Assembly (NCBI GenBank): GCA_008081395.1
Contig: VMCJ01000011.1
Span: 14,264-78,263 of the forward strand
Source of the DNA: Rhodospirillales bacterium
GTDB taxonomy: Bacteria; Pseudomonadota; Alphaproteobacteria; Bin95
Length of the DNA: 64,000 nt
Direction: 5' to 3'
Part shown: piece by piece, positions 1 to 64,000 of the stretch
Numbering within the stretch: position 1 is the first letter of the stretch
How the letters are laid out: each line of letters opens with the position of its first letter
Program-made: the position numbers and the translations under genes
Notes under the pieces: model-generated
Database searches by the model: none
What the model was told of the DNA's origin: nothing
What the model saw: the letters and a program-made list of their open reading frames with translations, nothing else

Positions 1-429
1 CTTAACCAGGAGCGCTTGTTGTTGGCTGCAAATGGTGGGGGTGCTTCTCTTCGTTGTATCGATGTTTCTCGGGCTTTTGCACGGGAACGTTCCGCATTTG
101 GCAGCAAAATAGCCAACTATCAGGCCATTAGTCACAAATTTGCTGATATGCATGCTTTAACGGAGGCTGCACGACTGGTTACATTCCATGCCGCCGAGAT
201 GCTCGACGCGGGGGAAAATGCTGTTTCTGAAACTACAACGGCGAAGATAGTGGCAACTGACAATAACTATCGAGTTGCGGATCTTGCTATGCAGGTTATG
301 GGGGGCGCGGGTTATGTAGATGGTGAGATGCAGCGTCTCTTTAGAGAAGCCCGCCTTGGCCCAATTGGTGGCGGATCGAATGAAATTCTTCGAAATGTGC
401 TTGCAGCAAGAATGGATTTGCGAGGTTAA
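1..429 (+). CDS. acyl-CoA dehydrogenase, C-terminal fragment; 5' end lies outside the window
   Basis: The translation carries the acyl-CoA dehydrogenase C-terminal helical-domain signature (GGxGY..RLxREARLxPIGGGSNEI). The ORF runs off the left edge of the window. Confidence 0.7.
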   Translation, partial: LNQERLLLAANGGGASLRCIDVSRAFARERSAFGSKIANYQAISHKFADMHALTEAARLVTFHAAEMLDAGENAVSETTTAKIVATDNNYRVADLAMQVMGGAGYVDGEMQRLFREARLGPIGGGSNEILRNVLAARMDLRG

Positions 430-1913
430 TCCAAATAACGGTGCTTGATATGTGTTTCAAATGCATCTGTTGAAAGAGGTCTACCGGTTACTGCTGCGAT
501 TAGGTCATTGCTCGACGCGTGGAGGCAGCCTTGGCTATGGATTTCCCTTGCCATAAAATCTTGGAGGCTACTGTAGTCACCATTTCCAAGTTCGGTTGCT
601 AGCTTTTCCTTCCCTATTTCCTTTTCTGCTGTTTGGAAGAGCTGTGCGGCAGTAAGAGCGCCAAGAGTATATGTTGGAAAATAGCCAAATGCTCCGTCGA
701 ACCAATGTATGTCCTGTAAACAACCCTCTAGGTCGTCCGGTCCTGGAAGACCTAGGTGAGTTTCTAGATGGTCATTCCAGGCGGTTTTGAGATCCTTGGG
801 TTGAAGGTCACCTGATATCAGACCTTGCTCTAACTCAAAACGAAGGATTATGTGGATTGGATACGTCACTTCGTCTGCTTCAACCCTGACATAGCTTGGT
901 TGAACAAACTGCAAGGCGCGCCGAACGTAATCTGCAGATGTTCTGTACCCAGCCTCATTCAGAATACCTGAGAGGAAACTGCTCATTTCCCGGGAGCGCC
1001 CTGCTTGCATTTCGAAAGTTAGTGATTGGCTTTCGTGCATTGTCATCCCCGCGGCAGCACCTACAGGCTGATTGCGCCAGACCTTTGGTTGGCCTCGGGT
1101 ATAAGCGGCATGGCCAGCTTCATGAAGGACTGCCATTAAGCCAGAGAGAGCATCATCCTTATCCCAACGAGCTGTAATTCTGGCATCTTCGATGGTGCCT
1201 GTTGAGAAAGGATGAATGCTCTCATCCATTCGACCATGTTCAAAGTCAAAACCTATAGTTTTAAGCAATCGTATGCCCATTTTTCGCTGATCTGTAACAT
1301 CAGCTCTAATGGCCGGTTCTGATGGCCATTTCCCCTGCTTTTCAATGATCTCTGGAATTATTTCAGCTAGGAACTGACTTAGACGATCAAAAATGGTCTC
1401 AATCTCATTTGCCTTGCGGCCGGGGTCATATTGATCGAGTAGTGCATCATAAGGTGAGAGAGCCTTTGCATCCCCTAAGGCCGCGGCTTCTTCGCGTACA
1501 AGATTAACTAGTGGTTCAAATGCTGGTAGCACTACATTAAAATCATTCTCATTCCGTGCTAGACGCCAAGCGGTTTCCGACTTTGCCTTAGCGTGAGCGA
1601 GGGCAGTTACTAGTTCTGGGGATACTGCTGTTGCAGCTGTGTGCATTCGCTGCATTTCGCGAAAATTGGCTTGATACCAAACATCATCTTTAACAGAAGC
1701 CGTTGCTAGGAGGTCCCCTATCTCTGGGTTGGATATGATTGCATGTGAGGCTTCAGCAAGTACTGCCAATTGTTCACTGCGATCCAGGATTCCTCCTTTT
1801 GGCATAGTTACGCTTTGATCCCAATGGAGCCAGCTGGCAGCTTCATCAATGCGAATTGCACGAGCAAAACGTTTTTCCAGTTCCTGCAGTGCAGTCACGA
1901 TAGCCAAGTTCTC
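426..1913 (-). CDS. M32 family carboxypeptidase (carboxypeptidase Taq-like)
   Basis: HEAGHAAY zinc-binding motif, HESQS motif and the DIHWxxGxFGYFPTY C-terminal motif are present. Length is ~495-518 aa. The first in-frame start (GTG at 1982) overlaps the upstream tlyC-like gene by 59 nt. A TTG at 1913 preceded by GGAGA, just after the upstream stop at 1924, is the more plausible start. Confidence 0.75.
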   Translation of the reverse strand, partial: ENLAIVTALQELEKRFARAIRIDEAASWLHWDQSVTMPKGGILDRSEQLAVLAEASHAIISNPEIGDLLATASVKDDVWYQANFREMQRMHTAATAVSPELVTALAHAKAKSETAWRLARNENDFNVVLPAFEPLVNLVREEAAALGDAKALSPYDALLDQYDPGRKANEIETIFDRLSQFLAEIIPEIIEKQGKWPSEPAIRADVTDQRKMGIRLLKTIGFDFEHGRMDESIHPFSTGTIEDARITARWDKDDALSGLMAVLHEAGHAAYTRGQPKVWRNQPVGAAAGMTMHESQSLTFEMQAGRSREMSSFLSGILNEAGYRTSADYVRRALQFVQPSYVRVEADEVTYPIHIILRFELEQGLISGDLQPKDLKTAWNDHLETHLGLPGPDDLEGCLQDIHWFDGAFGYFPTYTLGALTAAQLFQTAEKEIGKEKLATELGNGDYSSLQDFMAREIHSQGCLHASSNDLIAAVTGRPLSTDAFETHIKHRYLD

Positions 1914-1923
1914 CGATTTATTT

Positions 1924-3240
1924 TTAATGTAGCCGGACTTGCGGGGGTGTAACACGGATTTGAGCGATTTGGTTCCGTGCACGGCGTAATATACGGAAAC
2001 GGTATCGGTGGAATTCGAAGGTTTGCCCTACTTCAGGGAGCATTCGCGCTTCGTGCATAATTAGGCCAGCCAGCGTTGTTGCATCGTCGTCTGGTAAGTT
2101 CCAGTCAAATTCACGATTCAAATCCCTAATGTGGGTAGCTCCCGGCACCATGTAACTTCCATCAGGCTGTCTCCGAACTCCCGCAAGTGGAAGGTCATGT
2201 TCATCGGCAATATCACCAACAATCTCTTCGAGTATGTCTTCAAGGGTCGCCACTCCCATGAATGCTCCATACTCGTCAACAACAAGAGCAAAATGCTCTC
2301 TCCTCCGACGAAACTCCTGAAGTTGGTCTAACAAAGTAGTAGATTCAGGAACAAACCAGGGGGGAGAGGCTACTTTGTTGATTTCAATTCCTGCCGGATT
2401 GCCGCCTGCAGCTTGGACTGCACGCAGCAGCGCTTTAGCGTGAAGAACCCCAACAATATTTTCAGCGGATTCCTGCCAAATAGGAATTCTAGTATAAGGG
2501 CTAGAGAGGACTTCGGTCACGATTTCTTCTGAAGGCCGACTGCCATCTACCATCACGACTTTGCTTCGGTGCGTCATCGCCTCACCTACTTCCAACTCTG
2601 CCAGTTCTAAGATGCTGTGCAGCATCTGTCGTTCAGACTGACTTTCTTCATCGCCGTGATGCATATCAATGGCGCCGCGGAGTGCTTCCTGTCTTTCCTC
2701 CACCGCCTCAATGGCGCGATTATCAATATTTTTACTGTCACTAAAAATACGAAGAACGCAGTTAACTATCCACTGGATCGATCGCGAAATTGGTGCCAGG
2801 AAGCCCACGATGAATCGGACTGCTGGTGCTACCGCTAGAGCGGCTCGGTCTGGGTGATTTATAGCGAAAGTTTTTGGTGCAACCTCAGAAAAGATTAAAA
2901 CAAGCAGTGTCATGCCCAGCGTCGCATAAGCCACACCAGCTTCGCCAAAGAGCTTTATTAGTGCATTCGTTGCAATGGATGCGGCTAGAATGTTAACGAG
3001 GTTGTTACCAAGTAGCAGGGCACCTAACAAATCTTCCTTACGGTCACCCAGTCTGCGAACCATCCGCGCGCGTTTGTCACCCTTACGAGCAAGATGATGC
3101 ATCCGAGGTCTGTTAACAGCAGTGAGTGCTGTTTCAGAACCTGAGAAGAATGCTGACAATAATAAAAGAAATAGAATTGTAAGGATTGAAAGCCAAAATT
3201 CCCAATCCTCACCGATTAGGAAATTTGTTTGATCGATCAT
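1924..3240 (-). CDS. HlyC/CorC (TlyC) family membrane protein (DUF21 + CBS pair + CorC_HlyC domains)
   Basis: The N-terminus has TM helices with the GSETAL motif, followed by CBS-type segments and a C-terminal transporter-associated domain. The start overlaps the aroB stop (ATGA). Confidence 0.8.
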   Translation of the reverse strand: MIDQTNFLIGEDWEFWLSILTILFLLLLSAFFSGSETALTAVNRPRMHHLARKGDKRARMVRRLGDRKEDLLGALLLGNNLVNILAASIATNALIKLFGEAGVAYATLGMTLLVLIFSEVAPKTFAINHPDRAALAVAPAVRFIVGFLAPISRSIQWIVNCVLRIFSDSKNIDNRAIEAVEERQEALRGAIDMHHGDEESQSERQMLHSILELAELEVGEAMTHRSKVVMVDGSRPSEEIVTEVLSSPYTRIPIWQESAENIVGVLHAKALLRAVQAAGGNPAGIEINKVASPPWFVPESTTLLDQLQEFRRRREHFALVVDEYGAFMGVATLEDILEEIVGDIADEHDLPLAGVRRQPDGSYMVPGATHIRDLNREFDWNLPDDDATTLAGLIMHEARMLPEVGQTFEFHRYRFRILRRARNQIAQIRVTPPQVRLH

Positions 3241-4352
3241 GGTGATAACGCCTCGCTCAAAGTCGCTTTAATCGCGGCTACTTCTGAATTGGGACATACA
3301 AAGGCTTTCCCAATTCCTCGGGCTAGAATGAGTGTTATATTGCTATCAACCGATTTTTTATCAGCTTTCATTCTTTTTAAAAGCGCCTCTATGGTTGGCA
3401 CAGATTGGTTTCCAGTTAGATCAGGGCGCACGGGAAGGCCAACAGCTTTTAAGCTTTCACAAACTCGGATTGACTCTTCTTTACTGATCAACCCTAAGCG
3501 AGCGGAATGATGGAACGCCAACGCCATCCCTATTGAAACAGCCTCTCCGTGTAATAGACTACCATTGTAACCGGCTTCTGCCTCGAAGGCGTGACCAAAA
3601 GTGTGCCCGAGATTTAACAGGGCTCGTTGCCCGGCTTCTCGCTCATCTGCAGCGACAATCTCTGCTTTCGCACGGCAGCATTCTGATACAGCGCTTGCCA
3701 TTAATTCGAGGTTACCGGAAAGAGCTGCAGCGCCGTTTGAGTCCAGCCATTCGAAGAAATTAGGCCTGTTTATTAAACCATATTTGATAACTTCAGCATA
3801 TCCTGCAAGCAAATCGCGTCTGGGTAATGTTTGTAGAACGTCGAGATCCGCTAGAACTAGTTTAGGTTGATGAAAGGTACCTACCAGATTTTTCCCAGCG
3901 CCTAGATTGATGGCGGTTTTCCCTCCAACGGAACTATCTACTTGGGCTAGCAAAGTAGTGGGTATCTGAACAAAATCCAGACCGCGTAATAACACTGATG
4001 ATGCAAATCCTGCCAAATCACCTATGACGCCACCGCCCAAAGCGACAACTGTTGTGCGTCGATCGATACCAAGTGAGAGAGCCTGCTCTAAAAGGTTAGA
4101 AAACGTATTAAAGGATTTACTTGCCTCACCGGGAGCGACCTTAATGAGCTCAGTACGGAAACCGCAGACTTTTAGGCTTGCAGAAAGGCGGGGCCAATGA
4201 AGGCCAGCGACGCTTGCATCGGCTACGACAAGAAGTCGATCATGACACCCAACGGCGCGTATATGTTCCCCTGCTCGATCAAGAAGCCCGGATCCTATAA
4301 GGATGTCATAGCTTCGTTCATTCAGGTCCACGCGAACAGTTTTGTAGCTCAT
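3237..4352 (-). CDS. aroB: 3-dehydroquinate synthase
   Basis: Glycine-rich NAD-binding region (GGGVIGDLAGF) and metal-binding His residues are present. Length is 371 aa. It is immediately downstream of aroK with a 4-nt overlap. Confidence 0.9.
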   Translation of the reverse strand: MSYKTVRVDLNERSYDILIGSGLLDRAGEHIRAVGCHDRLLVVADASVAGLHWPRLSASLKVCGFRTELIKVAPGEASKSFNTFSNLLEQALSLGIDRRTTVVALGGGVIGDLAGFASSVLLRGLDFVQIPTTLLAQVDSSVGGKTAINLGAGKNLVGTFHQPKLVLADLDVLQTLPRRDLLAGYAEVIKYGLINRPNFFEWLDSNGAAALSGNLELMASAVSECCRAKAEIVAADEREAGQRALLNLGHTFGHAFEAEAGYNGSLLHGEAVSIGMALAFHHSARLGLISKEESIRVCESLKAVGLPVRPDLTGNQSVPTIEALLKRMKADKKSVDSNITLILARGIGKAFVCPNSEVAAIKATLSEALSP

Positions 4353-4945
4353 TTGGGCTCCACTGGTGCGACTACACCAATTTCAATCAGCTTTGCTTCA
4401 GCAGTACTTGCTGTGGTGTCGACCGACGTGTCATTACTACTGATAACGATATCAGCTTCAGAATACGATGAAAGTCGGGCATTCAGGAGTTTTTCTAATT
4501 CTGCTCTTGGGTCCGAGACGTACAGCATTGGCCTGTTTGTTCTCCGTGAGACGCGCTGAAATAGCGTGTCCAAATCAGTGTCGATCCAGATACTGGCAGC
4601 TCTCTCCTTGGTTTTTTTTCGTGTTACTGGGTCTGCAAATGCTCCTCCGCCTAACGCGAGGATATGAGGAGGGTCATCTAGAAGGCGTGATATTACTCGA
4701 CGTTCACCTTCTCGAAATCCTGCTTCGCCTAATGAACTAAATATTTCTGGAATTGTGCATCCCGCAGCACGTTCAATTTCTGTATCCGCATCTAAAAATT
4801 TAGCTTCTAAGCGCTGCGCAAGTTTTCGCCCGATAGTGCTTTTGCCAGCTCCCATCATTCCCACTAGGACGACAGTGCGTTTTAGTCGGTAAGGTTTGTT
4901 TAGTTTGGCTTCTTTGGAATTCATTTCGTCTCGACAATCCGTCAT
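4349..4945 (-). CDS. aroK: shikimate kinase
   Basis: Walker A GMMGAGKST and the shikimate kinase fold are present. Length is 198 aa. It overlaps the aroB start. Confidence 0.85.
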   Translation of the reverse strand: MTDCRDEMNSKEAKLNKPYRLKRTVVLVGMMGAGKSTIGRKLAQRLEAKFLDADTEIERAAGCTIPEIFSSLGEAGFREGERRVISRLLDDPPHILALGGGAFADPVTRKKTKERAASIWIDTDLDTLFQRVSRRTNRPMLYVSDPRAELEKLLNARLSSYSEADIVISSNDTSVDTTASTAEAKLIEIGVVAPVEPK

Positions 4946-5171
4946 GGAATCGCCATGGTTTGCTTTTTATATTAGCACATAACGTAAGCAGGCTCCTCTA
5001 AAGGCTGCTTCGCCGCTGATAATGGCCTCGTGCGTGGGAGAAGATTTGTGATCGGCCGAGTTTTGGGGTTTTTAGTGTTATTGATAATAGTAGTATTGCT
5101 TGGTGGCGCTGTCTTCCTTGCTTACTGGGATATTCCAGCTTCGACTTCAACAGTAGAGAAAGTGCTGCCGA

Positions 5172-6779
5172 ATGAGCGTTTTCCAGACTAGATTCATCGT
5201 AGCTTTATCATTTGTTTTAACGTGTGGCTCAGCGATTGCCCAGGATGAAGTTAAAACAAGCCAAATTGCAGGAGGTCTTGATGTTGCTGCCGTAGGAGCT
5301 CTTGGCTCTGAAGAGGCAAGAATGCCAAGTAATATATGGTCTGGTTCAAATAGGGCGGTTGTTGCTCAACTGGTGTCTGATTTGCCGGTCCGAATTAGTT
5401 CACCTACGCTTGCAGATGTAACCCGACGTGTATTGGCGGCGGCAGCTGAGCCGCCTGCGGGTGATCAATTAGTTCCTAATTTTGCTCACGTTCGAGCAAA
5501 CGCTTTACTGCGTATTGGGCATGCTGATCTTGCGGCTCGTATAATTTCTGGTCTTCCAAGAGTAGGTCGCCAGGAAGAAAGTGATATTACTCTTATTAAA
5601 GCAAATCTTTTAACTCGAGACGTAGCGGGCTCCTGCGAAGTGGCACGCGAGCGGTTAGGCAGAGCTAAGTCTTCCATATTTGCAAAAGTGAATGCTTTTT
5701 GTGATGTTTTATCTGGCGATATAAGTCGCGCGCATTTTAGTGCCGCTCTTGTAGCTGAACTTGCACCAGAAGATAGTGCCTATTTTGAGCTTCTGGGACT
5801 GCTCTTCCATGAAGGTGCAAAACCAGGTCCTGCAATCGGAAATTTAATTAATCCTTCTCCCTTACACAGAGCTATGCTGGCTACTGCAGGTTTATCGCCC
5901 GAAATCTTACCTGCGGGAGGCCTCCCTGACCCGTTTTCCGAAGATGCAGTTGCGGTTGAGATGCTTTTGGCAACGGATCCAATAGCAAGTCCGGCTTTGC
6001 GGCAAGAAGCTGGCCAGTACTCAATTCTGGCAAATGCTTTGAAGATTGAGGATGCTCGCCAACTTCTTATGGTTGCTGGTTCCCCCGATGCACCTTTTGG
6101 GCTTGCTGAAGTTGTTAGGATATCTAGTGGTTCTGAACGCGCAATTGCGATGGGTCAGTTTTTGGATATAGCAAGAAATTCAGCAGCTGCGGCAACGATG
6201 GCAAGGCTTGCCTTACCAATACTCACTAATCTTCCAACGACCGATATCAGTCCTGAAATAGGTGGAAAAGTTGCTCGCGGTCTCGTCTTAGCTGCGGCAA
6301 TAGATATGGCAAAGGGTTGGTTGGATCAGCTGGAGGCAGCTTCTGCAAGTGAAGAATTGGTCAAGCTTTCACAGGTCCTCGCGATCGCTAGTGGCAGAGA
6401 TTTAAAACCTTTTACCGGGGAAGAGGCTCTTGTCTGGGTAAAAGCAATGGATCCCGCGTCTATAGCTGAAAAAGCCTCTCTGCTTGAGCTATTGCGCCGA
6501 TCAGTTGGCTTGACCACATCACCAGTACTTGAGGCCATTGGATTGGTAACAGACGTAAAATCAACTATCCCACCTTCTGATTTAATGCCCTTAGAGGTGG
6601 CTGGGGCTGAGAAGCTTGTTGGGGAAACCATTTTGCGCGCGGTAAAATTTGTTAGCAACGGAGGTCAGTCAGACCAGCCTTTGCGGCTGGCAGCTGCCTC
6701 AAAAGCTCTGTTTGAGGTTGGACTTATAGATGAAGCGCGTTTGATAGCAGCGGAGGCTGCTATTATGGGTGGCTTGTGA
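5172..6779 (+). CDS. hypothetical Ala/Leu-rich secreted protein
   Basis: N-terminal signal peptide (MSVFQTRFIVALSFVLTCGSAIAQDE). The ORF is 535 aa with no recognisable catalytic motif. It lies between aroK and xerD, as conserved hypotheticals do in other alphaproteobacteria. Confidence 0.5.
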   Translation: MSVFQTRFIVALSFVLTCGSAIAQDEVKTSQIAGGLDVAAVGALGSEEARMPSNIWSGSNRAVVAQLVSDLPVRISSPTLADVTRRVLAAAAEPPAGDQLVPNFAHVRANALLRIGHADLAARIISGLPRVGRQEESDITLIKANLLTRDVAGSCEVARERLGRAKSSIFAKVNAFCDVLSGDISRAHFSAALVAELAPEDSAYFELLGLLFHEGAKPGPAIGNLINPSPLHRAMLATAGLSPEILPAGGLPDPFSEDAVAVEMLLATDPIASPALRQEAGQYSILANALKIEDARQLLMVAGSPDAPFGLAEVVRISSGSERAIAMGQFLDIARNSAAAATMARLALPILTNLPTTDISPEIGGKVARGLVLAAAIDMAKGWLDQLEAASASEELVKLSQVLAIASGRDLKPFTGEEALVWVKAMDPASIAEKASLLELLRRSVGLTTSPVLEAIGLVTDVKSTIPPSDLMPLEVAGAEKLVGETILRAVKFVSNGGQSDQPLRLAAASKALFEVGLIDEARLIAAEAAIMGGL

Positions 6780-7673
6780 GTGTTACCTGGCCATCTTGAA
6801 CAGTTTTTTGAGATGCTTCTTGCGGAGCGGGGAGCAGCTAAAAACACAATAGAGGCCTACCGCCGTGACTTAGTTGCCGTTGCTGAATATCTCCTACCGC
6901 AAGCCTTAGATACTATTACCTCTGTTGGGCTCACAGATTACTTAAGTTCGATTGCTGAGGAGGGAATGAGCCCGCGTACCAGTTCTCGGCGGTTATCAGC
7001 TTTGCGTCAGTATTTTGGGTTTCTCGTTCAAGAAGGCATCCGGACCGACAATCCAACCATTAAAATTGACAGGCCAAAGCTTGGGCGACCCTTGCCAAAA
7101 TATCTAACTGAATTTGAGGTTGAAGCTTTGCTGACGGCCGCACGCTTACAGCGCGGACGACATGGAAGACGGTTAACTTTAATTGTGGAGCTGCTTTACG
7201 CAACCGGGCTGAGGATTTCTGAGCTTGTGACATTACCAGCTAGCGCGGCAAAGGCACAGGATGCGTTGATAATTTATGGTAAAGGAGGAAAAGAGCGCCT
7301 GGTGCCCCTAGGAAGACAGGCAATCTCAGCGATGCAATCTTATGAAAAAGACAGAAACTCGTTTTATATGGGCCAAGGTGACAGCCCGTGGCTGTTTCCA
7401 TCGCGAGGAAAGGGTGGTCATATATCAAGAAGACGAGTTGGGCAGATGCTTGATGAGTTAGCGGTTGAGGCTGGTATCGAGGTTCAAAAAGTCTCACCTC
7501 ATGTCCTGCGTCACGCTTTTGCCACTCATCTTCTGCATAATGGGGCAGATTTGCGAACGGTTCAGGAGCTTCTAGGACATGAAGACCTTTCAACCACAGA
7601 AATATACACTCATATTCTGGACGAAAGAATGAAAAGCCTTGTTCTGCAAAAGCACCCCTTAGCCATTGAGTAA
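6780..7673 (+). CDS. xerD: site-specific tyrosine recombinase XerD
   Basis: The N-terminal LEQFLEMLxAERGAAxNTIxAYRRDL block matches the XerD signature. The C-terminal catalytic HxxRH..Y (HVLRHAFATHLL ... EIYTH) is present. Length is 297 aa. Confidence 0.85.
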   Translation: MLPGHLEQFFEMLLAERGAAKNTIEAYRRDLVAVAEYLLPQALDTITSVGLTDYLSSIAEEGMSPRTSSRRLSALRQYFGFLVQEGIRTDNPTIKIDRPKLGRPLPKYLTEFEVEALLTAARLQRGRHGRRLTLIVELLYATGLRISELVTLPASAAKAQDALIIYGKGGKERLVPLGRQAISAMQSYEKDRNSFYMGQGDSPWLFPSRGKGGHISRRRVGQMLDELAVEAGIEVQKVSPHVLRHAFATHLLHNGADLRTVQELLGHEDLSTTEIYTHILDERMKSLVLQKHPLAIE

Positions 7674-7737
7674 TAGGGCAGCATCTCTAATCTCCACCGT
7701 CACGGTCAAGACAATCACCATTTTCGGGATGCAGAAA

Positions 7738-8604
7738 TTAAGTCAATAATTCCTGTGGGTTGCTGAAAGAGCTTCTAAACCGTTCACGCAATTTGTTCAG
7801 GGCTCGTTTTTCAAGCTGGCGCACACGCTCTTTACTCACACCCAACTCTGCCCCAAGAGCTTCGAGAGTCAGTGTGTCTTCCTCTAATAGCCTTGCTTGG
7901 ATTATCCGTGCCTCTCTTACCGGTAAGTCTGAAAGAGCGCTCTGGACCCAATCAGATCGTATTTCCGCATCTTTCGCTTCTATTGTAACGGCTTCGGGGG
8001 TCGGGCGATCATCTACCAGGTAGTCTTGCCAGGAAAGATCAGTCTCCTCTCCCACCGGAGCGTTCAACGACTGGTCTGACGCTGATAATCGGGCAGACAT
8101 ACCTTGTACATCACGCTCGGGCACCTTTAATTCTGCTGCGATTTCTTTACGCCCCGCATCATCAAGTAACTTTCCCGTTCGACCCTCAATCCTGGCGCGA
8201 AGCCGACGAAGGTTGAAGAAAAGAGATTTTTGCGATGATGTCGTTCCAGTTCTTACAATCGACCAGTTTCTCAGAATGTAGTCTTGCATTGCAGAACGCA
8301 CCCACCAAGAAGCGTAGGTAGAAAACCTAATATCGCGCTCTGGTTCAAAGCGCGCGGCAGCCTGCATAAGACCTACATTGCCCTCTTGGATCAGATCAGC
8401 AAGTGGCAGTCCATAATTGCGAAACTTAACGGCCATACCAGCCACAAGACGACCATAAGAAGTAATCAATTCGTGTAAGGCTAGCTCGTCTTCTTCGTCA
8501 CGCCAGGCCTTAGCTAAGGAAAGTTCTCGCTCTCGAGTGAGCAGAGGAGTGCTCATCGATGATCGAACCAGGCGCATTCCGTTGTTTTGCGATATATGGG
8601 TCAT
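7738..8604 (-). CDS. rpoH: RNA polymerase sigma-32 heat-shock factor
   Basis: Sigma-70 regions 2 and 4 are present, along with the RpoH box (QRKLFFNLRK-like: QKSLFFNLRRLR). Length is 288 aa. A GGAAGGGA RBS precedes the ATG. Confidence 0.85.
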   Translation of the reverse strand: MTHISQNNGMRLVRSSMSTPLLTRERELSLAKAWRDEEDELALHELITSYGRLVAGMAVKFRNYGLPLADLIQEGNVGLMQAAARFEPERDIRFSTYASWWVRSAMQDYILRNWSIVRTGTTSSQKSLFFNLRRLRARIEGRTGKLLDDAGRKEIAAELKVPERDVQGMSARLSASDQSLNAPVGEETDLSWQDYLVDDRPTPEAVTIEAKDAEIRSDWVQSALSDLPVREARIIQARLLEEDTLTLEALGAELGVSKERVRQLEKRALNKLRERFRSSFSNPQELLT

Positions 8605-8709
8605 ATTGAGTCCCTTCCTGGAGCAACATTATTTGCAACTCACAAGGGAATACGATGCTTTTAGCTTTGCGGATCACCCGCATACGCATTTTGAATCTAA
8701 ATTTAAGAT

Positions 8710-8745
8710 CAAAACGCAAAAAGCAGCTGACGGTTAGCCAGCTGC
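8710..8745 (-). terminator. rho-independent terminator downstream of carD
   Basis: On the minus strand the sequence reads GCAGCUG-gcuaaccgu-CAGCUGC followed by UUUUUGCGUUUUG. It sits ~30 nt after the carD stop. Confidence 0.6.
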
Positions 8746-8774
8746 CTTTCTAGAATCACAGTCGCTTCTTAGGT

Positions 8775-9278
8775 TTAAGCTGCAGCTGATCGCAATTGGG
8801 CTACGATTTTCTCTTCTGCTGCCGCTTCATCAATTTTATCGATGGCAGCTACCTCACGAGTAAGCCTCTCCAATGCAGATTGATAAATCTGACGCTCACT
8901 ATATGACTGATCAGGTTGGTCAGCATTTCTATGGAGGTCTCGCACTACTTCAGCAATCGACACTGGATCGCCAGAGTTAATCTTAGCTTCATACTCTTGC
9001 GCCCGACGGCTCCACATCGCTCGACGAACCCGAACTTTTCCAGTCAGAGTTTTCATTGCGACTTGAATATCTTTTTTAGAAGAAAGACTTCTGAGGCCTG
9101 CAGACTCAAGCTTGTCTAATGGAATCCGTAAGGTCATTTTCTCTTTTTCAAACTCTACAACTAGTAATTCTAGCTTTTCGCCAGCAATTTCTTGAGTTTG
9201 AACAGCTTTCACCTGACCGACCCCGTGTGCCGGATAGACAACGTAATCGCCAGTGCGATGTTTGGCAGCTTTGCTCAT
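8775..9278 (-). CDS. carD: CarD/CdnL family transcriptional regulator
   Basis: N-terminal RNAP-interacting domain (GDYVVYPAHGVGQVKAV) and the C-terminal helical domain are present. Length is 167 aa. Confidence 0.85.
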   Translation of the reverse strand: MSKAAKHRTGDYVVYPAHGVGQVKAVQTQEIAGEKLELLVVEFEKEKMTLRIPLDKLESAGLRSLSSKKDIQVAMKTLTGKVRVRRAMWSRRAQEYEAKINSGDPVSIAEVVRDLHRNADQPDQSYSERQIYQSALERLTREVAAIDKIDEAAAEEKIVAQLRSAAA

Positions 9279-9639
9279 CAGTAATGTATAAGCCTCGATT
9301 TCAATATGGTCAGATTATAATATGTGCACGAAATGGTGAGGAAACACCTGTCTCGTAAGTTTAGATAGTAACGGTCTGTACTACAAAATTATGACAAAAA
9401 AAAGATAAATATGAAAACGATATGATCGGAATATTAAAAATAAAAATTATATAAAAAAACATTTTCTCCAATTCAAAAAAATAAAAAGTAAATTCAACAA
9501 AATTTTAAAAATTTCCAGAGTGTTATGTTTTCTATGATTTTATAATTTTATTTTAAATTCACGTATTTATCGCGTGAGAATTTAAGTGATACTTAATCGC
9601 AACAGAATTTTCCTACGAATTTTCTATTTAAATACACTA

Positions 9640-10731
9640 TCAGTATTTGCTCAGTGCCTCTCGGATGCCTTCTAGCCCTGAATAACTAGCATCAATAATA
9701 CCAAACTCAGTGATAAGGCCCGAGATGAGATGTGCCGGTGTAACATCGAAGGCATCATTGCGTGCATGGCTACTAGTGGGGGTCAAACGCACCTTTTGAC
9801 GACTCCCATCATTAGCTTGGCCCCAAATATGGGTGACCTCGTCTTCTGCTCGTTGTTCGATCGGGATTTGCAATCCGTCTTCAAGTGTCCAGTCAATGGT
9901 TGGGGTTGGTAGAGCTACATAGAAAGGGATTTGATTGTCTTTGGCTGCAAGGGCCTTGAGATAGGTTCCTATTTTGTTGCAAACATCACCGTTCGCCGTT
10001 GTTCGATCGGTGCCAACGATGCATAGATCCACCAGCCCCCTTTGCATCAAGTGACCGCCAGCGTTATCTACAATCACATGGTGTGGAATTCCGTGAGCGC
10101 CTAGCTCCCATGCCGTGAGCGCTGCGCCTTGATTTCGGGGGCGGGTCTCATCAACCCAAACGTGTACATCAAGTCCTGCCTCATGGGCTTTGTAAATTGG
10201 AGCAAGCGCTGTGCCCCAGTCTACAGTGGCAATCCATCCAGCATTACAATGGGTCAATATATTGACTGGAGAGTTATTCTTTTTACCCGAAGCAATACTG
10301 CGAATAACTTCAAGCCCATGGTTACCAATGGCCTCATTAATGGCTACATCCTCATCGGCAATGGACGCAGCTTCAGACATTGCAACAGACGCACGGTTTG
10401 AAACTAACTGTCCAATAAGATGACTGTGCATGCGCTCCAATGCCCAACGAAGGTTGACTGCGGTTGGTCGAGTAGACAAAAGGGCTTTGAATGCCTTTTC
10501 AAGGTTGGCATCGCTGGGATTTTCTTTAAGAGCTATTGCTAAACCATAAGCGGCAGTAGCTCCAATCAATGGGGCACCCCGCACTTGCATGTCACAAATC
10601 GCTGTGATTACCGAAGTGAGATCTGCCAGTTCTTTTATTTGGACTTCATGTGGTAACAACGTCTGATCTATAATCCAAATACGGCCATCCTTTTCCCAAA
10701 TCGAGCGATAACTCTTTCCATCGATTTTCAT
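9640..10731 (-). CDS. mtnA: S-methyl-5-thioribose-1-phosphate isomerase
   Basis: eIF-2B alpha/beta/delta-related fold. The N-terminus ([14 protein letters not shown]...[15 protein letters not shown]) is typical of MtnA. Length is 363 aa. Confidence 0.85.
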
Positions 10732-11618
10732 TTATTAAGCACCCTGCCTGCCACTGCATCGAGCATACTGATTAATTGCGGGTCTCGCTTTTCGGGCGGC
10801 GTCACTATTGCAACATCCAACGCTGTTTGACAGCCAGCGTGACAGGTCTGTGTGCGTTTGCCTAAGGCTGGAACAATATTTTTAATAATAGAACGAGCTT
10901 TAGCTGCATTTTCATGCAGAACTTTGATTACAGCATCGACCGTAACGTCGTTGTGTCCCTCATGCCAGCAATCATAGTCTGTGACCATTGCGACGGTGGC
11001 GTAGCAAAGTTCAGCCTCACGGGCGAGTTTTGCTTCCGGCATGTTGGTCATGCCTATAACATCACAGCCCCAAGCTCTATATAGCTGTGACTCTGCTCGC
11101 GTGGAAAATTGAGGTCCCTCCATTGCCAGGTAGGTGCCACCTCGGGTTACCGTTACTCCTGAAGCTGCGGCTGCGGCCTCTAGGGCATCACCCATTCGGG
11201 TACAAACTGGGTCACCTAGTGCAACGTGTGCGACACAACCCTCGTCAAAAAAACTTTTTTTCCTGGAAAATGTCCGATCGATAAACTGATCAACAATTAC
11301 AAAATGCCCTGGAGGAAGTTCTTCCTTCAATGAACCTACCGCCGAAAGAGAGAGAAGTTCTGTGGCACCGGCGCGCTTGAGAGCATCAATATTAGCTCGA
11401 TAGTTTACAGCGCTCGGGGGGAGGTGATGGTTGCGCCCATGCCTCGGCATAAATAACACAGCCTGACCGTCTAGGACGCCTTCCATGATCTCGTCCGAAG
11501 GTGTTCCGAATGGAGATTCTATTTTTCTCCAACGTCGCTCCTCAAGCCCATCAATATCATAAAGTCCACTGCCGCCGAGTATCCCAATTACTGGTGGTGT
11601 GCCAGGTTTTGCCGTCAT
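10728..11618 (-). CDS. mtnP: S-methyl-5'-thioadenosine phosphorylase
   Basis: PNP/MTAP family N-terminus (IGIIGGSGLYD ... FxPRHGRxHxxxPSxVNYRANI). Length is 296 aa. It overlaps the mtnA start. Confidence 0.85.
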
Positions 11619-11635
11619 GTTTTAGCCCCTACCCA

Positions 11636-11673
11636 GAAAACCAAAAGGCCGCTGCAATACATTTGCAACGGCC
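11636..11673 (-). terminator. rho-independent terminator downstream of petC
   Basis: On the minus strand there is a 10-bp stem, GGCCGUUGCA-aauguau-UGCAGCGGCC, followed by UUUUGGUUUU. Confidence 0.65.
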
Positions 11674-11700
11674 TTTGTACAACGTTTTAAACGTAGTTGG

Positions 11701-12531
11701 TTAGTGCACTTTTCGCCAAACTTCACGCTTCGCGAGGTACAGTAGAATGGTTAATATCACTAAGAAAATGATAACTTTAAAACCAGTCTGTTTCCGCTCT
11801 TCCAGCTTTGGCTCTGCAACGAAAGCAAGAAAATTGTTTATATCAGTCGTCATTTGTTCGACTGTTGCTGCTGTGCCATCATTATAAGTGACTGCATCTG
11901 GTGACAGAGGGGGAGCCATACTAATTTGATAGCCTGGATAATAGGCATTGTAGTATCGGCCTTCCCCGACTTCACATCCTGCAGGCGCATCCATGTAACC
12001 ACCAAGAATTTTTGGAATATGTGCCTCAAAATCAGGGCGAGCTTTCACTATTAGGCTAAGGTCAGGAGGGATGGCACCCCCATTTGCCGCAGCTGCTGCC
12101 TTTACATTAGGAAATGGTTTTGGGAAGTGGTCCGATGGAAGAGCCCTTCTTAATACCACTTCACCCTCGTCATTTGGTGGGGCGGGGACTTCATACTCCT
12201 GGGCTACACCCTTGATTTCGTCTTCGGTTGCGCCGAGCGCTGACAAGTTACGAAATGCGAAGAGATTTAGGGAGTGGCATGAGGCACAAACGCCTCTGTA
12301 TACCTCGAAGCCGCGGAGCGCTGAATCGTGATCATAATGGCCAAAAATCCCCTGAAAAGACCACTTTTGCTCTGGGATAGTGGGCAAAGTTTTTGGAGTA
12401 CAGGCAGTTTCTTTTCCAGCTCCGGCTGCACTTGCAGTAGATGCAGGAATACTGGCGGATGCAAAAAGTATTAGGCCAGCAAAGAGAGAGGAAGAAATTT
12501 GTTTAAGGGTCATTTTTCTTCGTCCCTTCAA
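11701..12531 (-). CDS. petC: cytochrome c1 of the bc1 complex
   Basis: Signal peptide, a CASCH heme-binding motif and a C-terminal membrane anchor are present. It is the last gene of the petABC cluster. Confidence 0.85.
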
Positions 12532-13748
12532 GCACTAGTGCCAGATGGCGATGGTTTTGAAATACTCAGGGGTAGATCAATTGGTCGCTCATATAAGCCA
12601 AGAAGTGGCAGCAAAATGATGAAGTGGGCAAAATAATATACAGTGCCTAGTCTGGACAGTACCACCCAGATACCTTCAGCAGGCATCGCTCCACAGAACC
12701 CCAATAATATACAGTCTGCTAAAAGAACCCAGAACAAGACAAAATACACTGGGCGGAATTTCGCTGACCGAATAGGTGAGCGGTCCAACCAAGGCAGCAC
12801 GAAGAGCACTGCAATTGCGGCAAACATCGCAATAACTCCACCCAATTTATCTGGCACAGCTCTCAGGATCGCGTAGAACGGCAGGAAGTACCATTCAGGA
12901 ACGATGTGGGCGGGGGTTACTAGAGGATTTGCCTCAACGTAGTTGTCAGGGTGACCCATATAATTGGGCGCAAAAGACACCACTGCCATAAAGATGGTGA
13001 GAAACACTCCCAATCCAAACATATCTTTAACTGTGTAATAGGGATGGAAGGGGATGGTATCACCCTTGTTCTTTATATCGATTCCGAGGGGATTGTTTGA
13101 GCCGTGCTGGTGCAAAGCTGCTATGTGCAAAATAACTACCCCAGCAATCACAAATGGTAGGAGAAAGTGCAAAGAGAAGAAGCGGTTTAGGGTTGGATTG
13201 TCTACTGTAAACCCGCCCCAAAGCCATGTGACTATGTTTTCACCAATCAGCGGAATAGCTGAGAACAAATTGGTAATGACGGTGGCGCCCCAGAAACTCA
13301 TTTGGCCCCATGGTAAAACGTAACCCATAAAAGCGGTGGCCATCATCAATAGCAAGATGACAACACCAAGAATCCAGAGCAATTCTCGTGGAGCTTTGTA
13401 GGACCCGTAATAAAGTCCCCTAAAAATATGAATGTAAACAACGATAAAGAAGAACGACGCTCCATTCATATGAATGTATCGGATCAGCCAACCGAAATCG
13501 ACGTCTCGCATAATTCGTTCTACTGAGGCGAAAGCATAATCCACATGCGCTGTGTAGTTCATCGACAGCACAATGCCCGAGACAATCATTATAACCAGAC
13601 AGAACCCGGCGAGACTACCGAAATTCCACATATAGTTAAGGTTTCTCGGCGTGGGATACTCATGCAACTCATGATTAAGCATGGAGAATACCGGCAAGCG
13701 GTACTCAATCCACCGAACGATGGGATTCGAAAATTCAGGTGAGCTCAT
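12528..13748 (-). CDS. petB: cytochrome b of the bc1 complex
   Basis: Polytopic protein with the conserved His pairs and a PEWY motif ([15 protein letters not shown]). Length is 406 aa. Confidence 0.9.
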
Positions 13749-13760
13749 CGATTATGTGCC

Positions 13761-14330
13761 TCATCCGATCTTAATAACGTTTTCAGACAAGAACTCGTAA
13801 GGAGGAACAGCTAAGTTAGCTGGGGCTGGTCCTCTGCGAATTCTACCGGAGGTATCGTAATGGGAACCGTGGCAGGGGCAGAACCAGCCATCGTAGTCAC
13901 CCTTCACGTCCCCTGTCTTTTGGCCAAGCGGTATACATCCAAGATGGGTGCATACGCCAACGATAACAAGCCACTTGGCTTCACCAGGCTTTACCCGTTC
14001 TGCGTCAGCTTGAGGATCTGGTAAATCGTCGAGGTTAACGCTTTGTGCTTCCTCTATTTCTTTAGCAGTCCGATGTCTAATAAAGGTTGGCTTTCCTCGC
14101 CAGACCACAGTTATTGATTGCCCCTCTGCAACTGAAGCTACATTTACCTCAGTAGAAGCTAAAGCAAGAGTATCTGCTGCGGGCCGCAGGTTTGACAGGA
14201 AAGGCCAAACTGCAGCGACTGTTCCAACGGCTGCCATTGCGCCTGTTGCCATAAAGAGGAAGTCGCGCCGTCCCTCATCCATGCCAACATCAGCGTCATG
14301 GTTCCCGGCGGCGTGTACCGGCTCCGACAT
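13761..14330 (-). CDS. petA: ubiquinol-cytochrome c reductase Rieske iron-sulfur subunit
   Basis: CTHLGC and CPCHGS Rieske boxes are present, and the N-terminus carries a twin-arginine (RRDFLF) signal. Confidence 0.9.
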   Translation of the reverse strand: MSEPVHAAGNHDADVGMDEGRRDFLFMATGAMAAVGTVAAVWPFLSNLRPAADTLALASTEVNVASVAEGQSITVVWRGKPTFIRHRTAKEIEEAQSVNLDDLPDPQADAERVKPGEAKWLVIVGVCTHLGCIPLGQKTGDVKGDYDGWFCPCHGSHYDTSGRIRRGPAPANLAVPPYEFLSENVIKIG

Positions 14331-14488
14331 AAACTACTACCTCGCAAAAAGGAAAATTTTACGACTAAGACTTAGCCCAGCCGCATATGTGAACCCAACC
14401 CGTTAAAGGTCCGAGCGTCATTATGACGCGCGATTTCCATAACGTTTAATATGTCTACGATTTTTCGAGAAAAAAGTCATTATAGGTT

Positions 14489-14938
14489 ATGCGAATTGCT
14501 CTAATACAACCTGAAATTCCTCAAAATGTTGGAGCTGTAATCCGACTTGCCGCCTGTCTTGGGGTGAATGTTGATCTTATTGGTCCTTTGGGTTTTGTTC
14601 TGACCGACAAAAAATTGAAGCGAGCTGGCATGGACTACATTGACCTTGCAAAGATTCGCCGCTTTGACAGCCTGGAAGACTTTATAAGCACTATGACAGG
14701 ACGGCTTATTCTTTTCACTACAAAGGGTGACATTGGGGCTTATAGTTTTAACTATAGATCAGGAGATGTGCTCGCCTTTGGTTCGGAGTCATCTGGCGCT
14801 CCTGCTTTAGCTCATTCATCAGCGGCGGCCCGTTTGGCGCTGCCAATGACCGAAGGCGCACGCTCAATGAACTTAGCCACCGCTGCCGCTTTGGCGCTTG
14901 GGGAGGGGCTCCGCCAAATTGGTGGATTGCCTCAGTGA
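14489..14938 (+). CDS. trmL: tRNA (cytidine/uridine-2'-O)-methyltransferase, SpoU/TrmL family
   Basis: SPOUT fold N-terminus ([20 protein letters not shown]) and a C-terminal SAM-binding knot region are present. Length is 149 aa. Confidence 0.8.
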
Positions 14939-14960
14939 ATTCGAAAGGCTCAAGCTAGCT

Positions 14961-15845
14961 ATGATAAATAACGAAGCACGGAAATCAGAAGCGAAGGCTT
15001 GGTTTGAAGCGCTGCGAGATAGGATTTGCAACGCCTTTGAACTTATTGAGGAAGAGTTTGCCAAAGGCGCTAGCGGCGACTTGATGCCGGGCCGGTTTGA
15101 ACGAAACGCTTGGACCCGCAAAGCCAAGAACGATGATCCTGACTCAGGTCCAGGCGGAGGCGGGGTGATGTCGGTGTTGCGTGGTAATGTATTTGAAAAA
15201 GTAGGTGTGAACGTTTCAACAGTTTATGGGGAATTTTCTGACTCTTTCAGAGGCCAAGTTCCTGGCACGAAAGATGATCCAACTTTTTGGGCGAGTGGCA
15301 TCTCGCTCGTTGCTCATATGTGCAACCCTCATGTCCCAGCAGTTCATATGAATACCCGTCATATTGTGACTTCCAAGGCCTGGTTTGGCGGTGGAGCGGA
15401 TCTAACACCAATGTTTCCTGAGAATCATCATGATGATGGTGTTCGTTTTCATTCAGCCCTTAAAGCTGCGTGTGATAGGGCTAATCCTGATTATTACAAG
15501 CGATATAAGGAATGGTGCGATGAGTATTTTTTTCTTCCACACCGGGATGAACCCCGTGGTCTAGGGGGAATATTTTTTGATGGCTTAGATAGTGGTGAAT
15601 GGAAGGCCGACTTTGCATTCGTACGTGACGTTGGCGAGGTATTTTTGGAGATTTACGCCCATATTGTTAGGGGTCAAATGAACCGTGAGTGGACTGACGA
15701 AGAAAGAGAGCGCCAACTAATCCGACGAGGACGTTATGTGGAATTTAATTTGCTCCACGATCGCGGGACTAAGTTTGGACTTATGACAGGTGGAAATACT
15801 GAGGCAATTTTAATGTCTATGCCACCGGCAGTGAAATGGCCCTAA
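14961..15845 (+). CDS. hemF: oxygen-dependent coproporphyrinogen III oxidase
   Basis: Conserved HemF blocks (GGGGxMSVLRG, NPHVPxVHMNxRH, FGGGxDLTP). The ATG at 14961 lies just after the trmL stop. The longer ORF-track start at 14898 would overlap trmL. Confidence 0.85.
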
Positions 15846-15920
15846 AGGCCGCCAAACTCAACTAAAATATTTAGCAAATGCTCTCTGAACAAAACTTGTG
15901 CAAAGGTAGTTCATTAATTT

Positions 15921-17747
15921 TCATTCTACTGTGACTGATTTTGCGAGGTTTCGGGGCTGATCAACATCTGTTCCTTTAGCAACGGCTGCAAAATAAGCCA
16001 GAAGTTGCATTGGAATGGAATAAAGTATTGGCGCTACAAATGGGTCACAGGCCGGCATTTCTATAGTGTGGGCGGCATACTCGCCTGCTTCATTTATTCC
16101 TTGAGCATCAGATACAAGAATTGCTTTACCGCCACGAGCAACTAGCTGGTGAAGGTTCGACGCTGTTTTTTCAAATAAGTTATCATATGGCGCTACGACG
16201 ACTACAGGTACGTTTTCGTCAATTAGAGCAATGGGCCCATGTTTCATTTCTCCCGCCGCATAACCCTCTGCATGGATATAAGAGATTTCTTTTAGTTTTA
16301 GGGCTCCTTCCATAGCAATTGGGTATGATGATCCTCGGCCAAGGTAAAGCACATCCGTAGCTTCAGCTAAAACAGCTGCTACTGACCGCATCTTATCTTC
16401 GTTTGCTAAGGTTTGAGCTAATAGCGCTGGGGCAGATATCAGTGCGTTGGTAAGGCTTGCAGCTTTTACTGCAGTGATTGCCTTTCGCCGGATAGCTGTT
16501 TCGATTGCAAAAGCAGCAAGCACTACTAGTTGAGTGGTGAATGCTTTTGTAGAAGCCACGCCAATTTCAGGGCCAGCCAAGGTTTGAAGCGAGGCATGAC
16601 TTTCCCGAGCAATAGCGCTTTCGGGGACGTTAACTACAGAAACAATCGTCTGGTCTTGTGATTTTGCGTAGCGCAGCGCTTCTAACGTGTCGATAGTTTC
16701 TCCTGATTGAGAAACACAGATAAAGGCTCCGTCTTTGGGCATTGGAGCTTCGCGGTAACGAAATTCACTTGCGATATCTATATCCATCGGTACCCGAGCG
16801 ATTTGCTCCATCCAATATTTGCCCACTGTGCAGGCATAGAATGCGGTACCGCACGCGCTGGCTGTAAATCTTGATATTTTTTCAAGTTCTAAAGGTAGCT
16901 TGGGCAACTCAACTGACTGAGTTTTGTATGAATACAGAGCCCTCAAGGTGTCACCAATAACTGCAGGCTGCTCGTGTATCTCCTTTTCCATGAAGTGACG
17001 ATATTCACCCTTACCAATCATTGCCCCAGAAATGGCCGACTGTTTAAGTTCACGTTTAACAGCTTGACCCGATCGGTTCATAATTTTGACGGTTTGGTCC
17101 TGGATGACGACCCAATCTCCCTCGTCCAGATATGTGAGGGTAGAAGTTAACGGGGCTAAAGCTAGTGCATCGGAGCCCAAATAAACCTCTTGGCTGCCGT
17201 ATCCCAGAACCAATGGGCTGCCTTGACGCGCTCCTATCATAAGATTTTCATGGCCGCTAAACATGATCGCGAGAGCAAAAGCACCGTCGAGCCTTTTTAA
17301 GGCACGATGTGTAGCATCTTCTGGCGCAAGGCCTAAAGTTTCAAGATTATAAGAAATGAGGCGGGCAACTACTTCTGTGTCAGTCTCTGTTTCAAAAGTA
17401 ACTCCCTTAGCTTCCAACTCTTGCCGCAGCGGTCTGAAGTTTTCAATGATACCATTATGAACAACAGCTACGTGATCCGTTGCGTGGGGGTGTGCGTTAA
17501 GTTCTGAAGGGGCACCGTGCGTTGCCCAGCGGGTGTGACCGATACCAATTTTGCCATCAACTGGACTGTCCTTTAAATGCGCAACTAAATTTGAGAGCTT
17601 CCCTTCAGCTCGGCGGCGTTCGATTGAACCATTAAATAAAGTGGCAACACCTGCGGAGTCATATCCCCTGTACTCAAGCCGCTTTAGACTCTCGATAAGG
17701 TTTGCAACCACACCCTCTTGACTAACTATTCCTATAATTCCGCACAT
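15921..17747 (-). CDS. glmS: glutamine--fructose-6-phosphate aminotransferase
   Basis: N-terminal MCGIIG glutaminase nucleophile and two SIS domains are present. Length is 608 aa. Confidence 0.9.
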   Translation of the reverse strand: MCGIIGIVSQEGVVANLIESLKRLEYRGYDSAGVATLFNGSIERRRAEGKLSNLVAHLKDSPVDGKIGIGHTRWATHGAPSELNAHPHATDHVAVVHNGIIENFRPLRQELEAKGVTFETETDTEVVARLISYNLETLGLAPEDATHRALKRLDGAFALAIMFSGHENLMIGARQGSPLVLGYGSQEVYLGSDALALAPLTSTLTYLDEGDWVVIQDQTVKIMNRSGQAVKRELKQSAISGAMIGKGEYRHFMEKEIHEQPAVIGDTLRALYSYKTQSVELPKLPLELEKISRFTASACGTAFYACTVGKYWMEQIARVPMDIDIASEFRYREAPMPKDGAFICVSQSGETIDTLEALRYAKSQDQTIVSVVNVPESAIARESHASLQTLAGPEIGVASTKAFTTQLVVLAAFAIETAIRRKAITAVKAASLTNALISAPALLAQTLANEDKMRSVAAVLAEATDVLYLGRGSSYPIAMEGALKLKEISYIHAEGYAAGEMKHGPIALIDENVPVVVVAPYDNLFEKTASNLHQLVARGGKAILVSDAQGINEAGEYAAHTIEMPACDPFVAPILYSIPMQLLAYFAAVAKGTDVDQPRNLAKSVTVE

Positions 17748-17780
17748 TCAGATTACGCTCTCCGCACCAACTTAGGGCTG

Positions 17781-19169
17781 TTATTTATCTTTTTCCCGAG
17801 TTTTTCGAGAACGAAAAGCTATTGCCCATTTGGGGTGGCTTGACTGAGGTGCTCTTTCAAGGCTCAAGGCGTTGTCTTGAACATCCTTGGTTATAGTACT
17901 CCCTGCCCCAACAATAGCACCGTCTCCGATCTTTACCGGGGCTACCAAGGCACTATTCGAGCCAATGAAGGCTCCTCTGCCTATATCAGTGAAATATTTA
18001 TGAAAGCCATCATAGTTACAGGTTATGGTACCTGCTCCTATATTTGCTTCGGCTCCAACTCGGGCATCCCCTATGTAAGCTAAGTGGTTTGCTTTAGCGC
18101 CAGCTTCAACAACAGATCCCTTAACTTCAACAAAATTTCCAATTCGAGCGGATGGTCCAATTTCAGTACCAGGGCGAAGTCGAGCATAAGGCCCCACTAT
18201 CGCACCGGACGAGATATTGGCTCCCTCAATATGGCTAAATGCGCGAATGGTTGCGCCTTTTTCTATGATGGTACCAGGACCCAAAATGACATTTGGTTCA
18301 ATAACGACATCTTGTCCAACTTCAACATCATGACTAAAAAACACAGTGTCTGGCGAAATCATCGTGACTCCTGCCGCCATCGCAGCCAGTCGCGCCTGAT
18401 TCTGGAAAACTGCTTCTGCAGCAGCTAAATCGACCCTATCGTTAACGCCCTGTAATTCGCTTTCTTCGCCCTCAATCACCGCAGCTAAACCTTTGTCAGC
18501 ACGCAAAAGTGCTACGATGTCAGTCAGATAGTACTCACTCTTGGAGTTTTTATTTTCAACCCGTTCCAAAAGTTCAAAAAGTTTTGGTCCATTAATTAGC
18601 ATAACGCCAGAATTGCAGAGATTGTTTTTTCTTTCTTCCGCATTGGCGTCACGAACTTCGACGATCCGGTCGAGATAACCATTTTGGTTCAACACCAGGC
18701 GGCCATATGCGCTTTCTTCCTTAGTTCTCATTCCAAGGACTACGATGTCGGGAGAGTCGTCTGCCATGCGTCGGTCAAGCATAGCTTGCAAGGTTGACTG
18801 ACGTATCAGCGGTGTGTCGCCAAAAAGGATAAAGATGTCGCCATCAAAGCCTTCATAGAGGGATTTAGCTGCTTTAGCTGCGTGTGCTGTACCAAGGGCT
18901 TCTTGTTGAATGGCGGTAGCGACAGGGTGGACTGCCTCGATTACTTCTTTGTGATTGGGAGCTACGACAACGCATATTCGTTCAGCATTAAGGCCGTTTA
19001 TCAAATTTAGAACATGATTAATCATAGGCTTGCCGCCTATTTGGTGTAAGACTTTGGGCAGGCTGGACTTCATTCTTGTGCCCTGGCCAGCCGCAAGCAC
19101 AATAGCGCCAAGTGATTTTTTTGATGAATTTATTTGTTGGTTCAAGATGAGATCCAGACTTTCAAACAA
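17781..19169 (-). CDS. glmU: bifunctional UDP-GlcNAc pyrophosphorylase / GlcN-1-P acetyltransferase
   Basis: LAAGxGTRMKS nucleotidyltransferase motif plus C-terminal hexapeptide repeats. The annotated start is a TTG, so the exact start is uncertain. Confidence 0.85.
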   Translation of the reverse strand: MFESLDLILNQQINSSKKSLGAIVLAAGQGTRMKSSLPKVLHQIGGKPMINHVLNLINGLNAERICVVVAPNHKEVIEAVHPVATAIQQEALGTAHAAKAAKSLYEGFDGDIFILFGDTPLIRQSTLQAMLDRRMADDSPDIVVLGMRTKEESAYGRLVLNQNGYLDRIVEVRDANAEERKNNLCNSGVMLINGPKLFELLERVENKNSKSEYYLTDIVALLRADKGLAAVIEGEESELQGVNDRVDLAAAEAVFQNQARLAAMAAGVTMISPDTVFFSHDVEVGQDVVIEPNVILGPGTIIEKGATIRAFSHIEGANISSGAIVGPYARLRPGTEIGPSARIGNFVEVKGSVVEAGAKANHLAYIGDARVGAEANIGAGTITCNYDGFHKYFTDIGRGAFIGSNSALVAPVKIGDGAIVGAGSTITKDVQDNALSLERAPQSSHPKWAIAFRSRKTREKDK

Positions 19170-19321
19170 AGTGTTGCTAGAGGTCTTATCTAAGAAATCA
19201 TGTGTTAATTATCACTCGCATGTAATTTTCCCAAATTATTTAAAAATCAATGTAACCAAAGCTGAGAAACTTCAAAGACGCGCCGAGCTGTGTGTTCTTA
19301 ACATCAGTGGAAAAACGAACG

Positions 19322-19990
19322 ATGAATAAGCCGCGTGCACTTATATTTGATCTTGATGGGACGCTAACTGATAGCGCCCCTGCTATTGGCCGAGCGCTCA
19401 ATCGTCTTTGGGCCGACATGCAGCGGGCGCCAATACCTCAGGTGGCTATCAGGGGATATATTGGCGATGGTCCAGCAGCACTGATCAAATGTGCCCGCAG
19501 AGACAGTGGCCTAGAGCCTGACCTAGTAGCCGAACAGGCTGAGGCTAATGAGTTTTTGAGAATTTATGCTGAAGATGGGCCAGGCGGAGAGATCTTCCCA
19601 GGTGCAATTGAGGTTTGTGAAGAATTAGTTTCAGCTGGTTTAGAGTTGGCAGTTTGTACAAACAAACCTCAAGATGCCGCGTGGCGTTTGCTATCAATGC
19701 TGGGGCTTGCTCCTTTTCTAGTCGGGTGCGTGGGTGGAGATGCAGCGCCATTGCGCAAACCTGACCCTGCCCACGTTCTTGAGACTCTGAAACTTTTCAA
19801 TAATGTTGCGCCGTCGCAGGCTCTGATGGTTGGAGATGGTTTGCAGGATGTGGCCGCAGCAGAGGCGGCCGGGGTGAACGTGATAGTGGCTTCGTATGGT
19901 TACGGGGGCGTTTCAACTGCACGCCCTGACTTGCCAAGCATCAATACGATTACAGATCTTCCAGAGCTTCTAGCGCTAAAAAGAGATTAA
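19322..19990 (+). CDS. HAD-superfamily hydrolase (phosphoglycolate phosphatase-like)
   Basis: DLDGTL motif I at the N-terminus and a GDGxxD motif near the C-terminus. ATG at 19322. Confidence 0.7.
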   Translation: MNKPRALIFDLDGTLTDSAPAIGRALNRLWADMQRAPIPQVAIRGYIGDGPAALIKCARRDSGLEPDLVAEQAEANEFLRIYAEDGPGGEIFPGAIEVCEELVSAGLELAVCTNKPQDAAWRLLSMLGLAPFLVGCVGGDAAPLRKPDPAHVLETLKLFNNVAPSQALMVGDGLQDVAAAEAAGVNVIVASYGYGGVSTARPDLPSINTITDLPELLALKRD

Positions 19991-20058
19991 CCCTAGACAA
20001 TTGTTGAATGTCAAAAAGCGTAAGGTTTAATTAGCCTTTTGCGTAGATGCTTATGTTA

Positions 20059-20268
20059 TTATTTTTGCTCAGCAGTGATGCTGCTTCGAGCTTTGTTAAT
20101 GGCGGCTAAAACTTGATCCAAGTCGCCAACAAGGTTTGCGAGAAGTAATATCAGCCTACTGTTCATTTGGCGGCTTTCTGCATCGGTGAGATTTTCATGA
20201 GCGTCGACTAAAGCTTCAAAGAGATCATCCGGCTGCGAAACACGGATCTCTTTTGGGTACTGTGCCAT
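20059..20268 (-). CDS. small DUF2783-like protein, translationally coupled to the upstream monooxygenase
   Basis: 69-aa acidic protein (MAQYPKEIRV...). Its ATG overlaps the monooxygenase stop (TAATG). Small proteins of this kind commonly follow MhpA-type hydroxylases. Confidence 0.5.
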   Translation of the reverse strand: MAQYPKEIRVSQPDDLFEALVDAHENLTDAESRQMNSRLILLLANLVGDLDQVLAAINKARSSITAEQK

Positions 20269-21854
20269 TAGTGTCTCCCTGCAGATCGTGCTAGTGCAGC
20301 GGTAAGCCATTCTTGATTAAACTGATGTGTTCGTGCCGCGATATGCTGGTCGGGCCGGAAAAGATAAGTTGTTCCTTCCCGCATATTATAACGTTCTTTG
20401 ATTAGACCACTTGGGTCATTTTCTGGACCAATCTGTATTACAAGTATGTCAGTAGGAATATTAGGAGGAGTAGGACCCCATATCATTATCGTAAAATTTT
20501 GACCTATCTGTTTAAGAAGCCAATCCTCCTTACCATCAATTAAAATAGGAGCATCAACTGCGGCAGAACCCGGCAGCAAACCTCTATTAAATGTGCTGGC
20601 ATCACAGGTGATGAGAGGCGAACTTTCATAGCGTGCAGGCACAGAAAGACGGCCACTATTCACCATTCTTCTGGCGAAAGGTTCTTGCCGAGCTAAAGCT
20701 AATACTGCATCTCGAAGATCTTTAACTGCGGCAGATTTTGGAGTCATAAAATCAGTTGAGCGACTTGAGTTTTTGATGTTTTCATCCGCTGCGGGAATTC
20801 GTTCTGCTTCATAGCTGTCTAGTAAATTATCTGGCGCCTCTCCTTTGATAACTTTAGCTAACTTCCAGGCAAGATTATCGGCGTCTTGTACCCCACCGTT
20901 GCCCCCACGTGCGCCAAACGGTGAAACTTGGTGGGCACTATCGCCAGCAAAAAAGATGTTGTTATGTCTAAATTTTTCGAGCCGACGGCATCTAAACGAG
21001 TAAAGGCTTATCCACTCAATTTCGAAGGGAATATCAGAACCAAGCATACGTTCTATACGACCTCGGACTTTGTCCTCTTTAATCTCTTCTTCTGGATCAG
21101 CGTTGGCCGCGATCTGAAGGTCAATTCGCCAAACCCCATCAGGCTGTTTATGCAGAAGAGCTGATTGGCCATCATGAAATGGGGGCTCGAACCAAAACCA
21201 CCTTTCCGAGGGAAAATTAGCTTTCATAAAAACATCTGTGATGAGAAAACGGTCATCAAATGCCCGTCCAACGAAAGGTAAGTTTAAGGCCTTTCGTATG
21301 GTTGAATGAGCTCCGTCACACGCAATCACATAACTAGCATCAAGCTTATAGGCTCCATCAGGGGTTTCGATACCGAGGCTTGCCCCCTCATCATGAACCT
21401 CTAGCCCTACCACTGCATGTTTCCACCGCAGCTCTATCCCAGGTGTGGTCTCAGCCTTTTGGACTAAAAAATCTTCTACGTAATACTGTTGTATATTGAT
21501 AAATGCAGGCCAGGCATGGCCCGGTTCTGGCAAAAGATCAAAATTGTAGATTTCGTCATCTTGGAAGAATAGGCGCCCTTTATTCCAGATCACGCCTTTT
21601 TCTTCTAACAGTTTGCCAATGCCTATCCGGTCAAAAATTTCCAATGTTCGTTTGGACATGCAAATAAGCCGAGATCCGTGGCTTGTAGTATCATCATCAT
21701 CTAGCAATGTTACGCTAATGCCACGTTGAGCGAGGTCAATCGCGACAGTCAAACCCACAGGCCCCGCTCCGACGATAGCAACCTTGGTGCTATCTTTTCC
21801 GGACTTAGGAGCAGGTGGGGCTATGAATTTTGGATGGGTATAACCTTTAGGCAT
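20268..21854 (-). CDS. FAD-dependent aromatic hydroxylase (MhpA / 3-(3-hydroxyphenyl)propionate hydroxylase-like)
   Basis: GxGxxG dinucleotide-binding fold (VAIVGAGPVGLTVAIDL), a DG motif and a GD motif (FFAGDSAH) are present. Length is 528 aa. Confidence 0.75.
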   Translation of the reverse strand: MPKGYTHPKFIAPPAPKSGKDSTKVAIVGAGPVGLTVAIDLAQRGISVTLLDDDDTTSHGSRLICMSKRTLEIFDRIGIGKLLEEKGVIWNKGRLFFQDDEIYNFDLLPEPGHAWPAFINIQQYYVEDFLVQKAETTPGIELRWKHAVVGLEVHDEGASLGIETPDGAYKLDASYVIACDGAHSTIRKALNLPFVGRAFDDRFLITDVFMKANFPSERWFWFEPPFHDGQSALLHKQPDGVWRIDLQIAANADPEEEIKEDKVRGRIERMLGSDIPFEIEWISLYSFRCRRLEKFRHNNIFFAGDSAHQVSPFGARGGNGGVQDADNLAWKLAKVIKGEAPDNLLDSYEAERIPAADENIKNSSRSTDFMTPKSAAVKDLRDAVLALARQEPFARRMVNSGRLSVPARYESSPLITCDASTFNRGLLPGSAAVDAPILIDGKEDWLLKQIGQNFTIMIWGPTPPNIPTDILVIQIGPENDPSGLIKERYNMREGTTYLFRPDQHIAARTHQFNQEWLTAALARSAGRH

Positions 21855-21928
21855 GGATATAAAATTTGTGAATGCGACGGCGTTTAAATGGTCTTGGCGA
21901 TAACACCTGTCATCTGAAGCCGGCCTCC

Positions 21929-22468
21929 TTACCCTTTAGCAGCACTTGGTGTCATTAATAACCGGAATGGCCCAAGCATGGCTAAGGCTATAACAACTTT
22001 GACAAGAAAATCCCCAACCAGAAGAGTAGTCCATGGAACCGAGGTGCCATAGAAAGCCAAGCTGAAAAATAGCGCAGTATCAAGGGCAGAAGCCGCGGTG
22101 GTTGACACCAAAGGAGCTCGCCACCACGAACCAACCCTGAGTTGGTCAAAGATTTTAACATCCAAAAGCTGAGCAGCCATAAAAGCTGTCACCGAAGCCA
22201 AGGCTATTCGTGGACCTGCAAGAATAATTGAGACAACTGCCGCAACGCCGAAGCCAACATACACAACTCGGCGAGCTACTTTTGGTCCGTCCGCACGATT
22301 TATAAGATCAGTTACTAAAAATGTAATTGGGTAAGTCAGTGCGCCCCAGGTTAGCCATTCATTAATTGGATGTTGAACCAAAATATTGGAGGCAACAATA
22401 AGTAATACCATGGCGGCAATCGCAGCAATAAAGCGTTTGTTACCCCAAGTTTTTTGAGAAACAGGCAT
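21929..22468 (-). CDS. YhhQ/VUT family membrane protein (putative queuosine-precursor transporter)
   Basis: Polytopic 179-aa protein whose conserved blocks align with E. coli YhhQ (xSNxLVQ, TWGAxxxPxxFLxTDL, RWWxAPxxSTxxxxxxDTxxFFxxAF). Confidence 0.55.
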   Translation of the reverse strand: MPVSQKTWGNKRFIAAIAAMVLLIVASNILVQHPINEWLTWGALTYPITFLVTDLINRADGPKVARRVVYVGFGVAAVVSIILAGPRIALASVTAFMAAQLLDVKIFDQLRVGSWWRAPLVSTTAASALDTALFFSLAFYGTSVPWTTLLVGDFLVKVVIALAMLGPFRLLMTPSAAKG

Positions 22469-23166
22469 CAGTGAATGTCCTTAGGGCCCAGCATGGCATT
22501 TTTTAATTTTTCAAAGCTGAATTCTTGGGACTTACACAAATCTAGAATTATTTTTTCTTTAGCTGCCACTCGTCCAGCTGCAGCTACAACTTCTCCCGCC
22601 ACTTCTTTTGGCACTACGACAGCGCCGTGTTGGTCAGCATGGATGAGATCATCATGCTCGACGACCATACCGGAAACTGTAACTTGGCAACCAAAGTCGA
22701 GCATATGAACGTGCGCGTGGCTCGGTTTAATTGAACCGGCGAGAGCCTGGAAACCTTCTGCCCAGTCTGGGATATCTCGAATACATCCGTCGGTGACGAC
22801 GCCTATAGCACCTAAGGCTTTGTGCACATTTGAATTCACCTCGCCCCAGAAAGCTCCGTGGCCTGCATTCGGGCCGTCTAAATCTTGCAAGATAGCAATT
22901 CTTGGCAGCTCGCCTTTGGATACGTACTCGTAGTAAGAGACCCGCTTATCGGCTCCGATAGATTTATTTGGACGAACCGACCTGATCATGCCTGTTCGAG
23001 CAACCCCTACTATAGGTTTAAGATTAGGGAACGGACAGACTAAAGGTTCCGTTGTAAATCCTCGATCTCGAAATTTGTTATCAATTTCTTCCAGAGCATT
23101 ACACACTGTCGGTGTATCGAGCGCCGCAAGATTAGAAAGTAATTCTGCAGTAATAACCGTCATCAT
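22468..23166 (-). CDS. RraA family protein (aldolase / RNase E inhibitor-like fold)
   Basis: RraA-like signature GVVTDGCIRDIPD. Length is 232 aa. Its stop overlaps the start of the downstream YhhQ-like gene. Confidence 0.65.
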   Translation of the reverse strand: MMTVITAELLSNLAALDTPTVCNALEEIDNKFRDRGFTTEPLVCPFPNLKPIVGVARTGMIRSVRPNKSIGADKRVSYYEYVSKGELPRIAILQDLDGPNAGHGAFWGEVNSNVHKALGAIGVVTDGCIRDIPDWAEGFQALAGSIKPSHAHVHMLDFGCQVTVSGMVVEHDDLIHADQHGAVVVPKEVAGEVVAAAGRVAAKEKIILDLCKSQEFSFEKLKNAMLGPKDIH

Positions 23167-23269
23167 GAGGTTCCTATAAAATAAGCTTTAACAATTCTGT
23201 TAGCTTGGCTGATTTAGATAGCCTAAAGGGCTATTTTTAATGAAAATCGGTACGCATCTCTTAGGCTGA

Positions 23270-24067
23270 TCATAGACCCAAGACATCATTCATTGTGTAT
23301 AGCCCTGCGGGCTTGCCGTGTATCCAACTAGCAGAACGGACAGCCCCCCGCACGAAGAGCGAGCGGTCTGTGCATCTATGAACCAATTCTAGACGTTCAC
23401 CTGCGCCTGCGAACATAACGGTATGCTCGCCGACCACATCCGCTCCTCTCAGGGTTGCGAACCCAATCGCCCCATCAGGTCTTTCTCCTGTCTCACCCTC
23501 TCGTGACCAAATTGCTACATCATCTAAGTTAACACCCCTGCCTCTAGCTGCTGCCTTGCCGAGGCCAACAGCTGTACCTGATGGAGCGTCAATTTTATGT
23601 TTGTGATGCATTTCCATAATCTCGATGTCGTACTCAGGGTCTAGAATGCTAGCCACACGTTCAACGAGATTCATAAATACATTCACAACAACGCTCATGT
23701 TTGGAGCGTAGACAATAGGAATTTTTTTGCCGGCTGAAGCAAGCTCAGCCTCTTGATTGGCATCTAAGCCAGTAGTTCCTGTGACGTAGGCGGTATTATG
23801 CTTTGCCGCTAATTTAGCATGTTGGGCAGTAGCGGTTGGGATGGAGAATTCGATTGCAACGTCCACTGTTTGAATGACGGTTTCTGCATCCCCTTCAACG
23901 GTTACTCCGATAGATCCGATCCCTGCAAGTTCACCCGCATCTTGTCCAATGAGTTCTGAACCAGGCACTTCAGAGGCCGCTACGACTTCCATATTCTTTG
24001 CTTCATGGCAGAGTTTTACGATTAGCCTGCCCATGCGCCCACCTGCACCAATAACCCCTACTCTCAT
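23270..24067 (-). CDS. dapB: 4-hydroxy-tetrahydrodipicolinate reductase
   Basis: N-terminal NAD-binding MRVGVIGAGGRMG and DapB C-terminal domain motifs (EIxExHHxxKxDAPSGTA) are present. Confidence 0.85.
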   Translation of the reverse strand: MRVGVIGAGGRMGRLIVKLCHEAKNMEVVAASEVPGSELIGQDAGELAGIGSIGVTVEGDAETVIQTVDVAIEFSIPTATAQHAKLAAKHNTAYVTGTTGLDANQEAELASAGKKIPIVYAPNMSVVVNVFMNLVERVASILDPEYDIEIMEMHHKHKIDAPSGTAVGLGKAAARGRGVNLDDVAIWSREGETGERPDGAIGFATLRGADVVGEHTVMFAGAGERLELVHRCTDRSLFVRGAVRSASWIHGKPAGLYTMNDVLGL

Positions 24068-24232
24068 TTGCTATGCTCCTTGCACTCGCAAAAAAAACCA
24101 ACTTACTTTATTCCATAAAGGGTGTTGCAGAGATTAAAAATCCCTAGGGCGAGGAGCAGAGAATTTTTTACGCACCGCTAAGTGCAAATTAACGCTCCTC
24201 AAAACCAAACAATATTTATGATTGGGTGGAAG

Positions 24233-24309
24233 TGGCGGGAGTGACGGGGCTCGAACCCGCGACCTCTGGCGTGACAGGCCAGCGCTCTAACCAACTGAGC
24301 TACACCCCC
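24233..24309 (-). tRNA. tRNA-Asp (anticodon GTC)
   Basis: The reverse complement gives GGGGGTGTAGCTCAGTTGGTTAGAGC...CCTGTCACGCCAG...GGTTCGAGCCCCGTCACTCCCGCCA. This has a cloverleaf, a CTGTCAC anticodon loop and an encoded CCA. Confidence 0.85.
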
Positions 24310-24391
24310 TTGAGAGGTCTATTTTTTTAAACCCTCTGGAGACGGCGGTTAATACGGACCACCATCGTTTTCGTCAATAGGTACCCTTCAA

Positions 24392-25168
24392 TTAGGTTAA
24401 GTACACCCCGCCATTTATATGGATTGTTTGCCCGGTGGTGTAGGCTCCCTCTGGCGTACATAACAGTCGAACCATGCCGGCAATCTCATCAACTGTTCCC
24501 ATTCTATTCAGGGGAATGCCACGATCATTCATTCCTGGGCGAGCGCCAGCTGATGCACCGCGGGTTGTATCGATCATCCCTGGTGCGACAGCGTTTACAT
24601 TAATTCCATGCGGAGCCATTTCTCGGGCTAGACCCCTTGTAAAACCTTCCAATCCAGCCTTGGCCGCGTTCACATGGATTCGATTTAGCGTTCCCACGCG
24701 ATTAGAAATGCCACTGAGTGTAACTATTGCGCCACCTTCGCCATTTGCCACCATATGCTTTGCACAGGATTGGCAAACATTAAAAGCACCATCAAGCGCA
24801 ACGCTGATTACGCCTTTCCATTCATCAAAGGGCATATCAAGGAATGGTGTCTGTTTACGATGGGCTGCATTTGATACTGCAATATCTATGCGACCAAATT
24901 TTTCCATTGTAGCTTCAACCATAGCATCAACGGCAGCGCGATCGGTGACATCGGCTAGGAAAGGCAAAGCTTGGATGCCGTAGGTTTGCTCAAGCATCGC
25001 GGCTGTTTCATCTACTGCAGCCTGATCAAAGCGTCCATTTACAACAATATTGGCGCCAACAGCTGCTAGATGTTCCGCTATTCGCTGACCAATATTTTTT
25101 CCAGCGCCTGTAATTACAGCAGTTTTGCCCGCTAGAACTTTTGCTCCTGGGTCGATCATCAAGGTCAC
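24392..25168 (-). CDS. SDR family oxidoreductase
   Basis: TGAGKNIG Rossmann motif and a YxxxK active site are present. Length is 258 aa. Confidence 0.8.
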   Translation of the reverse strand: MTLMIDPGAKVLAGKTAVITGAGKNIGQRIAEHLAAVGANIVVNGRFDQAAVDETAAMLEQTYGIQALPFLADVTDRAAVDAMVEATMEKFGRIDIAVSNAAHRKQTPFLDMPFDEWKGVISVALDGAFNVCQSCAKHMVANGEGGAIVTLSGISNRVGTLNRIHVNAAKAGLEGFTRGLAREMAPHGINVNAVAPGMIDTTRGASAGARPGMNDRGIPLNRMGTVDEIAGMVRLLCTPEGAYTTGQTIHINGGVYLT

Positions 25169-25210
25169 CTAGCTTCTGTAGTTAAAAAAAACGCCGCTCT
25201 AGAGCGGCGA

Positions 25211-25286
25211 TGGTGGGCGATGACAGACTCGAACTGCCGACATCCTCGGTGTAAACGAGGCGCTCTACCAACTGAGCTAATCGCCC
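25211..25286 (-). tRNA. tRNA-Val (anticodon TAC)
   Basis: The reverse complement gives GGGCGATTAGCTCAGTTGGTAGAGCGCCTCGTTTACACCGAGG...GGTTCGAGTCTGTCATCGCCCACC, with a TTTACAC anticodon loop. Confidence 0.85.
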
Positions 25287-25351
25287 GATGCGCTATAACC
25301 TTTTAGTGTTAGGCGGCATACACAAGTGTAAGCCGCCTAACAACTAAAAAA

Positions 25352-25624
25352 TTAATTTAAAGCGTCTTTAAGGCCTTTACCTGCCTTGAACTTAGGCTGC
25401 TTTGACGCTTTGATTTGGATGGTTTCGCCGGTGCGTGGGTTGCGACCAGTTGTTGCCGCACGGCTTGCTACGGCGAATGTACCGAAACCAACAATGCGCA
25501 CATCATCGCCCTTTTTAAGGGCGCCCTCGATGGCATTGAATACGGCATCAATGGCATTTCCGGCATCGGCTTTAGTGATACCAGCTTCTTCCGCTACTGC
25601 GGCGACGAGTTCATTTTTATTCAC
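25352..25624 (-). CDS. HU family DNA-binding protein
   Basis: 91-aa protein with a (V)NKNELVAAVAE... HU signature. The GTG start is preceded by AATAGGGGAG. The longer 131-aa ORF-track version has no homologous N-terminal extension. Confidence 0.85.
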   Translation of the reverse strand: MNKNELVAAVAEEAGITKADAGNAIDAVFNAIEGALKKGDDVRIVGFGTFAVASRAATTGRNPRTGETIQIKASKQPKFKAGKGLKDALN

Positions 25625-25790
25625 TTGCTGCTCCCCTATTCTGAGTCCATTCCCATTGCTGGAGTGAACAAAACCAGGTGTTTCTAATAAATCGCAGAAT
25701 ACAGGCGATCGAGCTGCCGTCAACGCGATAGTGCATTGGATTATCAACAGCTAAAAAAAGGCCTCGCAAAAAATTTGTGAGGGGAGCAAC

Positions 25791-26732
25791 ATGGTTTCTC
25801 AGGAGAAGAATATGAGCGAGCAAACAAAGCGCTACCGGGATGGCCCTGGCTACGACCATAAACTGTATCCTTGGAGCACGCTTAATGGACGGAAATCATT
25901 ACAATGGCCAGGAGGCGCTAGAATTGCACTTGCCTGCTTTGTGCACCTGGAAAATTTCGAAATTGACCCTCCACGTGGAGCAATTGCCGATCCACGATTT
26001 GGTGGAGCGCTAGGGTCTTACGACCCTGATTATCAAAATCACACTAGGCGATTACATGGATTGCGTGTTGGGTATTTTCGTGTGTTGGAAATTCTGGAGA
26101 GGTATGGGGTTAAGGCAACAATTACCTTCAACTCTTCAGTAGCTGAAAGTTATCCCTACCTAGTAGAACGTGCTCTCAAGGGCGGCCACGGTTTGGTAGC
26201 TAGGGGTGTTTCCGCTCGTCAGATGATTTCTCAAAGCATGAGCGAACAAGAAGAAAAAACACACATCCAGCATAGTATTGATACCCTTGAGAGGATTTCT
26301 GGTCGTTCAGTCAAAGGCTGGGCTGGTCAAGATATGGGAGAGAGCGATAGGACCCCGAGGATACTCAAAGAGTTAGGGTTAACTCACGTTATAGATTGGC
26401 CGAACGATGATATTCCATACCCTATGGATGTATCAGGAAAGGGTGATACTCCCCTCATTTCTATTCCTAATCAGACAGAATGGGATGATGCTGAACTTTT
26501 CGCTGTACGGCATGTGGACCCCTGGAGATATCCTGAAATATTCCGAAGCGCCTTTAATCATCTCTACAATGAAGGCGGTCAGATGTTTGGTTTTGGCGTC
26601 CATCCATGGATTTTTGGACAGGCTTTTCGCATTAAATATCTAGAAGAGGCAATTTCTGTCACCGAGGACATGCCTGGTATTTGGAGGGCCACGTCAGACG
26701 AAATTGCAGAATGGACAATTTCAAACCTCTAG
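25791..26732 (+). CDS. polysaccharide deacetylase family protein
   Basis: NodB-type deacetylase-like fold with conserved His/Asp blocks. Length is 313 aa. Confidence 0.65.
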   Translation: MVSQEKNMSEQTKRYRDGPGYDHKLYPWSTLNGRKSLQWPGGARIALACFVHLENFEIDPPRGAIADPRFGGALGSYDPDYQNHTRRLHGLRVGYFRVLEILERYGVKATITFNSSVAESYPYLVERALKGGHGLVARGVSARQMISQSMSEQEEKTHIQHSIDTLERISGRSVKGWAGQDMGESDRTPRILKELGLTHVIDWPNDDIPYPMDVSGKGDTPLISIPNQTEWDDAELFAVRHVDPWRYPEIFRSAFNHLYNEGGQMFGFGVHPWIFGQAFRIKYLEEAISVTEDMPGIWRATSDEIAEWTISNL

Positions 26733-26741
26733 GATTTACGC

Positions 26742-27854
26742 TCAAGCAAGCCGCATTTTAGTTTTTGAACGGATCATGTCGAAGTCGATATCGGCGCCTA
26801 GCCCAGGACGTTCGATAGCATGAACGTGCCCATCTACGATCTCTATGTCAGGGTTGAGGCCATATTTTTGAGCACCAGCAGGTAAGAGTACCTCAAAGAA
26901 AGACGTGTTGGGGATGGCCATTGCAAGATGAAGGTTTGCTACATTGTTCAGAGAATTACCTCCATGGTGGATTTCGTAATTCATTTTAAAAGCCTCGGCG
27001 AGGTGGGCTGCTTTTAAGCAGCCAGTAAGCCCTCCTTTCACAGCCACATCACCTCTTAAATAGTCCGTCGCCTGCATTATCAACCAAGGAGCATACGAAT
27101 AGAGTCCGCCAGGCGAGTACTCAGTTGCCATCAAAGGAATGGAGAGTTTTTGGCGAAGTTTTGGATAATTTAATAAATCTTCCTCGTCGAGAGGATCTTC
27201 AAACCAGTGGAAGTTTAAGTCTTCGATAACACGGCCAACCTTAAGCGCCGCTGGATAGTCATAGGCCCAAGTGCTATCCAACATTAAGCGATAATCATCG
27301 CCCACAGAGCGTCTAACCGCATTGCAAACCTTGATGTCCAGATCGGGGTCAGTGGGAGGGTGGATTTTGTAGGCGGCCCAGCCATCCTCCATAAATGTCA
27401 GTGCTTCTTCAGCATACGCTTCTGGAGTGTCTAGAACGGCAGAAGATGCATAAGCAGGGATTTTATCTCTGAACTGGCCAATAAGCTTAGCGATGGGCAG
27501 CCCAGCAATTTTGCCTGCTATGTCCCAAAGTGCAATGTCACATGCTCCAATTGCACGGAGAGTAGTCGTACGATTTTTACGATATAGTTTTTTGTAAATG
27601 AGCTCTCGGTCTAGTGGGTTTTGACCCATCAGGACAGGCTTCAAATAATGGATCAGGCTTTCCCCATCCATCTGGGCACCACGGTTAGCTGAGCCAAGAA
27701 AGGCATGCCCGTCGACACCATCGCGCGTTCTTACTGTTAGTAAGCCAAGTTGGCTGGCACCAGCAAAAGTACCAGTATGATTTCCATACTGAGTTGGTGG
27801 AATATCGTCCCAGGCAAAGAGGTCCAGGGTAACATCATCTATTACGTCAGCCAT
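26742..27854 (-). CDS. enolase-superfamily enzyme (mandelate racemase / muconate lactonizing enzyme family)
   Basis: MR/MLE N-terminal capping domain and C-terminal TIM barrel. Metal-binding acidic residues are spaced as in the family. Length is 370 aa. Confidence 0.7.
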   Translation of the reverse strand: MADVIDDVTLDLFAWDDIPPTQYGNHTGTFAGASQLGLLTVRTRDGVDGHAFLGSANRGAQMDGESLIHYLKPVLMGQNPLDRELIYKKLYRKNRTTTLRAIGACDIALWDIAGKIAGLPIAKLIGQFRDKIPAYASSAVLDTPEAYAEEALTFMEDGWAAYKIHPPTDPDLDIKVCNAVRRSVGDDYRLMLDSTWAYDYPAALKVGRVIEDLNFHWFEDPLDEEDLLNYPKLRQKLSIPLMATEYSPGGLYSYAPWLIMQATDYLRGDVAVKGGLTGCLKAAHLAEAFKMNYEIHHGGNSLNNVANLHLAMAIPNTSFFEVLLPAGAQKYGLNPDIEIVDGHVHAIERPGLGADIDFDMIRSKTKMRLA

Positions 27855-27893
27855 TTGCCTCCCCTAATTACTTGGGTCCTGCTTTGCCAAGTA

Positions 27894-29852
27894 TTACTCA
27901 AACGTCATGATGGTTTCGTCGGCAGCGAGGCTAACACCTGCTTCCACTAACACACTAGAAACCGTGGATGACTTCTCGGCTCGAAGCACGTTTTCCATTT
28001 TCATAGCTTCAACGATCGCGAGAGCCTGACCAGGTTCGACAGTATCGCCTTCAGAAACAAGCACTGTCTTGAGTAGCCCCGGCATAGGTGACAGTAAGAG
28101 GTTCGAAGTGTCCGGTTCCTGCTTCTCGGGCATGAGGTTGTAAAGTGCTGCTACACCAGGAGACAGAACAAGCGCCCTCGACTCTGTTCCGCGATGGGTT
28201 AGGCTGTATCCCGCACCGTCACGATCGATTTGAACGGCGACAAGGGTGCCGTCAATTTTTCCATCAAAAATTAGAGATGCTGGATCAAGATTGCCCTCAA
28301 GCCTTATCGAACGCTCAGCCAACTTTACGATAGCCCCGTCTGCTTCCAGGCTAACATTTACATCTCTTCTCTCGTCTCCAATACAGACGGTAAACTCTAA
28401 TTCATGAGAGATCTCTCTCTCTCTTCGAATTTGGGTCGCATGGCGCGCAGCAGAAACTGATGAGAGAACATCCATGCGCGTTGGAACAAGTTCCGTCTCT
28501 ACAAAACCATCACTGAATTCTTCATCAATGAAGGCTGTAGAAATTTGGCCCTCCCGAAATCGATTGTGGTCAACCACTGCTGATAGAAAAGTAAGATTGT
28601 GACGAATTCCCCTGACCTGGAATTTGTCTAGTGCGAGACTCATACGATCTATGGCCTCTGTGCGATTGGCACCATGCGTAACCAACTTCGCCAGCATAGG
28701 ATCATAGAACATCGATACTTCACCGCCCTCGGCGACACCGGTATCTACACGCACATAATTTGTCTCTGCAGGCGGACGATAGCGGGTAAGGCGTCCAATC
28801 GATGGCGCAAAATTGCGCGTGGGGTCTTCGGCATACAACCGACACTCAAGTGACCAGCCGTTAATTTTAAGGTCTTCCTGACCGAAGGATAGGTTCTCGC
28901 CATTGGCAACACGGAGCATCTGTTCAACGAGATCCAGCCCCGTAATCATTTCAGTTACTGGGTGCTCCACCTGCAGTCGAGTGTTCATTTCCAGAAAATA
29001 GAAATCACGGTTGGGACCAACAATAAATTCAACCGTACCTGCAGATTGGTAGCCTACGGCTTTCGCTAGTGATACAGCTTGAGCACCCATTTTATTCCGG
29101 GTTGCTTCATCCAAAAACGGGCTAGGGGCTTCTTCAACAACTTTCTGATGACGCCGCTGGATAGAGCACTCACGCTCGAAGAGATGGACAACGTTACCGT
29201 GGCTGTCAGCCAGCACCTGAATTTCGATGTGTCTTGGTTCTACTACAAATTTTTCAATGAAGACGCGGTCATCACCAAAACTCGATTTTGCTTCTGAGGC
29301 GGCGCGCACGAGCCCATCACGTGTTTCTTCATCGTTAAATGCAATTCGCATCCCTTTGCCACCACCACCAGCTGATGCCTTTAGCATTACTGGGTAGCCA
29401 ATTTCATTGGCTATTTTCACTGCTTCATCGGGATCGGAAATTGCGTCTGCGGATCCGGGTACGGTTGATACACCCGCTTCTTTGGCGAGTCGTTTTGATT
29501 CGATTTTATCGCCCATTGCATCGATGGCATTGGGTGGTGGTCCGATGAATACTAATCCTGCCTCTGCAACCGAGCGGGCAAAATTTGCATTCTCAGAAAG
29601 AAATCCGAAGCCGGGATGAATGGCTTCTGCTCCTGTATCCTTTGCGGCCTGAATTATTTTGTCTGCGAGGAGATAGCTTTCTGCTGCAGCTGGTGGCCCG
29701 ATATGAACCGCTTCATCAGCCTGCAACACGTGGGGACTATCGATATCTGCATCTGAAAAAATCGCTACTGTTTCCACGCCCATACGCTTTGCCGTTTTAA
29801 TTACGCGACACGCAATTTCGCCACGATTTGCGATTAGGATCTTGGAAAACAT
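27894..29852 (-). CDS. biotin carboxylase with C-terminal biotin carboxyl carrier domain (acyl-CoA carboxylase alpha-subunit type)
   Basis: MFxKILIANRGEIAxRVIxTA biotin carboxylase N-terminus, an ATP-grasp domain and a C-terminal biotinyl motif (EAMKM) are present. Length is 652 aa. Confidence 0.85.
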   Translation of the reverse strand: MFSKILIANRGEIACRVIKTAKRMGVETVAIFSDADIDSPHVLQADEAVHIGPPAAAESYLLADKIIQAAKDTGAEAIHPGFGFLSENANFARSVAEAGLVFIGPPPNAIDAMGDKIESKRLAKEAGVSTVPGSADAISDPDEAVKIANEIGYPVMLKASAGGGGKGMRIAFNDEETRDGLVRAASEAKSSFGDDRVFIEKFVVEPRHIEIQVLADSHGNVVHLFERECSIQRRHQKVVEEAPSPFLDEATRNKMGAQAVSLAKAVGYQSAGTVEFIVGPNRDFYFLEMNTRLQVEHPVTEMITGLDLVEQMLRVANGENLSFGQEDLKINGWSLECRLYAEDPTRNFAPSIGRLTRYRPPAETNYVRVDTGVAEGGEVSMFYDPMLAKLVTHGANRTEAIDRMSLALDKFQVRGIRHNLTFLSAVVDHNRFREGQISTAFIDEEFSDGFVETELVPTRMDVLSSVSAARHATQIRREREISHELEFTVCIGDERRDVNVSLEADGAIVKLAERSIRLEGNLDPASLIFDGKIDGTLVAVQIDRDGAGYSLTHRGTESRALVLSPGVAALYNLMPEKQEPDTSNLLLSPMPGLLKTVLVSEGDTVEPGQALAIVEAMKMENVLRAEKSSTVSSVLVEAGVSLAADETIMTFE

Positions 29853-30044
29853 GCTTGCTCTCTCACTTATGGAACTGTTTTTTTATTATATACCAACAAA
29901 GTTTCCTGCAGCCGCTTTAGCATCGAGAAGTAATGGCAGGCTGCGGGAGGATCTCTGTGATTTTTGCCTATCTTAAATATCGGCTTGGTCAGAATTTGTC
30001 ATCTGCTTGGAGAGATCCTTATTAGCTCCCTCTCCAGAAAAAAT

Positions 30045-31694
30045 TTAAGCTGTAATGCCTGATTTGCTATCAGTGAGAATCATTTCAGCACCCTTTTCTG
30101 CTATCATTAAGGTAGGAGAGTTTGTGTTGCCTGAGGTTATTCTTGGCATCACTGAAGCATCTGCAATACGAATATTAGCCAATGCTTTAAGGCGTAGTCT
30201 CGAGTCTACTGGAGCATCGGAATCCTCTCCCATACGGGCAGTCCCAACGGGATGAAATATTGTAGTGGCAATATCGCCTGCAGCGCGCGCCAATTCCTCA
30301 TCACCATCAATGTGTGGTCCAGGCTTAAACTCTTCAGGTTGGTAACGTAGCATTGCTGGCTGACTGGCGATGTGCCTCGTCAGACGAACGGCTTGGGCTG
30401 CCACAATGCGATCAGCTGGGTCAGAAAGGTAGTTTGGGTGGATTTCTGGGGCCTCTCTGAAATCAGAGGAGGCAGCTCTTACTTCACCACGGCTCTCAGG
30501 GCGAAGGTTGCAAACCGAGGCTGTGAATGCAGGAAATGGATGTAGTGGTTCTCCAAATTTTTCAAGGCTTAGAGGCTGCACGTGATATTGCAGGTTTGGC
30601 GTCTCACGAGATGGGTCAGATTTGGCAAAGCAACCAAGTTGGCTTGGGGCCATAGTAAGGGGTCCGCGCCGAAAGAGGGCGTAATCTAGGCCCATTCCCA
30701 CCTTTCCCAAAATGGAGTTAGCCTGTTCATTAAGTGTTTTTACGCCACTTACTTTGTATGCAAGTCGTACTTGCAAATGGTCCTGCAGGTTTCGGCCCAA
30801 GCCATCGACATCTGATACCAAACTGACACCGATTTTTTGCAGCCACTCGCCAGGTCCTATTCCAGAAAGTTGAAGGATGTGGGGTGTTCCTATGGAGCCC
30901 GCTGCTAAAACAACTTCCCCTGCAACATTCGCCTGCTTTGAAACTCCATCTTGGTTAAAAAGAACAGCAGTAGTTCTTGCTTCTTTGATTTCTAGTTTCT
31001 CGACCTGGGCATTGGTAGCGACAACTAGGTTTTGCCTGCTAGCAATAGGTTTCAGGAATGCTTTAGATGCGTTCCATCTTACACCACGACGCTGATTCAC
31101 ATGAAAATAACCAACGCCCTCATTGTTGCCGCGGTTGAAATCTTCGACCGCAGGTATTCCTGCCTGCACAGCAGCTTCGCGGAAAGCGTCTAGTATTTCC
31201 CATGAGAGTCGGGGTTCCTCTACCCTCCATTCCCCTCCTGCTCCGTGCAGGTCATCAGCACCACCTTTAAAATCCTCTGTTCGCCGAAAATAAGGAAGTA
31301 CATCGTCCCAGGCCCAGCCCACGGCGCCAAGCTGACGCCAGCCATCATAGTCCCGAGCCTGACCCCGCATATAAATCATACCGTTGATTGATGAGCACCC
31401 TCCCAAAACCTTCCCTCGTGGGTAGTCAAGCACGCGGCCATTGAGACCTTCCTCTGCCACAGTTTTGAAACACCAATCCGTGCGCGGATTCATCATGGTG
31501 TACAGGTAGCCGACCGGAATATGTATCCAATGCCAGTTATCTTTTCCGCCTGCTTCAAGAAGCAAAACACGGTTTTCTGGATTTGCCGAGAGACGGTTGG
31601 CAAGTAAACATCCAGCGGTCCCAGCACCTATGACCACGTAGTCGAATAAGCCGATACTTTGGCGATCTTTCATGCCATTACCCTCTTCGCGCAA
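30045..31694 (-). CDS. GMC family oxidoreductase (choline dehydrogenase-like)
   Basis: DYVVIGAGTAGCLLANRLS FAD-binding N-terminus and both GMC signature motifs are present. Length is 549 aa. Confidence 0.85.
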   Translation of the reverse strand: MREEGNGMKDRQSIGLFDYVVIGAGTAGCLLANRLSANPENRVLLLEAGGKDNWHWIHIPVGYLYTMMNPRTDWCFKTVAEEGLNGRVLDYPRGKVLGGCSSINGMIYMRGQARDYDGWRQLGAVGWAWDDVLPYFRRTEDFKGGADDLHGAGGEWRVEEPRLSWEILDAFREAAVQAGIPAVEDFNRGNNEGVGYFHVNQRRGVRWNASKAFLKPIASRQNLVVATNAQVEKLEIKEARTTAVLFNQDGVSKQANVAGEVVLAAGSIGTPHILQLSGIGPGEWLQKIGVSLVSDVDGLGRNLQDHLQVRLAYKVSGVKTLNEQANSILGKVGMGLDYALFRRGPLTMAPSQLGCFAKSDPSRETPNLQYHVQPLSLEKFGEPLHPFPAFTASVCNLRPESRGEVRAASSDFREAPEIHPNYLSDPADRIVAAQAVRLTRHIASQPAMLRYQPEEFKPGPHIDGDEELARAAGDIATTIFHPVGTARMGEDSDAPVDSRLRLKALANIRIADASVMPRITSGNTNSPTLMIAEKGAEMILTDSKSGITA

Positions 31695-31751
31695 GATACT
31701 TTTACAGGCATATACTTATTTTACAAAAATTCTAAGGGGGAACGCGGCGTG

Positions 31752-32543
31752 ATGGAGTATGTGGAGGCTAATGGAGCAGTTTTTCGAACCGAAAGGGTTG
31801 GGGGTGGTTCAGGCCATCCGTTACTGCTGATCCATGAGCTGGGCGGTGACATGATGAGTTGGGATCCCGCAATTGCAGCGGGCTTGGTGAATAATCGACC
31901 TGCACTGCGCATGGATTGGCGTGGTGCAGGGATGTCTGAAAAAATTCGCGGACCATTCGACATCGATATTATGTGTGCAGACATCATGAAAGTTGTGAAG
32001 GAAACAGGTTTTGGTGATAGGGGACCTATTGATGTACTCGGGATCGCGTTAGGCGGGGGCGTAGCTATTGGGCTTGCAATTCGCTATCCGGAGTTAGTGC
32101 GTCGGATGATTTCTACTAGCTCTGCAATCGGTGGAGCAGGTGCTAGAGACCGCATGTTGCAACGGGCTGCAGGCGTAGAAAAAGAGGGTATGCGGCCTTA
32201 TTGCGAATCTAGTCATGCTGTTTCTTTTGCTGAACCTCTGCGAACAGACCCAGAATTGTACGCTTGGTACCGTAAAAAATGGATATCCCAAGACCCGGCA
32301 AGCTTTGCAGCCCATAACAGGATGCTAGCTAATATGGACGAAACTCCAAATCTTGGGAAAATTAAGGCGCAAACTCTTATCCTCTCGGGTACTCATGACC
32401 CCTTGAGGACCCCTCAAGCTGTTAAAGAAATTGCAGATGCTATTCCGGGATCTCAGTATGAGGAGTTGGATACAGGCCACTTTATGCATGTACAGACCCC
32501 GAACCTGTGCGCTACTCGCATTCCGGCATTCCTCGACGCATAG
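31752..32543 (+). CDS. alpha/beta hydrolase
   Basis: HELGGD oxyanion-hole region and a GxALGGG nucleophile elbow variant are present. ATG at 31752 is preceded by AGGGGGAA. Confidence 0.7.
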   Translation: MEYVEANGAVFRTERVGGGSGHPLLLIHELGGDMMSWDPAIAAGLVNNRPALRMDWRGAGMSEKIRGPFDIDIMCADIMKVVKETGFGDRGPIDVLGIALGGGVAIGLAIRYPELVRRMISTSSAIGGAGARDRMLQRAAGVEKEGMRPYCESSHAVSFAEPLRTDPELYAWYRKKWISQDPASFAAHNRMLANMDETPNLGKIKAQTLILSGTHDPLRTPQAVKEIADAIPGSQYEELDTGHFMHVQTPNLCATRIPAFLDA

Positions 32544-32568
32544 AATTTTACTCGAAAGGACTTGATCA

Positions 32569-33375
32569 ATGAACGACGTCTATGAGTTATACGCCATAAA
32601 ATATGGCGAAACTGAAAACCGACCTATGAGTGAAAATTACATAGGTGGAGATCCTCACGATACCAGTCAGAATTTGGCTTATTTCATCTGGGTGGCTACG
32701 AACAATGAACGGACGTTTGTTATTGATACGGGTTTTAACTACGAAGTAGCAGCCGCGCGAGGACGGAAATTAGATCGTTTGCCGAGGGAAGGACTTGACC
32801 TGATTGGAATTGATGCAGGGAAAGTTGAGCAGGTTATCATAACTCACCTCCATTATGATCACGCTGGAACATTTACAGATTTTGGCAATGCTCGGCTGCA
32901 TTTACAGGACAGTGAAATGGCGATGGCTACGGGGCGGTGTATGTGCCACGCACCCCTGCGGCTTCCGTATCATGTTGACGACGTATGTGAGATGGTTCGT
33001 AAGGTTTATGCCGAGCAAGTAGACTTTCATAATGGCGATCAAGAAATTGCTCCGGGCATAAGTTTACATCTCTGTGCTGGTCATGCTGCAGGTCTTCAGT
33101 CAGTTAGAGTAAAAACTCGCCGTGGTTGGGTCATGGTTGCTTCAGACGCAACGCACCTTTACATGAATTTCAAGGACAAAAAGCCATTCCCCATAATGGT
33201 AAACATGGCAGAGATGATGGAGAGTTGGGGAAAGCTAATCCGGCTAGGTGATAGTATTGATCACGTTGTGCCTGGCCATGATCCTAAGGTGCTTGAATAT
33301 TATCCAGCAGCTGACCCCAAACTTGAGGGAATTGTTGCTAGATTGGATGTGGCGCCAAAGGTGTCTATCGCATGA
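32569..33375 (+). CDS. MBL-fold metallo-hydrolase (N-acyl-homoserine lactonase-like)
   Basis: HLHYDHAG zinc-binding motif. Length is 268 aa. Confidence 0.7.
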   Translation: MNDVYELYAIKYGETENRPMSENYIGGDPHDTSQNLAYFIWVATNNERTFVIDTGFNYEVAAARGRKLDRLPREGLDLIGIDAGKVEQVIITHLHYDHAGTFTDFGNARLHLQDSEMAMATGRCMCHAPLRLPYHVDDVCEMVRKVYAEQVDFHNGDQEIAPGISLHLCAGHAAGLQSVRVKTRRGWVMVASDATHLYMNFKDKKPFPIMVNMAEMMESWGKLIRLGDSIDHVVPGHDPKVLEYYPAADPKLEGIVARLDVAPKVSIA

Positions 33376-34235
33376 CTGACTGGTCAGAACGCCGGAAAGC
33401 CTTCCGGCAAGTAATCGAAGGTCAAGCATGTGTTCATCCAGCATCTGTTTTTGACCCAATGTCAGCTCGAATTGCGCAGTCAATTGGATTTGAGATAGGG
33501 ATGCTGGCTGGATCTACGGGATCACTGACTGTCTTAGGTGCCCCTGATTTGATTGTACTAACCCTAACAGAATTTGCAGACCAGGCGCTTCGTATTAACC
33601 GGGCAGCAGACATTCCATTAATGGTTGATGCAGATCACGGTTATGGCAATGCATTAAGTGTTATGCGGACCGTACAAGAACTCGAGACTGCCGGCGTTTC
33701 CGGAATGTCGATTGAAGATACGGAGCTACCCCAACCGTTTGGTGAGACTAAACAGCGCCTTCTTTCCATCGAAGAGGGAGTTGGAAAGATGAAAGCTGCG
33801 ATGGCCGCCAAGCAAGATCCAAAGTTAGTCGTGGCCGGGCGCACAAGTGCGATCCAAATTTCTGGGCTGGAGGAATGTTTGCGGCGAGCAAAAGCCTACG
33901 AGGCTTGTGATGTCGATATACTCTTTTTTGTTGGGGTAAAGACGCGGGCAGAATTAGATGCGTTGTCTGCTGCTACGACATTACCAATAATGCTGGGGGG
34001 GGCGACGCCTGAACTTTCGGACAAAGAATACCTCGCTAGTCGGCGCGTACGAATTGCTCTTCAAGGTCATCAGCCCATCATGGCGGGCATAGAGGCGGTA
34101 AGAGCCACTATGCAGGCTCTACGTGATGGAACCTCACCAAAAGACTTAACTGGCTTGCCATCGGCCGAAACTGTAAAAGTTGCTACGCGATCGGCTGATT
34201 ATGACCGTTGGAGTGCGGATTTTCTCGGCCAATGA
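33372..34235 (+). CDS. isocitrate lyase / PEP mutase superfamily enzyme (oxaloacetate decarboxylase or methylisocitrate lyase-like)
   Basis: ICL/PEPM superfamily TIM-barrel blocks (GxYDxxSAR-like DPMSARIA, DADHGYGN, SIEDT). The start overlaps the upstream stop (ATGA). Confidence 0.75.
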   Translation: MTDWSERRKAFRQVIEGQACVHPASVFDPMSARIAQSIGFEIGMLAGSTGSLTVLGAPDLIVLTLTEFADQALRINRAADIPLMVDADHGYGNALSVMRTVQELETAGVSGMSIEDTELPQPFGETKQRLLSIEEGVGKMKAAMAAKQDPKLVVAGRTSAIQISGLEECLRRAKAYEACDVDILFFVGVKTRAELDALSAATTLPIMLGGATPELSDKEYLASRRVRIALQGHQPIMAGIEAVRATMQALRDGTSPKDLTGLPSAETVKVATRSADYDRWSADFLGQ

Positions 34236-34513
34236 CGCCAGAAATTCTTCGCCTCTCCGTGGAAGAAGATGCGCCACCAGAAAATCTTTCGCCGCTGCTT
34301 TGTGCTCTTTGGTTCGCTGCTAAGAACCAATGGAATGTGGCACATGAGATTGTTCAAGCAGAAGACGGCAAGGATGCCGCCTGGGTCCATGCCCACTTGC
34401 ATCGTATTGAGGGCGACCTTGCTAATGCTAGCTATTGGTATCGTCGTGCTGGAAAGGTGGAACGTTCGGGCTCTTTGAGTGATGAATGGGAAGAGATCGT
34501 AACGGCACTATAG
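34232..34513 (+). CDS. hypothetical 93-aa protein translationally coupled to the ICL/PEPM-family gene
   Basis: ATG at 34232 overlaps the upstream TGA (ATGA). I recognise no domain. Confidence 0.4.
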   Translation: MTPEILRLSVEEDAPPENLSPLLCALWFAAKNQWNVAHEIVQAEDGKDAAWVHAHLHRIEGDLANASYWYRRAGKVERSGSLSDEWEEIVTAL

Positions 34514-34714
34514 CTCCTCGGTCCAAGGGTCATAGCCGTAGCACCATGCTGGATCGGTTTTGGCCCTCATCCAGGTGTTAGCCTAAGAGACGGCTTGTGC
34601 TTTAACGGTTCTGGAAAACCTTTTTTGCTTAAAAGTATTGAGGCCTATATTCCCAGGCGTGAAAGCGCATTTGCCATAGCAAGCCCCCCATGATGGCAAT
34701 ACGAATATCTTTAA

Positions 34715-35932
34715 TCATACAGATTTGCCGCGCTGGGCACGCCCTACCATGGCGAGCGCGCAGATAGATATAACTCCCAAGGCTGCCAGCGCCGCAGTTG
34801 CTGAAATGACTACCCCGTAACCCCCTAACTCCCAAATCAGAGCGCCCAGGTGGGGTGCAAATGCAAATGCAGCCAAATATGGCAATGCTAGCCAACCAGC
34901 TATTGATCCAAAATTGTCACGCCCAAGAAATTCAGCTGTCAGCGCCGGTTTTAATATGCTGGTGAGACCGTATGCGCCGCCCTGCAATACTGCGAATAGG
35001 AAGGCTAACTCAGGTTCTCCGCCAGCTGTTAACAGCACCACAGAAGCTATCATCACGATTAAAAATGCTGAGCCTGACATGGTTAGTGATTGCACGCGCT
35101 TCTCGAACAACATCAACATAACCCGACCAAAAACTTGCATCGGTCCAATAGTCGAGGCGACAAGGATTGCTGTCTCTCTTGTTATTTGACGCTCTGTTAG
35201 GATAGGCATGATGTGGTTGAGTAGGATGCCGTGGTTCAGCGCCATAAAGGGAAATGCGATAGCCAACATCCAGAACTGTGGCCGGCGGATTGCTATTTGG
35301 ACAGCAGCCGTATTCAACGCCTTGACTTCGTTACTGGGTCTATTTCTTGGCTTATCCTGTTCCACCAAGGCCGTGCCATAAAAAAGGGATGGCACAGCAA
35401 CAATGGCGGCAATGATGGCAAAGACTAACAGACCAGTCCGCCAGTCGGTTTGCTTAAGCATCCAGGCCGTAGTTAAGAAGCATAATGTGGACGCTAAGCC
35501 GGCTATCAAGGTGATTTTGGTAATTGCTGGCCTGGCTTTTTCACCAAACGCCCGAGTGACCACAGAGAAACATGGCTCATAGAGGCAGCAACCTTGTGCG
35601 GCTCCGATTACAGCCCAAACGGCAAGGAATGTCCAAGGGTCATTTACGAAAGAAAGCCCAGCTAAGGCCAGGCAGCCAAGAAAAGCTCCGCCTCCAAGGA
35701 CCCAGCGACCTAGCCCTTCATCAATCCGACGGCCAGCCCAGGGTGAAACTAAAGCGGCGATCAATATTGCTACGGTTAGTCCTAGTGTTAAATCTGCCTT
35801 TTGCCAACCAAGCGTTTCCTCCCAGGTCAGTAGAAGGCCAGCAAAGATGTAGAAGATGTAGGCCCAGATAACTGTCTCGCCTAGGCCGAGCAGCCATACT
35901 CCTAACAATCGTTTATGGCCTGCATCAGTCAT
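34715..35932 (-). CDS. MFS transporter
   Basis: 12-TM-like hydrophobicity pattern with the MFS motif A region. Length is 405 aa. Confidence 0.8.
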   Translation of the reverse strand: MTDAGHKRLLGVWLLGLGETVIWAYIFYIFAGLLLTWEETLGWQKADLTLGLTVAILIAALVSPWAGRRIDEGLGRWVLGGGAFLGCLALAGLSFVNDPWTFLAVWAVIGAAQGCCLYEPCFSVVTRAFGEKARPAITKITLIAGLASTLCFLTTAWMLKQTDWRTGLLVFAIIAAIVAVPSLFYGTALVEQDKPRNRPSNEVKALNTAAVQIAIRRPQFWMLAIAFPFMALNHGILLNHIMPILTERQITRETAILVASTIGPMQVFGRVMLMLFEKRVQSLTMSGSAFLIVMIASVVLLTAGGEPELAFLFAVLQGGAYGLTSILKPALTAEFLGRDNFGSIAGWLALPYLAAFAFAPHLGALIWELGGYGVVISATAALAALGVISICALAMVGRAQRGKSV

Positions 35933-36041
35933 TAGAACTGCTAAGCCTGAAAAACTCTAAGGAACCAGGGTGAGACATAGCGAAACCAAACAAAAATGTT
36001 TCACCATAATCGAAGTCATGGTGATCCAGCGCAAGCCCCTC

Positions 36042-36485
36042 TCATACTAGCCCTAATTCTTTCAATTCAGCTAGCATCGAGGCTGGCATCGCTGGGTCGA
36101 TTTCACCTGAGAGTTCGTGAAGATCTTCTGGGGCATCTTTGGCGTCAAGATATCTCCAGCCTTGGAATGGCCGAGTGGCGCGCGGGACGACTGGGATCAA
36201 TTCTGGTGCCAGTAAAATGCCACACCGTCGTATCCCGTCTTCACCATACACTTCTTCAAAGTCCAAAATAATTTGGCGAGCTTGCATAACGCCCTTGATC
36301 ACCCAGAACATGCTTCCACTATTGGCAAGCAGTTCATTGGCTCGCTTTGGCCACATGCGTGTCACATGACGGCTGATAGCTGGCTCACCGCGTTCCTTGC
36401 GCTGGGAGCGGCGCATTGCCTGGATTGTAGCAAGATTATCGATGCTATCTGTGCCTACAGAGAGTTTTCGGAGATGTAGCGTCAT
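36042..36485 (-). CDS. DUF1489 family protein
   Basis: Conserved blocks typical of DUF1489 (LxKLSVGxDSIxxL, TRMxPKR, WVIKG, FQGWRYL..DAP.DL). Confidence 0.5.
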   Translation of the reverse strand: MTLHLRKLSVGTDSIDNLATIQAMRRSQRKERGEPAISRHVTRMWPKRANELLANSGSMFWVIKGVMQARQIILDFEEVYGEDGIRRCGILLAPELIPVVPRATRPFQGWRYLDAKDAPEDLHELSGEIDPAMPASMLAELKELGLV

Positions 36486-36592
36486 GAGTTAAACTTATAG
36501 TTATGATGCTGCTCGTCTATGGGATGGATTGTGGATTGTCTAACGGTTAGAGTTTTGTGGTACATCCATTTTCTTTCAGAGGAGCTCTTCCC

Positions 36593-37210
36593 ATGTCGAT
36601 AACTCTTTACGGCATAGCTGCCAGTCGCGCGTCGCGCTGCCTTTGGGCGCTAGAAGAAACTGGTTTGCCTTACCAACACGTTAAAACGGTGATGCGCAAG
36701 GACACTGGGACACCAGAGTTTCTGAAGGTTAATCCTAATGGACGTATACCAGTCCTCGTTGATGGTGAGGTCGTAATGTTCGAGTCTTTGGCCATAAATT
36801 CTTATATTGCCAGTAAGGCTGGAGGAGACTTGGCACCCAAGAATTCAGTGGAAAGCGCAGCTTTAATGCAGTGGTCGCTTTGGGTGATGACGGAAGCTGA
36901 AAAGGCCTTGCTCGATGCTATGTTCCATACTCTGGGTATCATGGGTAGAGAGAAAGACGTCGATAAGGTTGCCGAAGCAGTTTCAATACTGGAGCGTCCA
37001 TTTAAGGTATTGAATCTAGAGTTAGAAAAAAAGAATTGGCTTGTGGGAGATCGCTTCTCAATAATCGACCTAAACGTTGCCAGCGTTCTCTCGTGGGCAA
37101 AGACTGCAAGGTTAGATCTATCTGCGTTTCCTAATATTGAACGTTGGCTTACGGCTTGCTTGGGACGGCCAGCTTTTGGACGTGTGAGGGAAATGCAGAA
37201 GGCGGGTTAG
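36593..37210 (+). CDS. glutathione S-transferase
   Basis: GST N-terminal thioredoxin-like domain (LYGxxxSRASRxLWALEE) and a C-terminal helical domain. ATG at 36593 is preceded by GAGGAG. Confidence 0.75.
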   Translation: MSITLYGIAASRASRCLWALEETGLPYQHVKTVMRKDTGTPEFLKVNPNGRIPVLVDGEVVMFESLAINSYIASKAGGDLAPKNSVESAALMQWSLWVMTEAEKALLDAMFHTLGIMGREKDVDKVAEAVSILERPFKVLNLELEKKNWLVGDRFSIIDLNVASVLSWAKTARLDLSAFPNIERWLTACLGRPAFGRVREMQKAG

Positions 37211-37213
37211 CAA

Positions 37214-38350
37214 TTACTGACGGAACTGTTTTGACAGCTTCAGGCCCTGACTTTGGTAGTTGGAGCCCGCGTCTTGGCCATAGAGGAGATCCGTAGCGCT
37301 AGTAAGGCGCTCAATTGCTACAAAGCCGGCGACCTGCCCGTCATCAACCATAAAGGGCACCTCATGGCTGCGGACTTCCAGTACTATTTTTGCACCTATG
37401 CGCTTATTGCCCTGATAGCCGAAACCAGGGTCAAAAAAGCCCGCATAGTGGACCCTGAATTCCCCTACTAGAGTATCGTAGGCAAACATGTCCGCAGCCC
37501 AACCATCGGGAATGGCGACGGTTTCTTTTGTTGCAAGAATATGAAAATGGTCTCTTTCTAGAATTAGACCCCTGCCTTCAGGCCGATAAAGTGTTTCCCA
37601 GAAATCAGATGGCTCGTAGGCACCTTTTTGATCAACATCTATAGGTTGATCAGTAGTTCGAGATTTGTAACCAACAATTCCCGTGTCCAGGTTGCCTACA
37701 ACATCTACGGAAAGTGCAATTGCTCCATCCCTGACAATGGCATCGCCAACCTCTGGGAGAATTACACCATAAGTTTCGTTAAGCTCTCGAACGGCTCGAC
37801 TACCAATACTGGGAGTTCCGGTTCGGAAGCGGAGCTGAGCTAGTCTCGAGCCAGGCCGCACTATTATGTTAAAAGACCTAGGAGCAATTTCTAACCAAAG
37901 TGGACCAGTGTAACCTTCTTCAACGGTATCAAATTGAACACCAAAATCGGTAATGAGCCGCGCAAAAATATCTAATCTTCCCGTCGAACTTTTAGGATTT
38001 GCGAAACCAGACTCGCGCCGTCTTAAGTCTACTGTCTCTTGCAAACGAACTATGTAGATTGATCCTGTCTTAAGCTCTGCTCCCCCAGATAGATCGATGC
38101 GCTTAGCGTCAACAGATTTGAGTTTATCCGCCATAGACCAATCGCGGCCCGGTAGGAAGCTGGCGGGCACTTCGTAGCCTTGGGCTGACAGCCGAAGGTC
38201 TAAACTTGCTGGTTGAATTTGATCGATATCGAAAGGTGTCTCTGCACGAATTCGACCAACTTCAGCGACTTGGCGAATGCGTTGCGCGGGCCAAACACCA
38301 GTTCCGCCTTCATGTTCGCGAGGAATTTCTGGAAATATTGGTTGCTTCAT
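37214..38350 (-). CDS. 2'-deoxycytidine 5'-triphosphate deaminase, long alphaproteobacterial form
   Basis: The dCTP deaminase/dUTPase beta-barrel motifs appear twice across the 378-aa sequence. Confidence 0.6.
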   Translation of the reverse strand: MKQPIFPEIPREHEGGTGVWPAQRIRQVAEVGRIRAETPFDIDQIQPASLDLRLSAQGYEVPASFLPGRDWSMADKLKSVDAKRIDLSGGAELKTGSIYIVRLQETVDLRRRESGFANPKSSTGRLDIFARLITDFGVQFDTVEEGYTGPLWLEIAPRSFNIIVRPGSRLAQLRFRTGTPSIGSRAVRELNETYGVILPEVGDAIVRDGAIALSVDVVGNLDTGIVGYKSRTTDQPIDVDQKGAYEPSDFWETLYRPEGRGLILERDHFHILATKETVAIPDGWAADMFAYDTLVGEFRVHYAGFFDPGFGYQGNKRIGAKIVLEVRSHEVPFMVDDGQVAGFVAIERLTSATDLLYGQDAGSNYQSQGLKLSKQFRQ

Positions 38351-38431
38351 AGTCAGGGTGTTTTTGGATAAAGTAGATTACCAATAGACCCGGAATCTGC
38401 TCTGAAGCAAAGGCCGGCCTATCCACAGGCG

Positions 38432-38459
38432 CTTGACCTAACCCTGCTTTATCCCACAT
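38432..38459 (+). promoter_or_regulatory. putative sigma-32 (RpoH)-type promoter of hslVU
   Basis: CTTGAC-N15-CCCACAT lies ~35 nt upstream of the hslV ATG. It matches the CTTGAA-N13-17-CCCCATnT heat-shock consensus. Confidence 0.4.
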
Positions 38460-38493
38460 GCATGCAGGACAACACATAAAGTTCGGATTCACA

Positions 38494-39054
38494 ATGGCTG
38501 ATAATGACCCTTCACTTTGGCACGGTACCACTATTCTCGCAGTTAGAAAGAATGGCCGAGTAGCCATCGCCGGGGATGGGCAGGTGAGCTTAGGCCATAC
38601 TGTTATCAAGGGTACCGCTAGAAAGGTCCGTAGACTTGCAGGTGGGACAGTTATTGCAGGTTTTGCTGGTGCCACTGCTGATGCATTTGCTCTTTTTGAA
38701 AGACTTGAAGCCAAACTTGAACAGTATCCAGGCCAGCTGGCGCGTGCTGCTGTGGAAATGGCAAAGGAATGGCGCACCGACCGTTATCTCCGAAGATTAG
38801 AAGCGATGATGGCGGTTGCTGACGCATCTACTTCTCTCACCTTGACGGGCGTGGGTGATGTGCTGGAGCCAGATGATGGTCTAATAGGAATCGGGTCAGG
38901 AGGCGGGTATGCTCTTTCAGCTGCTCGTGCACTTTTACCGCTTGAAGGAATGGATGCTGAAATGATTGCGCGTCGTAGTCTTGAAATTGCATCAGAAATT
39001 TGCGTTTACACTAACAACAACATCGTCATCGAAGCCATGGACGCGGAAGTATAA
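38494..39054 (+). CDS. hslV: ATP-dependent protease subunit HslV
   Basis: The N-terminal Thr nucleophile context ([20 protein letters not shown]) is present. The stop overlaps the hslU ATG (TAATG). Confidence 0.9.
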
Positions 39055-40367
39055 TGACCAGCTTTTCCCCCCGCGAAATCGTATCAGAACTTGATCGTCA
39101 CATTATTGGACAGAAAGATGCAAAGCGCGCTGTTGCGGTGGCATTGCGTAACCGTTGGCGTCGGCGTCAATTGCCCGATAGCCTTAAAGATGAGGTCCTG
39201 CCGAAAAATATTTTGATGATCGGGCCTACAGGTGTCGGCAAAACTGAGGTTGCCCGGCGCCTTGCTCGGCTTGCCGAGGCGCCTTTTATAAAAGTCGAAG
39301 CAACGAAGTTTACGGAAGTTGGATATGTTGGCCGTGACGTAGAGTCTATCGTGAGGGATCTTGTTGAAATTGCAGTTCATGCGGCCCGAGAAAAACAGAG
39401 AGCGACATTACTTCCGAAAGCAGAGATCGCTGCGGAAGAACGAGTTATAGATGCATTGGTGGGTGAGGCAGCATCTGAGTCTTCGAGACAGACTTTCCGA
39501 AAGAAGCTCCGCGAAAATGAGTTGAATGATCGAGAAATAGAGATCGAACTGCGAGATGGTCCTGGAGGACCAAAAATGCCGAGCTTTGAGATACCTGGCA
39601 TGCCGGGAGCTCAAATGGGAGTGATGAACCTAAACGATATCTTTGGTAAGGCGTTTCAGGCGCCGACCAAGAAGCGCCGCATGACAGTGGGTGAGAGTTA
39701 TGAGGCTCTTGTTCGTGAAGAGAGTGAAGCATTAGTGGATGAAGATGCTGCTGCTCGCGAGGCTGTTGAAGCTGTTGAGGAGAATGGCATCGTTTTTCTC
39801 GATGAAATCGACAAAATTGCAAGTGCGGCTAACCGCTCCGGTGCCGATGTTTCAAGGGAGGGTGTTCAGCGAGATTTGCTGCCTCTCATAGAGGGAGCAA
39901 CGGTGCCTACTAAGTATGGAACCGTAAAAACTGATCATATTCTATTCATTGCCTCCGGCGCTTTCCACCTGGCGAAGCCTTCGGATTTATTGCCTGAGCT
40001 TCAGGGGCGTTTACCTATCCGCGTTGAATTAAAGGCTCTCGAAAGGGATGATTTCGTAAGAATTTTACGAGAGCCTGAAGCATCTTTACTCGTGCAATAC
40101 AAAGCACTCATGGAAACTGAAGGTGTGACCCTAGACTTTACTGACGATGCGATCGAAGCACTTGCGGACCTAACAGCAGAAATAAATGCTAGTGTTGAAA
40201 ATATTGGTGCCCGGCGTCTGCATACTGTTATGGAGAGATTGCTGGAGGAAATAAGTTTTGATGCATCTGACCGAAAGGGTGAGTCGATAAAAATAGATGG
40301 TGAGATGGTTAGAGACCGTGTCGGAGAGCTTGCTAAGGACACTGATCTTTCAAAATTTATCTTATAA
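39054..40367 (+). CDS. hslU: ATP-dependent protease ATPase subunit HslU
   Basis: Walker A GPTGVGKT and the AAA+ core with an I-domain insertion are present. Length is 437 aa. Confidence 0.9.
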
Positions 40368-40406
40368 ACTTTTTGTCTAATTCAGCCTCTTTAGGGAACC
40401 AAATCC

Positions 40407-41288
40407 ATGTCCAATTCCCAGATTGCTCAAATTCCTGGCGTATATCATCGCAAGATTGGCGAAATCATTGTGACTGCAGTTTCAGATGGCTATCTGGATG
40501 GTGATGTAAGCGTTTTGCGGAATATTGATGAAAACGACGCTATGGCAATGCTCAAGGCGAACTTTAGAAAGGGTCGCCGAACTTTCGTCAATGGTTTCAT
40601 TATCCGTTCAAAAGGGCGAACAGCTCTTGTTGAAACGGGTTCAGGTAATTACCTGTTGCCGACTGCGGGAAAGCTTTTGTCAAACGTAATTGCGGCAGGG
40701 GTGGACCCAAAAGAGATCGATACTGTCCTTTTAACCCATATGCACCCCGACCATTCCGCTGGGTTAACCAATATGGCGGACAACTCGCTTTACTTCCCAA
40801 ATGCTGAACTTGTCGCTCACGAGAATGAGCCGAAGCATTGGCAAGATGATTCAGCTATGGCCAGGGCTGATGATCGCGCGAAGAAGTTGTATTTTCAGGC
40901 GGCGCGAGAGCAAATCACTCCATATGCAAAGCAAAGCCGTTTCTTCCAAAAAGATGAGGAGGTTTTCCCTGGCGTGACCGCTCTTAGGGCCCATGGTCAT
41001 ACGCCAGGCCATACCTGCTATATGATTGAATCTGGTGGTGAAAGTCTTTTGATTTGGGGCGATATCGTGCATGTGCCTGAGATACAAACCGCACGTCCGG
41101 AAGTTGCAATAGCTTTTGATACAGATATCGAAGCGGCTATTGCATCACGCCGTCGGATTTTTGATATGGCCGAGCAGGATGGCCTTTTGGTTGCGGGAAT
41201 GCACTTACACTTTCCAACTTTTAGCCACTTGGTGAAAAGTGGAGAGGGTTATAGCTTGATCCCTGAGCCTTGGGCTCACGATATGTAA
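40407..41288 (+). CDS. MBL-fold metallo-hydrolase
   Basis: THMHPDHSAG motif. Length is 293 aa. Confidence 0.75.
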   Translation: MSNSQIAQIPGVYHRKIGEIIVTAVSDGYLDGDVSVLRNIDENDAMAMLKANFRKGRRTFVNGFIIRSKGRTALVETGSGNYLLPTAGKLLSNVIAAGVDPKEIDTVLLTHMHPDHSAGLTNMADNSLYFPNAELVAHENEPKHWQDDSAMARADDRAKKLYFQAAREQITPYAKQSRFFQKDEEVFPGVTALRAHGHTPGHTCYMIESGGESLLIWGDIVHVPEIQTARPEVAIAFDTDIEAAIASRRRIFDMAEQDGLLVAGMHLHFPTFSHLVKSGEGYSLIPEPWAHDM

Positions 41289-41335
41289 GGCGGATGTGCG
41301 CGTGCCTTGACGATACAGGGCAGCGGGCTTCTCAA

Positions 41336-41617
41336 TCAGTCAGTACGGCTGGTCACTTCCAACAGATGATAGCCGAATTGGGTCTTCACCGGGCCTTGTA
41401 CTTCGTTGACGGTTGCGCTGAACACAACCCTATCAAACTCTGGAACCATCTGGCCTGGACCGAATGATCCGAGGTCGCCACCACTCCGACCGGATGGGCA
41501 GGAGGAGTGCTGTTGCGCCAGCTTGGCAAAATCTTCGCCATTGGCAATCTTGTCCTTGAGCTCCTGGCAAAGCTCCTCGGAATTGACCAAAATATGTCTT
41601 GCTGTGGCGCTTGCCAT
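41336..41617 (-). CDS. parvulin-type peptidyl-prolyl cis-trans isomerase (PpiC/Par10-like)
   Basis: 93-aa protein with rotamase blocks (ARHILV, SxGGDLGxF, FGYHLL). Confidence 0.75.
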   Translation of the reverse strand: MASATARHILVNSEELCQELKDKIANGEDFAKLAQQHSSCPSGRSGGDLGSFGPGQMVPEFDRVVFSATVNEVQGPVKTQFGYHLLEVTSRTD

Positions 41618-42127
41618 GGATCTTCCTCTTCAACTTGGAATTGGGTGAAGGATTAACCTCAGATGAGGTTTGAGGTCGTGGATACAGGGTTCTAGGTTGT
41701 CAATCAACGATAAACAGCCACTCGTTGATCTTGGTGGGCCATCGGTGTACCACAAAATTGTAGGCGACCTGGTGCCCCATTCCTGGTTACAGGATGAATT
41801 TGTACCCATCTTTCTGCTCATTGTGCAATTGGCCTCAGAGGCAGAAGATAATATGAACCTCCACGCACTAAAGATCAGTCAGATGTCAGGGTAAGTTTTT
41901 CAGCATCCGCATACCCGTGTGTCTAAACTCATAAAAAAGATGTAGCTGAACGAGATAGTCAATAAATCCATCGCTGTTTGTTGAGTGCTTTGATGGCTGT
42001 ACATTTAATGCGCCCACTCTTATGTTGCGGCTCTTAATGACTCGGCTATGCGCCTAACAAGTTGCTGATCGTGTAGGGAAAATAGGTTTCCCAGGTGATT
42101 GGTCTTAGACACCCTGAAAGATAGAGC

Positions 42128-44092
42128 ATGACGGATTTCGAAGGCGTGGTTCCGGCGCTTCATAAGGCATTGATGAAGCGCGGATATAAGACTTTGACCT
42201 CGGTGCAAAATGCTGTCCTCGCGAAGGAAATGCGTGATGCGGATGGTTTGGTTTCGGCACAGACTGGATCCGGAAAGACGGTGGCCTTTGGGCTGGCTAT
42301 GGCCCCAACCCTGCTGGCGGGTGCTGATATTTTTGGTCCCGCGCGCGCGCCACTAGCGTTGGTAGTTGCCCCGACGCGCGAGCTAGCCTTACAGGTCATG
42401 CGGGAACTTGAATGGCTCTATGAGTTCACGGACGCCTGCGTGACCTCCTGCGTTGGTGGTATGGACATGCGAGCCGAGCGAAGAGCTTTGGAACGTGGGG
42501 CACATATCGTCGTAGGCACACCGGGGCGGCTTCGTGACCATATCGAGCGTGGTTCGCTTGATTTGTCTCGGATCAAGGTGGTTGTTATGGACGAGGCGGA
42601 CGAGATGCTTGATCTCGGTTTTCGAGAGGACCTGGAATTCATCCTGCAGGCCGCGCCGGAAAAACGAAGAACCTTGATGTTTTCGGCTACTGTGCCCAAG
42701 ACCATTGCCGCTCTCGCTAAACGCTATCAGCAAGATGCGGTGCGTATCACTGCTGCAGGTGAAGAACATCAACATGGCGACATTGAATATCGCGCGTTGA
42801 CCTGTGCCCCAACCGATACGGAAAATGCCATCATCAATGTGTTGCGTTACATGGATCCGACCTCAGCCATCGTCTTCTGCGGCACTCGGGCAACTGTTAA
42901 TCACCTGACCAGCCGTTTCACCAACCGTGGAATTTCTGTGGTTGCCCTATCGGGAGAACTGAATCAGAGCGCGCGATCTCATGCCCTTCAGGCGCTACGG
43001 GATGGCCGAGCAAGGGTTTGTGTTGCGACGGATGTCGCAGCTAGGGGCATTGATTTGCCAAACCTAGAATTAGTAATCCACGCTGATCTGCCGAGGAATT
43101 CAGAATCATTATTGCATCGTAGCGGACGCACTGGGCGAGCAGGCCGTAAGGGCGTTGCCACTTTGATCGTGCCTTACCCTCGCCGACGACATACAGAACG
43201 ATTATTAAGAAATGCAAATATCGAGGCGATTTGGGCTAAACCCCCTTCGGTTGAACAGATTCAGGAGCAGGATCGTCAGCGAGTACTGGAAGATGCGGAC
43301 CTGAGTGGCGACTTTACCGAGGATGAGCGCATGTTTGCGAATGAGCTCTTGAACCGCTTCGATGCAGAAGCCGTCGCCATAGCTTTCCTGCGAAAGTTCA
43401 TGGCGGGATTGTCTGCGCCAGAGGAGCTTCTAGACGCTTGGCCGGATGGCGGTCGCAGCGATCGCAAAGACCGTACAGGACGCAGCCAAGGCGGCGAGAG
43501 CAGCAAACGCGGAAGCGATTTTGAGGATGGGGTCTGGTTGCGACTGTCTGTCGGTCGGAACCACAGAGCTGAGCCACGTTGGTTGTTACCAATGCTATGC
43601 CGTCATGGCAATATAACCAAGACTCAGGTTGGCTCCATCAAGATATTCGACGCCGAAACTCATGTGGAACTTCGCCCCGAAGCGCTCGACAAGTTTTTGC
43701 AGGCAATAGGCCCCAGTCGCAAGCTCGAGAAGACTATTACGGTTGACCGAGTTGTTGGTGATTCAGTCTCTGCCGGCAGAACCGAAAAGCGTAGAGGTGT
43801 GTCAGGGGCCGCAACACGCCGAGCACGGCGATCTCACGGAGACAGTCCAAGTCAAGAATCTACGTCGAATGTTTCTCACATCCAAACTAACGAGTTGGAT
43901 ATCAAGCCTGGTGAGGCTGCACCGAACCAGCGTAAACCCAAGAAGCTTAAAAATTCTAAAAAACCCAAAGTACACAAAGGCAAGACAAAAACGAACTTCA
44001 AGGAGGCCAAATCCCGCAAGGCTAAGCCTGGGGAAGAAAAGCAACGACGGGCCAAGCCTAAGAAGGGGCGTAGCAAGACCCCGGCTGCATAG
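42128..44092 (+). CDS. DEAD-box ATP-dependent RNA helicase with basic C-terminal tail
   Basis: Q motif, Walker A (AQTGSGKT), DEAD box (MDEADEML), SAT and HRSGRTGRAG motifs are present. The C-terminal ~100 aa is Lys/Arg-rich. Confidence 0.85.
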   Translation: MTDFEGVVPALHKALMKRGYKTLTSVQNAVLAKEMRDADGLVSAQTGSGKTVAFGLAMAPTLLAGADIFGPARAPLALVVAPTRELALQVMRELEWLYEFTDACVTSCVGGMDMRAERRALERGAHIVVGTPGRLRDHIERGSLDLSRIKVVVMDEADEMLDLGFREDLEFILQAAPEKRRTLMFSATVPKTIAALAKRYQQDAVRITAAGEEHQHGDIEYRALTCAPTDTENAIINVLRYMDPTSAIVFCGTRATVNHLTSRFTNRGISVVALSGELNQSARSHALQALRDGRARVCVATDVAARGIDLPNLELVIHADLPRNSESLLHRSGRTGRAGRKGVATLIVPYPRRRHTERLLRNANIEAIWAKPPSVEQIQEQDRQRVLEDADLSGDFTEDERMFANELLNRFDAEAVAIAFLRKFMAGLSAPEELLDAWPDGGRSDRKDRTGRSQGGESSKRGSDFEDGVWLRLSVGRNHRAEPRWLLPMLCRHGNITKTQVGSIKIFDAETHVELRPEALDKFLQAIGPSRKLEKTITVDRVVGDSVSAGRTEKRRGVSGAATRRARRSHGDSPSQESTSNVSHIQTNELDIKPGEAAPNQRKPKKLKNSKKPKVHKGKTKTNFKEAKSRKAKPGEEKQRRAKPKKGRSKTPAA

Positions 44093-44230
44093 TTTGATCC
44101 CGACCCATGGGTACCTCCTGGCACTTGGTTCTAACACAACTATAGATGATCGTTGATGCTTAGATCGGATGGGGATCGCCAGTAGTATTGTCCAGATACG
44201 TTGATATGAGGGCCGAAGTCTTGAGTAAAA

Positions 44231-44902
44231 CTAGGGATTCCATAATTCTAAGTCTGCAACGGATGCCCGAATTTTAGTTTTTGTATCGTCGCTATCTGCA
44301 GAAATTGCTAAACCAACAAGCGTTGTGATTGGTGCACCAAAAGCAGTTAAAAAGTCTTGGTCTAAATTTACAGACTCTTGAAATCTTCCCAAGCCAGAGG
44401 GGCGTAGGATAATCGTTTTACCCTGATTACCCAGGTACGGCGTTAACAAAAAATCACCTCGTTTATGAGCTCCTCCAAAAACGTACATCAATACTCTGAT
44501 GGATTTATTGTCGAGCATTGAAAGCATTGACTTATGTTGCAGGGTTGGTGCGTCTTTTGCCTCCGCGAATACAAAGTACATTGCAAGATTGCGATCATCG
44601 CTTCCTTTAATAGTTAGATCCGTTGGGGGAACAGTTTTAGTTACCTCCCATGTCCATGACGCTTTTTTGGTCGATCCACTTTTGCCCTCTGTCGCAGACC
44701 AAATCATCGACACGGTTTTGTCAGATTCAACCAACACCTGGTTCATATTGGTTATGTATTTATTTGATGAGAACACTGAAAATTTTTGATGGGTCCAGCC
44801 ATCAAAATTGATCGACTTTGCTAATGCTGGATTGATGATAAATACCAACATGGCTAGCAGGCACCAAAGTATCTTCCCCGTTGAAAACAATGAATTATTC
44901 AT
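44231..44902 (-). CDS. hypothetical secreted protein in a low-GC stretch
   Basis: Signal peptide (LWCLLAMLVFIINPALA). Length is 223 aa. Local GC (~40%) is visibly lower than in flanking genes. Confidence 0.45.
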   Translation of the reverse strand: MNNSLFSTGKILWCLLAMLVFIINPALAKSINFDGWTHQKFSVFSSNKYITNMNQVLVESDKTVSMIWSATEGKSGSTKKASWTWEVTKTVPPTDLTIKGSDDRNLAMYFVFAEAKDAPTLQHKSMLSMLDNKSIRVLMYVFGGAHKRGDFLLTPYLGNQGKTIILRPSGLGRFQESVNLDQDFLTAFGAPITTLVGLAISADSDDTKTKIRASVADLELWNP

Positions 44903-44954
44903 TCGCTCTTTATGTTCAACTGCAACTAAAGATTAGTTTTAAGCAAAACAAAAA

Positions 44955-45722
44955 TCATTCCATTACAAGGCCACCATCTACATAAATCGTTTGTCCAGTG
45001 ATGAAAGCCGACCAGGGTGAAGCTAGAAAAAGTACTGGCCCCGCTATGTCTTCGGGCTTCGCTATACGTCGCAATGGGGTGGCAGAGATAATATCTTCTT
45101 TGATATTTTCTCGCACCCTTTCGCTCGCTTTAGTTGGGTAAACTAACCCAGGGGCAACAGTGTTGACGCGTATTCCAAGGGGGCCAAGTTCAGCTGCTAA
45201 TGTGCGCGTAAACCCTACTAGGGCGGCCTTTGCAGTTGCATAGTCGTGGTATGGGACGACGGGTCTCGCAATCAGATCGGTGGCAATGTTAATGATGGAT
45301 CCGTTGGCGCGGGTTAACATGTTTGGAACCGCTGCTTGCACCATATTATGAGCGGCCTGCACTGCACCCTCAAATTGGCTCTGGTAATCTTGCCAATCTA
45401 GGTCCCAATGAAGTTTCCTCCGCTCTGGGTCAAACTCATATGGTCGAAAAGCGTTGTTAACTAGAACGTCGATCTTCCCAAAGGCTTCAATGGTCTCGGA
45501 GACTAAGTTTGTTGCACCGTCTTTATTTGTAACATCAGAGCAGATTGCTAATGCTACTCCGCCATTTGTCTCGCAGGCTGCAACAGTTGCCGCCGCGGTT
45601 TCGGCATTGGTTAAATAATTTACACCAACGTTGGCCCCTTCGCGCGCAAAAGCTTGAGCAATTGCCGATCCTATCCCGCGACCAGCACCAGTGACGAGCA
45701 CACTTTTTCCGCTAAAATTCAT
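44955..45722 (-). CDS. SDR family oxidoreductase, last enzyme of the TPP-riboswitch operon
   Basis: TGAGRGIG Rossmann motif and a YxxxK active site are present. It starts 5 nt after the binding-protein gene. Confidence 0.8.
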   Translation of the reverse strand: MNFSGKSVLVTGAGRGIGSAIAQAFAREGANVGVNYLTNAETAAATVAACETNGGVALAICSDVTNKDGATNLVSETIEAFGKIDVLVNNAFRPYEFDPERRKLHWDLDWQDYQSQFEGAVQAAHNMVQAAVPNMLTRANGSIINIATDLIARPVVPYHDYATAKAALVGFTRTLAAELGPLGIRVNTVAPGLVYPTKASERVRENIKEDIISATPLRRIAKPEDIAGPVLFLASPWSAFITGQTIYVDGGLVME

Positions 45723-45727
45723 AGTTA

Positions 45728-46702
45728 TTATTTCGGTATGAGATCGCTGAAGATAACCTTTTTCATCTCTAATTTAGATTTAATTAGTCCTAGTTCTAAG
45801 AAAGTGTCAGCGCCTTTTTGCAAGAGCTCGACGTCAAAATGCCCAAGCCCTTTAGCTTTAGTCGTTTGTGATTGCGCAGAGAGATTTCGGAGTTTGATGA
45901 TTGCAAGGTTTACCTTTTCGTTCCGCCCGTTAATTGAGCGCGTTATAGCGATTTTTGCCGCTTCTTCCGGCTCAGAAATCATCCACGCAGCACTTTTTTG
46001 ATATGCTTTTAAAAATCGGCGGAGTAGGGGTTTTTGATCCCTATAATGATTGCGGCGAACGACAAACATATCGCTTGGTACATTAAGGCTATCTCTGACC
46101 TCTATTACATCGACCTCACCAATGCCCTTTAGTTTAGCAACGTAAAGGCCAGTGTCGGTTGCTGCAGTGGCATCCACTTGGCCTTGCATTACTGGTGCAA
46201 AGTTAAGCAGACCAGTTACCTTAATTTTAACATCAGTCTCTTTAAGCCCCACCTGATGCAGTAGGACCTGAAGATTTTGCCGAGTTCCGCTGGAAAGGCT
46301 GTATACCCCGATAGTCTTCCCTTTTAAGTCTGCCGGTGTCTTGATACCCCGACCAACCGGTGAAACCACGTTAAAAACATTTTGGGGGTAGATATTGTAA
46401 ATGGCTACTAAGTCCTCGCCTTTATCGAGAGCTTGATAGAAAGAGGCTGGATCTGTGAACGCTACATCCGCTGCTCCTGAGAGCATATTAGCAATTGCGG
46501 ACCCCCCACCTGCGCCTGGGACGTAGCCAAGGTCTATTCCTTCTGCTTTAAAAAACCCTTTGTCAGGTTCGGCAAGTATATTGGTGATTTCGCTAATTGG
46601 TTTACTCCAACCAGCAATACGTACCTTTTCAAGAGTTGCAGACATGGCTGCAGAGCTGGTGAAAGAGAACGCTAATATCGCTGCCAATAGAGAATGTTTC
46701 AT
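45728..46702 (-). CDS. ABC transporter substrate-binding protein, NMT1/THI5-like (ThiY-like)
   Basis: Signal peptide plus an NMT1/SsuA/TauA-type periplasmic binding fold. A TPP riboswitch heads the operon. Confidence 0.7.
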   Translation of the reverse strand: MKHSLLAAILAFSFTSSAAMSATLEKVRIAGWSKPISEITNILAEPDKGFFKAEGIDLGYVPGAGGGSAIANMLSGAADVAFTDPASFYQALDKGEDLVAIYNIYPQNVFNVVSPVGRGIKTPADLKGKTIGVYSLSSGTRQNLQVLLHQVGLKETDVKIKVTGLLNFAPVMQGQVDATAATDTGLYVAKLKGIGEVDVIEVRDSLNVPSDMFVVRRNHYRDQKPLLRRFLKAYQKSAAWMISEPEEAAKIAITRSINGRNEKVNLAIIKLRNLSAQSQTTKAKGLGHFDVELLQKGADTFLELGLIKSKLEMKKVIFSDLIPK

Positions 46703-47457
46703 TAGAAGGTGCCTTTCTGACGGCTTTGTAAAATCCGCCTCTCAATTACAACTATAATTTGATAAAAAAAGAGGCCCATAAGGGTGATCAGAATAAAAAG
46801 AGCGAAAATTAAGGTTGTATCCATCATCCCTTGAGCAGCAATGATGCTAGCTCCTAGCCCCTTGCTGCCTGCAATAAATTCGCCAACTACTGCGCCTACC
46901 AAAGCGAGAACTATCGCAACTCGAATTCCAGCTAGAATTACGGGCATGCTGGTTGGAAGCTTCAGTCGCAATAAGGTCTGAAGTCTGGTCGCACCCAGCA
47001 TGCGAAAGAGATCTCTTTTCTCCTGCGGAACATTTGATAAACCCGTTATTGTGTTTTCGAGCAGTGGAAAGAAACAGATTAGAGCTGTGATAATGACCGT
47101 AGAGGTCATCCCAAAGCCGAACCAGATTATGAAAATTGGTCCAAGAGCTAGTTTTGGCACTACCTGACTGGCAAGCACGTAAGGCCAAAGGAGACGGCGA
47201 AGGCGCGGCATTTCGGCAAGTATCGCGCCAATAAGGAAACCGATGACGCACCCTAGGGCAAATCCCAACAGAGTCTCAGCACCAGTTACCCAGAGATGTT
47301 GCCAAAGAGCACCAGATACAAGGCCATCCCAAAGTGTTTCTGTAACTGCTGAAGGCGCAGGAAGTACCAGAGGCGAAACTCCGGAGAGCAACACACCCAG
47401 CTCCCAGGCGATCAGTACCGCTACGAGCAGAGCAGAGCTGGATATATGCCTCAACAC
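46702..47457 (-). CDS. ABC transporter permease, NitT/TauT family (ThiX-like)
   Basis: 6-TM permease with an EAA-like loop. It overlaps both neighbouring genes. Confidence 0.8.
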   Translation of the reverse strand: MLRHISSSALLVAVLIAWELGVLLSGVSPLVLPAPSAVTETLWDGLVSGALWQHLWVTGAETLLGFALGCVIGFLIGAILAEMPRLRRLLWPYVLASQVVPKLALGPIFIIWFGFGMTSTVIITALICFFPLLENTITGLSNVPQEKRDLFRMLGATRLQTLLRLKLPTSMPVILAGIRVAIVLALVGAVVGEFIAGSKGLGASIIAAQGMMDTTLIFALFILITLMGLFFYQIIVVIERRILQSRQKGTF

Positions 47458-48215
47458 TGTCCCGCCCCTAATAACATTGCCGATCTGACTTTCCGGCAGA
47501 GTTTGGAAAAGTGGGCTTCATATCGTAAGTCTGAGGCTCGTGGTCTAGGAAGGTCTATTTCGACTTCGTGGGTAATAAGCCCTCCCTCCATAACTAAGAT
47601 TTTGTCTCCCAGGTATGCTGCTTCTCCAATATCGTGGGTGACAAAAATTACAGTCGTGCCGCTGGCTTCAACCAGATTGATTAATACGTCTTGGAGATCC
47701 TCACGGGTTAATGCATCAAGAGCAGCGAATGGTTCGTCCATCATTAGGACGGGGGGGGAGGTAACAAGCGATCGGGCAAGCGCTGCCCGGCTTTGTTGCC
47801 CGCCCGAAAGTTGTTCTGGATAACGTTGAGCAAGATGCTTGATGCCAGCGAGTTCCAGCAGTTCGAGCGCAAATTTTTCATCCGATTTATTTACAGAGCC
47901 TTTAAGACTTATAGGTAGTAAGACGTTATCAATTACCGTTAACCATTCTAGAAGGGATGGCGTTTGAAATACAAAACCAACATCTGAAGATGGCCCATCG
48001 ACAGGGGTATCGCTAATTTTAATTGAGCCGGACGATGGTGCCAGCAGGCCAGCAGCCACTTTTAAACATGTAGTTTTTCCGCATCCACTCCTGCCGACCA
48101 AGCAATAAAACCCGCCTTTGGGAATGTTAAAGTCAATTCCCAAAAGACCTTTTGATCCATTAGAAAAAGTATAGCTAACTTTTGATAGGCTAATTGAGGT
48201 TGGGTTAGTCTGCAT
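47451..48215 (-). CDS. ABC transporter ATP-binding protein (ThiZ-like)
   Basis: Walker A GRSGCGKTT, the LSGGQQ signature and Walker B MMDEPF are present. Confidence 0.85.
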   Translation of the reverse strand: MQTNPTSISLSKVSYTFSNGSKGLLGIDFNIPKGGFYCLVGRSGCGKTTCLKVAAGLLAPSSGSIKISDTPVDGPSSDVGFVFQTPSLLEWLTVIDNVLLPISLKGSVNKSDEKFALELLELAGIKHLAQRYPEQLSGGQQSRAALARSLVTSPPVLMMDEPFAALDALTREDLQDVLINLVEASGTTVIFVTHDIGEAAYLGDKILVMEGGLITHEVEIDLPRPRASDLRYEAHFSKLCRKVRSAMLLGAGQC

Positions 48216-49656
48216 AACTGGCCAAATCTTCAGCAGCAGTTTCAGCGCGAGCCTCTATTTCGGTTATTCTTACTAGGTCAAGCAAATTGAAACGTCCATC
48301 GTGGTGCCAGCCGGCTTCTGGTGAGGTCATATCGCCAAGAGCAGTAACACGGGTCACCCCGACTTCACCTAACATGGAGGCAAGGTTGAAAAGACGTTCT
48401 GGTGTCGCAGAGATTGCCGCCGTTTGGATCAATGTTTTGTAGGGCTTGGATAATATTGGCGTTTCTTCAAGGTCGTCGACGGCAACAATTCTGATAGTAC
48501 GATTAAGACCACTTGGCCTCAGTGCACGGTCTTGCAGTTGAATTGAGACAGTCCAATTACCGTTGCATGGTTCTACGACTTTACCACCCAGACGGGTCTC
48601 TTCTGCCATACGCCATTCTACTAAGCTAGATGCCTCGGCAAGAGAGAGGGGGCGCCGCGGGAATTTTTCCTCATAACTTGCAAGTGATTGGGCTATGTAA
48701 GTTCCAAAAGTTTCTGGTGAAATTGCACCACCTTTTTCGACGAAGAAAACATGCGGTGAGTAACACCCCTGCTGGTCATATCGTACAACGTCGTATGCAG
48801 CCTTTCTTGCAGTTGAAGAGGCGCGGGAGGGATCAAGGGCTTCTCTCCCAATTAGGCCAAAGCTGATTTTATGGCCGTGAGCTAGAAAGCGCGTCGATGC
48901 TGGGGCTTGCGCTGCTAGCGCTGCGATCGCCGTGTCTCCACCGTATGCAAGTGCAACATCTGCTTCCCTAAACAGTCCGGCCTCAAGTTCTGTATTGCCG
49001 CCCTGCCACCAAACCAGTGCTATCGTCTTCGCGAGTTCAGGATCGGTTTCCGCTAAAACGTCATGAAACCACCCTGCAAAAAAAGGCTCAGCTGTCGCAA
49101 CCTTTCCAACGCTTGCGGCCTTCACTAACAGTCCAGCAATCAGTGTCCAAAGAGGCAGACCAGGAACATTTCCTGCCCAAACATGTGCTAAGAGATCAGG
49201 TCCAAAGGCACGACCAAAGCCTCCTTTAACAAGTGGCTGGAATTTGTCGAGAATACCTGGGTTTGGAAAGTCTTCGGTAATGAAACGCTGAAGTTGCGGT
49301 TTTCTGAACGTTTTGAGATAGCCAGTAAGGCCAATCCGCACCATTTCTTCGTCATAGCCAGTCACTATTGGCAGCAAATGCTCCATTTTTTTTCGAACTG
49401 GGTGGCTTCTGTCGAGAAGACGGGCCACTGTCTGGTCAATAGCAGTAAGAACCCTATCGACAGGCCAAGTTTTGACACTGTTTCTCGCGTTGAGCCGAAC
49501 TTTGGAGGCGATGATACTCAGATCTGCGGACTGCAAATTTGGCGTTAATGCAATTAAGCTCTTTTCACCATCTCCGCCATATTGCCTGGGCTCCCAATGA
49601 ATCCTCTCTGGATCAAGCCCATGAAGGCGGCCTACGTATTCAACGTCTGTTGTCAA
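48205..49656 (-). CDS. LuxC-family acyl-CoA reductase (aldehyde-forming)
   Basis: 483-aa protein whose architecture and conserved blocks resemble LuxC (aldehyde dehydrogenase-superfamily fold with a catalytic Cys region). It overlaps the LuxE-like gene by 4 nt. Confidence 0.65.
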   Translation of the reverse strand: MTTDVEYVGRLHGLDPERIHWEPRQYGGDGEKSLIALTPNLQSADLSIIASKVRLNARNSVKTWPVDRVLTAIDQTVARLLDRSHPVRKKMEHLLPIVTGYDEEMVRIGLTGYLKTFRKPQLQRFITEDFPNPGILDKFQPLVKGGFGRAFGPDLLAHVWAGNVPGLPLWTLIAGLLVKAASVGKVATAEPFFAGWFHDVLAETDPELAKTIALVWWQGGNTELEAGLFREADVALAYGGDTAIAALAAQAPASTRFLAHGHKISFGLIGREALDPSRASSTARKAAYDVVRYDQQGCYSPHVFFVEKGGAISPETFGTYIAQSLASYEEKFPRRPLSLAEASSLVEWRMAEETRLGGKVVEPCNGNWTVSIQLQDRALRPSGLNRTIRIVAVDDLEETPILSKPYKTLIQTAAISATPERLFNLASMLGEVGVTRVTALGDMTSPEAGWHHDGRFNLLDLVRITEIEARAETAAEDLASYAD

Positions 49657-50735
49657 TTTGCAGCCGCCGATATCAAAAATTCATCGACCGCCATTGAACA
49701 CCCCTGAGCCTCGGCACCACTAACGCGCCCATGGAGCATGAAACCTTCATCCACCTCAACCCCTGCATCTTCTGTCAATATAGTGGTTACAATATTGAAG
49801 TGGGCGAGGTCTGTGTGCGCAAGAACACCAGTCGTGCCCTTGGGGAGGGATGAGCCTGTGAGAGGGTCAACGACACGTGTTTTTATCCAATGGGGGCCAG
49901 ATTTAACAGACGGACAAACAGCATTACCATTGTCATAGAATTGGGTGCTGAGCTCAGTCATTCCATACATATTGATGCAGTTTGCGCGAGAGACCCCAAA
50001 AGCATTTTGAAGGGCATCATAAAATGTATCCAACTCCAACTCTCGGGATTGGCCTTTAAAACCTCCAGTATCGAGAAGGCGGCTGCCAGGCGGTAGTTGG
50101 AAGCGTCTTCCCTGACGTTCCATTTCATCTAAAACATGGACGAAGCTGAAACTGGCGCCCAGCAAACCGTATGATACACCATTTTCTTCTGCATCTTCCA
50201 AACTGTGGAATAAGCGTTCGTAATCGATGCCATTACTTCTAACAAAGTGGGAGCTTCCCTCAGAGCCAAAGTATTGCTTGGCGAGTTCAAGATAATGGGC
50301 GAGCGAGGAATTCGGCATAGCCACAGGTGGCGGAAAAAGAATGCCAATTTTTAGTTTTTCTCTATTGCCCATGAATCGTTCGAGAAAATTTTGACGCATT
50401 GATGCGTTATATACGGCCAAGGTTGGATGGTAGCTTTTCCCTCTTTTTCCACCCTGTGTTGTGCCACTTGTCATAAAGGTGGCTTCTGCACTTGTTGGAG
50501 AGGAGCATGTAAGGTCAAGCGTCTTGAAGGCGCTGATGGGTACAGCGGGAATATCTGCCCAGTGCCGCACCGTTTTGGGTGTTTTTCCTCTTGCTAAGCA
50601 AAACTTTTTGAACGGCAGGTTATGTTCAAATTGATATGCAAAAATTGAAAGCGCCATCTGATCGAAATCGGCTTCGACAGCATTTTTATTTTCGATGAAG
50701 GTTAGGAGTTTGCTAACAACTTCAGCCTCATCCAT
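49653..50735 (-). CDS. LuxE-family acyl-protein synthetase (adenylate-forming, ANL-like)
   Basis: TSGTT AMP-binding P-loop (MTSGTTQGGKRGKSY), about 360 aa in length, and LuxE-like conserved blocks. It is the first gene after the riboswitch. Confidence 0.65.
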   Translation of the reverse strand: MDEAEVVSKLLTFIENKNAVEADFDQMALSIFAYQFEHNLPFKKFCLARGKTPKTVRHWADIPAVPISAFKTLDLTCSSPTSAEATFMTSGTTQGGKRGKSYHPTLAVYNASMRQNFLERFMGNREKLKIGILFPPPVAMPNSSLAHYLELAKQYFGSEGSSHFVRSNGIDYERLFHSLEDAEENGVSYGLLGASFSFVHVLDEMERQGRRFQLPPGSRLLDTGGFKGQSRELELDTFYDALQNAFGVSRANCINMYGMTELSTQFYDNGNAVCPSVKSGPHWIKTRVVDPLTGSSLPKGTTGVLAHTDLAHFNIVTTILTEDAGVEVDEGFMLHGRVSGAEAQGCSMAVDEFLISAAAN

Positions 50736-50789
50736 CGCGCTATCTCCACTCAGAGGATGACACTAGGAGAGGGATAGGCCGCATCTTTA

Positions 50790-50930
50790 GAGTCCCATTC
50801 CCTCCGCCGGTATAATCCGGTTCAGGTTCAAAGGGTCATCGTGCTGACACTCATTTTAGTCAACGACCAATGGTGTCTATCGATATCTCAGCCCTTAAAG
50901 CAGGGCCCCCCTACGGTAAGTCCCAGACGC
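50790..50930 (-). promoter_or_regulatory. TPP (thiamine pyrophosphate) riboswitch, THI-box
   Basis: The minus-strand RNA reads ...GGGGGGCCCUGCUUUAAGGGCUGAGA-(variable hairpin)-ACCCUUUGAACCUGAACCGGAUUAUACCGGCGGAGGGAA. Compare the E. coli thiM aptamer GGGGUGCCC...GGCUGAGA...ACCCGUAUCACCUGAUCUGGAUAAUGCCAGCGUAGGGAA. The aptamer ends ~55 nt upstream of the luxE-like ATG. A CUCUCC element could sequester the GGAGAU Shine-Dalgarno. Confidence 0.85.
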
Positions 50931-51062
50931 TAAGTGGAAAACTGCTCTCGCGTCAAGATTGATATGATATTTTTTGCCGGCCTTATTTTCGAGTTTATCA
51001 CAAAAGTAAAAAAATACATTTGCGGTTGAAGAGGCTAATTATGCTCTCTTATCTCTGGCTTA

Positions 51063-51911
51063 TTAGGAAATTAAAACTCCTTTGGCGTCGTCTGACGCGA
51101 TTGTACAACGCCAGTGAACACGACGCTCTTCGATGGGATAATCTGCTGTTGCAGAATGGAGTGTGCAACGATTGTCCCAGGTAACCAGATCACCGACTTC
51201 CCACTTGTGTCTATATTCTGCCCCCGGTGCAATTTGATATTGTTCTAGTTCTTGAAAAAGATCCTTCGCTTCTTGATCAGATAAGCCAACGATCCGCAGC
51301 AAATGTGTAGGATTGAAGTAAAGAGTTTTTTGTCCAGTCTCACTATGAGTGCGAATTAAGGGGTGTCGCACTGGTGGAAGATTTCTGTCCTCTGGCTCAA
51401 GCAGTTCCGAACTTTTTCGAGATACACCCCCATAAACATAATCTGCTTCCAAGTTTTGAATTCTCTTCTTAAGGGTATTTGGTAAGGAGTTATAAGCCAT
51501 AGCCATATTGGCAAAGAGCGTGTCTCCACCTCTTGATGGGATCTCCAAGCCAAAAAGCTGTGTGGCTTTACACCCCTTTGGATCCCAAGGACCATCTGTG
51601 TGCCATCCGTGTCCGCGCGTATATACCGGCCTATTTACAGTCCCATCAGCATTGCGAGCATTGGTGCCCATGACCGTCAATTCGGGATGATTTGGATGAC
51701 GTGATTTTTTTACTAAGTGTGGAAAAATTTCGCCAAAGCGTCGGCCATAGCTGAGAAAGTCTTCAATTGTAAGTTCTTGACCACGAATGCAGATCACACC
51801 AGCTTCGAGCCAGGCTCTATAGATCAGCTGAAATTCACTGTCGCTTATGCTTCGAATATCTATACCGGTGACGATTGCCCCACAGCCAGGACTGGCCTTT
51901 TCAATATGCAC
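51063..51911 (-). CDS. TauD/TfdA family Fe(II)/2-oxoglutarate dioxygenase
   Basis: HxD...H facial triad (HWHTDGPWD ... H) and TauD-like blocks are present. The likely GTG start at 51911/51914 sits immediately after AGGAGGAGG, which overlaps the upstream stop. The ORF-track TTG start at 51950 would overlap the LLM gene by 29 nt. Confidence 0.75.
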   Translation of the reverse strand: MHIEKASPGCGAIVTGIDIRSISDSEFQLIYRAWLEAGVICIRGQELTIEDFLSYGRRFGEIFPHLVKKSRHPNHPELTVMGTNARNADGTVNRPVYTRGHGWHTDGPWDPKGCKATQLFGLEIPSRGGDTLFANMAMAYNSLPNTLKKRIQNLEADYVYGGVSRKSSELLEPEDRNLPPVRHPLIRTHSETGQKTLYFNPTHLLRIVGLSDQEAKDLFQELEQYQIAPGAEYRHKWEVGDLVTWDNRCTLHSATADYPIEERRVHWRCTIASDDAKGVLIS

Positions 51912-51921
51912 CACCCTCCTC

Positions 51922-52917
51922 CTACTGCAGCTCGCTTTTGATTTCACCAATTAGTTCAATTGCCTTGAGTACATCCTTTTGGGCTAATCCAGGCCACTGC
52001 AGCCTAACTATCAGGTGATTGACCCCAAGTTTTTGGTTAAGCCATTGGATCCGATCTTTCACCATAGCCTTGTCGCCAATAATGAAACGAGCTGCTTGGA
52101 AGTCATCAAAAGCCTCTTCGAAAGGTTGTCCTGCAACATTGGCGCTACCCCACGACGCGTAAGCTGAATACTTGTAAATTAGGGGTTCCTTGGCGATAGC
52201 AAAAGCCTGTTTAGCCGTAGTAGCGACGAAGCATTCCCGTATCATTGGTTTTTCAGTGGGAGGGCCAAGACCTTTTGCTTCGCGTTCTTCATCATAAATC
52301 GCGTAATTGCGTTCCAACTGATCCCAATCAGCAGATGGGCTAACTAGCCAGGCATCAGCTATTCGAGCAGCACGACGTATTGCGGGTTCTACGCTTGCTC
52401 CGATCCAAAGAGGCAGGGAGGATCCATTTTTGGGTCTAACAGAGGCGCCAACGTCTGTTAGCTGAAAGAACTGGCCCGTATGAGAAATGCGGTCCTCTGA
52501 CCAGAGGCGCCGAATGACGTTGATTGCTTCTGTCGTCCGAGCGGCACGCTTACTAAAATTGACCCCAAAGGCCTCGAATTCTGCCTCACGATATCCTAGG
52601 CCAACGGCAAGAATATAACCACCTCTGCAGATCCAATCGAGTGTTGCTGACTCTTCGGCCACTTGAACAGGGTTAGTCATACCTAGGAGCCATATACCGG
52701 GCCCCATTCGCATATTTCCCGCTTCTGCAGCAAGTCTTGCTAACAGAATATTAGCCTGAAACATGCGAAGAGGCTGCGTCAGGTAGTGGTGTGGCGCTAT
52801 GATAGAGGAAAAACCACAATCGCGAGCAGTACGCACCTGAGCCAACAAATTTTCAGTTGCATCATCTAAAGGCGCGTCATCAGAAAATTGTGGATTTATG
52901 TAGAGGCCAAAGTCCAT
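51922..52917 (-). CDS. LLM-class (luciferase-like) flavin-dependent monooxygenase
   Basis: TIM-barrel LLM blocks with an MDFGLYINPQF start. The internal ATG at 52917 avoids overlap with the amidohydrolase gene. Length is ~331 aa. Confidence 0.7.
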   Translation of the reverse strand: MDFGLYINPQFSDDAPLDDATENLLAQVRTARDCGFSSIIAPHHYLTQPLRMFQANILLARLAAEAGNMRMGPGIWLLGMTNPVQVAEESATLDWICRGGYILAVGLGYREAEFEAFGVNFSKRAARTTEAINVIRRLWSEDRISHTGQFFQLTDVGASVRPKNGSSLPLWIGASVEPAIRRAARIADAWLVSPSADWDQLERNYAIYDEEREAKGLGPPTEKPMIRECFVATTAKQAFAIAKEPLIYKYSAYASWGSANVAGQPFEEAFDDFQAARFIIGDKAMVKDRIQWLNQKLGVNHLIVRLQWPGLAQKDVLKAIELIGEIKSELQ

Positions 52918-52940
52918 TTGACATCTCTCTCTTGCAGAAA

Positions 52941-53975
52941 TCAGTTTATTTTGTAGGTGCGAACCGCCGTGTCGTGGAATAGCTGACGTTTTTCGTCGAC
53001 GCTGTAATCCAGTGTAAGGTGCTTGAAAGAATTCCAAAGAGTGTTGTAGCTGCAGCTGGTCATATCTACTGGAAAGTTTGACTCGAACATACATCGACTG
53101 GTGCCAAAGTGTTCAATGGTATGTTCGTACCAACGTCGAGTTGCCTGCATTAAAGTTTCGCTAGTTGGTGGTGTGTTATGATTTTCCCAGCCAAAGCCGT
53201 TGATATCCATATTGATGCCACCAAGTTTTGCTAACACATTTTGACAGGTTGCTAGATCGGCTATTTCTTTCTGCCAGATTGGAAAAATGTCGTCAGCTTT
53301 ACCCGCATAAGGTCCAATTCCAAGAGGGCCTCCAAAGTGATTTAGAATGATAGTTGTATCTGGAAATGCCCGTGCTAGTGCGGTTACTTCTTTAAGTTGT
53401 GTGTGATAGCACCAGGCTTCAAAAGTCATATTTCTGGGAGCTAATTCAGCAAACCCTTCTCTGAATTTTGCATTTGAAAATCGGTCCGGCCCGTTTGCAT
53501 CTTTGGCGCTGCGAATCGAATTGTCAGCATCCCACTGGCCCTGGCAGCGAATTCCACGAAATCGCCCTCCGCCTGCTTGAACATGGGCATCAAGAACTTC
53601 GCCAACAGCACTGCCAATATTTAAATTGGCTGAGCCAACGATAGCTGCTGCAACCCTGCACTTCCCATACAAGCCAGAAGCACTCATCGCCGCGATACCA
53701 TTTACGAACTCTGTTTCTCCAACGCACTTCAGGTGCTCTGGACCACTCGCCCTGTACATCGCTGAGCACTCAATGAACACAGTGCTGACAATGTTATGAC
53801 CAGAATTTAAGTCCGACAAAATTTCATCAAGAAGATATTTCGGCGCTACACGGTCATGGCGAAACTCCCACAAGTGATGATGAGGATCACAGATCGGCAA
53901 TTCCGGCTCCAAAGTATCTTCGATGACTTTGTCTAACCATGGCTTATTTTTTGAAGGAGTCATCATGCTATCCAT
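52941..53975 (-). CDS. amidohydrolase-2 (PF04909-type) metal-dependent TIM-barrel hydrolase/decarboxylase
   Basis: N-terminal DPHHHLW metal-binding motif and an Amidohydro_2-type C-terminal region. Length is 344 aa. Confidence 0.75.
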   Translation of the reverse strand: MDSMMTPSKNKPWLDKVIEDTLEPELPICDPHHHLWEFRHDRVAPKYLLDEILSDLNSGHNIVSTVFIECSAMYRASGPEHLKCVGETEFVNGIAAMSASGLYGKCRVAAAIVGSANLNIGSAVGEVLDAHVQAGGGRFRGIRCQGQWDADNSIRSAKDANGPDRFSNAKFREGFAELAPRNMTFEAWCYHTQLKEVTALARAFPDTTIILNHFGGPLGIGPYAGKADDIFPIWQKEIADLATCQNVLAKLGGINMDINGFGWENHNTPPTSETLMQATRRWYEHTIEHFGTSRCMFESNFPVDMTSCSYNTLWNSFKHLTLDYSVDEKRQLFHDTAVRTYKIN

Positions 53976-54091
53976 TTTGAAAATTCCCGACGTTACAGCG
54001 TGCGCTCGTTAGATATTATCCTCAAGGCATTTGATTGCATTTAGTTGCCGCTATCCAATAGGCTGTAGTGATAAATTGGGAGAAAATCCTC

Positions 54092-54892
54092 ATGGAAACG
54101 CCGACTTCAATTCGTGCTGAAGTTCGCTATGTGAATGCTGAATGGAAAGGTCGAAATGAAATTCCTCGAATAGGGTCCAGGGAAACACGACGGGCTAACA
54201 CGTCCCGAAAGTCCATAGATATTTACGATGCTCGACCAGGCCTTGCGAATGGTGAAATCACTTTAGATGGTTCCGGTTTTACGCTTGAAAAGCTTGTGCA
54301 CGCCGTAGAAGATTTTCGTGATATTGAGGCCACAGCGCGCCAGTACTACCCCGCTGTTGAAAAGTTGGTGGCCGATCTTTCTGGAGCAAAGAATGTATTT
54401 GTCCGGGATCATTTGGTTCGAACAGAGGTTCCCATTGACTTCAATGATGGATACGCAAGATTTGTTCATTGCGACTATAACATGAAGAGGTTGAAGGAGA
54501 TGTCTGAGTCTTTGTTGAAGGCTAGAGGTATTGAGCCGAAAGAAGACTGGACCTATGCGTGGTTCAATACCTGGCAGCCTTTTGACAACCCAGCCGTAAA
54601 TAATCCGCTAGCTTTTATAGATTGGCAATCATTGCCAGAAGATGACGTAATTGATTACTTCTATACAGGTCGAAACAGAGAGAGTTTGGTGGCGGCTCCC
54701 GTTTATAATCCAGATCACGTTTGGCGCTATGTGCCGTCGATGTCGCCAGATGAAATTCTGATTTTTAAACAGATGGACGGAAGGCGTAATGCATCTGTTT
54801 ATTGCCCTCATACCTCTTTTGATAATCCTGCGGCCCCGGACGATGCCCCACCGCGTCGAAGTGTTGAAACACGGTTGTTGGCAGTTTTTTAA
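54092..54892 (+). CDS. hypothetical protein, possibly a CmcJ/NvfI-like non-heme iron oxygenase
   Basis: 267-aa soluble protein with candidate HxD (FVHCDYN) and distal His (YCPHTSF) ligands. The assignment is tentative. ATG at 54092 is preceded by GGGAGA. Confidence 0.35.
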   Translation: METPTSIRAEVRYVNAEWKGRNEIPRIGSRETRRANTSRKSIDIYDARPGLANGEITLDGSGFTLEKLVHAVEDFRDIEATARQYYPAVEKLVADLSGAKNVFVRDHLVRTEVPIDFNDGYARFVHCDYNMKRLKEMSESLLKARGIEPKEDWTYAWFNTWQPFDNPAVNNPLAFIDWQSLPEDDVIDYFYTGRNRESLVAAPVYNPDHVWRYVPSMSPDEILIFKQMDGRRNASVYCPHTSFDNPAAPDDAPPRRSVETRLLAVF

Positions 54893-54980
54893 AGAGATCA
54901 AAAACGGGTATTGCTAGTTAAGGAATGGTTAAATTAGGCAAGAGTTGAGCTTAGTTCGGTGTGCAGTACTTGCAACTAGT

Positions 54981-56099
54981 TTAACGAATTAGTGAAGAAT
55001 TCGCAGCATCAATCGCTTCAGGTAGAGCCTTCTCAAATGCGGCCAAGTTTTCTGGGAGACCTGCACTGACTCGAATACAGCGATCTTGAGGCGCTGCAAA
55101 CGGCATCCGGACAAAAATACCTCTGGCTACAAGTTCATTCAAAATGGCGCGCGCAAAAGCGCTGTCTCTACCGCAGTCTATGGCGACAAAGTTGGCTGCA
55201 CTGTCCAGGGGTTGAAGATTATTTGCAGTGGCGATGCGCCCAATCTCAAAGCGGGATGTTTCAACTAGTTTTCTTACATTGAGTAGCCAGTTTTGATCCC
55301 GTACTGAGGCAAGAGCGCCAGCCTGGGCGATACTGTTCACACCAAAGTGGTTACGTACTTTGTTGAATGCTAACGCCAGCCCTGCCTCGGCAATTCCATA
55401 GCCTACTCTCGCACCAGCCATACCAAAGGCTTTAGAAAATGTGCGGAACCTAATAACCCGTGGGTTGTCTACATCGATGGGAGGCGCCGTTAACTCTGGA
55501 GCAAACTCAATGTAGGCTTCATCAAGGCAAAGAATCGAGCCTTCTGGCACAGCGTTAATCATTGTTTGAACGGAATTTGCGTTATGCCAACTTCCCATTG
55601 GGTTATCTGGATTAGCTAGGTAAATTAGTGCTGCAGAGTTTGCCATAGATGCAGCAAGTAAGGCTTCGAGATCTTCTTTGTCGTCTTTGTAGGGTACTAA
55701 TTCTAGTCGTCCCCCAAAGCCTGCTACGTGATAATTAAAGGTTGGATATGCGCCCAGCGAGGTTACTACTGGGGTCTGCTCAGAGACCATCAACCTAACT
55801 AGATTTCCCAAAAGAGCATCGATGCCCTCGCCAACTACGATGTTATCGGGCCGTACTCCATGCAACTTAGCCAACTCTTGCTTCAGGTCATAATTCTCCG
55901 GGTCGCAATAACGCCACACTTCAGAAGCAGCTAGTCGCATGGCTTCTAAAGCTTTAGGTGATGGGCCAAATACGCTTTCATTAGCTCCTATACGAGCTTG
56001 AAACGGTTTGCCTATTTGCCGCTCCTGAGTTTCAGGTCCAACGAACGGCACGGTTGAGGGCAATGATGCAGTCAGTGATGTGAATGGATAGTTTTGCAT
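54981..56099 (-). CDS. class-II PLP aminotransferase, histidinol-phosphate aminotransferase-like
   Basis: HisC-family blocks (ANESxxGPSP, the region around the PLP-binding Lys, FSKAFGxAGxRVGY). Length is 372 aa. Confidence 0.8.
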   Translation of the reverse strand: MQNYPFTSLTASLPSTVPFVGPETQERQIGKPFQARIGANESVFGPSPKALEAMRLAASEVWRYCDPENYDLKQELAKLHGVRPDNIVVGEGIDALLGNLVRLMVSEQTPVVTSLGAYPTFNYHVAGFGGRLELVPYKDDKEDLEALLAASMANSAALIYLANPDNPMGSWHNANSVQTMINAVPEGSILCLDEAYIEFAPELTAPPIDVDNPRVIRFRTFSKAFGMAGARVGYGIAEAGLALAFNKVRNHFGVNSIAQAGALASVRDQNWLLNVRKLVETSRFEIGRIATANNLQPLDSAANFVAIDCGRDSAFARAILNELVARGIFVRMPFAAPQDRCIRVSAGLPENLAAFEKALPEAIDAANSSLIR

Positions 56100-56182
56100 C
56101 TATGGCCTTAGATTGGCTGAAATTTAGACTAGTTTATCGCGGCGTATAGAGCCGCTGAACTTTAACCCTGGCTATATCAAAA

Positions 56183-56518
56183 TCACGGCTCACCTGGAGC
56201 TGGATCAAAATGTTCTTCTAGTTTGTTTTTAACGTCCACCCAATCATCCGCATCGGTGGGACTGTCACCTTTTCGGGTAATGTTAGGCCAAGACTCTGAA
56301 TAGTCTCTGTTAAACTCTACCCATTTCTCTGCCCCTACTTCCGTATCAGGCTTAATAGCTTCAATTGGACATTCTGGCTCGCACACACCACAGTCAATAC
56401 ATTCGTCGGGATGGATCACAAGCATATTTGCGCCGACGTAGAAGCAGTCTACAGGACATACTTCCACGCAATCCATGTATTTGCACTTAATGCAGTTATC
56501 TGTGACGACGTAGGTCAT
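56183..56518 (-). CDS. fdxA: 7Fe ferredoxin (FdxA type, [3Fe-4S][4Fe-4S])
   Basis: [26 protein letters not shown]...[12 protein letters not shown] cysteine pattern. Length is 111 aa. Confidence 0.85.
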
Positions 56519-56675
56519 TGGCTGCTAGCTTCCTAAAGTATGAGAATAAACTTTACAGGCGGTATATCGCGACCAGAACTTGCAATCAATCAAAGTTGCG
56601 TCCGAACAGTTTGGCCATTCATAAGCAATAAATTATCCTCACGACGACTCACAAGTCCATGGAGACAAAATCCCG

Positions 56676-57722
56676 ATGCCAAAAGCTTTCTTGACAACCG
56701 TTATAGGATCAATGCCCAAGCGGCCCTGGCTGATGAGAGATAGAATAGCCTTGGATGGTAAAAAGGACCATTTTGGCAAGGGCCCCGAGTGGGTTTTGGA
56801 AGGCACGGCACTCTCTGAAGCACAAGATGATGCTGTACGCGTCGTTGTCTCTCAGCAAGAGCAAGCAGGGATCGATATTATATCCGATGGGGAGCAACGT
56901 CGGACTAATTATGTAACGACAGTAGTTAGAGGCTTAGATGGTTTTGACTTCGAATCATTAAAGGAAAAAACCATGCGAGCAGGCCGTCGCAAAGTATTGG
57001 CTGGTCGCTGCATCGGAGAGATAAAACATACCAGGCCTTTAGTTGTTGACGATGTGAAATTTCTTAAAAGCGTCACAAATCGTAAAATCAAAGCAACCTT
57101 GCCAGCACCAATGACAATTGTGGACAGTATTAATGACGACTTCTACGGTGATCCTAAGTCTTTTGCTTTTGCATGGGCAGAGGAAATTAATAAAGAGGCA
57201 AGGCTTTTAGAGGCGGCTGGTGCCGATGTTATCCAGTTTGATGAGCCAGTTTTTTCTCGTTATCCAGACGAAGCGGCAGATTGGGGTATTGAAGCGCTTG
57301 ATCGTTGCGTCGATGGCCTATCTGTAACAACAGCAGTGCATATTTGTTACGGATATCCCCAACCTGGCTTGGAACGGCCTATACCGGACGCCTATCCAAC
57401 AGTTGTTGCCGCGCTTGAACACTCTAAAATTGATCAGCTTGCCTTGGAGTTTGAGGGTTCAACACTCAATCCAGAAATTTTAAAATTATGCCCAACAAAG
57501 ACCGTTTTGTTTGGCTGTGTTTTCAATTCTGATGGAGTGATGGAGACAGCTGAACATGTTGCAGACAGACTGTTAAAAGCGGCAGAAGCCTTGTCGCCAG
57601 AACAGATCCAGGCGGCTCCTGATTGCGGTCTTGCGCCAATGTCACCAGCTAAGGCTTTTCAGAAGTTAAAGGTAATGTGTGAAGGAGCAGCGCTTGCTCG
57701 GAAGCGTGCAGGTTTGGAATAG
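56676..57722 (+). CDS. cobalamin-independent methionine synthase (MetE) C-terminal-domain family protein
   Basis: Short (348 aa) UROD/MetE-like protein. N-terminus TTVIGSxPxxP and Zn-binding His/Cys/Glu residues are positioned as in MetE-like methyltransferases. Confidence 0.7.
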   Translation: MPKAFLTTVIGSMPKRPWLMRDRIALDGKKDHFGKGPEWVLEGTALSEAQDDAVRVVVSQQEQAGIDIISDGEQRRTNYVTTVVRGLDGFDFESLKEKTMRAGRRKVLAGRCIGEIKHTRPLVVDDVKFLKSVTNRKIKATLPAPMTIVDSINDDFYGDPKSFAFAWAEEINKEARLLEAAGADVIQFDEPVFSRYPDEAADWGIEALDRCVDGLSVTTAVHICYGYPQPGLERPIPDAYPTVVAALEHSKIDQLALEFEGSTLNPEILKLCPTKTVLFGCVFNSDGVMETAEHVADRLLKAAEALSPEQIQAAPDCGLAPMSPAKAFQKLKVMCEGAALARKRAGLE

Positions 57723-57734
57723 GAGGGTTAAAAG

Positions 57735-58916
57735 TTGCCTATTATAAATCGCATAGCCGAACTGAAGGAGGAAATGACCGAGTGGCGTCGAGAAATGCAT
57801 ATGCATCCCGAGACAGCTTTTGAAGAGGAGTGGACGAGCGCGTTTATACTCAAACGCCTAGAGACCTTTGGCATGGACGAAATTCATACTGGCATCGCCA
57901 AAACAGGCATTGTCGCAGTTTTGAGGGGCCAGGAAGAGGGGCCGGCAATAGGTCTGCGCGCTGACTTTGATGCGCTCGATATCCTTGAATTAAATGACGT
58001 TTCATACAAATCAAAAATCCCAGGCAAGATGCATGCATGTGGTCATGATGGTCACACTGCGATGCTCCTTGGGGCAGCCAAATACATGGCTGAAACGAGA
58101 AATTTTCGGGGAACAGTATATTTCATTTTCCAACCTGCGGAGGAGAATGAGGGCGGCGGCCGAGTGATGGTTGAGGACGGTCTTTTTGATCGGTTTCCGA
58201 TGACAGCTGTTTATGGCATGCACAATTCACCGGGTGTGCCGATTGGCCATATCACTATGGGATCCGGCCCAATGATGGCAGGGTACGACATATTCGAAAT
58301 AATAATTGATGGTTATGGCACCCACGCGGCCCGTCCGCATCAGGGTGTTGATCCTGTGATTATTCAGGCGCAGATTGTTATGGCACTGCAAACTATTGCA
58401 TCAAGGCAAACTGATGCATTGGACAGCGTGGTCCTCTCTATTACGCAGGTGCACGGAGGCGACACCTGGAACGTGATACCGCAGCAGGTGATCCTGAGAG
58501 GCACGGTTAGGTGTTTTTCCCCCCAGGTCCAAGATCTAGTTGAAGACAAAATGCGAAAGCAATGTGCGGCAATTGCCCAGGCCTTTGATGCAAATGTTAC
58601 CGTCAATTATGAGCGTCGCTACCCACCAACAGTCAATGATCCGGAACAAACAAAATTTTGTGCTGAGGTGGCTTGTGATCTTGCAGGCCCAGATAACGTG
58701 AACGCTAATGCCCGGCCAGTGATGGGGTCAGAGGATTTTTCATTTATGTTACAAGAAAAGCCCGGTTGTTACATACGGATGGGCAATGGAGGACCAGGTG
58801 AATTTGGATCTGTTGTTGTTCATAATCCCCGATATGATTTTAATGACGAAGCGTTGCCGTGGGGGGCTAGCTATTGGGCGCAGCTTGTAGAAAAGGCTCT
58901 GCCACGGCAAAAGTAA
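57735..58916 (+). CDS. M20 family amidohydrolase (hippurate hydrolase / N-acyl-amino acid amidohydrolase-like)
   Basis: MHACGHDGH metal-binding motif and M20D dimerisation-domain blocks. Length is 393 aa. Confidence 0.85.
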   Translation: MPIINRIAELKEEMTEWRREMHMHPETAFEEEWTSAFILKRLETFGMDEIHTGIAKTGIVAVLRGQEEGPAIGLRADFDALDILELNDVSYKSKIPGKMHACGHDGHTAMLLGAAKYMAETRNFRGTVYFIFQPAEENEGGGRVMVEDGLFDRFPMTAVYGMHNSPGVPIGHITMGSGPMMAGYDIFEIIIDGYGTHAARPHQGVDPVIIQAQIVMALQTIASRQTDALDSVVLSITQVHGGDTWNVIPQQVILRGTVRCFSPQVQDLVEDKMRKQCAAIAQAFDANVTVNYERRYPPTVNDPEQTKFCAEVACDLAGPDNVNANARPVMGSEDFSFMLQEKPGCYIRMGNGGPGEFGSVVVHNPRYDFNDEALPWGASYWAQLVEKALPRQK

Positions 58917-59073
58917 CAAAAGCTATCTTCAGCTGAAATTGTTTGGTGTTTTCAACCAAGAAAAAAGTTGGCTTTTGTCAGCTAAGTTCATCTGAGGGGA
59001 CAAGCTTCGAGTTTCCTGCAGCAATAGCCTTAAAATATGAATTTAGGTTAAAAAAATTTTAGGGGATAAATTA

Positions 59074-59451
59074 ATGCCTATTTCTAAAGAACATCTTGAG
59101 TTTGTTGTTCCTGATATGAGTGAAGGTTGGGAGACCCCTGCAGGATATCCCGCGGGTATCAAACAGAAAATTCTTGCTGGATCTCTCGATGATACAAAGA
59201 GATCAGGTAGCCGTACCCGGCTTCTGCGTTTTGATCCCGGTGTTTTCACAACAGAGCCATTCGTGCATGAACACTGGGAAGAGGTATATGTCCTCTCGGG
59301 AGATCTTTGGGTTGGCAATGATCAGCAAGGCAATGGCGGTAGAAAGTGTGATCCGAATACATACGCTTGCCGACCGCCAGGAGCTTATCACGGTCCCTTT
59401 AAGTCCGAGGGCGGCTGCATGCTTCTTGAAATCCATTATTACGATTCATAG
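59074..59451 (+). CDS. cupin domain protein
   Basis: 125-aa protein with HEHWEEVYVLSG-type cupin motif 1 and a later His (motif 2). Confidence 0.55.
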   Translation: MPISKEHLEFVVPDMSEGWETPAGYPAGIKQKILAGSLDDTKRSGSRTRLLRFDPGVFTTEPFVHEHWEEVYVLSGDLWVGNDQQGNGGRKCDPNTYACRPPGAYHGPFKSEGGCMLLEIHYYDS

Positions 59452-59493
59452 TTAATGCTATGTGAGCTGAGTAAGATGGTACTGAAAAAGAAC

Positions 59494-60696
59494 CTAGAGG
59501 CTAAATACGGCGCCTGAATCTAGGCTGTTACGAATTTCTTCATCTGAAAACCCAAACTTAGCCAAGATTTCTTCTGTATTTGCCCCCTTAGCAGGGGCTG
59601 GGTATCGTGTTTCAGCATAAGCTCCATTCAGTTTTATGGGCGTTCCCATAGCAAGCGGTGCGTTAGGCGCCATTGTCTTTACTATAGGCAGCCAATTTGT
59701 AATTGCAGTGTCAGATGCAACGTCACCAAAGTCATTAATTGGTCCGGCAAGAATGTCAGCAGCTTGGAGCCTCTCTATCCATTCTTTTGCTGATGCTGAA
59801 GCTAGCATTGGCTCAATTATTTCATCAATTTTGTTTCGGTTTGCTACCCGATTAGCATTAGTTCGATAGCTTGGATCATCAATTAAGTGTTCCAGTCCCA
59901 TCACGCCGCAAAATTTAGCCCAGTGGGAGTCTCTCAGAATAGCTATAGAGATATATCGACCATCGCCCGCTCTGTAAGCACCAGCTGGTGCGAGGTTCAT
60001 ATTAGAATTTCCTTGCCTTTTAGGAGGAACGCCAGAAGCAAGGAAACGCGTGTAGCCTGCGGTCATCATTCCCAGCGCTGCAGCCATAAGGCTTATCTCA
60101 ATATTTGCACCGCCGTTACCTGATAAGCGATTATAAAGTGCAAGAAGAATTCCCTGCACGGCGGCATTTCCGGCGGCCATATCTATTAGCGGAAAACCTA
60201 CTCTTGTTGGGGGGCCATCTGGTTCCCCAACCAGGCTCATCAGCCCACTCATAGCCTGAATAATGGTATCGCTCGCAGGCTGCTGCGCGTAAGGACCTTC
60301 CAATCCAAAGCCTGAGATAATGCAATAAATCAAATTAGGATTTATGGATTGGCAGTTGGAGTAATCAAAACCTAATTTTGCCATCACACCGGGACGATAA
60401 TTAGAGATCAAAATATCTGCTTGGCGGATCATGCGAGAGAGAATTTTGGCTCCCTCCGCTGTTCCTGCATTTAGGCCAATATTTCGTTTGTTTCGGTTCA
60501 GAGAAATAAACTGCCCGTTCTCTTGCCCATCCACTTCGTTGTGGTCTGCAGGGCGGGACCAATCACCAGCAGGCCTTTCAACCTTAATTACATCGGCTCC
60601 CATATCAGCAAGAGCCATGGCGGCATAGGGGCCTGCAACACCCTCTGTCATGTCTATGACGGAAATTTTTTCTAGGATTCCGTGGCCTATTTTCAT
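59494..60696 (-). CDS. CaiB/BaiF family (class III) CoA-transferase
   Basis: N-terminal ILxxIxVIDMTxxxAGPYAxMxLADMGAxVIKVE signature. Length is 400 aa. Confidence 0.85.
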   Translation of the reverse strand: MKIGHGILEKISVIDMTEGVAGPYAAMALADMGADVIKVERPAGDWSRPADHNEVDGQENGQFISLNRNKRNIGLNAGTAEGAKILSRMIRQADILISNYRPGVMAKLGFDYSNCQSINPNLIYCIISGFGLEGPYAQQPASDTIIQAMSGLMSLVGEPDGPPTRVGFPLIDMAAGNAAVQGILLALYNRLSGNGGANIEISLMAAALGMMTAGYTRFLASGVPPKRQGNSNMNLAPAGAYRAGDGRYISIAILRDSHWAKFCGVMGLEHLIDDPSYRTNANRVANRNKIDEIIEPMLASASAKEWIERLQAADILAGPINDFGDVASDTAITNWLPIVKTMAPNAPLAMGTPIKLNGAYAETRYPAPAKGANTEEILAKFGFSDEEIRNSLDSGAVFSL

Positions 60697-60864
60697 TTTA
60701 TTCTCTCTTTTTAGGGGTGCCAGCTTGAATTTGGCCTAGTATAACACCTAACATAAGAAGTTAAGGATTTAGGAGTCCGCATACCGTCCACATATCCAGG
60801 ATAATGGAGGCGTGGGTTTGGGAGCGACAATTGATCAACTGCTAACTAGTTAGGAAGCAACGGC

Positions 60865-63123
60865 ATGGACGCGGTAACGCAAGATAATAAATGGATTGGT
60901 AAAAGCACGATCCGTCCCGACGGCGTCGATAAAGTTACGGGCATGGCCCGTTACGGTGCAGACGGAGATATGCCCGGTATGGTTTGGGGAAAGGTTCTGC
61001 GCAGTCCCCATGCTCACGCAAAAATTAAGTCAATCGACACATCTGCCGCGGAAGCGATGAAGGGTGTGTTGGCTGTTATGACTGGTGATGACCTCCCAGT
61101 TCTCCCGCTTGATATCCCGCGCCCGATGGGTCCACAGGATCTGCGTTGGGTTTGTCGCAATACTATTGCTCATGACAAAACCATGTATGTGGGCCATGCC
61201 GTGGCAGCAGTTGCAGCTACTTCGCAGCCGATTGCAGAAGCAGCTCTTGCTGCAATAAAGGTAGATTATGAAGTTCTACCTCATGTGGTTGAAATTGAAG
61301 ACGCCATTAAAGAAGACGCGCCTATTGTACACGATTGGATCCGCACTTCTGGCGTGGAGCCAGCACCTCAAAAACCGTCAAATATAGCTTCGGTTCTTAC
61401 AGAAAAGGCAGGCGATGTTGAGGCAGGCTTTGCCGCTGCTGAAGTTATCATTGAGCGGACTTTTAAAACAGCCGCTGTTCACCAAGCTTACATTGAGCCG
61501 CATGCATGCACGGTCCATTACGGCAAGGATGGACAATCGACAATTTGGTCGAGTAGCCAGGGACAATTCATGGTCCGTTACGTAACTTCTGTGCTTACTG
61601 GCATGGCAGTTGGCGACATTAAGGCAATTCCAGCAGAGATTGGTGGTGGTTTCGGCGGTAAGACCATTGTTTATCTCGAGCCTTTGGCAATGGTGCTCTC
61701 AAAGAAGTGTGGGCGCCCTGTGAAGATGCAGATGTCTCGCGAGGAAGTATTCCGTGCGACTGGTCCAACTTCTGGCTCCGTAAGCCATATAAAGTTGGGC
61801 GTTTCTAAAGAGGGAAAGATAACGGCTGTCGAGACCGACTACTATTATCAAGCAGGAGCTTGGCCTGGGTCTCCAGTAGCCAGAGCAGTGTATTTCCCAT
61901 ATTCCAGTTATAAGATTGATAATGCAGTAGTTCGCGGTTTTGACGTCGTCTCGAACCGCCAAAAGGTTAATGCTTACCGTGCTCCTGGAGCGCCTGGTGG
62001 CAATTATCCTCTTGAATGCGCGCTTGATGAGGCAGCTGATAAGCTTGGCATGGATCCTCTCGAATTGCGTAAAAAGAACATGATCGGGGCAGATGAACCA
62101 ACTTTCTTTGGTGCAAAGATTGGCACTCACGGCATGTTGGAATGTATTGAGGCGATTGAGCAACATCCTAATGCCAAGATCCCTCTCGGTCCGAATCAAG
62201 GTCGTGGGGTTGCTGTTGGCTACTGGGGTAACGCTGGTGGCGAATCCAGTGCCCAGCTTCATATTAATGAAGACGGGACAGCCCTCGTTATCACTGGTCA
62301 CCCAGATGTAGGTGGTAGCCGGGCATCCATGGTCAATATTGCTGCAGAGCTTTTGGGTATAGACTACCGCAAAGTTCGAGCTCAGATCGGAGATACCAAT
62401 GCGGTTGGCATAAGTGCTGTCACCGGCGGAAGTCGCGTAACTTTTGCGTCGGGTATGGCTGTCAACCAGGCCACACGTAAAGTCATCGACGTGTTGCGTT
62501 CTAGAGCTGCCGCAAAGTGGGGCATTGATGTTGAGGCCGTGGAGTGGGCAGATGGCGAAGCTCGCCCAGCTGGCCAAAATGCGGGCGAGTTTGACCCTCT
62601 GACACTTGAAGATATTGCCGGTGCTGGTGGAGAGCCTATTGCAGCGTCAGTATCGATCAATGCAACAGGTCATCAGGGTTCATTTGCAGCCCAAATGGTG
62701 GATGTGGAAGTTGATCCAGAAACTGGGCATGTGAAGGTTCTTCGTTTCACAGCCTCACAGGATGTGGGACGTGCGATCCATCCGGACTATTGTGCAGGTC
62801 AGATCCAGGGCGGAGTTGTTCAAGGTATTGGTTGGGCTCTTAACGAAGAGTACATCTATGCAAAGAACGGTGATGTAGATAATGCTGGGTTCCTTGATTA
62901 CCGAATTCCGGTTGCCAGTGATCTTCCTAACATCACCCCAATAATGGTCGAGGTGCCAAACGATAAGCACCCATACGGTGTTAAGGGTGTTGGTGAAACC
63001 ACTATCGTACCTCCTCTGGCCGCTATCGCGAATGCGGTTTCGCATGCGATCGGTCGTCGGATGACGGAGCTTCCAATGGCACCACCTAAAGTTCTGGCGG
63101 CCATAAGTGCTTCAGAAGATTAA
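60865..63123 (+). CDS. xanthine dehydrogenase / aldehyde oxidase family molybdopterin-binding large subunit
   Basis: 752-aa protein with the Ald_Xan_dh hammerhead N-terminal domain and MoCo-binding domains (GGGFGGK motif, C-terminal active-site Glu region). Confidence 0.85.
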   Translation: MDAVTQDNKWIGKSTIRPDGVDKVTGMARYGADGDMPGMVWGKVLRSPHAHAKIKSIDTSAAEAMKGVLAVMTGDDLPVLPLDIPRPMGPQDLRWVCRNTIAHDKTMYVGHAVAAVAATSQPIAEAALAAIKVDYEVLPHVVEIEDAIKEDAPIVHDWIRTSGVEPAPQKPSNIASVLTEKAGDVEAGFAAAEVIIERTFKTAAVHQAYIEPHACTVHYGKDGQSTIWSSSQGQFMVRYVTSVLTGMAVGDIKAIPAEIGGGFGGKTIVYLEPLAMVLSKKCGRPVKMQMSREEVFRATGPTSGSVSHIKLGVSKEGKITAVETDYYYQAGAWPGSPVARAVYFPYSSYKIDNAVVRGFDVVSNRQKVNAYRAPGAPGGNYPLECALDEAADKLGMDPLELRKKNMIGADEPTFFGAKIGTHGMLECIEAIEQHPNAKIPLGPNQGRGVAVGYWGNAGGESSAQLHINEDGTALVITGHPDVGGSRASMVNIAAELLGIDYRKVRAQIGDTNAVGISAVTGGSRVTFASGMAVNQATRKVIDVLRSRAAAKWGIDVEAVEWADGEARPAGQNAGEFDPLTLEDIAGAGGEPIAASVSINATGHQGSFAAQMVDVEVDPETGHVKVLRFTASQDVGRAIHPDYCAGQIQGGVVQGIGWALNEEYIYAKNGDVDNAGFLDYRIPVASDLPNITPIMVEVPNDKHPYGVKGVGETTIVPPLAAIANAVSHAIGRRMTELPMAPPKVLAAISASED

Positions 63124-63196
63124 AACTTAAAGAGATACTAAATTATGCAGCGGCAGCGTCATTGTTATGACGCTGCCGTTTTTCTTTTCCTAATTT

Positions 63197-63964
63197 TTAT
63201 GTTCTTAACGCAGAGTAGGCGCGGCTTAGGACGCCAACCGAAGCAACTAATGAGAGATAATAAAAAAGCAATACACCTACAAATACGAGGTATTGGCTAC
63301 CTACCGCAGTTCCTAAGGCTGTCAAAGCCATAACAAGTATGGCTCCAAGGAATCCTAGAGTTAACCAAGTTACAATTAATGCCTGTGCAATTTGCGCGGT
63401 ATTACCCTTTGCCAAAGCCATTGCATCTACAAAACCTGTTTGGTTCCCTAATGCAGCAGCCGGCATTGCTAAGCCAAGTTTAGCCCAAATGAAGGCATAT
63501 CCACTGATCACAAAAACAGCGGTTATAATCATTCCAAATACAGAACTGGCCATAAGCACAGGAGCAAAAATCTGGGTTACGATGTTAATGGCCATCATGC
63601 AAAGCCAAATTGTTATAAGCCTCCCAAGGTAGCGCCATTCACGAATATCCCATCCAAAAAGGCGCCCATTTTCGCGTCGCACTTCACCAGTTACTAGAAG
63701 TCGATGCCAACCAGTAAATGCAGGCACCAGTGCTAGCGTGGCGAAGAGTGAACCGAAGCTCATGTGACCAATAATTGTCAGCAATTCTGATTCTAAACCT
63801 TTGGTGCTCTCTGCGGGGGGCACTGCCAATCGAGCCATCACGGCAAAGAGTACAAGGACCAGTAGTGAGGGAGTACAAAGGGTTAGAAGTGTTCCAAAGC
63901 GCGTGAATAGATTACTCAGGGCATATCCCATAAGATCTCTTACACTCAGTGTTTTTTCAGCCAT
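63197..63964 (-). CDS. hypothetical polytopic membrane protein
   Basis: 255-aa protein with at least 6 predicted TM helices and no recognisable family signature. Confidence 0.45.
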   Translation of the reverse strand: MAEKTLSVRDLMGYALSNLFTRFGTLLTLCTPSLLVLVLFAVMARLAVPPAESTKGLESELLTIIGHMSFGSLFATLALVPAFTGWHRLLVTGEVRRENGRLFGWDIREWRYLGRLITIWLCMMAINIVTQIFAPVLMASSVFGMIITAVFVISGYAFIWAKLGLAMPAAALGNQTGFVDAMALAKGNTAQIAQALIVTWLTLGFLGAILVMALTALGTAVGSQYLVFVGVLLFYYLSLVASVGVLSRAYSALRT

Positions 63965-64000
63965 TTAATTAATTCTTCCTTGCTCTTCCACCGGGACGTC

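Follow-up and report, generated by a model that had tools for sequence, protein, structure and literature searches.

The three ABC importer genes in the 64,000-nucleotide window, i.e., the whole stretch of DNA that was analysed, are the middle of a single translationally coupled operon made up of a TPP riboswitch, a LuxE-like gene, a LuxC-like gene, the importer and a short-chain dehydrogenase/reductase (SDR) gene. They encode a complete binding-protein-dependent ABC importer under riboswitch control, and a thiamin-related cargo is strongly supported. Judged from its sequence and gene context, the importer is no orthologue of ThiXYZ, and a cargo other than HMP or FAMP is favoured. We lean, with some reserve, towards a reading in which the imported compound is a carboxylated thiamin moiety, most probably 4-amino-2-methylpyrimidine-5-carboxylate (PCA), which LuxE and LuxC would convert to the aldehyde and the SDR to HMP.

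Operon structure and the TPP riboswitch

The importer genes lie on the minus strand in the order ATPase, permease and NMT1/THI5-like binding protein, see Table 1, exactly where and as the sequence-only reading had placed them. The LuxE-like and LuxC-like genes stand between the aptamer and the importer. The junctions from LuxE through the SDR are -4, -11, -7, -1 and +5 nt, and because they are so tight or overlapping all of these genes are read as one operon. The DUF3047 gene that follows is lineage-specific and probably outside the system; tblastn found no homologue in loci L001-L080, and the gene was seen only in the same-lineage contigs L096-L098.

Table 1. Features of the operon and its surroundings (positions in the window).
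Feature	Position	Strand	Evidence and remarks
Luciferase-like monooxygenase gene	51922-53094	(-), operon strand	upstream of the TauD-family gene
TauD-family gene	51063-51950	(-), operon strand	directly upstream of the riboswitch
Promoter-like site (TCGAAA, 17 nt, TATCAT)	50964..50992	(-)	9/12 consensus positions; just 5' of the aptamer; weak, candidate
TPP riboswitch aptamer (THI element)	50782..50922	(-)	Rfam RF00059
Expression platform, 46-nt spacer from aptamer to LuxE start codon	50736..50781	(-)	predicted sequestration of RBS and AUG
LuxE-like acyl-protein synthetase, 360 aa	49653..50735	(-)	PF04443, 64.3 bits
LuxC-like acyl-thioester reductase, 483 aa	48205..49656	(-)	PF05893, 279.6 bits
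ABC importer ATP-binding subunit, 254 aa	47451..48215	(-)	PF00005, 102.5 bits
ABC importer permease, 251 aa	46702..47457	(-)	PF00528, 103.2 bits
Periplasmic NMT1/THI5-fold substrate-binding protein, 324 aa	45728..46702	(-)	PF09084 NMT1/THI5, 156.1 bits
OarX-like short-chain dehydrogenase/reductase (SDR), 255 aa	44955..45722	(-)	PF13561, 198.9 bits
DUF3047 secreted protein, 223 aa	44231..44902	(-)	PF11249; begins 52 nt past the SDR

The TPP riboswitch that heads the operon is genuine. The aptamer, which had already been noticed upstream of the importer, matches the full Rfam model with 65.1 bits (gathering score 54.3, E = 1.6e-10) and scores 109 bits on a covariance model built in this analysis. 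Among 57 related aptamers 95.6% of the cells are paired and compensatory changes occur at 18 of 25 pairs, in an alignment fitted to the model and thereby favouring the structure; slid controls give 36-58%. In the minimum-energy fold of the expression platform UCAUCCUC is paired with GAUGGAUGAGG and the AUG is covered. With z = -0.95 this fold does not stand out statistically, so that sequestration of the ribosome-binding site and the AUG is something we only infer. Likewise, promoter-like sites are no more numerous in the region than in shuffled sequence, and the site in Table 1 therefore stays a candidate only.

The riboswitch control is also widespread. A TPP aptamer lies directly 5' of the operon in 74 of the 78 testable proteobacterial loci, and none was detected at the four others, which bear the operon as well. 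Rfam places TPP aptamers 5' of 10 of the 11 Gram-positive loci of the NCS2 type described below, and at the ABC-type locus on a Priestia megaterium plasmid (L081) the in-house covariance model finds one upstream. As a complete importer stands under this control, a thiamin-related cargo is likely, in agreement with the thiamine-moiety cargo proposed from the sequence before.

Importer proteins

The ATPase has intact Walker A (GRSGCGKT), LSGG signature, Walker B (VLMMDEP) and H-loop motifs. Its best NCBIfam matches are SaoA, SsuB, NtrCD and TauB, those of the permease SaoP, SsuC and TauC, all of them under the cut-off. The N-terminus of the binding protein, MKHSLLAAILAFSFTSSAAMSA, is read as a Sec-type signal peptide. 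This protein recurs in hundreds of metagenome assemblies. In 52 of the 55 full loci it is better conserved than any other protein of the operon (median identity to the window 72.6%), and its invariant blocks include IYNIYPQNVFNVV, GVYSLSSGT.QNL and TGLLNFAP..QGQVDATAATDTGL.

The structural and profile comparisons do not single out one relative. For the AF2 model of the binding protein (pLDDT 74.6) the top Foldseek matches are the thiamin-bound C. difficile protein 4nmy, SsuA and ThiY, which rank within one order of magnitude, and the highest TM-score is that of SsuA (2x26, 0.73). The family profile gives 56 bits on 4nmy, 34.4 on Thi5, 33.9 on ThiY (3ix1), 27.1 on SsuA and 22.7 on TauA. On the curated models the protein reaches 102.7 bits for SsuA_fam (TIGR01728, cut-off 163.5), 47.4 for SsuA (NF008588, cut-off 299) and 27.7 for TauA (TIGR01729, cut-off 304). 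In the comparison with ThiY, SsuA and TauA, which the sequence-only reading had suggested, it is ~18-23% identical to all three (~18% to ThiY by Foldseek) and does not cluster firmly with SsuA or TauA. Sequence and predicted fold thus cannot separate the binding protein from the sulfonate binders, and the earlier remark that the importer is inseparable by sequence from sulfonate or nitrate transporters is correct at the family level (NCBIfam, family profile and Foldseek).

It could be argued that the importer is an ordinary NitT/TauT transporter for sulfonate, taurine or nitrate, serving two enzymes whose genes stand directly 5' of the operon on its strand, the TauD-family dioxygenase and the luciferase-like monooxygenase, all the more as its best NCBIfam matches are SsuA_fam, SsuB, SsuC, TauB and TauC. 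However, all these scores are far under the curated cut-offs, the control is by TPP and not by sulfur, and the riboswitch stands between TauD and the operon. The first importer gene starts before LuxC has ended, the SDR begins right behind the binding-protein gene, and the TauD and monooxygenase neighbours occur only in same-lineage contigs and not in 80 other loci. We therefore regard such a transporter as very improbable.

Reductive enzymes

In bioluminescent bacteria, LuxE and LuxC activate an acid with ATP, pass it from the C-terminal cysteine of LuxE to a cysteine of LuxC, and reduce it with NADPH to the aldehyde. The LuxE-like protein of the window matches LuxE (PDB 7xc6_E) with E = 1.6e-17. 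Of the 85 aligned sequences (84 from the family and the reference LuxE), at least 90% keep the nucleotide-binding motif TSGTT and at least 90% the C-terminal cysteine; this cysteine, Cys346, aligns with Cys360 of the reference in 'KGCALS'. The protein is predicted to adenylate a carboxylic acid and to carry it as a thioester on Cys346. The LuxC-like protein matches LuxC (7xc6_A, E = 2.3e-15), with the motif YDQQGC aligned to the catalytic cysteine; Cys298 is kept in at least 90% of 86 sequences, and release of an aldehyde is predicted. In the SDR, Arg15 of TGxxRGIG, N90, Y161 and K165 are invariant in all 78 sequences, with Ser or Thr at position 148; an NADPH-dependent aldehyde reductase is predicted. 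With the thioester cysteines, the nucleotide motif, the SDR catalytic residues and the NADP-type arginine all conserved, the mechanism of the three enzymes appears to be retained.

Pfam assigns the first two proteins to LuxE and LuxC. In public annotation the genes of the operon are labelled long-chain fatty acid-CoA ligase, acyl-CoA reductase with a 'bioluminescence' GO term, nitrate or NitT/TauT transporter, or 3-oxoacyl-ACP reductase. The first two of these labels would fit a LuxCDE-like fatty-acid reductase that makes fatty aldehydes or alcohols, next to an importer for some unrelated nutrient. However, the identity to real LuxC and LuxE is only 22-23%, and the NCBIfam equivalogs score 85.1 bits against a cut-off of 750 (NF052251) and 70.9 against 550 (NF052244). 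Neither LuxD nor LuxAB is present in the operon, TPP-riboswitch control holds across phyla, and the co-encoded transporters are of the nucleobase or NMT1 type and not lipid transporters. A fatty-acid reductase is, in our view, hardly to be expected here.

Conservation of the module and exchange of the transporter

The order LuxE-LuxC-ATPase-permease-binding protein-SDR is found in 55 of 80 fetched proteobacterial loci, and the hosts of the full operon include Roseovarius, Yoonia, Bosea, Azospirillum, Polaromonas and marine MAGs. When the binding protein is taken as the starting point, three independent look-ups all reach the same operon, and the LuxC-like protein is encoded in at least 425 species-representative genomes. 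Where the importer is present it is always located between the LuxC-like reductase and the SDR, and in the loci examined it never occurs apart from LuxE, LuxC and the SDR. The coupling to reductive enzymes rather than to TenA or a deformylase, which the sequence-only reading had pointed out, is thus real, but it is the rule and not unusual.

The transporter itself is exchangeable. Fifteen loci, Pantoea among them, lack it. In the Gram-positive contexts examined, one orthologous PbuX-like NCS2 nucleobase permease takes the place of the ABC genes, except on the Priestia megaterium plasmid, which keeps the ABC form. The NCS2 form is found in Lactiplantibacillus, Levilactobacillus, Limosilactobacillus, Bifidobacterium, Paenibacillus, Halobacillus, Desulfosporosinus, Neobacillus, Niallia and Priestia filamentosa, and its permeases are 57-78% identical to the one from Neobacillus (L099). 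The core of the system is LuxE, LuxC and the SDR, and the transporter is interchangeable. Since the importer can be absent or swapped for NCS2 while the three enzymes stay, the transporter serves the reductive trio; embedded between LuxC and the SDR and yet replaceable, its cargo is best read as the substrate of the reduction pathway.

The genomic neighbourhood differs between the phyla. No homologue of thiD, thiE, thiG, thiF, thiM, thiW or thiH lies within 10 kb of any proteobacterial locus, so that the riboswitch by itself makes the link to thiamin there. In Neobacillus thiM-thiD-thiE is under one riboswitch and ThiW-NCS2-LuxE-LuxC-SDR under another. In Paenibacillus the module directly follows thiS-thiG-thiF-thiD-thiE.

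These observations also bear on the first proposal for this importer, a ThiXYZ-like transporter for HMP or formylaminopyrimidine. In a broader form of this proposal, HMP, FAMP or aminomethylpyrimidine would be carried by a genuine transporter of the ThiXYZ type, and the reductive enzymes would act on something else. The TPP riboswitch, the NMT1/THI5 fold and the presence of ThiY among the top structural matches agree with this. However, ThiY scores no better than Thi5 or SsuA, and the invariant motifs of the family were not found in it. No TenA or YlmB deformylase is encoded between riboswitch and SDR in the 55 full loci, nor is TenA or a deformylase present in the Pfam-annotated flanks, which were the flanks covered for these genes. 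Further, the importer is tied to the reductive trio and dispensable to it, and HMP needs no reduction. The ThiXYZ assignment is thus not upheld, and we consider a transporter of this type quite unlikely.

Relationship of the SDR to OarX

The window SDR scores 278.9 bits on the NCBIfam model NF006393 (PRK08642; cut-off 292), followed by 207.5 bits for the runner-up family. All scanned SDRs of the module match this model best (262-299 bits), and three exceed the cut-off. A Rhodococcus SDR, 43% identical to the one from the window, reaches 435 bits, so we place the window SDR on a sister branch at the edge of this family. The Rhodococcus gene lies in the context TPP riboswitch - SDR - FMN monooxygenase, which is the published oarX-fmnO layout (PMC11223231); it serves here as a stand-in with that layout for OarX of C. 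glutamicum.

OarX is a thiamin-associated short-chain reductase that was flagged in 2002 by Rodionov et al. and whose function has been without assignment since (PMC11223231). It is mostly associated with thiazole genes and occasionally clusters with an 'acyl-CoA synthetase' (PMC11223231). Oliveira-Filho, Rodionov and Hanson (2024) proposed that it reduces an activated carboxyl derivative of thiamin (PMC11223231). The SDR of the module is linked to thiamin as well, by TPP riboswitches and by adjoining thiSGF, thiD, thiE or thiM genes in Paenibacillus, Desulfosporosinus and Neobacillus. Its sequence relationships suggest that the window SDR belongs with OarX. In the same study the HMP auxotroph C. 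glutamicum ATCC 14067, which carries oarX-fmnO and is without LuxE and LuxC, did not grow on PCA (PMC11223231). This test therefore does not address the LuxE-LuxC operon, and the negative result would be explained by a tested organism that had oarX-fmnO and not the acid-activating pair.

A proposed salvage route for carboxylated thiamin fragments

What the genes are, the intactness of their catalytic residues, their joint operon under a riboswitch and the conservation of the module with exchangeable transporters are shown above. The direction and the chemistry of the pathway, as well as the identity of its cargo, we infer as follows. At low TPP the riboswitch would permit expression of the operon. 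The NMT1/THI5-fold protein would capture the carboxylate of a thiamin moiety, likeliest PCA, an oxidative breakdown product of thiamin, and the permease and the ATPase would import it. LuxE could then adenylate the acid and bind it as a thioester on its C-terminal cysteine; the acyl group would move to the LuxC cysteine, and LuxC would release the aldehyde with NADPH. Reduction of the aldehyde by the SDR would give the primary alcohol HMP, which could enter normal thiamin synthesis via ThiD and ThiE.

A pyrimidine is favoured as cargo because NCS2 permeases are nucleobase carriers, because the FAMP binder ThiY, the thiamin-bound 4nmy and the HMP-P synthase Thi5 all have the NMT1/THI5 fold, because of the thi neighbours in Paenibacillus, and because ThiW, presumably a thiazole transporter, stands beside NCS2 in Neobacillus, so that a predicted thiazole importer is already there. 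The same logic could apply to a thiazole or whole-vitamin acid, i.e., 4-methylthiazole-5-acetic acid reduced to HET or thiamin acetic acid reduced to thiamin. The chemistry from acid via aldehyde to primary alcohol is identical, and since LuxE shares a superfamily with arylacetate-activating ligases both acids would fit it equally well. ThiW heads the operon in Niallia and Neobacillus, which may just as well speak for a thiazole substrate, and 4nmy shows that the fold can bind whole thiamin. The thiS/thiG neighbours in Paenibacillus and Desulfosporosinus and the thiazole association of OarX point the same way. Against this, the nucleobase-type NCS2 transporter of Gram-positives is odd for a thiazole acid, a second transporter beside ThiW would be redundant for a thiazole substrate, and the known NCS2 substrates do not resemble thiamin acetic acid, which is a large cation. 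None of these points settles the matter. We regard a thiazole or thiamin acid as unlikely. The proposed carboxylate matches the 'pyrimidine or thiazole carboxylates' that the sequence-only reading had listed only among the ligands for binding assays.

From the PCA reading it can be speculated further, as a possibility we put forward only tentatively, that this is an unrecognised B1 salvage route, and that OarX-family SDRs are pyrimidine aldehyde reductases common to two feeder routes. In the first, LuxE and LuxC would turn the acid into the aldehyde. In the second, in Corynebacteriales, the FMN monooxygenase FmnO would cleave the C-N bond of an aminomethyl-pyrimidine compound oxidatively and so yield the aldehyde; FmnO is of the NtaA/DmoA type, and enzymes of this family characteristically release aldehydes. 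If true, OarX, flagged more than 20 years ago, would gain a function, and PCA would be a new B1 vitamer that communities in seawater, soil, food and the gut can exchange. Many marine and gut microbes are limited in their growth by thiamin and its fragments, and predictions of their needs rest on known salvage genes. A module in at least 425 species would add carboxylated thiamin fragments to the B1 cycle as a class of usable compounds. The database labels on the operon genes we take to be annotation errors. The OarX puzzle, open since 2002, becomes testable with defined genes, candidate substrates and culturable hosts, namely Azospirillum, Pantoea, Bosea, Priestia, Lactiplantibacillus and Bifidobacterium.

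Comparison with known systems

The window importer shares with ThiXYZ, whose ThiY is the FAMP-binding protein of Bacillus halodurans, the NMT1/THI5-fold binding protein, the SsuC-type permease, the SsuB-type ATPase and the TPP riboswitch, and both are thought to salvage a thiamin-derived fragment. However, its binding protein is equally far from ThiY and SsuA and forms a tight subfamily of its own with other invariant motifs. Where ThiXYZ has TenA or YlmB as partners, the window importer has LuxE, LuxC and the SDR, and its cargo would be a carboxylate for reduction instead of a formylamine for hydrolysis. SsuABC and TauABC belong to the same NitT/TauT family and have the same fold; the window proteins differ in falling under every curated cut-off, in having no conserved link to SsuD, SsuE or TauD and in responding to TPP, not sulfur.

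The LuxC-LuxE pair of bacterial bioluminescence (7xc6) has both cysteines and the nucleotide motif in common with the window pair. It differs in that the window operon is without the LuxD transferase and luciferase, always contains an SDR for the step from aldehyde to alcohol, is controlled by a vitamin riboswitch and probably acts on a small heteroaromatic acid instead of myristate. The reduction of an aromatic acid to the aldehyde with ATP and NADPH, and on to the alcohol with aldehyde reductases, is also known from CAR. However, CAR is one multidomain protein (adenylation-thiolation-reductase) with a phosphopantetheine arm, whereas the window uses two proteins with cysteine thioesters, and the architectures are unrelated.

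A further comparison is that with OarX. The Rhodococcus SDR of the oarX-fmnO type and the window SDR share the best model and the TPP-riboswitch control, and the published hypothesis of a reduced, activated carboxyl derivative of thiamin fits the window operon. In contrast, OarX is paired with FmnO and the window SDR with LuxE, LuxC and a dedicated transporter; a LuxC-type reductase, an NMT1-type ABC importer and an NCS2 permease are all absent from the OarX paper (PMC11223231).

Organisation of the operon

The importer consists of three minus-strand open reading frames (45728-48215) coding for an ATPase, a permease and a binding protein of the NMT1/THI5 family, and a TPP aptamer is found on the same strand, both as described in the sequence-only reading. 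The aptamer is the sole riboswitch detected by Rfam across the 64-kb window. From LuxE to the SDR (short-chain dehydrogenase/reductase), the junctions between successive genes are -4, -11, -7, -1 and +5 nt. Because successive genes overlap or nearly abut, the importer occupies the centre of one six-gene operon.

Features of the operon and its flanks, in window coordinates.
Feature	Position	Strand	Remarks
Amidohydro_2, luciferase-like monooxygenase and TauD-family dioxygenase genes	51063-53975	-	directly upstream of the riboswitch, same strand; longest-ORF coordinates overlap, gene callers yield shorter products (331 and 282 aa)
TPP aptamer	50782-50922	same as importer	Rfam, full-length, 65.1 bits against a gathering score of 54.3
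LuxE-like acyl-protein synthetase	49653-50735		between aptamer and importer
LuxC-like reductase	48205-49656		between aptamer and importer
ABC ATPase	47451-48215	-	Walker A, signature, Walker B and H-loop motifs all intact
Binding-protein-dependent permease	46702-47457	-	
NMT1/THI5-family binding protein	45728-46702	-	324 aa; N-terminus read as Sec-type signal peptide, mature part taken as residues 23-324
SDR	44955-45722		directly after importer
DUF3047 protein	44231-44902	-	apparent N-terminal signal sequence; 52-nt gap after SDR

The DUF3047 gene that follows the SDR is seen in this lineage only, and it was rejected as a component of the system for that reason.

Conservation among relatives

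Homologues of the LuxC-like protein number more than 2,000 in the protein collection, and when each species was represented by one genome, 425 genomes encoded it. The best 80 loci were compared, with arrangements assigned by tblastn using the window proteins. The full order LuxE-LuxC-ATPase-permease-binding protein-SDR is present in 55 of the 80, including Roseovarius, Yoonia, Cohaesibacter, Bosea, Azospirillum, Roseomonas, Asaia, Polaromonas and many marine MAGs. A short form, LuxE-LuxC-SDR without the importer, is found in 15 loci from Rhodospirillaceae MAGs and Pantoea (the script gave 14; one locus of the same arrangement, L067, had been dropped for an unrelated distal ATPase match and was added), while the remaining 10 are cut by contig ends. 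In a plasmid search, the six-gene form was found on Azospirillum chromids and one Priestia megaterium plasmid, and large Pantoea plasmids carried the short form.

The binding protein is the best conserved of the six operon proteins in 52 of the 55 full loci, with a median identity to the window of 72.6% compared to 54.6% for LuxC, and its family contains long invariant blocks. When the genomic context of two of its orthologues and of its exact sequence was looked up, all lay in the same operon. The public assembly collection contains this exact sequence in 201 blocks, among them the MAGs GCA_038122045.1 and GCA_049448395.1, and the source organism thus appears to be widespread in sequenced metagenomes. 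Marine samples are the source of many close homologues, and the neighbouring genes have an alphaproteobacterial look.

Outside the operon, clustering of 548 flanking ORFs revealed conserved genes at the level of lineage synteny only. Homologues of thiD, thiE, thiG, thiF, thiM, thiW and thiH are absent within 10 kb in the window and in every proteobacterial locus.

Control by thiamin

In 13 of 17 short loci, Rfam places an aptamer immediately before LuxE. A covariance model of our own, built from these matches, finds the aptamer in 74 of the 80 loci. Two of the six loci without a match are cut by contig ends. In L003, L010, L026 and L042 the operon is present and no TPP aptamer was found anywhere in the locus with filters off; L026 is cut inside the permease gene and the other three are complete. 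In an alignment of 57 aptamers, 95.6% of cells are paired, compensatory changes are seen in 18 of 25 pairs, and slid controls give 36-58%; as the sequences were aligned to the model, these figures lean towards the structure. Thiamin control of the operon is the rule.

A scan for promoters and terminators gave site counts no higher than in shuffled controls. The expression platform is presumptive, as the single-sequence fold of the leader is not distinctive (z = -0.95).

Three loci contain a second TPP aptamer, about 5 kb past the SDR and on the opposite strand to it, at 19388-19497 in L011 (Rfam 56.9 bits), 19456-19564 in L002 and 19463-19571 in L006 (all minus). It heads the operon of a LivK-type (Peripla_BP_6) ABC transporter of the branched-chain-amino-acid family, which would be another thiamin-regulated importer.

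Alternative transporters in Gram-positive loci

In Gram-positive loci the same three enzymes stand next to a different transporter. In the plasmid search, small plasmids of Lactiplantibacillus plantarum and Levilactobacillus brevis were seen to carry a TPP riboswitch followed by an NCS2 (xanthine/uracil-type) permease, LuxE, LuxC and SDR. A homologue search from this Gram-positive branch, with context look-ups, located the order NCS2 permease-LuxE-LuxC-SDR also in Limosilactobacillus fermentum, Bifidobacterium catulorum, Halobacillus, Priestia filamentosa and one metagenome contig. In Paenibacillus sp. GP183 it directly follows thiS-thiG-thiF-thiD-thiE, and in Desulfosporosinus it stands immediately upstream of thiS-thiG-thiH-thiF. 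Neobacillus has two TPP riboswitches, the first heading thiM-thiD-thiE and the second ThiW-permease-LuxE-LuxC-SDR, while on a Niallia taxi megaplasmid (L085) tandem TPP aptamers (4540-4648 and 4727-4836) precede ThiW-NCS2 permease-LuxE-LuxC-SDR. A TPP aptamer is located upstream of 10 of the 11 NCS2-type loci, and the remaining one is part of a longer thi operon. The NCS2 permeases are 57-78% identical to the one from Neobacillus; they are PbuX-like, yet score under the PbuX family cut-off.

The transporter can thus be an NMT1-type ABC importer, an NCS2 permease or absent, and it always stands beside the same three enzymes. Most simply, it supplies the substrate of LuxE, LuxC and the SDR. The coupling to reductive enzymes, which had been regarded as unusual, is instead the defining feature of the system.

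Other genes were seen near some of these modules. In Limosilactobacillus fermentum, genes for a PfkB-family kinase, an NCS1 (Transp_cyt_pur) permease and an ADP-ribosylglycohydrolase adjoin the module on the opposite strand (L087 10550-13910 and L088 8304-11658, both minus); CytX-type HMP transporters are NCS1 members. In Desulfosporosinus sp. FKB, at a distance of a few kb from the thiamin module, a c-di-GMP-II riboswitch (L092 1666-1752) precedes a small ORF and a gene for a histidine kinase.

Predicted chemistry of the three enzymes

The only PDB match of the LuxE-like and LuxC-like proteins is the LuxC-LuxE fatty acid reductase (7xc6). Aligned to authentic luxC and luxE of a reporter plasmid, Cys346 of the window LuxE corresponds to the acyl-accepting C-terminal cysteine and Cys298 of the window LuxC to the catalytic cysteine. 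Across 84-86 family members, the two cysteines and the TSGTT nucleotide motif each reach at least 90% conservation. However, the window proteins are just 22-23% identical to the authentic Lux proteins and score far below the cut-offs of the curated Lux equivalog models, and the operon, unlike bioluminescence systems, lacks LuxD and LuxAB. From these residues and scores, the LuxC/LuxE mechanism is predicted to be retained, in a system for neither fatty acids nor bioluminescence.

In the SDR, N90, S/T148, Y161, K165 and the arginine of TGxxRGIG are kept in 78 of 78 sequences; in SDRs generally, such an arginine points to a preference for NADP(H). Judging by family chemistry, an acid would be activated at the expense of ATP, the resulting thioester reduced to an aldehyde, and the aldehyde converted by the carbonyl reductase to a primary alcohol.

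The binding protein and its proposed cargo

In a PDB profile search the binding-protein family scores 56 bits with 4nmy, 55 with 3qsl, 34.4 with Thi5, 33.9 with ThiY, 27.1 with SsuA and 22.7 with TauA. Its AF2 model matches thiamin-bound 4nmy, SsuA and ThiY in Foldseek with E-values of 3e-16 to 2e-15 and TM-scores of 0.68-0.73; the model is moderately confident (pLDDT 74.6) and low in loops 35-40, 106-108 and 204-207, two of which lie inside invariant motifs. By profiles or predicted structure the protein is not separable from sulfonate binders, as all six comparison proteins fall in one band. The invariant motifs of the family are not found in any of the six, which argues for a ligand of its own. 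The proposal of a ThiXYZ-like importer of a thiamin-related cargo is partly supported: the evidence fits a thiamin-controlled NMT1-type importer, but not a ThiXYZ orthologue, given the score with ThiY and the motifs that are not shared.

That the importer is a sulfonate transporter is a weak alternative. The TauD-family and luciferase-like monooxygenase genes directly upstream would fit it; however, they lie outside the riboswitch unit and, with the Amidohydro_2 gene, are kept only in same-lineage contigs (L096-L098). Both were therefore rejected as members of the system.

The context favours a pyrimidine acid as the cargo, since the alternative transporter is a nucleobase permease and binding of the thiamin pyrimidine recurs among proteins with the NMT1/THI5 fold. 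In Bacillaceae the predicted thiazole importer ThiW stands beside the permease, and in Neobacillus the corresponding kinase gene, thiM, is in the neighbouring riboswitch operon together with thiD, which suggests one uptake route per moiety. Among pyrimidine acids, 4-amino-2-methylpyrimidine-5-carboxylate (PCA) is the most likely; reducing it would give HMP. PCA is a documented product of thiamin breakdown, both bacterial and mammalian (cited in PMC11223231). The thiazole acid and thiamin acetic acid are live alternatives to PCA.

Relationship to OarX

OarX, an SDR whose genes follow TPP riboswitches, has been flagged since 2002 and has no assigned function (Oliveira-Filho, Rodionov and Hanson 2024, PMC11223231). 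It has been proposed to reduce an activated carboxyl derivative of thiamin, i.e., PCA, 4-methylthiazole-5-acetic acid or thiamin acetic acid, and an 'acyl-CoA synthetase' occasionally clusters with it; C. glutamicum, a carrier of oarX-fmnO, gave negative results in growth tests (PMC11223231). A literature search for LuxC/LuxE or NCS2 with TPP riboswitches, and for salvage of the three acids, found only this paper. A LuxC-type reductase, an NMT1-type importer and an NCS2 permease are absent from it and from the other literature retrieved. The LuxE-like gene, publicly annotated as 'long-chain fatty acid-CoA ligase' or 'acyl-CoA synthetase', may be its 'acyl-CoA synthetase' neighbour.

A search of 1.8 billion representatives revealed a tight family around the window SDR. 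NCBIfam NF006393 is the best match of all operon SDRs scanned (262-299 bits against a cut-off of 292), and other SDR families reach about 190-215 bits. As a stand-in for the OarX sequences of the paper, we used an SDR from Rhodococcus sp. OK302, annotated as '3-oxoacyl-ACP reductase'. It scores 435 bits on NF006393, is 43% identical to the window SDR and lies between a TPP aptamer (69.8 bits) and an NtaA/DmoA-family FMN monooxygenase (L101 5917-8132), a gene order identical to the published oarX-fmnO layout. From these scores and this identity, the window SDR probably forms a sister branch to OarX on the margin of the NF006393 family. NtaA/DmoA-family enzymes release aldehydes by C-N or C-S cleavage, so OarX-type SDRs may reduce an aldehyde that comes from either LuxE/LuxC or FmnO.

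Both the cargo and the chemistry are inferred, and both are open to direct testing in culturable hosts. The operon is best described as a system for thiamin-moiety salvage, in which a carboxylated fragment would be imported and then reduced by LuxE, LuxC and an OarX-type SDR.

What the first reader, a model, noticed from the sequence alone, without database searches (positions are those of the whole stretch)
48205..50735. LuxC/LuxE fatty-acid-reductase-like pair without luciferase or LuxD, under thiamine control
An adenylate-forming LuxE-like synthetase (TSGTT motif) and a LuxC-like aldehyde-forming reductase overlap by 4 nt. No luxAB or luxD is present. They are followed in the same tightly overlapping operon by an importer and an SDR. 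The gene content fits a three-step route: adenylate a carboxylic acid, reduce it to the aldehyde, then reduce the aldehyde to the alcohol with the SDR. Given the TPP riboswitch, the substrate may be an oxidized thiamine fragment. Classic thiamine catabolites are 4-amino-2-methylpyrimidine-5-carboxylate and 4-methylthiazole-5-acetate. Reducing these would regenerate HMP or 4-methyl-5-(2-hydroxyethyl)thiazole for salvage. That would be a new thiamine-precursor salvage route.
Basis: inference. Interest (0 to 1): 0.85.

Follow-up and report, generated by a model that had tools for sequence, protein, structure and literature searches.

The report
Thiamin-riboswitch-controlled carboxylate-reducing salvage operon
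A vitamin-B1-sensing RNA switch controls a widely conserved gene set (importer, LuxE/LuxC-type acid-to-aldehyde reductase, and the long-orphan reductase OarX), which most likely recycles an oxidised fragment of vitamin B1 back into a usable precursor; this pathway has not been shown experimentally.

Summary
A TPP riboswitch (50922-50782, minus strand) precedes a tightly packed operon: LuxE-like ligase, LuxC-like reductase (4-nt overlap), an ABC importer with an NMT1/THI5-type binding protein, and an SDR.

The arrangement is strongly conserved. Of 80 related genome loci, LuxE is present in 79/79, the SDR in 72/72 and the riboswitch in 74/78 (counting only loci with enough flanking DNA). The same riboswitch-LuxE-LuxC(-SDR) core occurs in alpha-, beta- and gamma-Proteobacteria, Bacillaceae, Lactobacillaceae, Staphylococcus and Micrococcaceae. 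The co-encoded transporter varies: ABC, NCS2 nucleobase-type or SSS permease, sometimes with ThiW.

Both Lux-like proteins keep the catalytic cysteines of the luminescence enzymes but score far below the Lux orthologue cut-offs.

The SDR belongs to the OarX family. OarX is a thiamin-linked orphan first flagged in 2002. A 2024 study proposed carboxylate reduction and got negative genetic results in Corynebacterium, whose described operon is oarX-fmnO with no LuxE/LuxC.

Best reading: import of an oxidised thiamin moiety, most likely the pyrimidine carboxylate, then ATP/NADPH reduction to the aldehyde and SDR reduction to the alcohol (HMP). The substrate is inferred, not shown. I found no paper linking LuxE/LuxC to thiamin.

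The parts
50782..50922 (-). TPP riboswitch aptamer (RF00059). It ends 46 nt upstream of the LuxE-like start codon. No intrinsic terminator was found between them, so control is probably at translation initiation (inferred).
   Evidence: 65.1 bits, gathering score 54.3, model positions 1-105. Equivalent aptamers sit at the same position in 74 of 80 related loci. Sequence and scans.
49653..50735 (-). LuxE-like acyl-protein synthetase (360 aa). It carries TSGTT 89-93, Lys227 (equivalent to LuxE Lys238), Arg337, and a C-terminal QGC346SMA motif (equivalent to the acylated Cys364 of LuxE).
   Evidence: Pfam PF04443, 64.3 bits. NCBIfam LuxE equivalog scores only 70.9 against a cut-off of 550. The only PDB sequence hit is LuxE 7xc6_E. 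The C-terminal GR..G..A.GCS.A motif is invariant in 17 sequences from Proteobacteria and Firmicutes.
48205..49656 (-). LuxC-like acyl-thioester reductase that forms an aldehyde (483 aa, TTG start, 4-nt overlap with the upstream gene). The catalytic cysteine is Cys298 in YDQQGC.
   Evidence: Pfam PF05893, 279.6 bits. NCBIfam LuxC equivalog scores 85.1 against a cut-off of 750. Cys298 aligns with the YDQQAC cysteine of P. phosphoreum LuxC (called Cys296 in PMC9157457) and is invariant in 15 homologues. The best fold match of the predicted model is 7xc6_A.
47451..48215 (-). ABC transporter ATPase of the importer.
   Evidence: PF00005. Conserved in this position in 64 of the 80 loci.
46702..47457 (-). 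ABC transporter permease (SsuC/TauC-like).
   Evidence: PF00528; NCBIfam; conserved position.
45728..46702 (-). Periplasmic substrate-binding protein of the NMT1/THI5 (ThiY/SsuA) superfamily, with a hydrophobic N-terminal leader (read by eye as a signal peptide). It is the best-conserved protein of the operon.
   Evidence: PF09084, 156 bits. PDB relatives are 3qsl, 4nmy, 3ix1 (formylaminopyrimidine-binding ThiY, E 2e-7) and 2x26 (SsuA, E 8e-7). Median identity to homologues is 71%, against 55% for LuxC.
44955..45722 (-). OarX-family short-chain dehydrogenase/reductase (255 aa; TGAGRGIG 11-18, YATAK 161-165). Proposed to be the aldehyde-to-alcohol reductase.
   Evidence: PF13561/PF00106. Its best NCBIfam model is NF006393, 278.9 bits against a cut-off of 292. 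It is 46% identical over its full length to the Rhodococcus SDR of a TPP-riboswitch oarX-fmnO operon. It is present in 72 of 72 related loci with enough downstream DNA.

Best explanation
This is a thiamin-starvation-induced salvage (or repair) operon. When TPP is scarce, the riboswitch allows expression.

Proposed steps:
1. The ABC importer takes up an oxidised, carboxylate form of a thiamin building block. The most likely candidate is 4-amino-2-methylpyrimidine-5-carboxylate (PCA).
2. The LuxE-like enzyme adenylates the acid with ATP and parks the acyl group on its own C-terminal Cys346.
3. The acyl group passes to Cys298 of the LuxC-like reductase, which releases the aldehyde using NAD(P)H.
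4. The OarX-family SDR reduces the aldehyde to the alcohol (HMP). HMP then enters the ordinary ThiD/ThiE route.

Shown here: gene content, riboswitch, conservation, catalytic residues and family relations. Inferred: direction of flux, the aldehyde intermediate, the role of the SDR and the identity of the substrate.
For: Regulation:
- A TPP aptamer lies directly upstream in the window.
- It is also present in 74 of 78 testable genome loci.
- It is present in Priestia, Niallia, Lactiplantibacillus, Pantoea, Leuconostoc, Marinococcus, Staphylococcus and Paeniglutamicibacter.

Module integrity:
- LuxE is present in 79/79 and the SDR in 72/72 loci with enough DNA. Flanking genes are not conserved.
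- In the plasmid collection, the 27 records with a LuxC-like protein of at least 39.9% identity are exactly the 27 records with the closest SDRs.

Chemistry:
- The LuxC catalytic cysteine is conserved.
- The LuxE Lys/Arg pair and the C-terminal acylation cysteine motif are conserved.
- The mechanism is taken from PMC9157457.

Link of the SDR to thiamin:
- SDRs 43-46% identical to the window's sit in TPP-controlled oarX-fmnO operons (Rhodococcus, Mesobacillus, Pseudochrobactrum) and in a TPP-thiM-thiE-thiD-oarX operon (Gemmobacter).
- All of those scanned have NF006393 as their best model.

Pyrimidine-like substrate:
- The transporter tied to LuxE/LuxC is either an ABC system with an NMT1/THI5-type binding protein, an NCS2 (PbuX-like nucleobase) permease translationally coupled to LuxE, or an SSS-family permease.
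- From general knowledge, the first two families include members that bind planar N-heterocycles. The predicted HMP carrier ThiV is an SSS member, although this permease matches only the SSS superfamily model, below its cut-off (54.9 vs 184 bits).

Literature: PCA, thiazole-acetate and thiamin acetic acid are known thiamin oxidation products with no known fate (PMC11223231).
Against: - There is no biochemical or genetic test of this operon anywhere that I could find.
- In C. glutamicum, which has oarX-fmnO, PCA did not rescue an HMP auxotroph. Thiazole-acetate, thiamin acetic acid and the oxo derivatives did not rescue a thiG mutant (PMC11223231). The paper describes no LuxE/LuxC or matching importer in that strain, so the test does not address this operon. 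It does show that OarX alone is not sufficient.
- The binding protein is only remotely like ThiY (E 2e-7) and about equally like sulfonate-binding SsuA.
- Some Firmicutes operons start with ThiW, a predicted thiazole-precursor carrier. The OarX paper notes clustering with thiazole genes. Both point to the thiazole moiety.
- Four loci lack the riboswitch. Two relatives (L094, L099) have no adjacent SDR.
- Substrate specificity of LuxE/LuxC-type enzymes cannot be read from sequence. The LuxC model is only of moderate confidence (pLDDT 71.6).
Confidence: 0.55

Rival explanations
1. Same three-step chemistry, but the substrate is the thiazole moiety: 4-methylthiazole-5-acetate is reduced via the acetaldehyde to hydroxyethylthiazole (HET), which ThiM then phosphorylates.
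For: ThiW (PF09512, a predicted thiazole-precursor carrier) is the first gene of the operon in Niallia and in metagenome locus L092. thiM lies next to the module in L094 and in the Gemmobacter thiMED-oarX operon. [quoted passage not shown]
Against: The transporter that is always coupled to LuxE/LuxC is of a nucleobase-type or NMT1/THI5-type family, not ThiW. ThiW is absent from most operons. thiD (HMP kinase) is just as close as thiM in L094 and Gemmobacter. Thiazole-acetate did not rescue a C. glutamicum thiG mutant, although that strain has no described LuxE/LuxC.
Confidence: 0.18
2. The substrate is intact oxidised vitamin: thiamin acetic acid is imported and reduced back to thiamin.
For: Thiamin acetic acid is a documented bacterial and mammalian oxidation product (PMC11223231). 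The chemistry would be identical.
Against: The binding protein is of the NMT1/THI5 type rather than the thiamin-binding TbpA type. NCS2 permeases carry small nucleobase-like molecules. These are weak arguments from family membership only.
Confidence: 0.07
3. The operon is thiamin-regulated, but the pathway is not acid-to-alcohol salvage of a thiamin fragment. Either the aldehyde is the wanted product, or the SDR acts on another carbonyl, or the system makes or detoxifies an unrelated compound whose need rises when TPP-dependent enzymes fail.
For: No substrate is known. OarX also occurs without LuxE/LuxC, next to an NtaA/DmoA-type flavin monooxygenase or alone after thiMED. Five obvious substrates failed in C. 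glutamicum.
Against: The strict LuxE-LuxC-SDR triad, the thiamin-type transporters, and OarX fused into a thiM-thiE-thiD operon all point to precursor metabolism.
Confidence: 0.15
4. It is an ordinary fatty-acid reductase making fatty aldehydes or alcohols, as the RefSeq names ('long-chain fatty acid--CoA ligase', 'acyl-CoA reductase', GO term bioluminescence) suggest.
For: Pfam family membership and the RefSeq annotations seen.
Against: Scores are 7-9 times below the LuxE/LuxC orthologue cut-offs. There is no luxAB or luxD. Identity to P. phosphoreum LuxC is 18%. A TPP riboswitch and thiamin-type transporters are invariably present, and a hydrophilic-solute importer is encoded inside the operon.
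Confidence: 0.03

Closest known systems
LuxC-LuxE fatty acid reductase of luminous bacteria (P. phosphoreum complex, PDB 7XC6; PMC9157457)
   Same: Both have the same two protein families in adjacent, overlapping genes. Conserved features are the adenylation motif, the LuxE Lys/Arg pair, the C-terminal acyl-carrying cysteine of LuxE and the catalytic cysteine of LuxC. The chemistry is therefore very probably the same: ATP plus NAD(P)H, acid to aldehyde through two thioester intermediates.
   Different: Sequence identity is about 18-25%, and scores are far below the orthologue cut-offs. There is no luciferase and no LuxD acyl-transferase. Gene order is E-then-C. The operon is controlled by a TPP riboswitch, is coupled to a solute importer and a dedicated SDR, and occurs in non-luminous bacteria of three phyla. 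The substrate is almost certainly not a long-chain fatty acid.
OarX, the thiamin-associated orphan SDR (Rodionov et al. 2002, as cited in PMC11223231; Oliveira-Filho, Rodionov & Hanson 2024, PMC11223231)
   Same: The window's SDR has the same best family model (NF006393) and is 43-46% identical to SDRs in riboswitch-controlled oarX-fmnO and thiMED-oarX operons. It sits behind a TPP riboswitch. The published working hypothesis, reduction of an activated carboxylate of a thiamin fragment, is the one the gene content here suggests.
   Different: The published work describes partners such as fmnO, thi genes, thiV and 'occasionally acyl-CoA synthetase'. It does not mention a LuxC- or LuxE-type partner. 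Here the SDR would be the second reductase (aldehyde to alcohol), not an acyl-CoA reductase. The window's SDR scores just under the model cut-off (279 vs 292) and forms a subgroup.
ThiXYZ / ThiY formylaminopyrimidine importer of Bacillus halodurans (PDB 3IX1)
   Same: Both are ABC importers with an NMT1/THI5-fold binding protein under TPP-riboswitch control, and both serve pyrimidine-moiety salvage.
   Different: Sequence similarity is only remote (E 2e-7), so the ligand is probably different. No ylmB or tenA partner is present; instead, reductive enzymes are encoded in the same operon.
Carboxylic acid reductases (CAR, ANL-PCP-reductase fusion enzymes)
   Same: The net reaction is the same: an ATP- and NADPH-dependent acid-to-aldehyde step, often followed by an aldehyde reductase.
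   Different: CARs are single multidomain proteins that use a phosphopantetheine arm. Here there are two separate proteins, and cysteine thiols carry the acyl group.

Membership tests
LuxC family (PF05893, acyl-thioester reductase) | Scores above the Pfam gathering threshold over the full domain | tested here: met
   279.6 bits against a cut-off of 21, profile positions 4-400 of 401.
LuxC family (PF05893, acyl-thioester reductase) | Catalytic acyl-accepting cysteine | tested here: met
   Cys298 in YDQQGC aligns with YDQQAC of 7xc6_A. It is invariant in 15 homologues. The role of this residue is taken from PMC9157457.
LuxC family (PF05893, acyl-thioester reductase) | ALDH-like fold closest to solved LuxC | tested here: met
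   The best Foldseek PDB hit is 7xc6_A (E 2e-19), followed by aldehyde dehydrogenases. However, the model is only moderate (pLDDT 71.6) and the TM-score is 0.40.
Luminescence LuxC orthologue (NCBIfam NF052251) | Reaches the equivalog cut-off | tested here: not met
   85.1 bits against a cut-off of 750.
LuxE family (PF04443, acyl-protein synthetase) | Scores above the Pfam gathering threshold | tested here: met
   64.3 bits against a cut-off of 24.9, profile positions 38-388 of 391. The generic AMP-binding family scores below its cut-off.
LuxE family (PF04443, acyl-protein synthetase) | Active-site Lys/Arg pair and C-terminal acylated cysteine motif (TRxxKGCxLS in LuxE) | tested here: met
   Lys227 aligns with Lys238. 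Arg337 and QGC346SMA match by position and pattern, but they lie outside the HMMER-aligned stretch (which ends at residue 326), so this match is by eye. The motif is invariant in 17 sequences.
Luminescence LuxE orthologue (NCBIfam NF052244) | Reaches the equivalog cut-off | tested here: not met
   70.9 bits against a cut-off of 550.
lux operon (bioluminescence system) | Presence of luxA/luxB luciferase and luxD acyl-transferase with luxC/luxE | tested here: not met
   None is present in the operon or in the 80 related loci. The nearby LLM (51922-53094) is generic, lies outside the riboswitch-controlled unit and is not conserved.
OarX (thiamin-linked SDR, NCBIfam NF006393 / PRK08642) | Best-matching model is NF006393 and the cut-off is reached | tested here: inconclusive
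   It is the best model by about 70 bits, but it scores 278.9 against a cut-off of 292. The LuxEC-linked SDR of Marinococcus passes (307.6). Rhodococcus and Gemmobacter OarX score 423 and 382.
OarX (thiamin-linked SDR, NCBIfam NF006393 / PRK08642) | Located downstream of a TPP riboswitch and/or among thiamin genes | tested here: met
OarX (thiamin-linked SDR, NCBIfam NF006393 / PRK08642) | Clearly closer to recognised OarX than the ~30% identity reported between OarX and FabG | tested here: met
   46% identity over 255 residues (E 4e-65) to the SDR of a Rhodococcus TPP-oarX-fmnO operon. The 30% figure is from PMC11223231. I could not compare directly with the paper's own OarX sequences because its supplement is not held.
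TPP riboswitch (RF00059) | Reaches the Rfam gathering score with the full aptamer | tested here: met
   65.1 bits against 54.3, model positions 1-105. Ligand response was not tested.
ThiXYZ-type pyrimidine-precursor importer | NMT1/THI5-fold binding protein with an ABC permease and ATPase, under TPP control | tested here: met
ThiXYZ-type pyrimidine-precursor importer | Orthology to characterised ThiY and its ligand specificity | tested here: inconclusive
   E 2e-7 to 3ix1, which is similar to the match to SsuA 2x26. Ligand specificity cannot be tested with these tools.

The most novel reading that the evidence does not exclude
OarX is a dedicated reductase for a thiamin-moiety aldehyde, most simply 4-amino-2-methylpyrimidine-5-carbaldehyde reduced to HMP. 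It would be the common last step of at least two undescribed salvage routes that differ in how the aldehyde is made.

(a) The LuxE/LuxC-type pair makes it from the pyrimidine carboxylate. This is the route in this window and in at least 425 species-level genomes.

(b) FmnO makes it in the oarX-fmnO operons. FmnO is an NtaA/DmoA-family flavin monooxygenase. From general knowledge, characterised relatives hydroxylate a carbon next to N or S and release an aldehyde. Possible substrates are aminomethyl-pyrimidine, the sulfonate left by sulfite cleavage of thiamin, or thiamin's own methylene bridge.

If true, this would add the pyrimidine carboxylate to the list of environmental B1 vitamers that marine and soil bacteria compete for.
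Probability: 0.3. Interest if true: 0.85.

Novelty: new variant of a known kind. Interest (0 to 1): 0.72.

Why it matters
OarX has been an unexplained thiamin-linked gene for over twenty years. The one dedicated experimental study ended with five excluded substrates.

The partnership shown here supplies what that study lacked:
- an activating enzyme
- an acid-to-aldehyde reductase
- a dedicated importer
- a set of tractable hosts that carry the full module: Pantoea dispersa, Azospirillum brasilense, Priestia megaterium, Lactiplantibacillus plantarum and Staphylococcus haemolyticus

This makes the question directly testable.

If the operon recycles oxidised thiamin fragments, it defines a new vitamin-B1 salvage route and possibly a new exchangeable vitamer in oceans, soils, fermented foods and on skin. 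It would also correct the misleading 'bioluminescence' and 'long-chain fatty acid' annotations that RefSeq records carry for these genes.

Tried and rejected
- Conserved flanking thiamin genes: clustering of ORFs from the 80 loci and Pfam scans of the commonest neighbours found nothing conserved beyond the SDR. Greedy ORF picking was also noisy in high-GC loci.
- DUF3047 gene after the SDR: it occurs in none of the related loci, so I treat it as outside the unit.
- The window's luciferase-like monooxygenase as LuxAB or as FmnO: rejected. There is no LuxA/B match, similarity to Rhodococcus FmnO is only marginal (27% identity over about 140 residues, E 0.013), and it lies upstream of the riboswitch.
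- Hidden riboswitches in L003, L010, L026 and L042: none found, even with filters off.
- ThiY ligand-contact residues: I wanted to compare these with the window's binding protein, but the structural paper (PMC2957805) is not held.
- OarX paper sequence table: not held, so OarX membership rests on operon-defined relatives from the plasmid collection.
- Expression platform: the fold of the leader is not better than shuffles (z -1.2), so I make no claim about its mechanism.
- Literature searches for LuxC/LuxE plus TPP riboswitch, acyl-protein synthetase plus thiamin, and the names of the carboxylate catabolites returned only the OarX paper.
- Limit of the thiamin link: a LuxE/LuxC pair at 33% identity (L102) sits with radical-SAM and aconitase genes and has no riboswitch, so the link does not extend to the whole Pfam families.

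Full report
**What is in the window**

On the minus strand, Rfam finds a full-length TPP riboswitch aptamer at 50922..50782 (65.1 bits, gathering score 54.3). Forty-six bases downstream begins a run of six tightly packed genes:

| Coordinates | Product | Pfam |
|---|---|---|
| 50735..49653 | LuxE-like protein | PF04443 |
| 49656..48205 | LuxC-like protein | PF05893 |
| 48215..47451 | ABC ATPase | PF00005 |
| 47457..46702 | permease | PF00528 |
| 46702..45728 | binding protein with a hydrophobic N-terminal leader | PF09084 (NMT1/THI5) |
| 45722..44955 | short-chain dehydrogenase/reductase (SDR) | PF13561 / PF00106 |

- The LuxE-like and LuxC-like genes overlap by 4 nt (TTGA).
- LuxE and LuxC are the best-scoring Pfam families for the two proteins. 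The generic AMP-binding family falls below its threshold.
- A DUF3047 gene follows on the same strand but is not part of the conserved unit.
- Upstream of the riboswitch lies a separate cluster of TauD, a luciferase-like monooxygenase and an amidohydrolase. That monooxygenase is a generic LLM, not LuxA/B, and it is not a conserved neighbour.
- The window matches a TARA Oceans metagenome scaffold, and its G+C is about 0.48.

**Is the arrangement more than chance?**

The LuxC-like protein has more than 2,000 relatives at E <= 1e-10 in the word-indexed search. In the exhaustive search it has 455 cluster representatives at E <= 1e-30.

A scan of one genome per species found 425 loci that encode a relative, and the best 80 were kept. 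I built a covariance model from ten aptamers. It hits 74 of the 80 loci at the equivalent place, immediately upstream of the LuxE-like gene:

- Two of the six misses are cut by contig ends.
- Four (L003, L010, L026, L042) truly lack the aptamer, even with filters off.
- The eight Polaromonas aptamers are divergent (25-37 bits).

tblastn with the window's proteins gave these counts:

| Feature | Present / loci with enough DNA |
|---|---|
| LuxE-like gene | 79 / 79 |
| SDR | 72 / 72 |
| ABC importer between LuxC and the SDR | 57 loci |
| SDR directly after LuxC, no importer | 15 loci |

Nothing beyond the SDR or before the riboswitch is conserved. The binding protein is the best-conserved protein of the operon, with a median identity of 71% against 55% for LuxC.

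**Taxonomic reach and variants**

The genome loci come from:
- alpha-Proteobacteria: Bosea, Azospirillum, Roseovarius, Yoonia and many marine MAGs
- beta-Proteobacteria: Polaromonas
- gamma-Proteobacteria: Pantoea

Searching annotated plasmids with the SDR and with LuxC gave the same 27 records at the top of both lists. There is then a clear drop for LuxC, from 39.9% to 30% identity or less.

| Organism or locus | Arrangement |
|---|---|
| Priestia megaterium | Same six-gene operon; aptamer slightly below the Rfam gathering score (49 bits) |
| Lactiplantibacillus plantarum | Riboswitch, NCS2 (PbuX-like) permease overlapping LuxE, LuxC, SDR |
| Leuconostoc | Tandem riboswitches, NCS2 permease, LuxE, LuxC, SDR |
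| Metagenome loci L095, L096 | Riboswitch, NCS2 permease, LuxE, LuxC, SDR |
| Niallia taxi, metagenome locus L092 | Tandem riboswitches and a ThiW gene placed in front of the NCS2 permease |
| Staphylococcus haemolyticus | Riboswitch-LuxE-LuxC-SDR-DJ-1/PfpI, plus a second, divergent riboswitch in front of a PF09819 gene |
| Marinococcus | Riboswitch-LuxE-LuxC-SDR |
| Paeniglutamicibacter (actinobacterium) | Riboswitch-SSS permease-LuxE-LuxC |
| L102 (33% identity) | LuxE/LuxC among radical-SAM and aconitase genes, no riboswitch |

L102 marks the edge of the thiamin-linked clade.

**What the proteins can do**

The only solved relatives by sequence are the two chains of the P. phosphoreum LuxC-LuxE complex.

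- Cys298 of the LuxC-like protein (YDQQGC) aligns with the catalytic cysteine of LuxC and is invariant in 15 homologues.
- In the LuxE-like protein, Lys227 aligns with Lys238.
- The C-terminus carries GR..G..A.GCS.A, invariant in 17 sequences from Proteobacteria and Firmicutes.
- That motif matches the LuxE motif TRxxKGCxLS, whose cysteine carries the acyl group (PMC9157457).
- A predicted LuxC-like structure is of moderate quality (pLDDT 71.6). Its best PDB match is LuxC, followed by aldehyde dehydrogenases.

Both proteins nevertheless score seven to nine times below the NCBIfam cut-offs for true LuxE and LuxC. They work like the luminescence reductase but are not its orthologues. From the established Lux mechanism, the pair should convert a carboxylic acid to an aldehyde at the cost of ATP and NAD(P)H.

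**The SDR is OarX-like**

The literature search found one relevant paper: Oliveira-Filho, Rodionov and Hanson 2024 (PMC11223231).

- OarX is an SDR that has been known since 2002 to sit behind TPP riboswitches and among thi genes.
- Its function is unknown.
- The authors proposed that it reduces an activated carboxylate of a thiamin fragment. They noted an 'occasional' acyl-CoA synthetase neighbour.
- They tested five oxidation products in C. glutamicum (operon oarX-fmnO). None was salvaged.
- The paper contains no mention of LuxC, LuxE or ThiXYZ.

I could not obtain its sequence table, so I defined OarX by operon context in the plasmid collection:
- riboswitch-SDR-LLM monooxygenase in Rhodococcus, Mesobacillus and Pseudochrobactrum
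- riboswitch-thiM-thiE-thiD-SDR in Gemmobacter

The window's SDR is 46% identical over its full length to the Rhodococcus protein. It shares the same best NCBIfam model, NF006393:

| SDR | NF006393 score (cut-off 292) |
|---|---|
| Window | 279 |
| L. plantarum (LuxEC-linked) | 276 |
| Marinococcus (LuxEC-linked) | 308 |
| Gemmobacter OarX | 382 |
| Rhodococcus OarX | 423 |

. I therefore place the window's SDR in the OarX family, as a LuxE/LuxC-linked subgroup.

**Mechanism proposed**

TPP scarcity opens the riboswitch. A carboxylate is imported and then processed as follows:
1. It is adenylated and thio-esterified on LuxE-like Cys346.
2. It is passed to LuxC-like Cys298.
3. It is released as the aldehyde.
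4. The OarX-type SDR reduces the aldehyde to the alcohol.

The invariant triad and its regulation support it. In this scheme OarX is an aldehyde reductase rather than an acyl-CoA reductase. That also explains why OarX alone could not salvage carboxylates in Corynebacterium.

**Which substrate?**

This part is inference.

Evidence favouring the pyrimidine carboxylate (PCA reduced to HMP) comes from the transporters physically coupled to LuxE/LuxC:
- an ABC system whose binding protein has the NMT1/THI5 fold of the formylaminopyrimidine-binding ThiY, though only remotely (E 2e-7)
- an NCS2 nucleobase-type permease
- an SSS permease, the superfamily of the predicted HMP carrier ThiV (general knowledge; this permease matches only the SSS superfamily model, below its cut-off)

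Evidence favouring the thiazole:
- ThiW is in some operons.
- The literature reports clustering of oarX with thiazole genes.

My rough weights are 0.45 pyrimidine carboxylate, 0.2 thiazole-acetate, under 0.1 thiamin acetic acid, and the rest something else.

**A wider idea**

FmnO in the oarX-fmnO operons is an NtaA/DmoA-family flavin monooxygenase (518-529 bits). From general knowledge, characterised relatives release an aldehyde from a carbon bound to N or S. OarX could therefore be the shared aldehyde-reducing step of several salvage routes. This is speculative and is recorded as the novel case.

**Novelty and verdict**

The chemistry is of a known kind. The SDR and the general hypothesis are already in the literature. 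The LuxE/LuxC partnership, its breadth (at least 425 species-level genomes and three phyla) and the transporter variants are not described in any paper I could search. I rate it a new variant of a known kind. Interest is high because it turns a twenty-year-old orphan into a concrete, cheap experiment.

Noticed in passing
window 44231-44902 (-): A DUF3047 protein (PF11249) with a hydrophobic N-terminal leader starts 52 nt after the SDR stop codon, on the same strand. It is absent from all 80 related genome loci, so it is probably not part of the unit.
   Followed up: partly
window 51063-53975 (-): A separate gene cluster lies just upstream of the riboswitch: a TauD-family dioxygenase, a luciferase-like monooxygenase (generic LLM; not LuxA/B and not FmnO-like) and an Amidohydrolase_2 protein. 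The last two ORFs as called overlap by about 150 nt, so one start codon is probably mis-called.
   Followed up: partly
window 54068-54892 (+): A CmcJ/NvfI-family oxidoreductase (NCBIfam NF041278, 205 bits) with no Pfam match. Its role is unknown.
   Followed up: no
L084 3176-3472; L092 144-432; L100 3246-3535: Tandem TPP riboswitch aptamers (two in a row) precede the Firmicutes versions of the operon in Niallia, Leuconostoc and a metagenome contig.
   Followed up: partly
L003, L010, L026, L042 (upstream of the LuxE-like gene): Four alphaproteobacterial loci keep the whole operon but have no detectable TPP aptamer, even with the filters off. The eight Polaromonas aptamers are strongly divergent (25-37 bits) and fall below the Rfam gathering score in L054.
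   Followed up: partly
L097 3883-4851: In Staphylococcus haemolyticus, a second TPP aptamer on the opposite strand controls a divergent PF09819 (ABC_cobalt) membrane protein. I recall this as the YkoE type of ECF substrate component, but I did not verify that. A DJ-1/PfpI protein follows the SDR.
   Followed up: no
L094 60-6509; L099 3202-7470: Two relatives have LuxE-LuxC with a permease but no adjacent SDR. In L094 the module lies beside thiM-thiD. In L099 (Paeniglutamicibacter) it follows an SSS-family permease.
   Followed up: no
L081, L082, L083 (RefSeq annotation): RefSeq names these genes 'long-chain fatty acid--CoA ligase' or 'acyl-CoA synthetase', and 'acyl-CoA reductase' with the GO term bioluminescence. 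Given the thiamin context, these names are probably misleading.
   Followed up: yes
L085 8765-10090; L087 6829-8136; L088 6762-8051: The monooxygenase partner of OarX (FmnO) is a clear NtaA/DmoA-family enzyme (TIGR03860; 518-529 bits in the two scanned, L085 and L088; the L087 gene was identified only from its RefSeq annotation). This suggests an aldehyde-releasing C-N or C-S cleavage upstream of OarX.
   Followed up: partly
L102 1-8661: A more distant LuxE-LuxC pair (33% identity) sits in an operon with radical-SAM, homocitrate-synthase-like, aconitase, flavoprotein and peptidase U32 genes, with no riboswitch. This is an unrelated and apparently uncharacterised use of the same two-enzyme reductase.
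   Followed up: no
window 24233-24309 and 25211-25286 (-): tRNA-Asp(GTC) and tRNA-Val(TAC) genes. They look ordinary.
   Followed up: yes

Follow-up and report, generated by a model that had tools for sequence, protein, structure and literature searches.

Most aquatic and soil bacteria rely on external vitamin B1 or on B1 fragments; hence, B1 cycling in microbial communities is shaped by which of these fragments can be recycled. Carboxylic acid reductases (CAR) are single-polypeptide A-T-R enzymes that convert a free acid to the aldehyde with ATP and NADPH, and they are often followed by an aldehyde reductase. The OarX SDR has been known as a TPP-riboswitch-associated protein since 2002 (Rodionov et al. 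2002), and its reaction remained unassigned after a dedicated study (Oliveira-Filho, Rodionov & Hanson 2024; PMC11223231). That study treats the carboxylates formed by thiamine oxidation as orphan degradation products for which no metabolic fate is known, records oarX as "occasionally" clustering with genes for acyl-CoA synthetase, and independently proposes for OarX a carboxyl-to-alcohol salvage, which requires activation and reduction via the aldehyde (PMC11223231). C. glutamicum did not grow on any of the five obvious oxidation products, all three carboxylates included, and the riboswitch operon of the strain used consists of oarX-fmnO only (PMC11223231). In the locus described here, the riboswitch as such is ordinary; the LuxE/LuxC-OarX module under its control is uncharacterised, and the literature merely hints at it.

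TPP aptamer in the leader

We scanned the whole stretch of DNA (64 kb, hereafter the window) against all 4227 Rfam families with cmscan. A TPP aptamer (RF00059) was matched on the minus strand at 50922-50782, with a score of 65.1 bits (E 1.6e-10) against a gathering score of 54.3; no other riboswitch was matched in the window, and the remaining two matches were tRNAs. The initial annotation had described a near-textbook THI-box in the minus-strand leader, and the score bears this out. The match lies on the minus strand, which places the LuxE-like gene, not the tauD/LLM genes, behind it. The span first given, 50790-50930, was right in its location and ~8 nt off in its exact coordinates, which is immaterial. 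The layout of two aptamer halves, hairpin, pyrimidine tract, SD and AUG reads as it had been claimed, and so do the flanking genes: a TauD-family ORF ends at 51063 and a LuxE-family ORF begins at 50735, followed by LuxC, ABC and SDR genes. The elements of the leader are as follows.

50964..50992, minus strand: possible sigma-70-type promoter (TCGAAA, 17 nt, TATCAT), ~35-40 nt upstream of the aptamer
50782..50922, minus strand: TPP riboswitch aptamer (THI element, RF00059), covariance-model match over the full model
50891-50886, minus strand: pyrimidine-sensor CUGAGA of the aptamer, whose P1 is CCGU/AUGG
50885-50837, minus strand: P3a insertion of the aptamer
50836-50798, minus strand: 3' half of the aptamer, ACCC...GGAGGGAA
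50766..50778, minus strand: pyrimidine tract CCUAUCCCUCUCC, candidate switching (anti-SD) strand from fold and duplex energies
50733..50747, minus strand: ribosome-binding region, with SD GGAGAU (50747-50742) and AUG (50735-50733) of the LuxE-like gene

The alignment to RF00059 covers model positions 1-105 of 105 and includes a 39-nt insertion in the optional P3a stem. The 5' part of the aptamer reads GGGGGGCCCUGCUUUAAGGGCUGAGA and is followed by a variable hairpin of ~49 nt (50885-50837), after which the 3' half reads ACCCUUUGAACCUGAACCGGAUUAUACCGGCGGAGGGAA (50836-50798). Both ligand-contact cores, CUGAGA in the pyrimidine sensor and ACCUGA...GCG.AGGGA in the pyrophosphate sensor, are completely present and aligned to the consensus. 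These cores are invariant across 11 orthologous leaders, the consensus fold of which is the TPP fold, with compensatory changes at 12 of the 26 consensus pairs, mostly in P3 and P3a; the P4 pairing CCU/AGG is replaced by CUU/AAG in Polaromonas. With a family-specific covariance model, the window aptamer scores 117.8 bits. It occupies the 5' leader that separates the TauD-like stop from the LuxE-like ATG, on the coding strand and 46 nt before the AUG. The leader element is thus confirmed as a bona fide, canonical TPP aptamer (RF00059) on the minus strand.

Organization of the operon

The riboswitch is followed by tightly packed genes in the order LuxE-like, LuxC-like, ABC ATPase, permease, NMT1/THI5-type binding protein, and SDR. 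A further gene lies behind them.

49653..50735, minus strand: LuxE-like acyl-adenylating / acyl-protein synthetase, 360 aa (PF04443, 64.3 bits)
48205..49656, minus strand: LuxC-like acyl (thioester) reductase, 483 aa (PF05893, 279.6 bits)
47451..48215, minus strand: ABC transporter ATPase, 254 aa (PF00005, 102.5 bits)
46702..47457, minus strand: ABC transporter permease, 251 aa (PF00528, 103.2 bits)
45728..46702, minus strand: periplasmic substrate-binding protein, NMT1/THI5-like, 324 aa (PF09084, 156.1 bits)
44955..45722, minus strand: OarX-family SDR, 255 aa (PF13561, 198.9 bits)
44231..44902, minus strand: DUF3047 protein with signal peptide (PF11249, 96.8 bits), 52 nt downstream of the SDR

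The TTG start of the LuxC-like gene overlaps the LuxE-like stop by 4 nt, the start of the ATPase gene overlaps the LuxC-like stop by 11 nt, and the permease gene overlaps the ATPase gene by 7 nt. Since the genes overlap or abut, they form one operon. The DUF3047 gene may be co-transcribed with the operon in this species only: it occurs in the same-species MAGs (L001-L006) alone and is absent in the other 80 loci, and no convincing terminator was found between the SDR and DUF3047 genes. Being species-specific, it was rejected as a member of the conserved unit. A terminator-like hairpin at 44807-44784 was also discarded, because it falls within the DUF3047 coding region (the 223-aa form has the signal peptide).

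The amidohydrolase / LLM / TauD cluster is located upstream of the riboswitch and was rejected as part of the system; it is kept in same-species MAGs alone. The LLM of this cluster is unrelated to FmnO (E 0.013), and its best matches are F420-type LLM families. Among the ~45 annotated ORFs of the window, no further thiamine genes were found. The base composition gave no sign of a foreign origin of the operon, as the GC content is uniform (0.46-0.51).

Distribution across genomes

The LuxC-like protein is encoded in 552 species-level genomes, and we fetched 80 loci, 78 of which came with upstream sequence. In 66 of the 78, the LuxE-like gene is immediately preceded by a strong TPP aptamer on its own strand; eight more loci, all from Polaromonas, carry a divergent aptamer (L060, 50.2 bits in Rfam), and four have no aptamer. 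The riboswitch/LuxE-like leader arrangement of the window is found in 74 other loci. Hosts of the operon that are culturable and genetically tractable include Azospirillum brasilense, A. lipoferum, Pantoea dispersa, and Bosea, as well as Roseovarius litoreus, Priestia megaterium, and Lactiplantibacillus plantarum. Rfam confirmed the aptamers of A. lipoferum, P. dispersa, L. plantarum, and Niallia, the last of which has two in tandem, and gave 49 bits for that of Priestia.

The arrangement riboswitch / LuxE-like / LuxC-like / (importer) / OarX-type SDR extends over Alpha-, Beta-, and Gammaproteobacteria and Firmicutes, with LuxE, LuxC, and SDR as the conserved core and the importer as an optional part. 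The Firmicute loci have a xanthine/uracil-family permease in place of the ABC importer, the Niallia operon also has ThiW, and 15 loci, all Pantoea ones among them, have no importer. Clustering of 1175 flanking ORFs revealed no other flanking gene common to more than 10 loci. Dienelactone hydrolase, CoA ligase, and an unclassified TIM-barrel protein were seen as recurrent flanking ORFs.

Switching mechanism of the leader

In the MFE structure of the free fold, the pyrimidine tract CCUAUCCCUCUCC is paired with the aptamer 3' strand GGAGGGAAUGG. Its duplex with the aptamer 3' strand has an energy of -16.1 kcal/mol and that with the RBS -15.5 kcal/mol; relative to 200 shuffled linkers, this dual complementarity in the window leader corresponds to z(sum) = -2.15. 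Enforcing the aptamer lowers the unpaired probability of the SD from 0.85 to 0.09, in a fold with the P4 constraint one base out of register, and in a separate calculation that of the -14..-5 interval from 0.68 to 0.29; the aptamer-folded state is just 1.8 kcal/mol above the MFE. Between the aptamer and the AUG, the longest U-run is 1, and no intrinsic terminator is present. The promoter candidate at 50964-50992 is a weak one, with 9 of 12 consensus matches, and such sites are as many in the region as in shuffles.

These energies are consistent with a switch in which, when TPP is absent, the tract (50778-50766) would pair with the aptamer 3' strand and leave the SD free. When TPP is present, the aptamer would lock, the RBS region would become paired, and translation of the first gene would be blocked. 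The overlapping reading frames suggest that the downstream genes follow by translational coupling.

The relatives give a different picture. The test for a dual-complementary linker in 65 orthologous leaders was null (mean z ~0, Wilcoxon p 0.5-0.85), and only the window's own leader stands out in it. RBS accessibility with and without the aptamer showed no consistent change in 74 leaders, for which automatic start calls are unreliable at high GC. The closest divergent leader, that of an 83% relative (L087), has few changes, some predicted SD pairs are broken in it, and the pairings are not clearly kept; the contig of a 68% relative (L088) does not include the leader. One related leader subgroup has a conserved competing helix on the aptamer 3' strand, with a single compensatory pair. 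The translational OFF-switch proposed in the initial annotation is therefore plausible for the window leader, from SD accessibility, the z-score, and the lack of a terminator, but the family-wide comparison gave no support for it, with the 65-leader test null and some SD pairs broken in L087.

The missing comparative support for an SD-sequestering helix, together with the linkers of many relatives, which are 75-100 nt long, GC-rich, and devoid of a consistent anti-SD, would fit a real riboswitch that acts here mainly via Rho-dependent premature termination or mRNA decay. We regard this as somewhat unlikely for the window: the aptamer-to-AUG gap is just 46 nt, the SD lies within the region whose pairing changes, and the lack of an intrinsic terminator also speaks against it. 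SD sequestration is reportedly the usual mode of proteobacterial TPP riboswitches, which is a further point for translational control.

LuxE-like and LuxC-like enzymes

The LuxE-like protein matches the LuxE chain of the PDB entry 7xc6 (7xc6_E, E 1.6e-17), and the LuxC-like protein matches 7xc6_A (E 2.3e-15). In the LuxC-like protein, YDQQGC298 is aligned to YDQQAC285 of LuxC, and AGNVP to AGNVP; N163 and C298 are kept in at least 97% of the 80 orthologues. In the LuxE-like protein, the motifs TSGTT (89-93) and YGMTE (257-261) and the C-terminal Cys346 are kept in at least 97% of 78 orthologues. The alignment to 7xc6 ends before Cys346, which is a candidate counterpart of the LuxE acylation site. 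Catalytic residues are kept in all three enzymes, the LuxE-like protein, the LuxC-like protein, and the SDR.

The NCBIfam LuxE equivalog scores 70.9 against a cut-off of 550, so the LuxE-like protein is not a true LuxE; the LuxC equivalog scores 85.1 against a cut-off of 750. Neither the window nor any of the 80 loci contains a luxAB luciferase or a luxD acyl-transferase, and a true lux operon is ruled out by the equivalog scores along with this absence. Judged from their sequences, the two proteins are members of the LuxE and LuxC Pfam superfamilies only, and the pair probably works like LuxC/LuxE without being a lux system.

OarX-type SDR

The SDR of the window shares 43-44% identity with SDRs from classic OarX contexts, which were taken from plasmid records (riboswitch-oarX-fmnO in Mesobacillus and riboswitch-thiM-thiE-thiD-SDR in Rhizobium), versus 34% with E. 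coli FabG. The window SDR and the OarX-context SDRs share a six-residue insertion, xxYxFDPxxRK, and the motif PVVPYH(D/E)Y, both of which FabG lacks. The family also occurs in riboswitch-thiM-thiE-thiD-SDR and riboswitch-SDR-LLM operons. A homologue search with the window SDR returned close orthologues alone; the LuxE/LuxC-linked SDRs form a group of their own with 45-66% identity, and an SDR is present in every complete orthologous locus. These comparisons place the window SDR, on present sequences, in the OarX family.

Orthologues of the LuxE-like protein are named "long-chain fatty acid--CoA ligase" or "acyl-CoA synthetase" by PGAP. The acyl-CoA synthetase neighbour of oarX in PMC11223231 is thus probably the LuxE-like gene under its PGAP name. 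In the literature, we found no link of LuxC-type reductases, or of the gene set as a whole, to thiamine. The view of the initial annotation that LuxE/LuxC-type enzymes had not been linked to thiamine stands to that extent, but the last gene of the operon is an OarX, for which clustering with acyl-CoA synthetase genes is on record (PMC11223231).

Importer

Conservation within the operon is highest for the binding protein, with orthologues 74-90% identical. Its AF2 model (pLDDT 78.9) is closest in the PDB to 4nmy, a thiamin-bound C. difficile protein (TM 0.76/0.82), and next to the FAMP-binding ThiY, 3ix1 (TM 0.74/0.79). The sequence identity to ThiY and 4nmy is only ~18-20% (ThiY 18%), and the sequence match to ThiY (E 2e-7) is no better than that to SsuA (E 8e-7). 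The best NCBIfam matches of the ATPase (SaoA, Ssu, Tau, and nitrate types) are all below the cut-offs. Purine-related transport is also among the roles of NMT1-family binding proteins (PMC7373994).

The initial annotation had set the first two genes, LuxE/LuxC, apart from the normal cargo of TPP riboswitches. The ABC binding protein has the NMT1/THI5 fold that is typical of thiamine-precursor importers. Part of the operon therefore fits the normal cargo of a TPP riboswitch, and the ABC transporter is not incidental to it.

Proposed salvage pathway and alternative readings

On balance, and by no wide measure, we favour the reading that the TPP riboswitch represses, at plentiful TPP, an operon for the reductive salvage of an oxidised thiamine fragment. 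At low TPP, a thiamine-derived carboxylic acid, a substrate suggested by family membership and context, would be imported by the NMT1/THI5-type ABC transporter here and by the xanthine/uracil-family permease in Firmicutes, with no importer in Pantoea. The LuxE-like enzyme would adenylate the acid with ATP and pass the acyl group, probably via Cys346, to Cys298 of the LuxC-like reductase, which would release the aldehyde with NAD(P)H. The alcohol (HMP, HET, or thiamin) would then arise from the aldehyde by the action of the OarX SDR. Our evidence favours neither a pyrimidine nor a thiazole as the substrate. Apart from the riboswitch, the link to thiamine consists of the binding-protein model, ThiW in Niallia, and the SDR family in thiM-thiE-thiD operons. 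The LuxE/LuxC steps may be missing in the C. glutamicum strain that did not grow on the carboxylates. Counting against the salvage model are the failed growth of C. glutamicum on these products, the four orthologous loci without an aptamer, and the binding protein being nearly as close to SsuA as to ThiY. It is quite possible, although we put it forward tentatively, that an uncharacterised and widespread route exists in at least several hundred bacterial species of two phyla, in which a two-protein LuxE/LuxC-type carboxylate reductase and OarX would regenerate HMP, HET, or thiamin from oxidised, biologically dead thiamine fragments (pyrimidine carboxylic acid, thiazole acetic acid, and/or thiamin acetic acid), with dedicated importers.

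The module could instead be thiamine-related without acting on an oxidised carboxylate. It would then use another thiamine derivative, or belong to an unrecognised biosynthetic route in which a carboxylate intermediate is reduced towards HMP or thiazole and the importer brings a different precursor. The negative feeding of C. glutamicum led the OarX authors to suggest a further-modified derivative as the substrate (PMC11223231); the 15 importer-less loci, all Pantoea included, imply that the substrate could be made in the cell; and OarX without LuxE/LuxC, beside thiM-thiE-thiD or an LLM monooxygenase, implies that the substrate need not derive from a carboxylate. We nevertheless find this reading unlikely, since LuxE plus LuxC chemistry, as indicated by the 7xc6 homology and the Cys and adenylation motifs, is specifically carboxylate to aldehyde, the OFF-switch logic and the dedicated importers fit scavenging, and canonical thiamine biosynthesis has no missing steps (PMC11223231).

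A role outside thiamine recycling would be the supply of aldehydes or alcohols that normally come from TPP-dependent 2-keto-acid decarboxylases, so that TPP is spared. Expression at low cofactor fits this equally, as in cobalamin riboswitches over B12-independent isozymes; LuxE/LuxC-type enzymes classically use non-thiamine acids, and by sequence, the binding protein resembles sulfonate binders nearly as much as it does ThiY. However, the top two structures for the binding-protein model are thiamin-bound and thiamine-pyrimidine-bound, the SDR family is found inside thiM-thiE-thiD operons, the Niallia operon has ThiW, and we know of no precedent for TPP riboswitches over bypass enzymes, which together make such a bypass quite improbable. 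We consider it highly improbable that the operon serves to render a toxic thiamine antimetabolite or breakdown product harmless, with no salvage. Some thiamine degradation products are toxic and their detoxification routes are unknown (PMC11223231), but an importer would be counter-productive, expression at low TPP fits acquisition, and no toxicity at physiological levels was seen for the tested products (PMC11223231).

Significance

If the reductive salvage reading is true, the riboswitch-controlled carboxylate-to-alcohol module would give the thiamine carboxylates a metabolic fate, and a concrete, testable reaction would be assigned to OarX. OarX would be a shared final aldehyde reductase, with the aldehyde supplied elsewhere by another enzyme, e.g., the FmnO flavin monooxygenase. 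Both the OarX puzzle of 20 years and the negative feeding of C. glutamicum would be explained, and the LuxE/LuxC-type reductases would extend from fatty-acid/bioluminescence chemistry to cofactor repair. As the operon is present in culturable, tractable hosts, the hypothesis is directly testable with commercially available compounds.

Comparison with known systems

Compared with RF00059 and the E. coli thiM type, the window aptamer has the full-length match, the conserved cores, and helices P1-P5 in common, but it differs in the 39-nt P3a insertion and in a short P1 of 4 bp, one G-U among them. As in the E. coli thiM type, it is situated in the 5' leader on the coding strand, without a terminator and with the SD at most 40 nt from the aptamer. 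The cargo is different, a LuxE/LuxC-type reductase operon instead of the classic thi biosynthesis genes.

In the LuxC-LuxE bioluminescence reductase (7xc6), the same two families are encoded by adjacent, overlapping genes, and the window proteins retain the LuxC active-site Cys and AGNVP as well as the LuxE adenylation motifs. The predicted chemistry, from acid, ATP, and NADPH to the aldehyde, is also alike. However, the substrate of the window enzymes is predicted to be a small heteroaromatic acid, not myristate, and the aldehyde is predicted to be reduced onward by the SDR, not used by a luciferase. By analogy, CARs resemble the module in the ATP/NADPH reduction of a free acid to the aldehyde, with an aldehyde reductase next, whereas their architecture appears unrelated: the window has two LuxE/LuxC-type proteins with a predicted Cys-to-Cys acyl transfer and without a phosphopantetheine carrier domain.

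In the case of the importer, the NMT1/THI5 fold predicted by the model is shared with ThiY of ThiXYZ (3ix1) and with 4nmy, its two best structural matches, and the importer genes lie in a TPP-riboswitch operon as those of ThiXYZ do. The identity to ThiY and 4nmy is just 18-20%, and the transporter genes of the window are placed inside an enzyme operon. Like the OarX of PMC11223231, the window SDR is FabG-like and encoded downstream of a TPP riboswitch, but it is the last of six genes, and that study mentions for OarX neither an importer nor a LuxC-type reductase, both of which are encoded among the six. Compared with the oarX-fmnO operons, the window is without FmnO, to which the LLM upstream is unrelated.

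A TPP riboswitch in front of a six-gene operon

The minus-strand leader between the stop codon of the TauD-like gene (51063) and the ATG of the LuxE-like gene (50735) reads as the initial annotation had described it, and the TPP riboswitch proposed there is confirmed far above chance: RF00059 matches this strand at 65.1 bits (gathering score 54.3; E 1.6e-10). Our Rfam scan covered the entire 64-kb window with all 4227 families and returned three matches, RF00059 and two tRNAs. The aptamer is a routine new member of RF00059; its Rfam alignment has 39 extra nt in the optional P3a stem.

Riboswitch, operon and neighboring genes (window positions)
50922-50782, minus: TPP riboswitch (RF00059), full model
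50735-49653, minus: LuxE-family adenylating enzyme
49656-48205, minus: LuxC-family reductase
48215-47451, minus: ABC ATPase
47457-46702, minus: permease
46702-45728, minus: NMT1/THI5-type binding protein
45722-44955, minus: SDR
44231-44902, minus: DUF3047 secreted protein (clear signal peptide), 52 nt downstream of the SDR
51063-53975, minus: amidohydrolase_2/LLM/TauD-family dioxygenase cluster, directly upstream of the riboswitch

From 5' to 3', the operon junctions are overlaps of 4, 11, 7, and 1 nt followed by a 5-nt gap, which makes the six genes a single translationally coupled unit. No convincing terminator was found between the SDR and DUF3047 genes, and the latter may, in this species only, be co-carried on the riboswitch operon. 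The amidohydrolase, LLM, TauD, and DUF3047 genes are kept in same-species MAGs only; the best matches of the LLM are F420-type LLM families.

Elsewhere, the window has uniform GC and the gene content of an ordinary proteobacterial chromosome (bc1 complex, glmS/glmU, dapB, aroB/aroK, xerD, and others), and no other thiamine genes were found in the 64 kb. Two minus-strand tRNA genes (24236-24309, 72.3 bits; 25214-25286, 69.2 bits) lie on either side of a 258-aa ORF (24392-25168). Within 5172-7673 on the plus strand, an XerD-type tyrosine recombinase (6780-7673) is directly preceded by a 535-aa ORF that matches no Pfam family at E <= 1e-8. A Vut_1 gene (PF02592, YhhQ-like "putative vitamin uptake transporter"; 21929-22468, minus) adjoins an RraA-like gene and has no Rfam-detectable riboswitch in front.

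Conservation of the riboswitch and the operon

The LuxC-like protein has >2000 close homologues, and its relatives are encoded in 552 species-representative genomes. Gene order and aptamers were surveyed in the best 80 loci, from Bosea, Azospirillum, Roseovarius, Polaromonas, Pantoea, Asaia, and many alphaproteobacterial MAGs. The order LuxE-LuxC-ATPase-permease-binding protein-SDR occurs in 57 complete and 3 truncated loci, and a transporter-free order, LuxE-LuxC-SDR, in 15. Of 12 diverse loci scanned with Rfam, 10 had a TPP aptamer that reached the gathering score, and a family covariance model built from these aptamers found a strong one in 66 of the 80, always on the coding strand and just upstream of the LuxE-like gene. 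The orthologous leaders share the TPP fold as their consensus, and 12 of its 26 pairs show compensatory changes.

All eight Polaromonas loci (L051, L059, L060, L069, L070, L075, L077, and L085) gave weak matches to the family model, and their aptamers are divergent: they have a long P3 insert, a compensatory P4 change from CCU/AGG to CUU/AAG, AAGAAG or AAGGAG in place of AGGGA, and a much longer distance to the LuxE-like start (62-137 nt). The L060 aptamer (5703-5818), aligned to the full Rfam model, reaches 50.2 bits, short of the gathering score. Two further loci came without upstream sequence, and four (L009 from Cohaesibacter, L016, L032, and L048) have no aptamer. In L032 and L048, the intergenic region is only ~100 nt long and contains a TTGACT-type sequence resembling a promoter; evidently, the LuxE/LuxC/SDR module can be expressed without riboswitch control. 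No flanking gene is common to more than 10 loci, and the conserved unit is therefore the riboswitch with the LuxE-like, LuxC-like, and SDR genes, the importer being optional. On a 4-kb contig labelled as an Actinomycetes MAG (L041, JAEWJX010000040.1), the riboswitch resembles that of Bosea (122 bits with the family model) and the LuxE/LuxC-like genes share ~55-61% identity with those of the window, reflecting either a binning error or horizontal transfer.

Plasmid and chromid records supplied cultured hosts and further variants, with TPP aptamers in Azospirillum lipoferum 4B (59.6 bits), Pantoea dispersa (71.7 bits), and Priestia megaterium (49.0 bits, slightly under the gathering score). In Lactiplantibacillus plantarum, a TPP aptamer (67.6 bits) is followed by a xanthine/uracil-family permease, an "acyl-CoA synthetase", an acyl-CoA reductase, and an SDR. 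This cassette lies on a 10-kb plasmid (L092, NZ_CP035118.1), so the entire putative salvage module is carried by a small plasmid in lactobacilli. The same plasmid has a "Bacillus-plasmid" sRNA (RF01691, 74.2 bits) at 10035-10095, and LuxC-like and SDR genes of the same identity are likewise present on a plasmid of Levilactobacillus brevis. In Niallia taxi, two tandem TPP aptamers on pMEGANia (L093, NZ_CP102590.1; 2540-2648 and 2727-2836; 85 and 72.9 bits; ~80 nt apart) precede ThiW (PF09512, 189 bits), a predicted thiazole-precursor ECF component, and then a xanthine/uracil-family permease and LuxE-like, LuxC-like, and SDR genes. Such a tandem arrangement is unusual for TPP riboswitches and implies that the dose response is steeper.

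Regulatory mechanism

The initial annotation had read the leader as a translational OFF-switch. In the window leader, the aptamer is only 46 nt from the AUG, with no U-run between them. In the free fold, the pyrimidine tract (50778-50766) pairs with the aptamer 3' strand and the SD is open; with the aptamer enforced, the ribosome-binding site closes, P(unpaired) falling from 0.85 to 0.09 for the SD (with the P4 constraint off by one base) and from 0.68 to 0.29 for the -14..-5 region, at fold energies of -72.6 (free) and -70.8 kcal/mol (enforced). The tract is also complementary to both partners beyond shuffles (z = -2.15). An OFF-switch is plausible in this leader, but the same tests on 65-74 orthologous leaders gave no signal. 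A single intermediate leader was ambiguous for the predicted switch pairings, and one leader subgroup has a conserved competing helix using the aptamer 3' strand together with a small SD hairpin. Rho-dependent or decay-based control is the alternative; a translational OFF-switch is probably the mode in use, and the likeliest.

The encoded proteins

The sole PDB match of the LuxE-like and LuxC-like proteins is the LuxC-LuxE complex 7xc6 (E 1.6e-17 and 2.3e-15, respectively). In the LuxC active site, YDQQGC298 of the window aligns with YDQQAC285 and AGNVP with AGNVP. Conservation across ~80 orthologues extends to N163 and C298 in the reductase and to TSGTT, YGMTE, and the C-terminal Cys346 in the adenylating enzyme. 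However, both proteins fall far below the NCBIfam equivalog cut-offs for true LuxE and LuxC, and luxAB and luxD are absent. Judged from these sequences, the pair is predicted to work like the lux fatty-acid reductase and is not a lux system.

No protein of the operon is better conserved than the binding protein (74-90% identity). Its AlphaFold model (pLDDT 78.9) most resembles 4nmy, a C. difficile binding protein with thiamin bound, and 3ix1, the FAMP-binding ThiY, with SsuA and TauA ranking lower; its sequence identity to 4nmy and ThiY is only ~20%.

Using the window SDR, tblastn found orthologue-level matches on LuxC-free plasmids, in the contexts TPP (82 bits)-SDR-LLM flavin oxidoreductase, that is, oarX-fmnO, in Mesobacillus; TPP (77 bits)-SDR in Exiguobacterium; and TPP (64 bits)-thiM-thiE-thiD-SDR in Rhizobium. 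The window SDR shares 43-44% identity with these proteins versus 34% with E. coli FabG. In all riboswitch-linked SDRs, the NNA motif is followed by six inserted residues, and a PVVPYH(D/E)Y motif is present; FabG has neither feature. The window SDR is thus a member of the OarX family. The window LLM is unrelated to the OarX partner FmnO (E 0.013). In the Mesobacillus foraminis plasmid, "FmnO" is a 435-aa LLM-class flavin oxidoreductase (L094 5829-7136). Certain LLM monooxygenases of similar size are known to break C-N bonds with release of an aldehyde; that FmnO might in this way generate the aldehyde for OarX, starting from an amine-type thiamine fragment, is pure speculation.

A proposed salvage pathway and its relation to earlier work

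Starting from the directly observed aptamer and its strand, the operon structure, its conservation, and the catalytic residues, we lean slightly towards a TPP-riboswitch-controlled salvage operon. At low TPP, the operon would be expressed, and an oxidised thiamine fragment with a carboxyl group would enter the cell, where the LuxE-like enzyme would adenylate it. Its acyl group would pass to Cys298 of the LuxC-like reductase as a thioester and leave as an aldehyde, which OarX would reduce to an alcohol that re-enters thiamine synthesis. Candidate substrates are pyrimidine carboxylic acid, thiazole acetic acid, and thiamin acetic acid, which would yield HMP, HET, and thiamin, respectively. The pyrimidine acid is favored by the resemblance of the binding protein to ThiY and by the nucleobase-type permease; the thiazole acid is favored by the presence of ThiW in Niallia, by the position of thiM at the head of the Rhizobium operon, and by the clustering of oarX mostly with thiazole genes (PMC11223231). 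This evidence cannot choose between the two.

OarX has long been known as a FabG-like SDR located 3' of TPP riboswitches and clustering with thi genes, with an FMN monooxygenase (fmnO) and "occasionally" with an acyl-CoA synthetase; its substrates for reduction were hypothesized to be oxidised thiamine products, but none of the five candidates supported growth of C. glutamicum (PMC11223231). A possible reason for this negative feeding result is that the riboswitch operon of that strain comprises oarX-fmnO only, so that the acid-activating steps may be absent. PGAP labels the LuxE-like gene "long-chain fatty acid--CoA ligase" or "acyl-CoA synthetase", and the synthetase neighbor in PMC11223231 is most likely this gene.

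Our literature search found no paper tying LuxC- or LuxE-type enzymes to thiamine or TPP riboswitches. Unlike its riboswitch, the regulated LuxE/LuxC/SDR module is not routine. The closest prior work offers only the hint of an "acyl-CoA synthetase" beside OarX (PMC11223231), to which we add the cross-phylum conservation of the module, a LuxC-type reductase as a component, three importer variants, and a formal tie between the SDR and OarX, and the OarX question becomes directly testable in cultured organisms.
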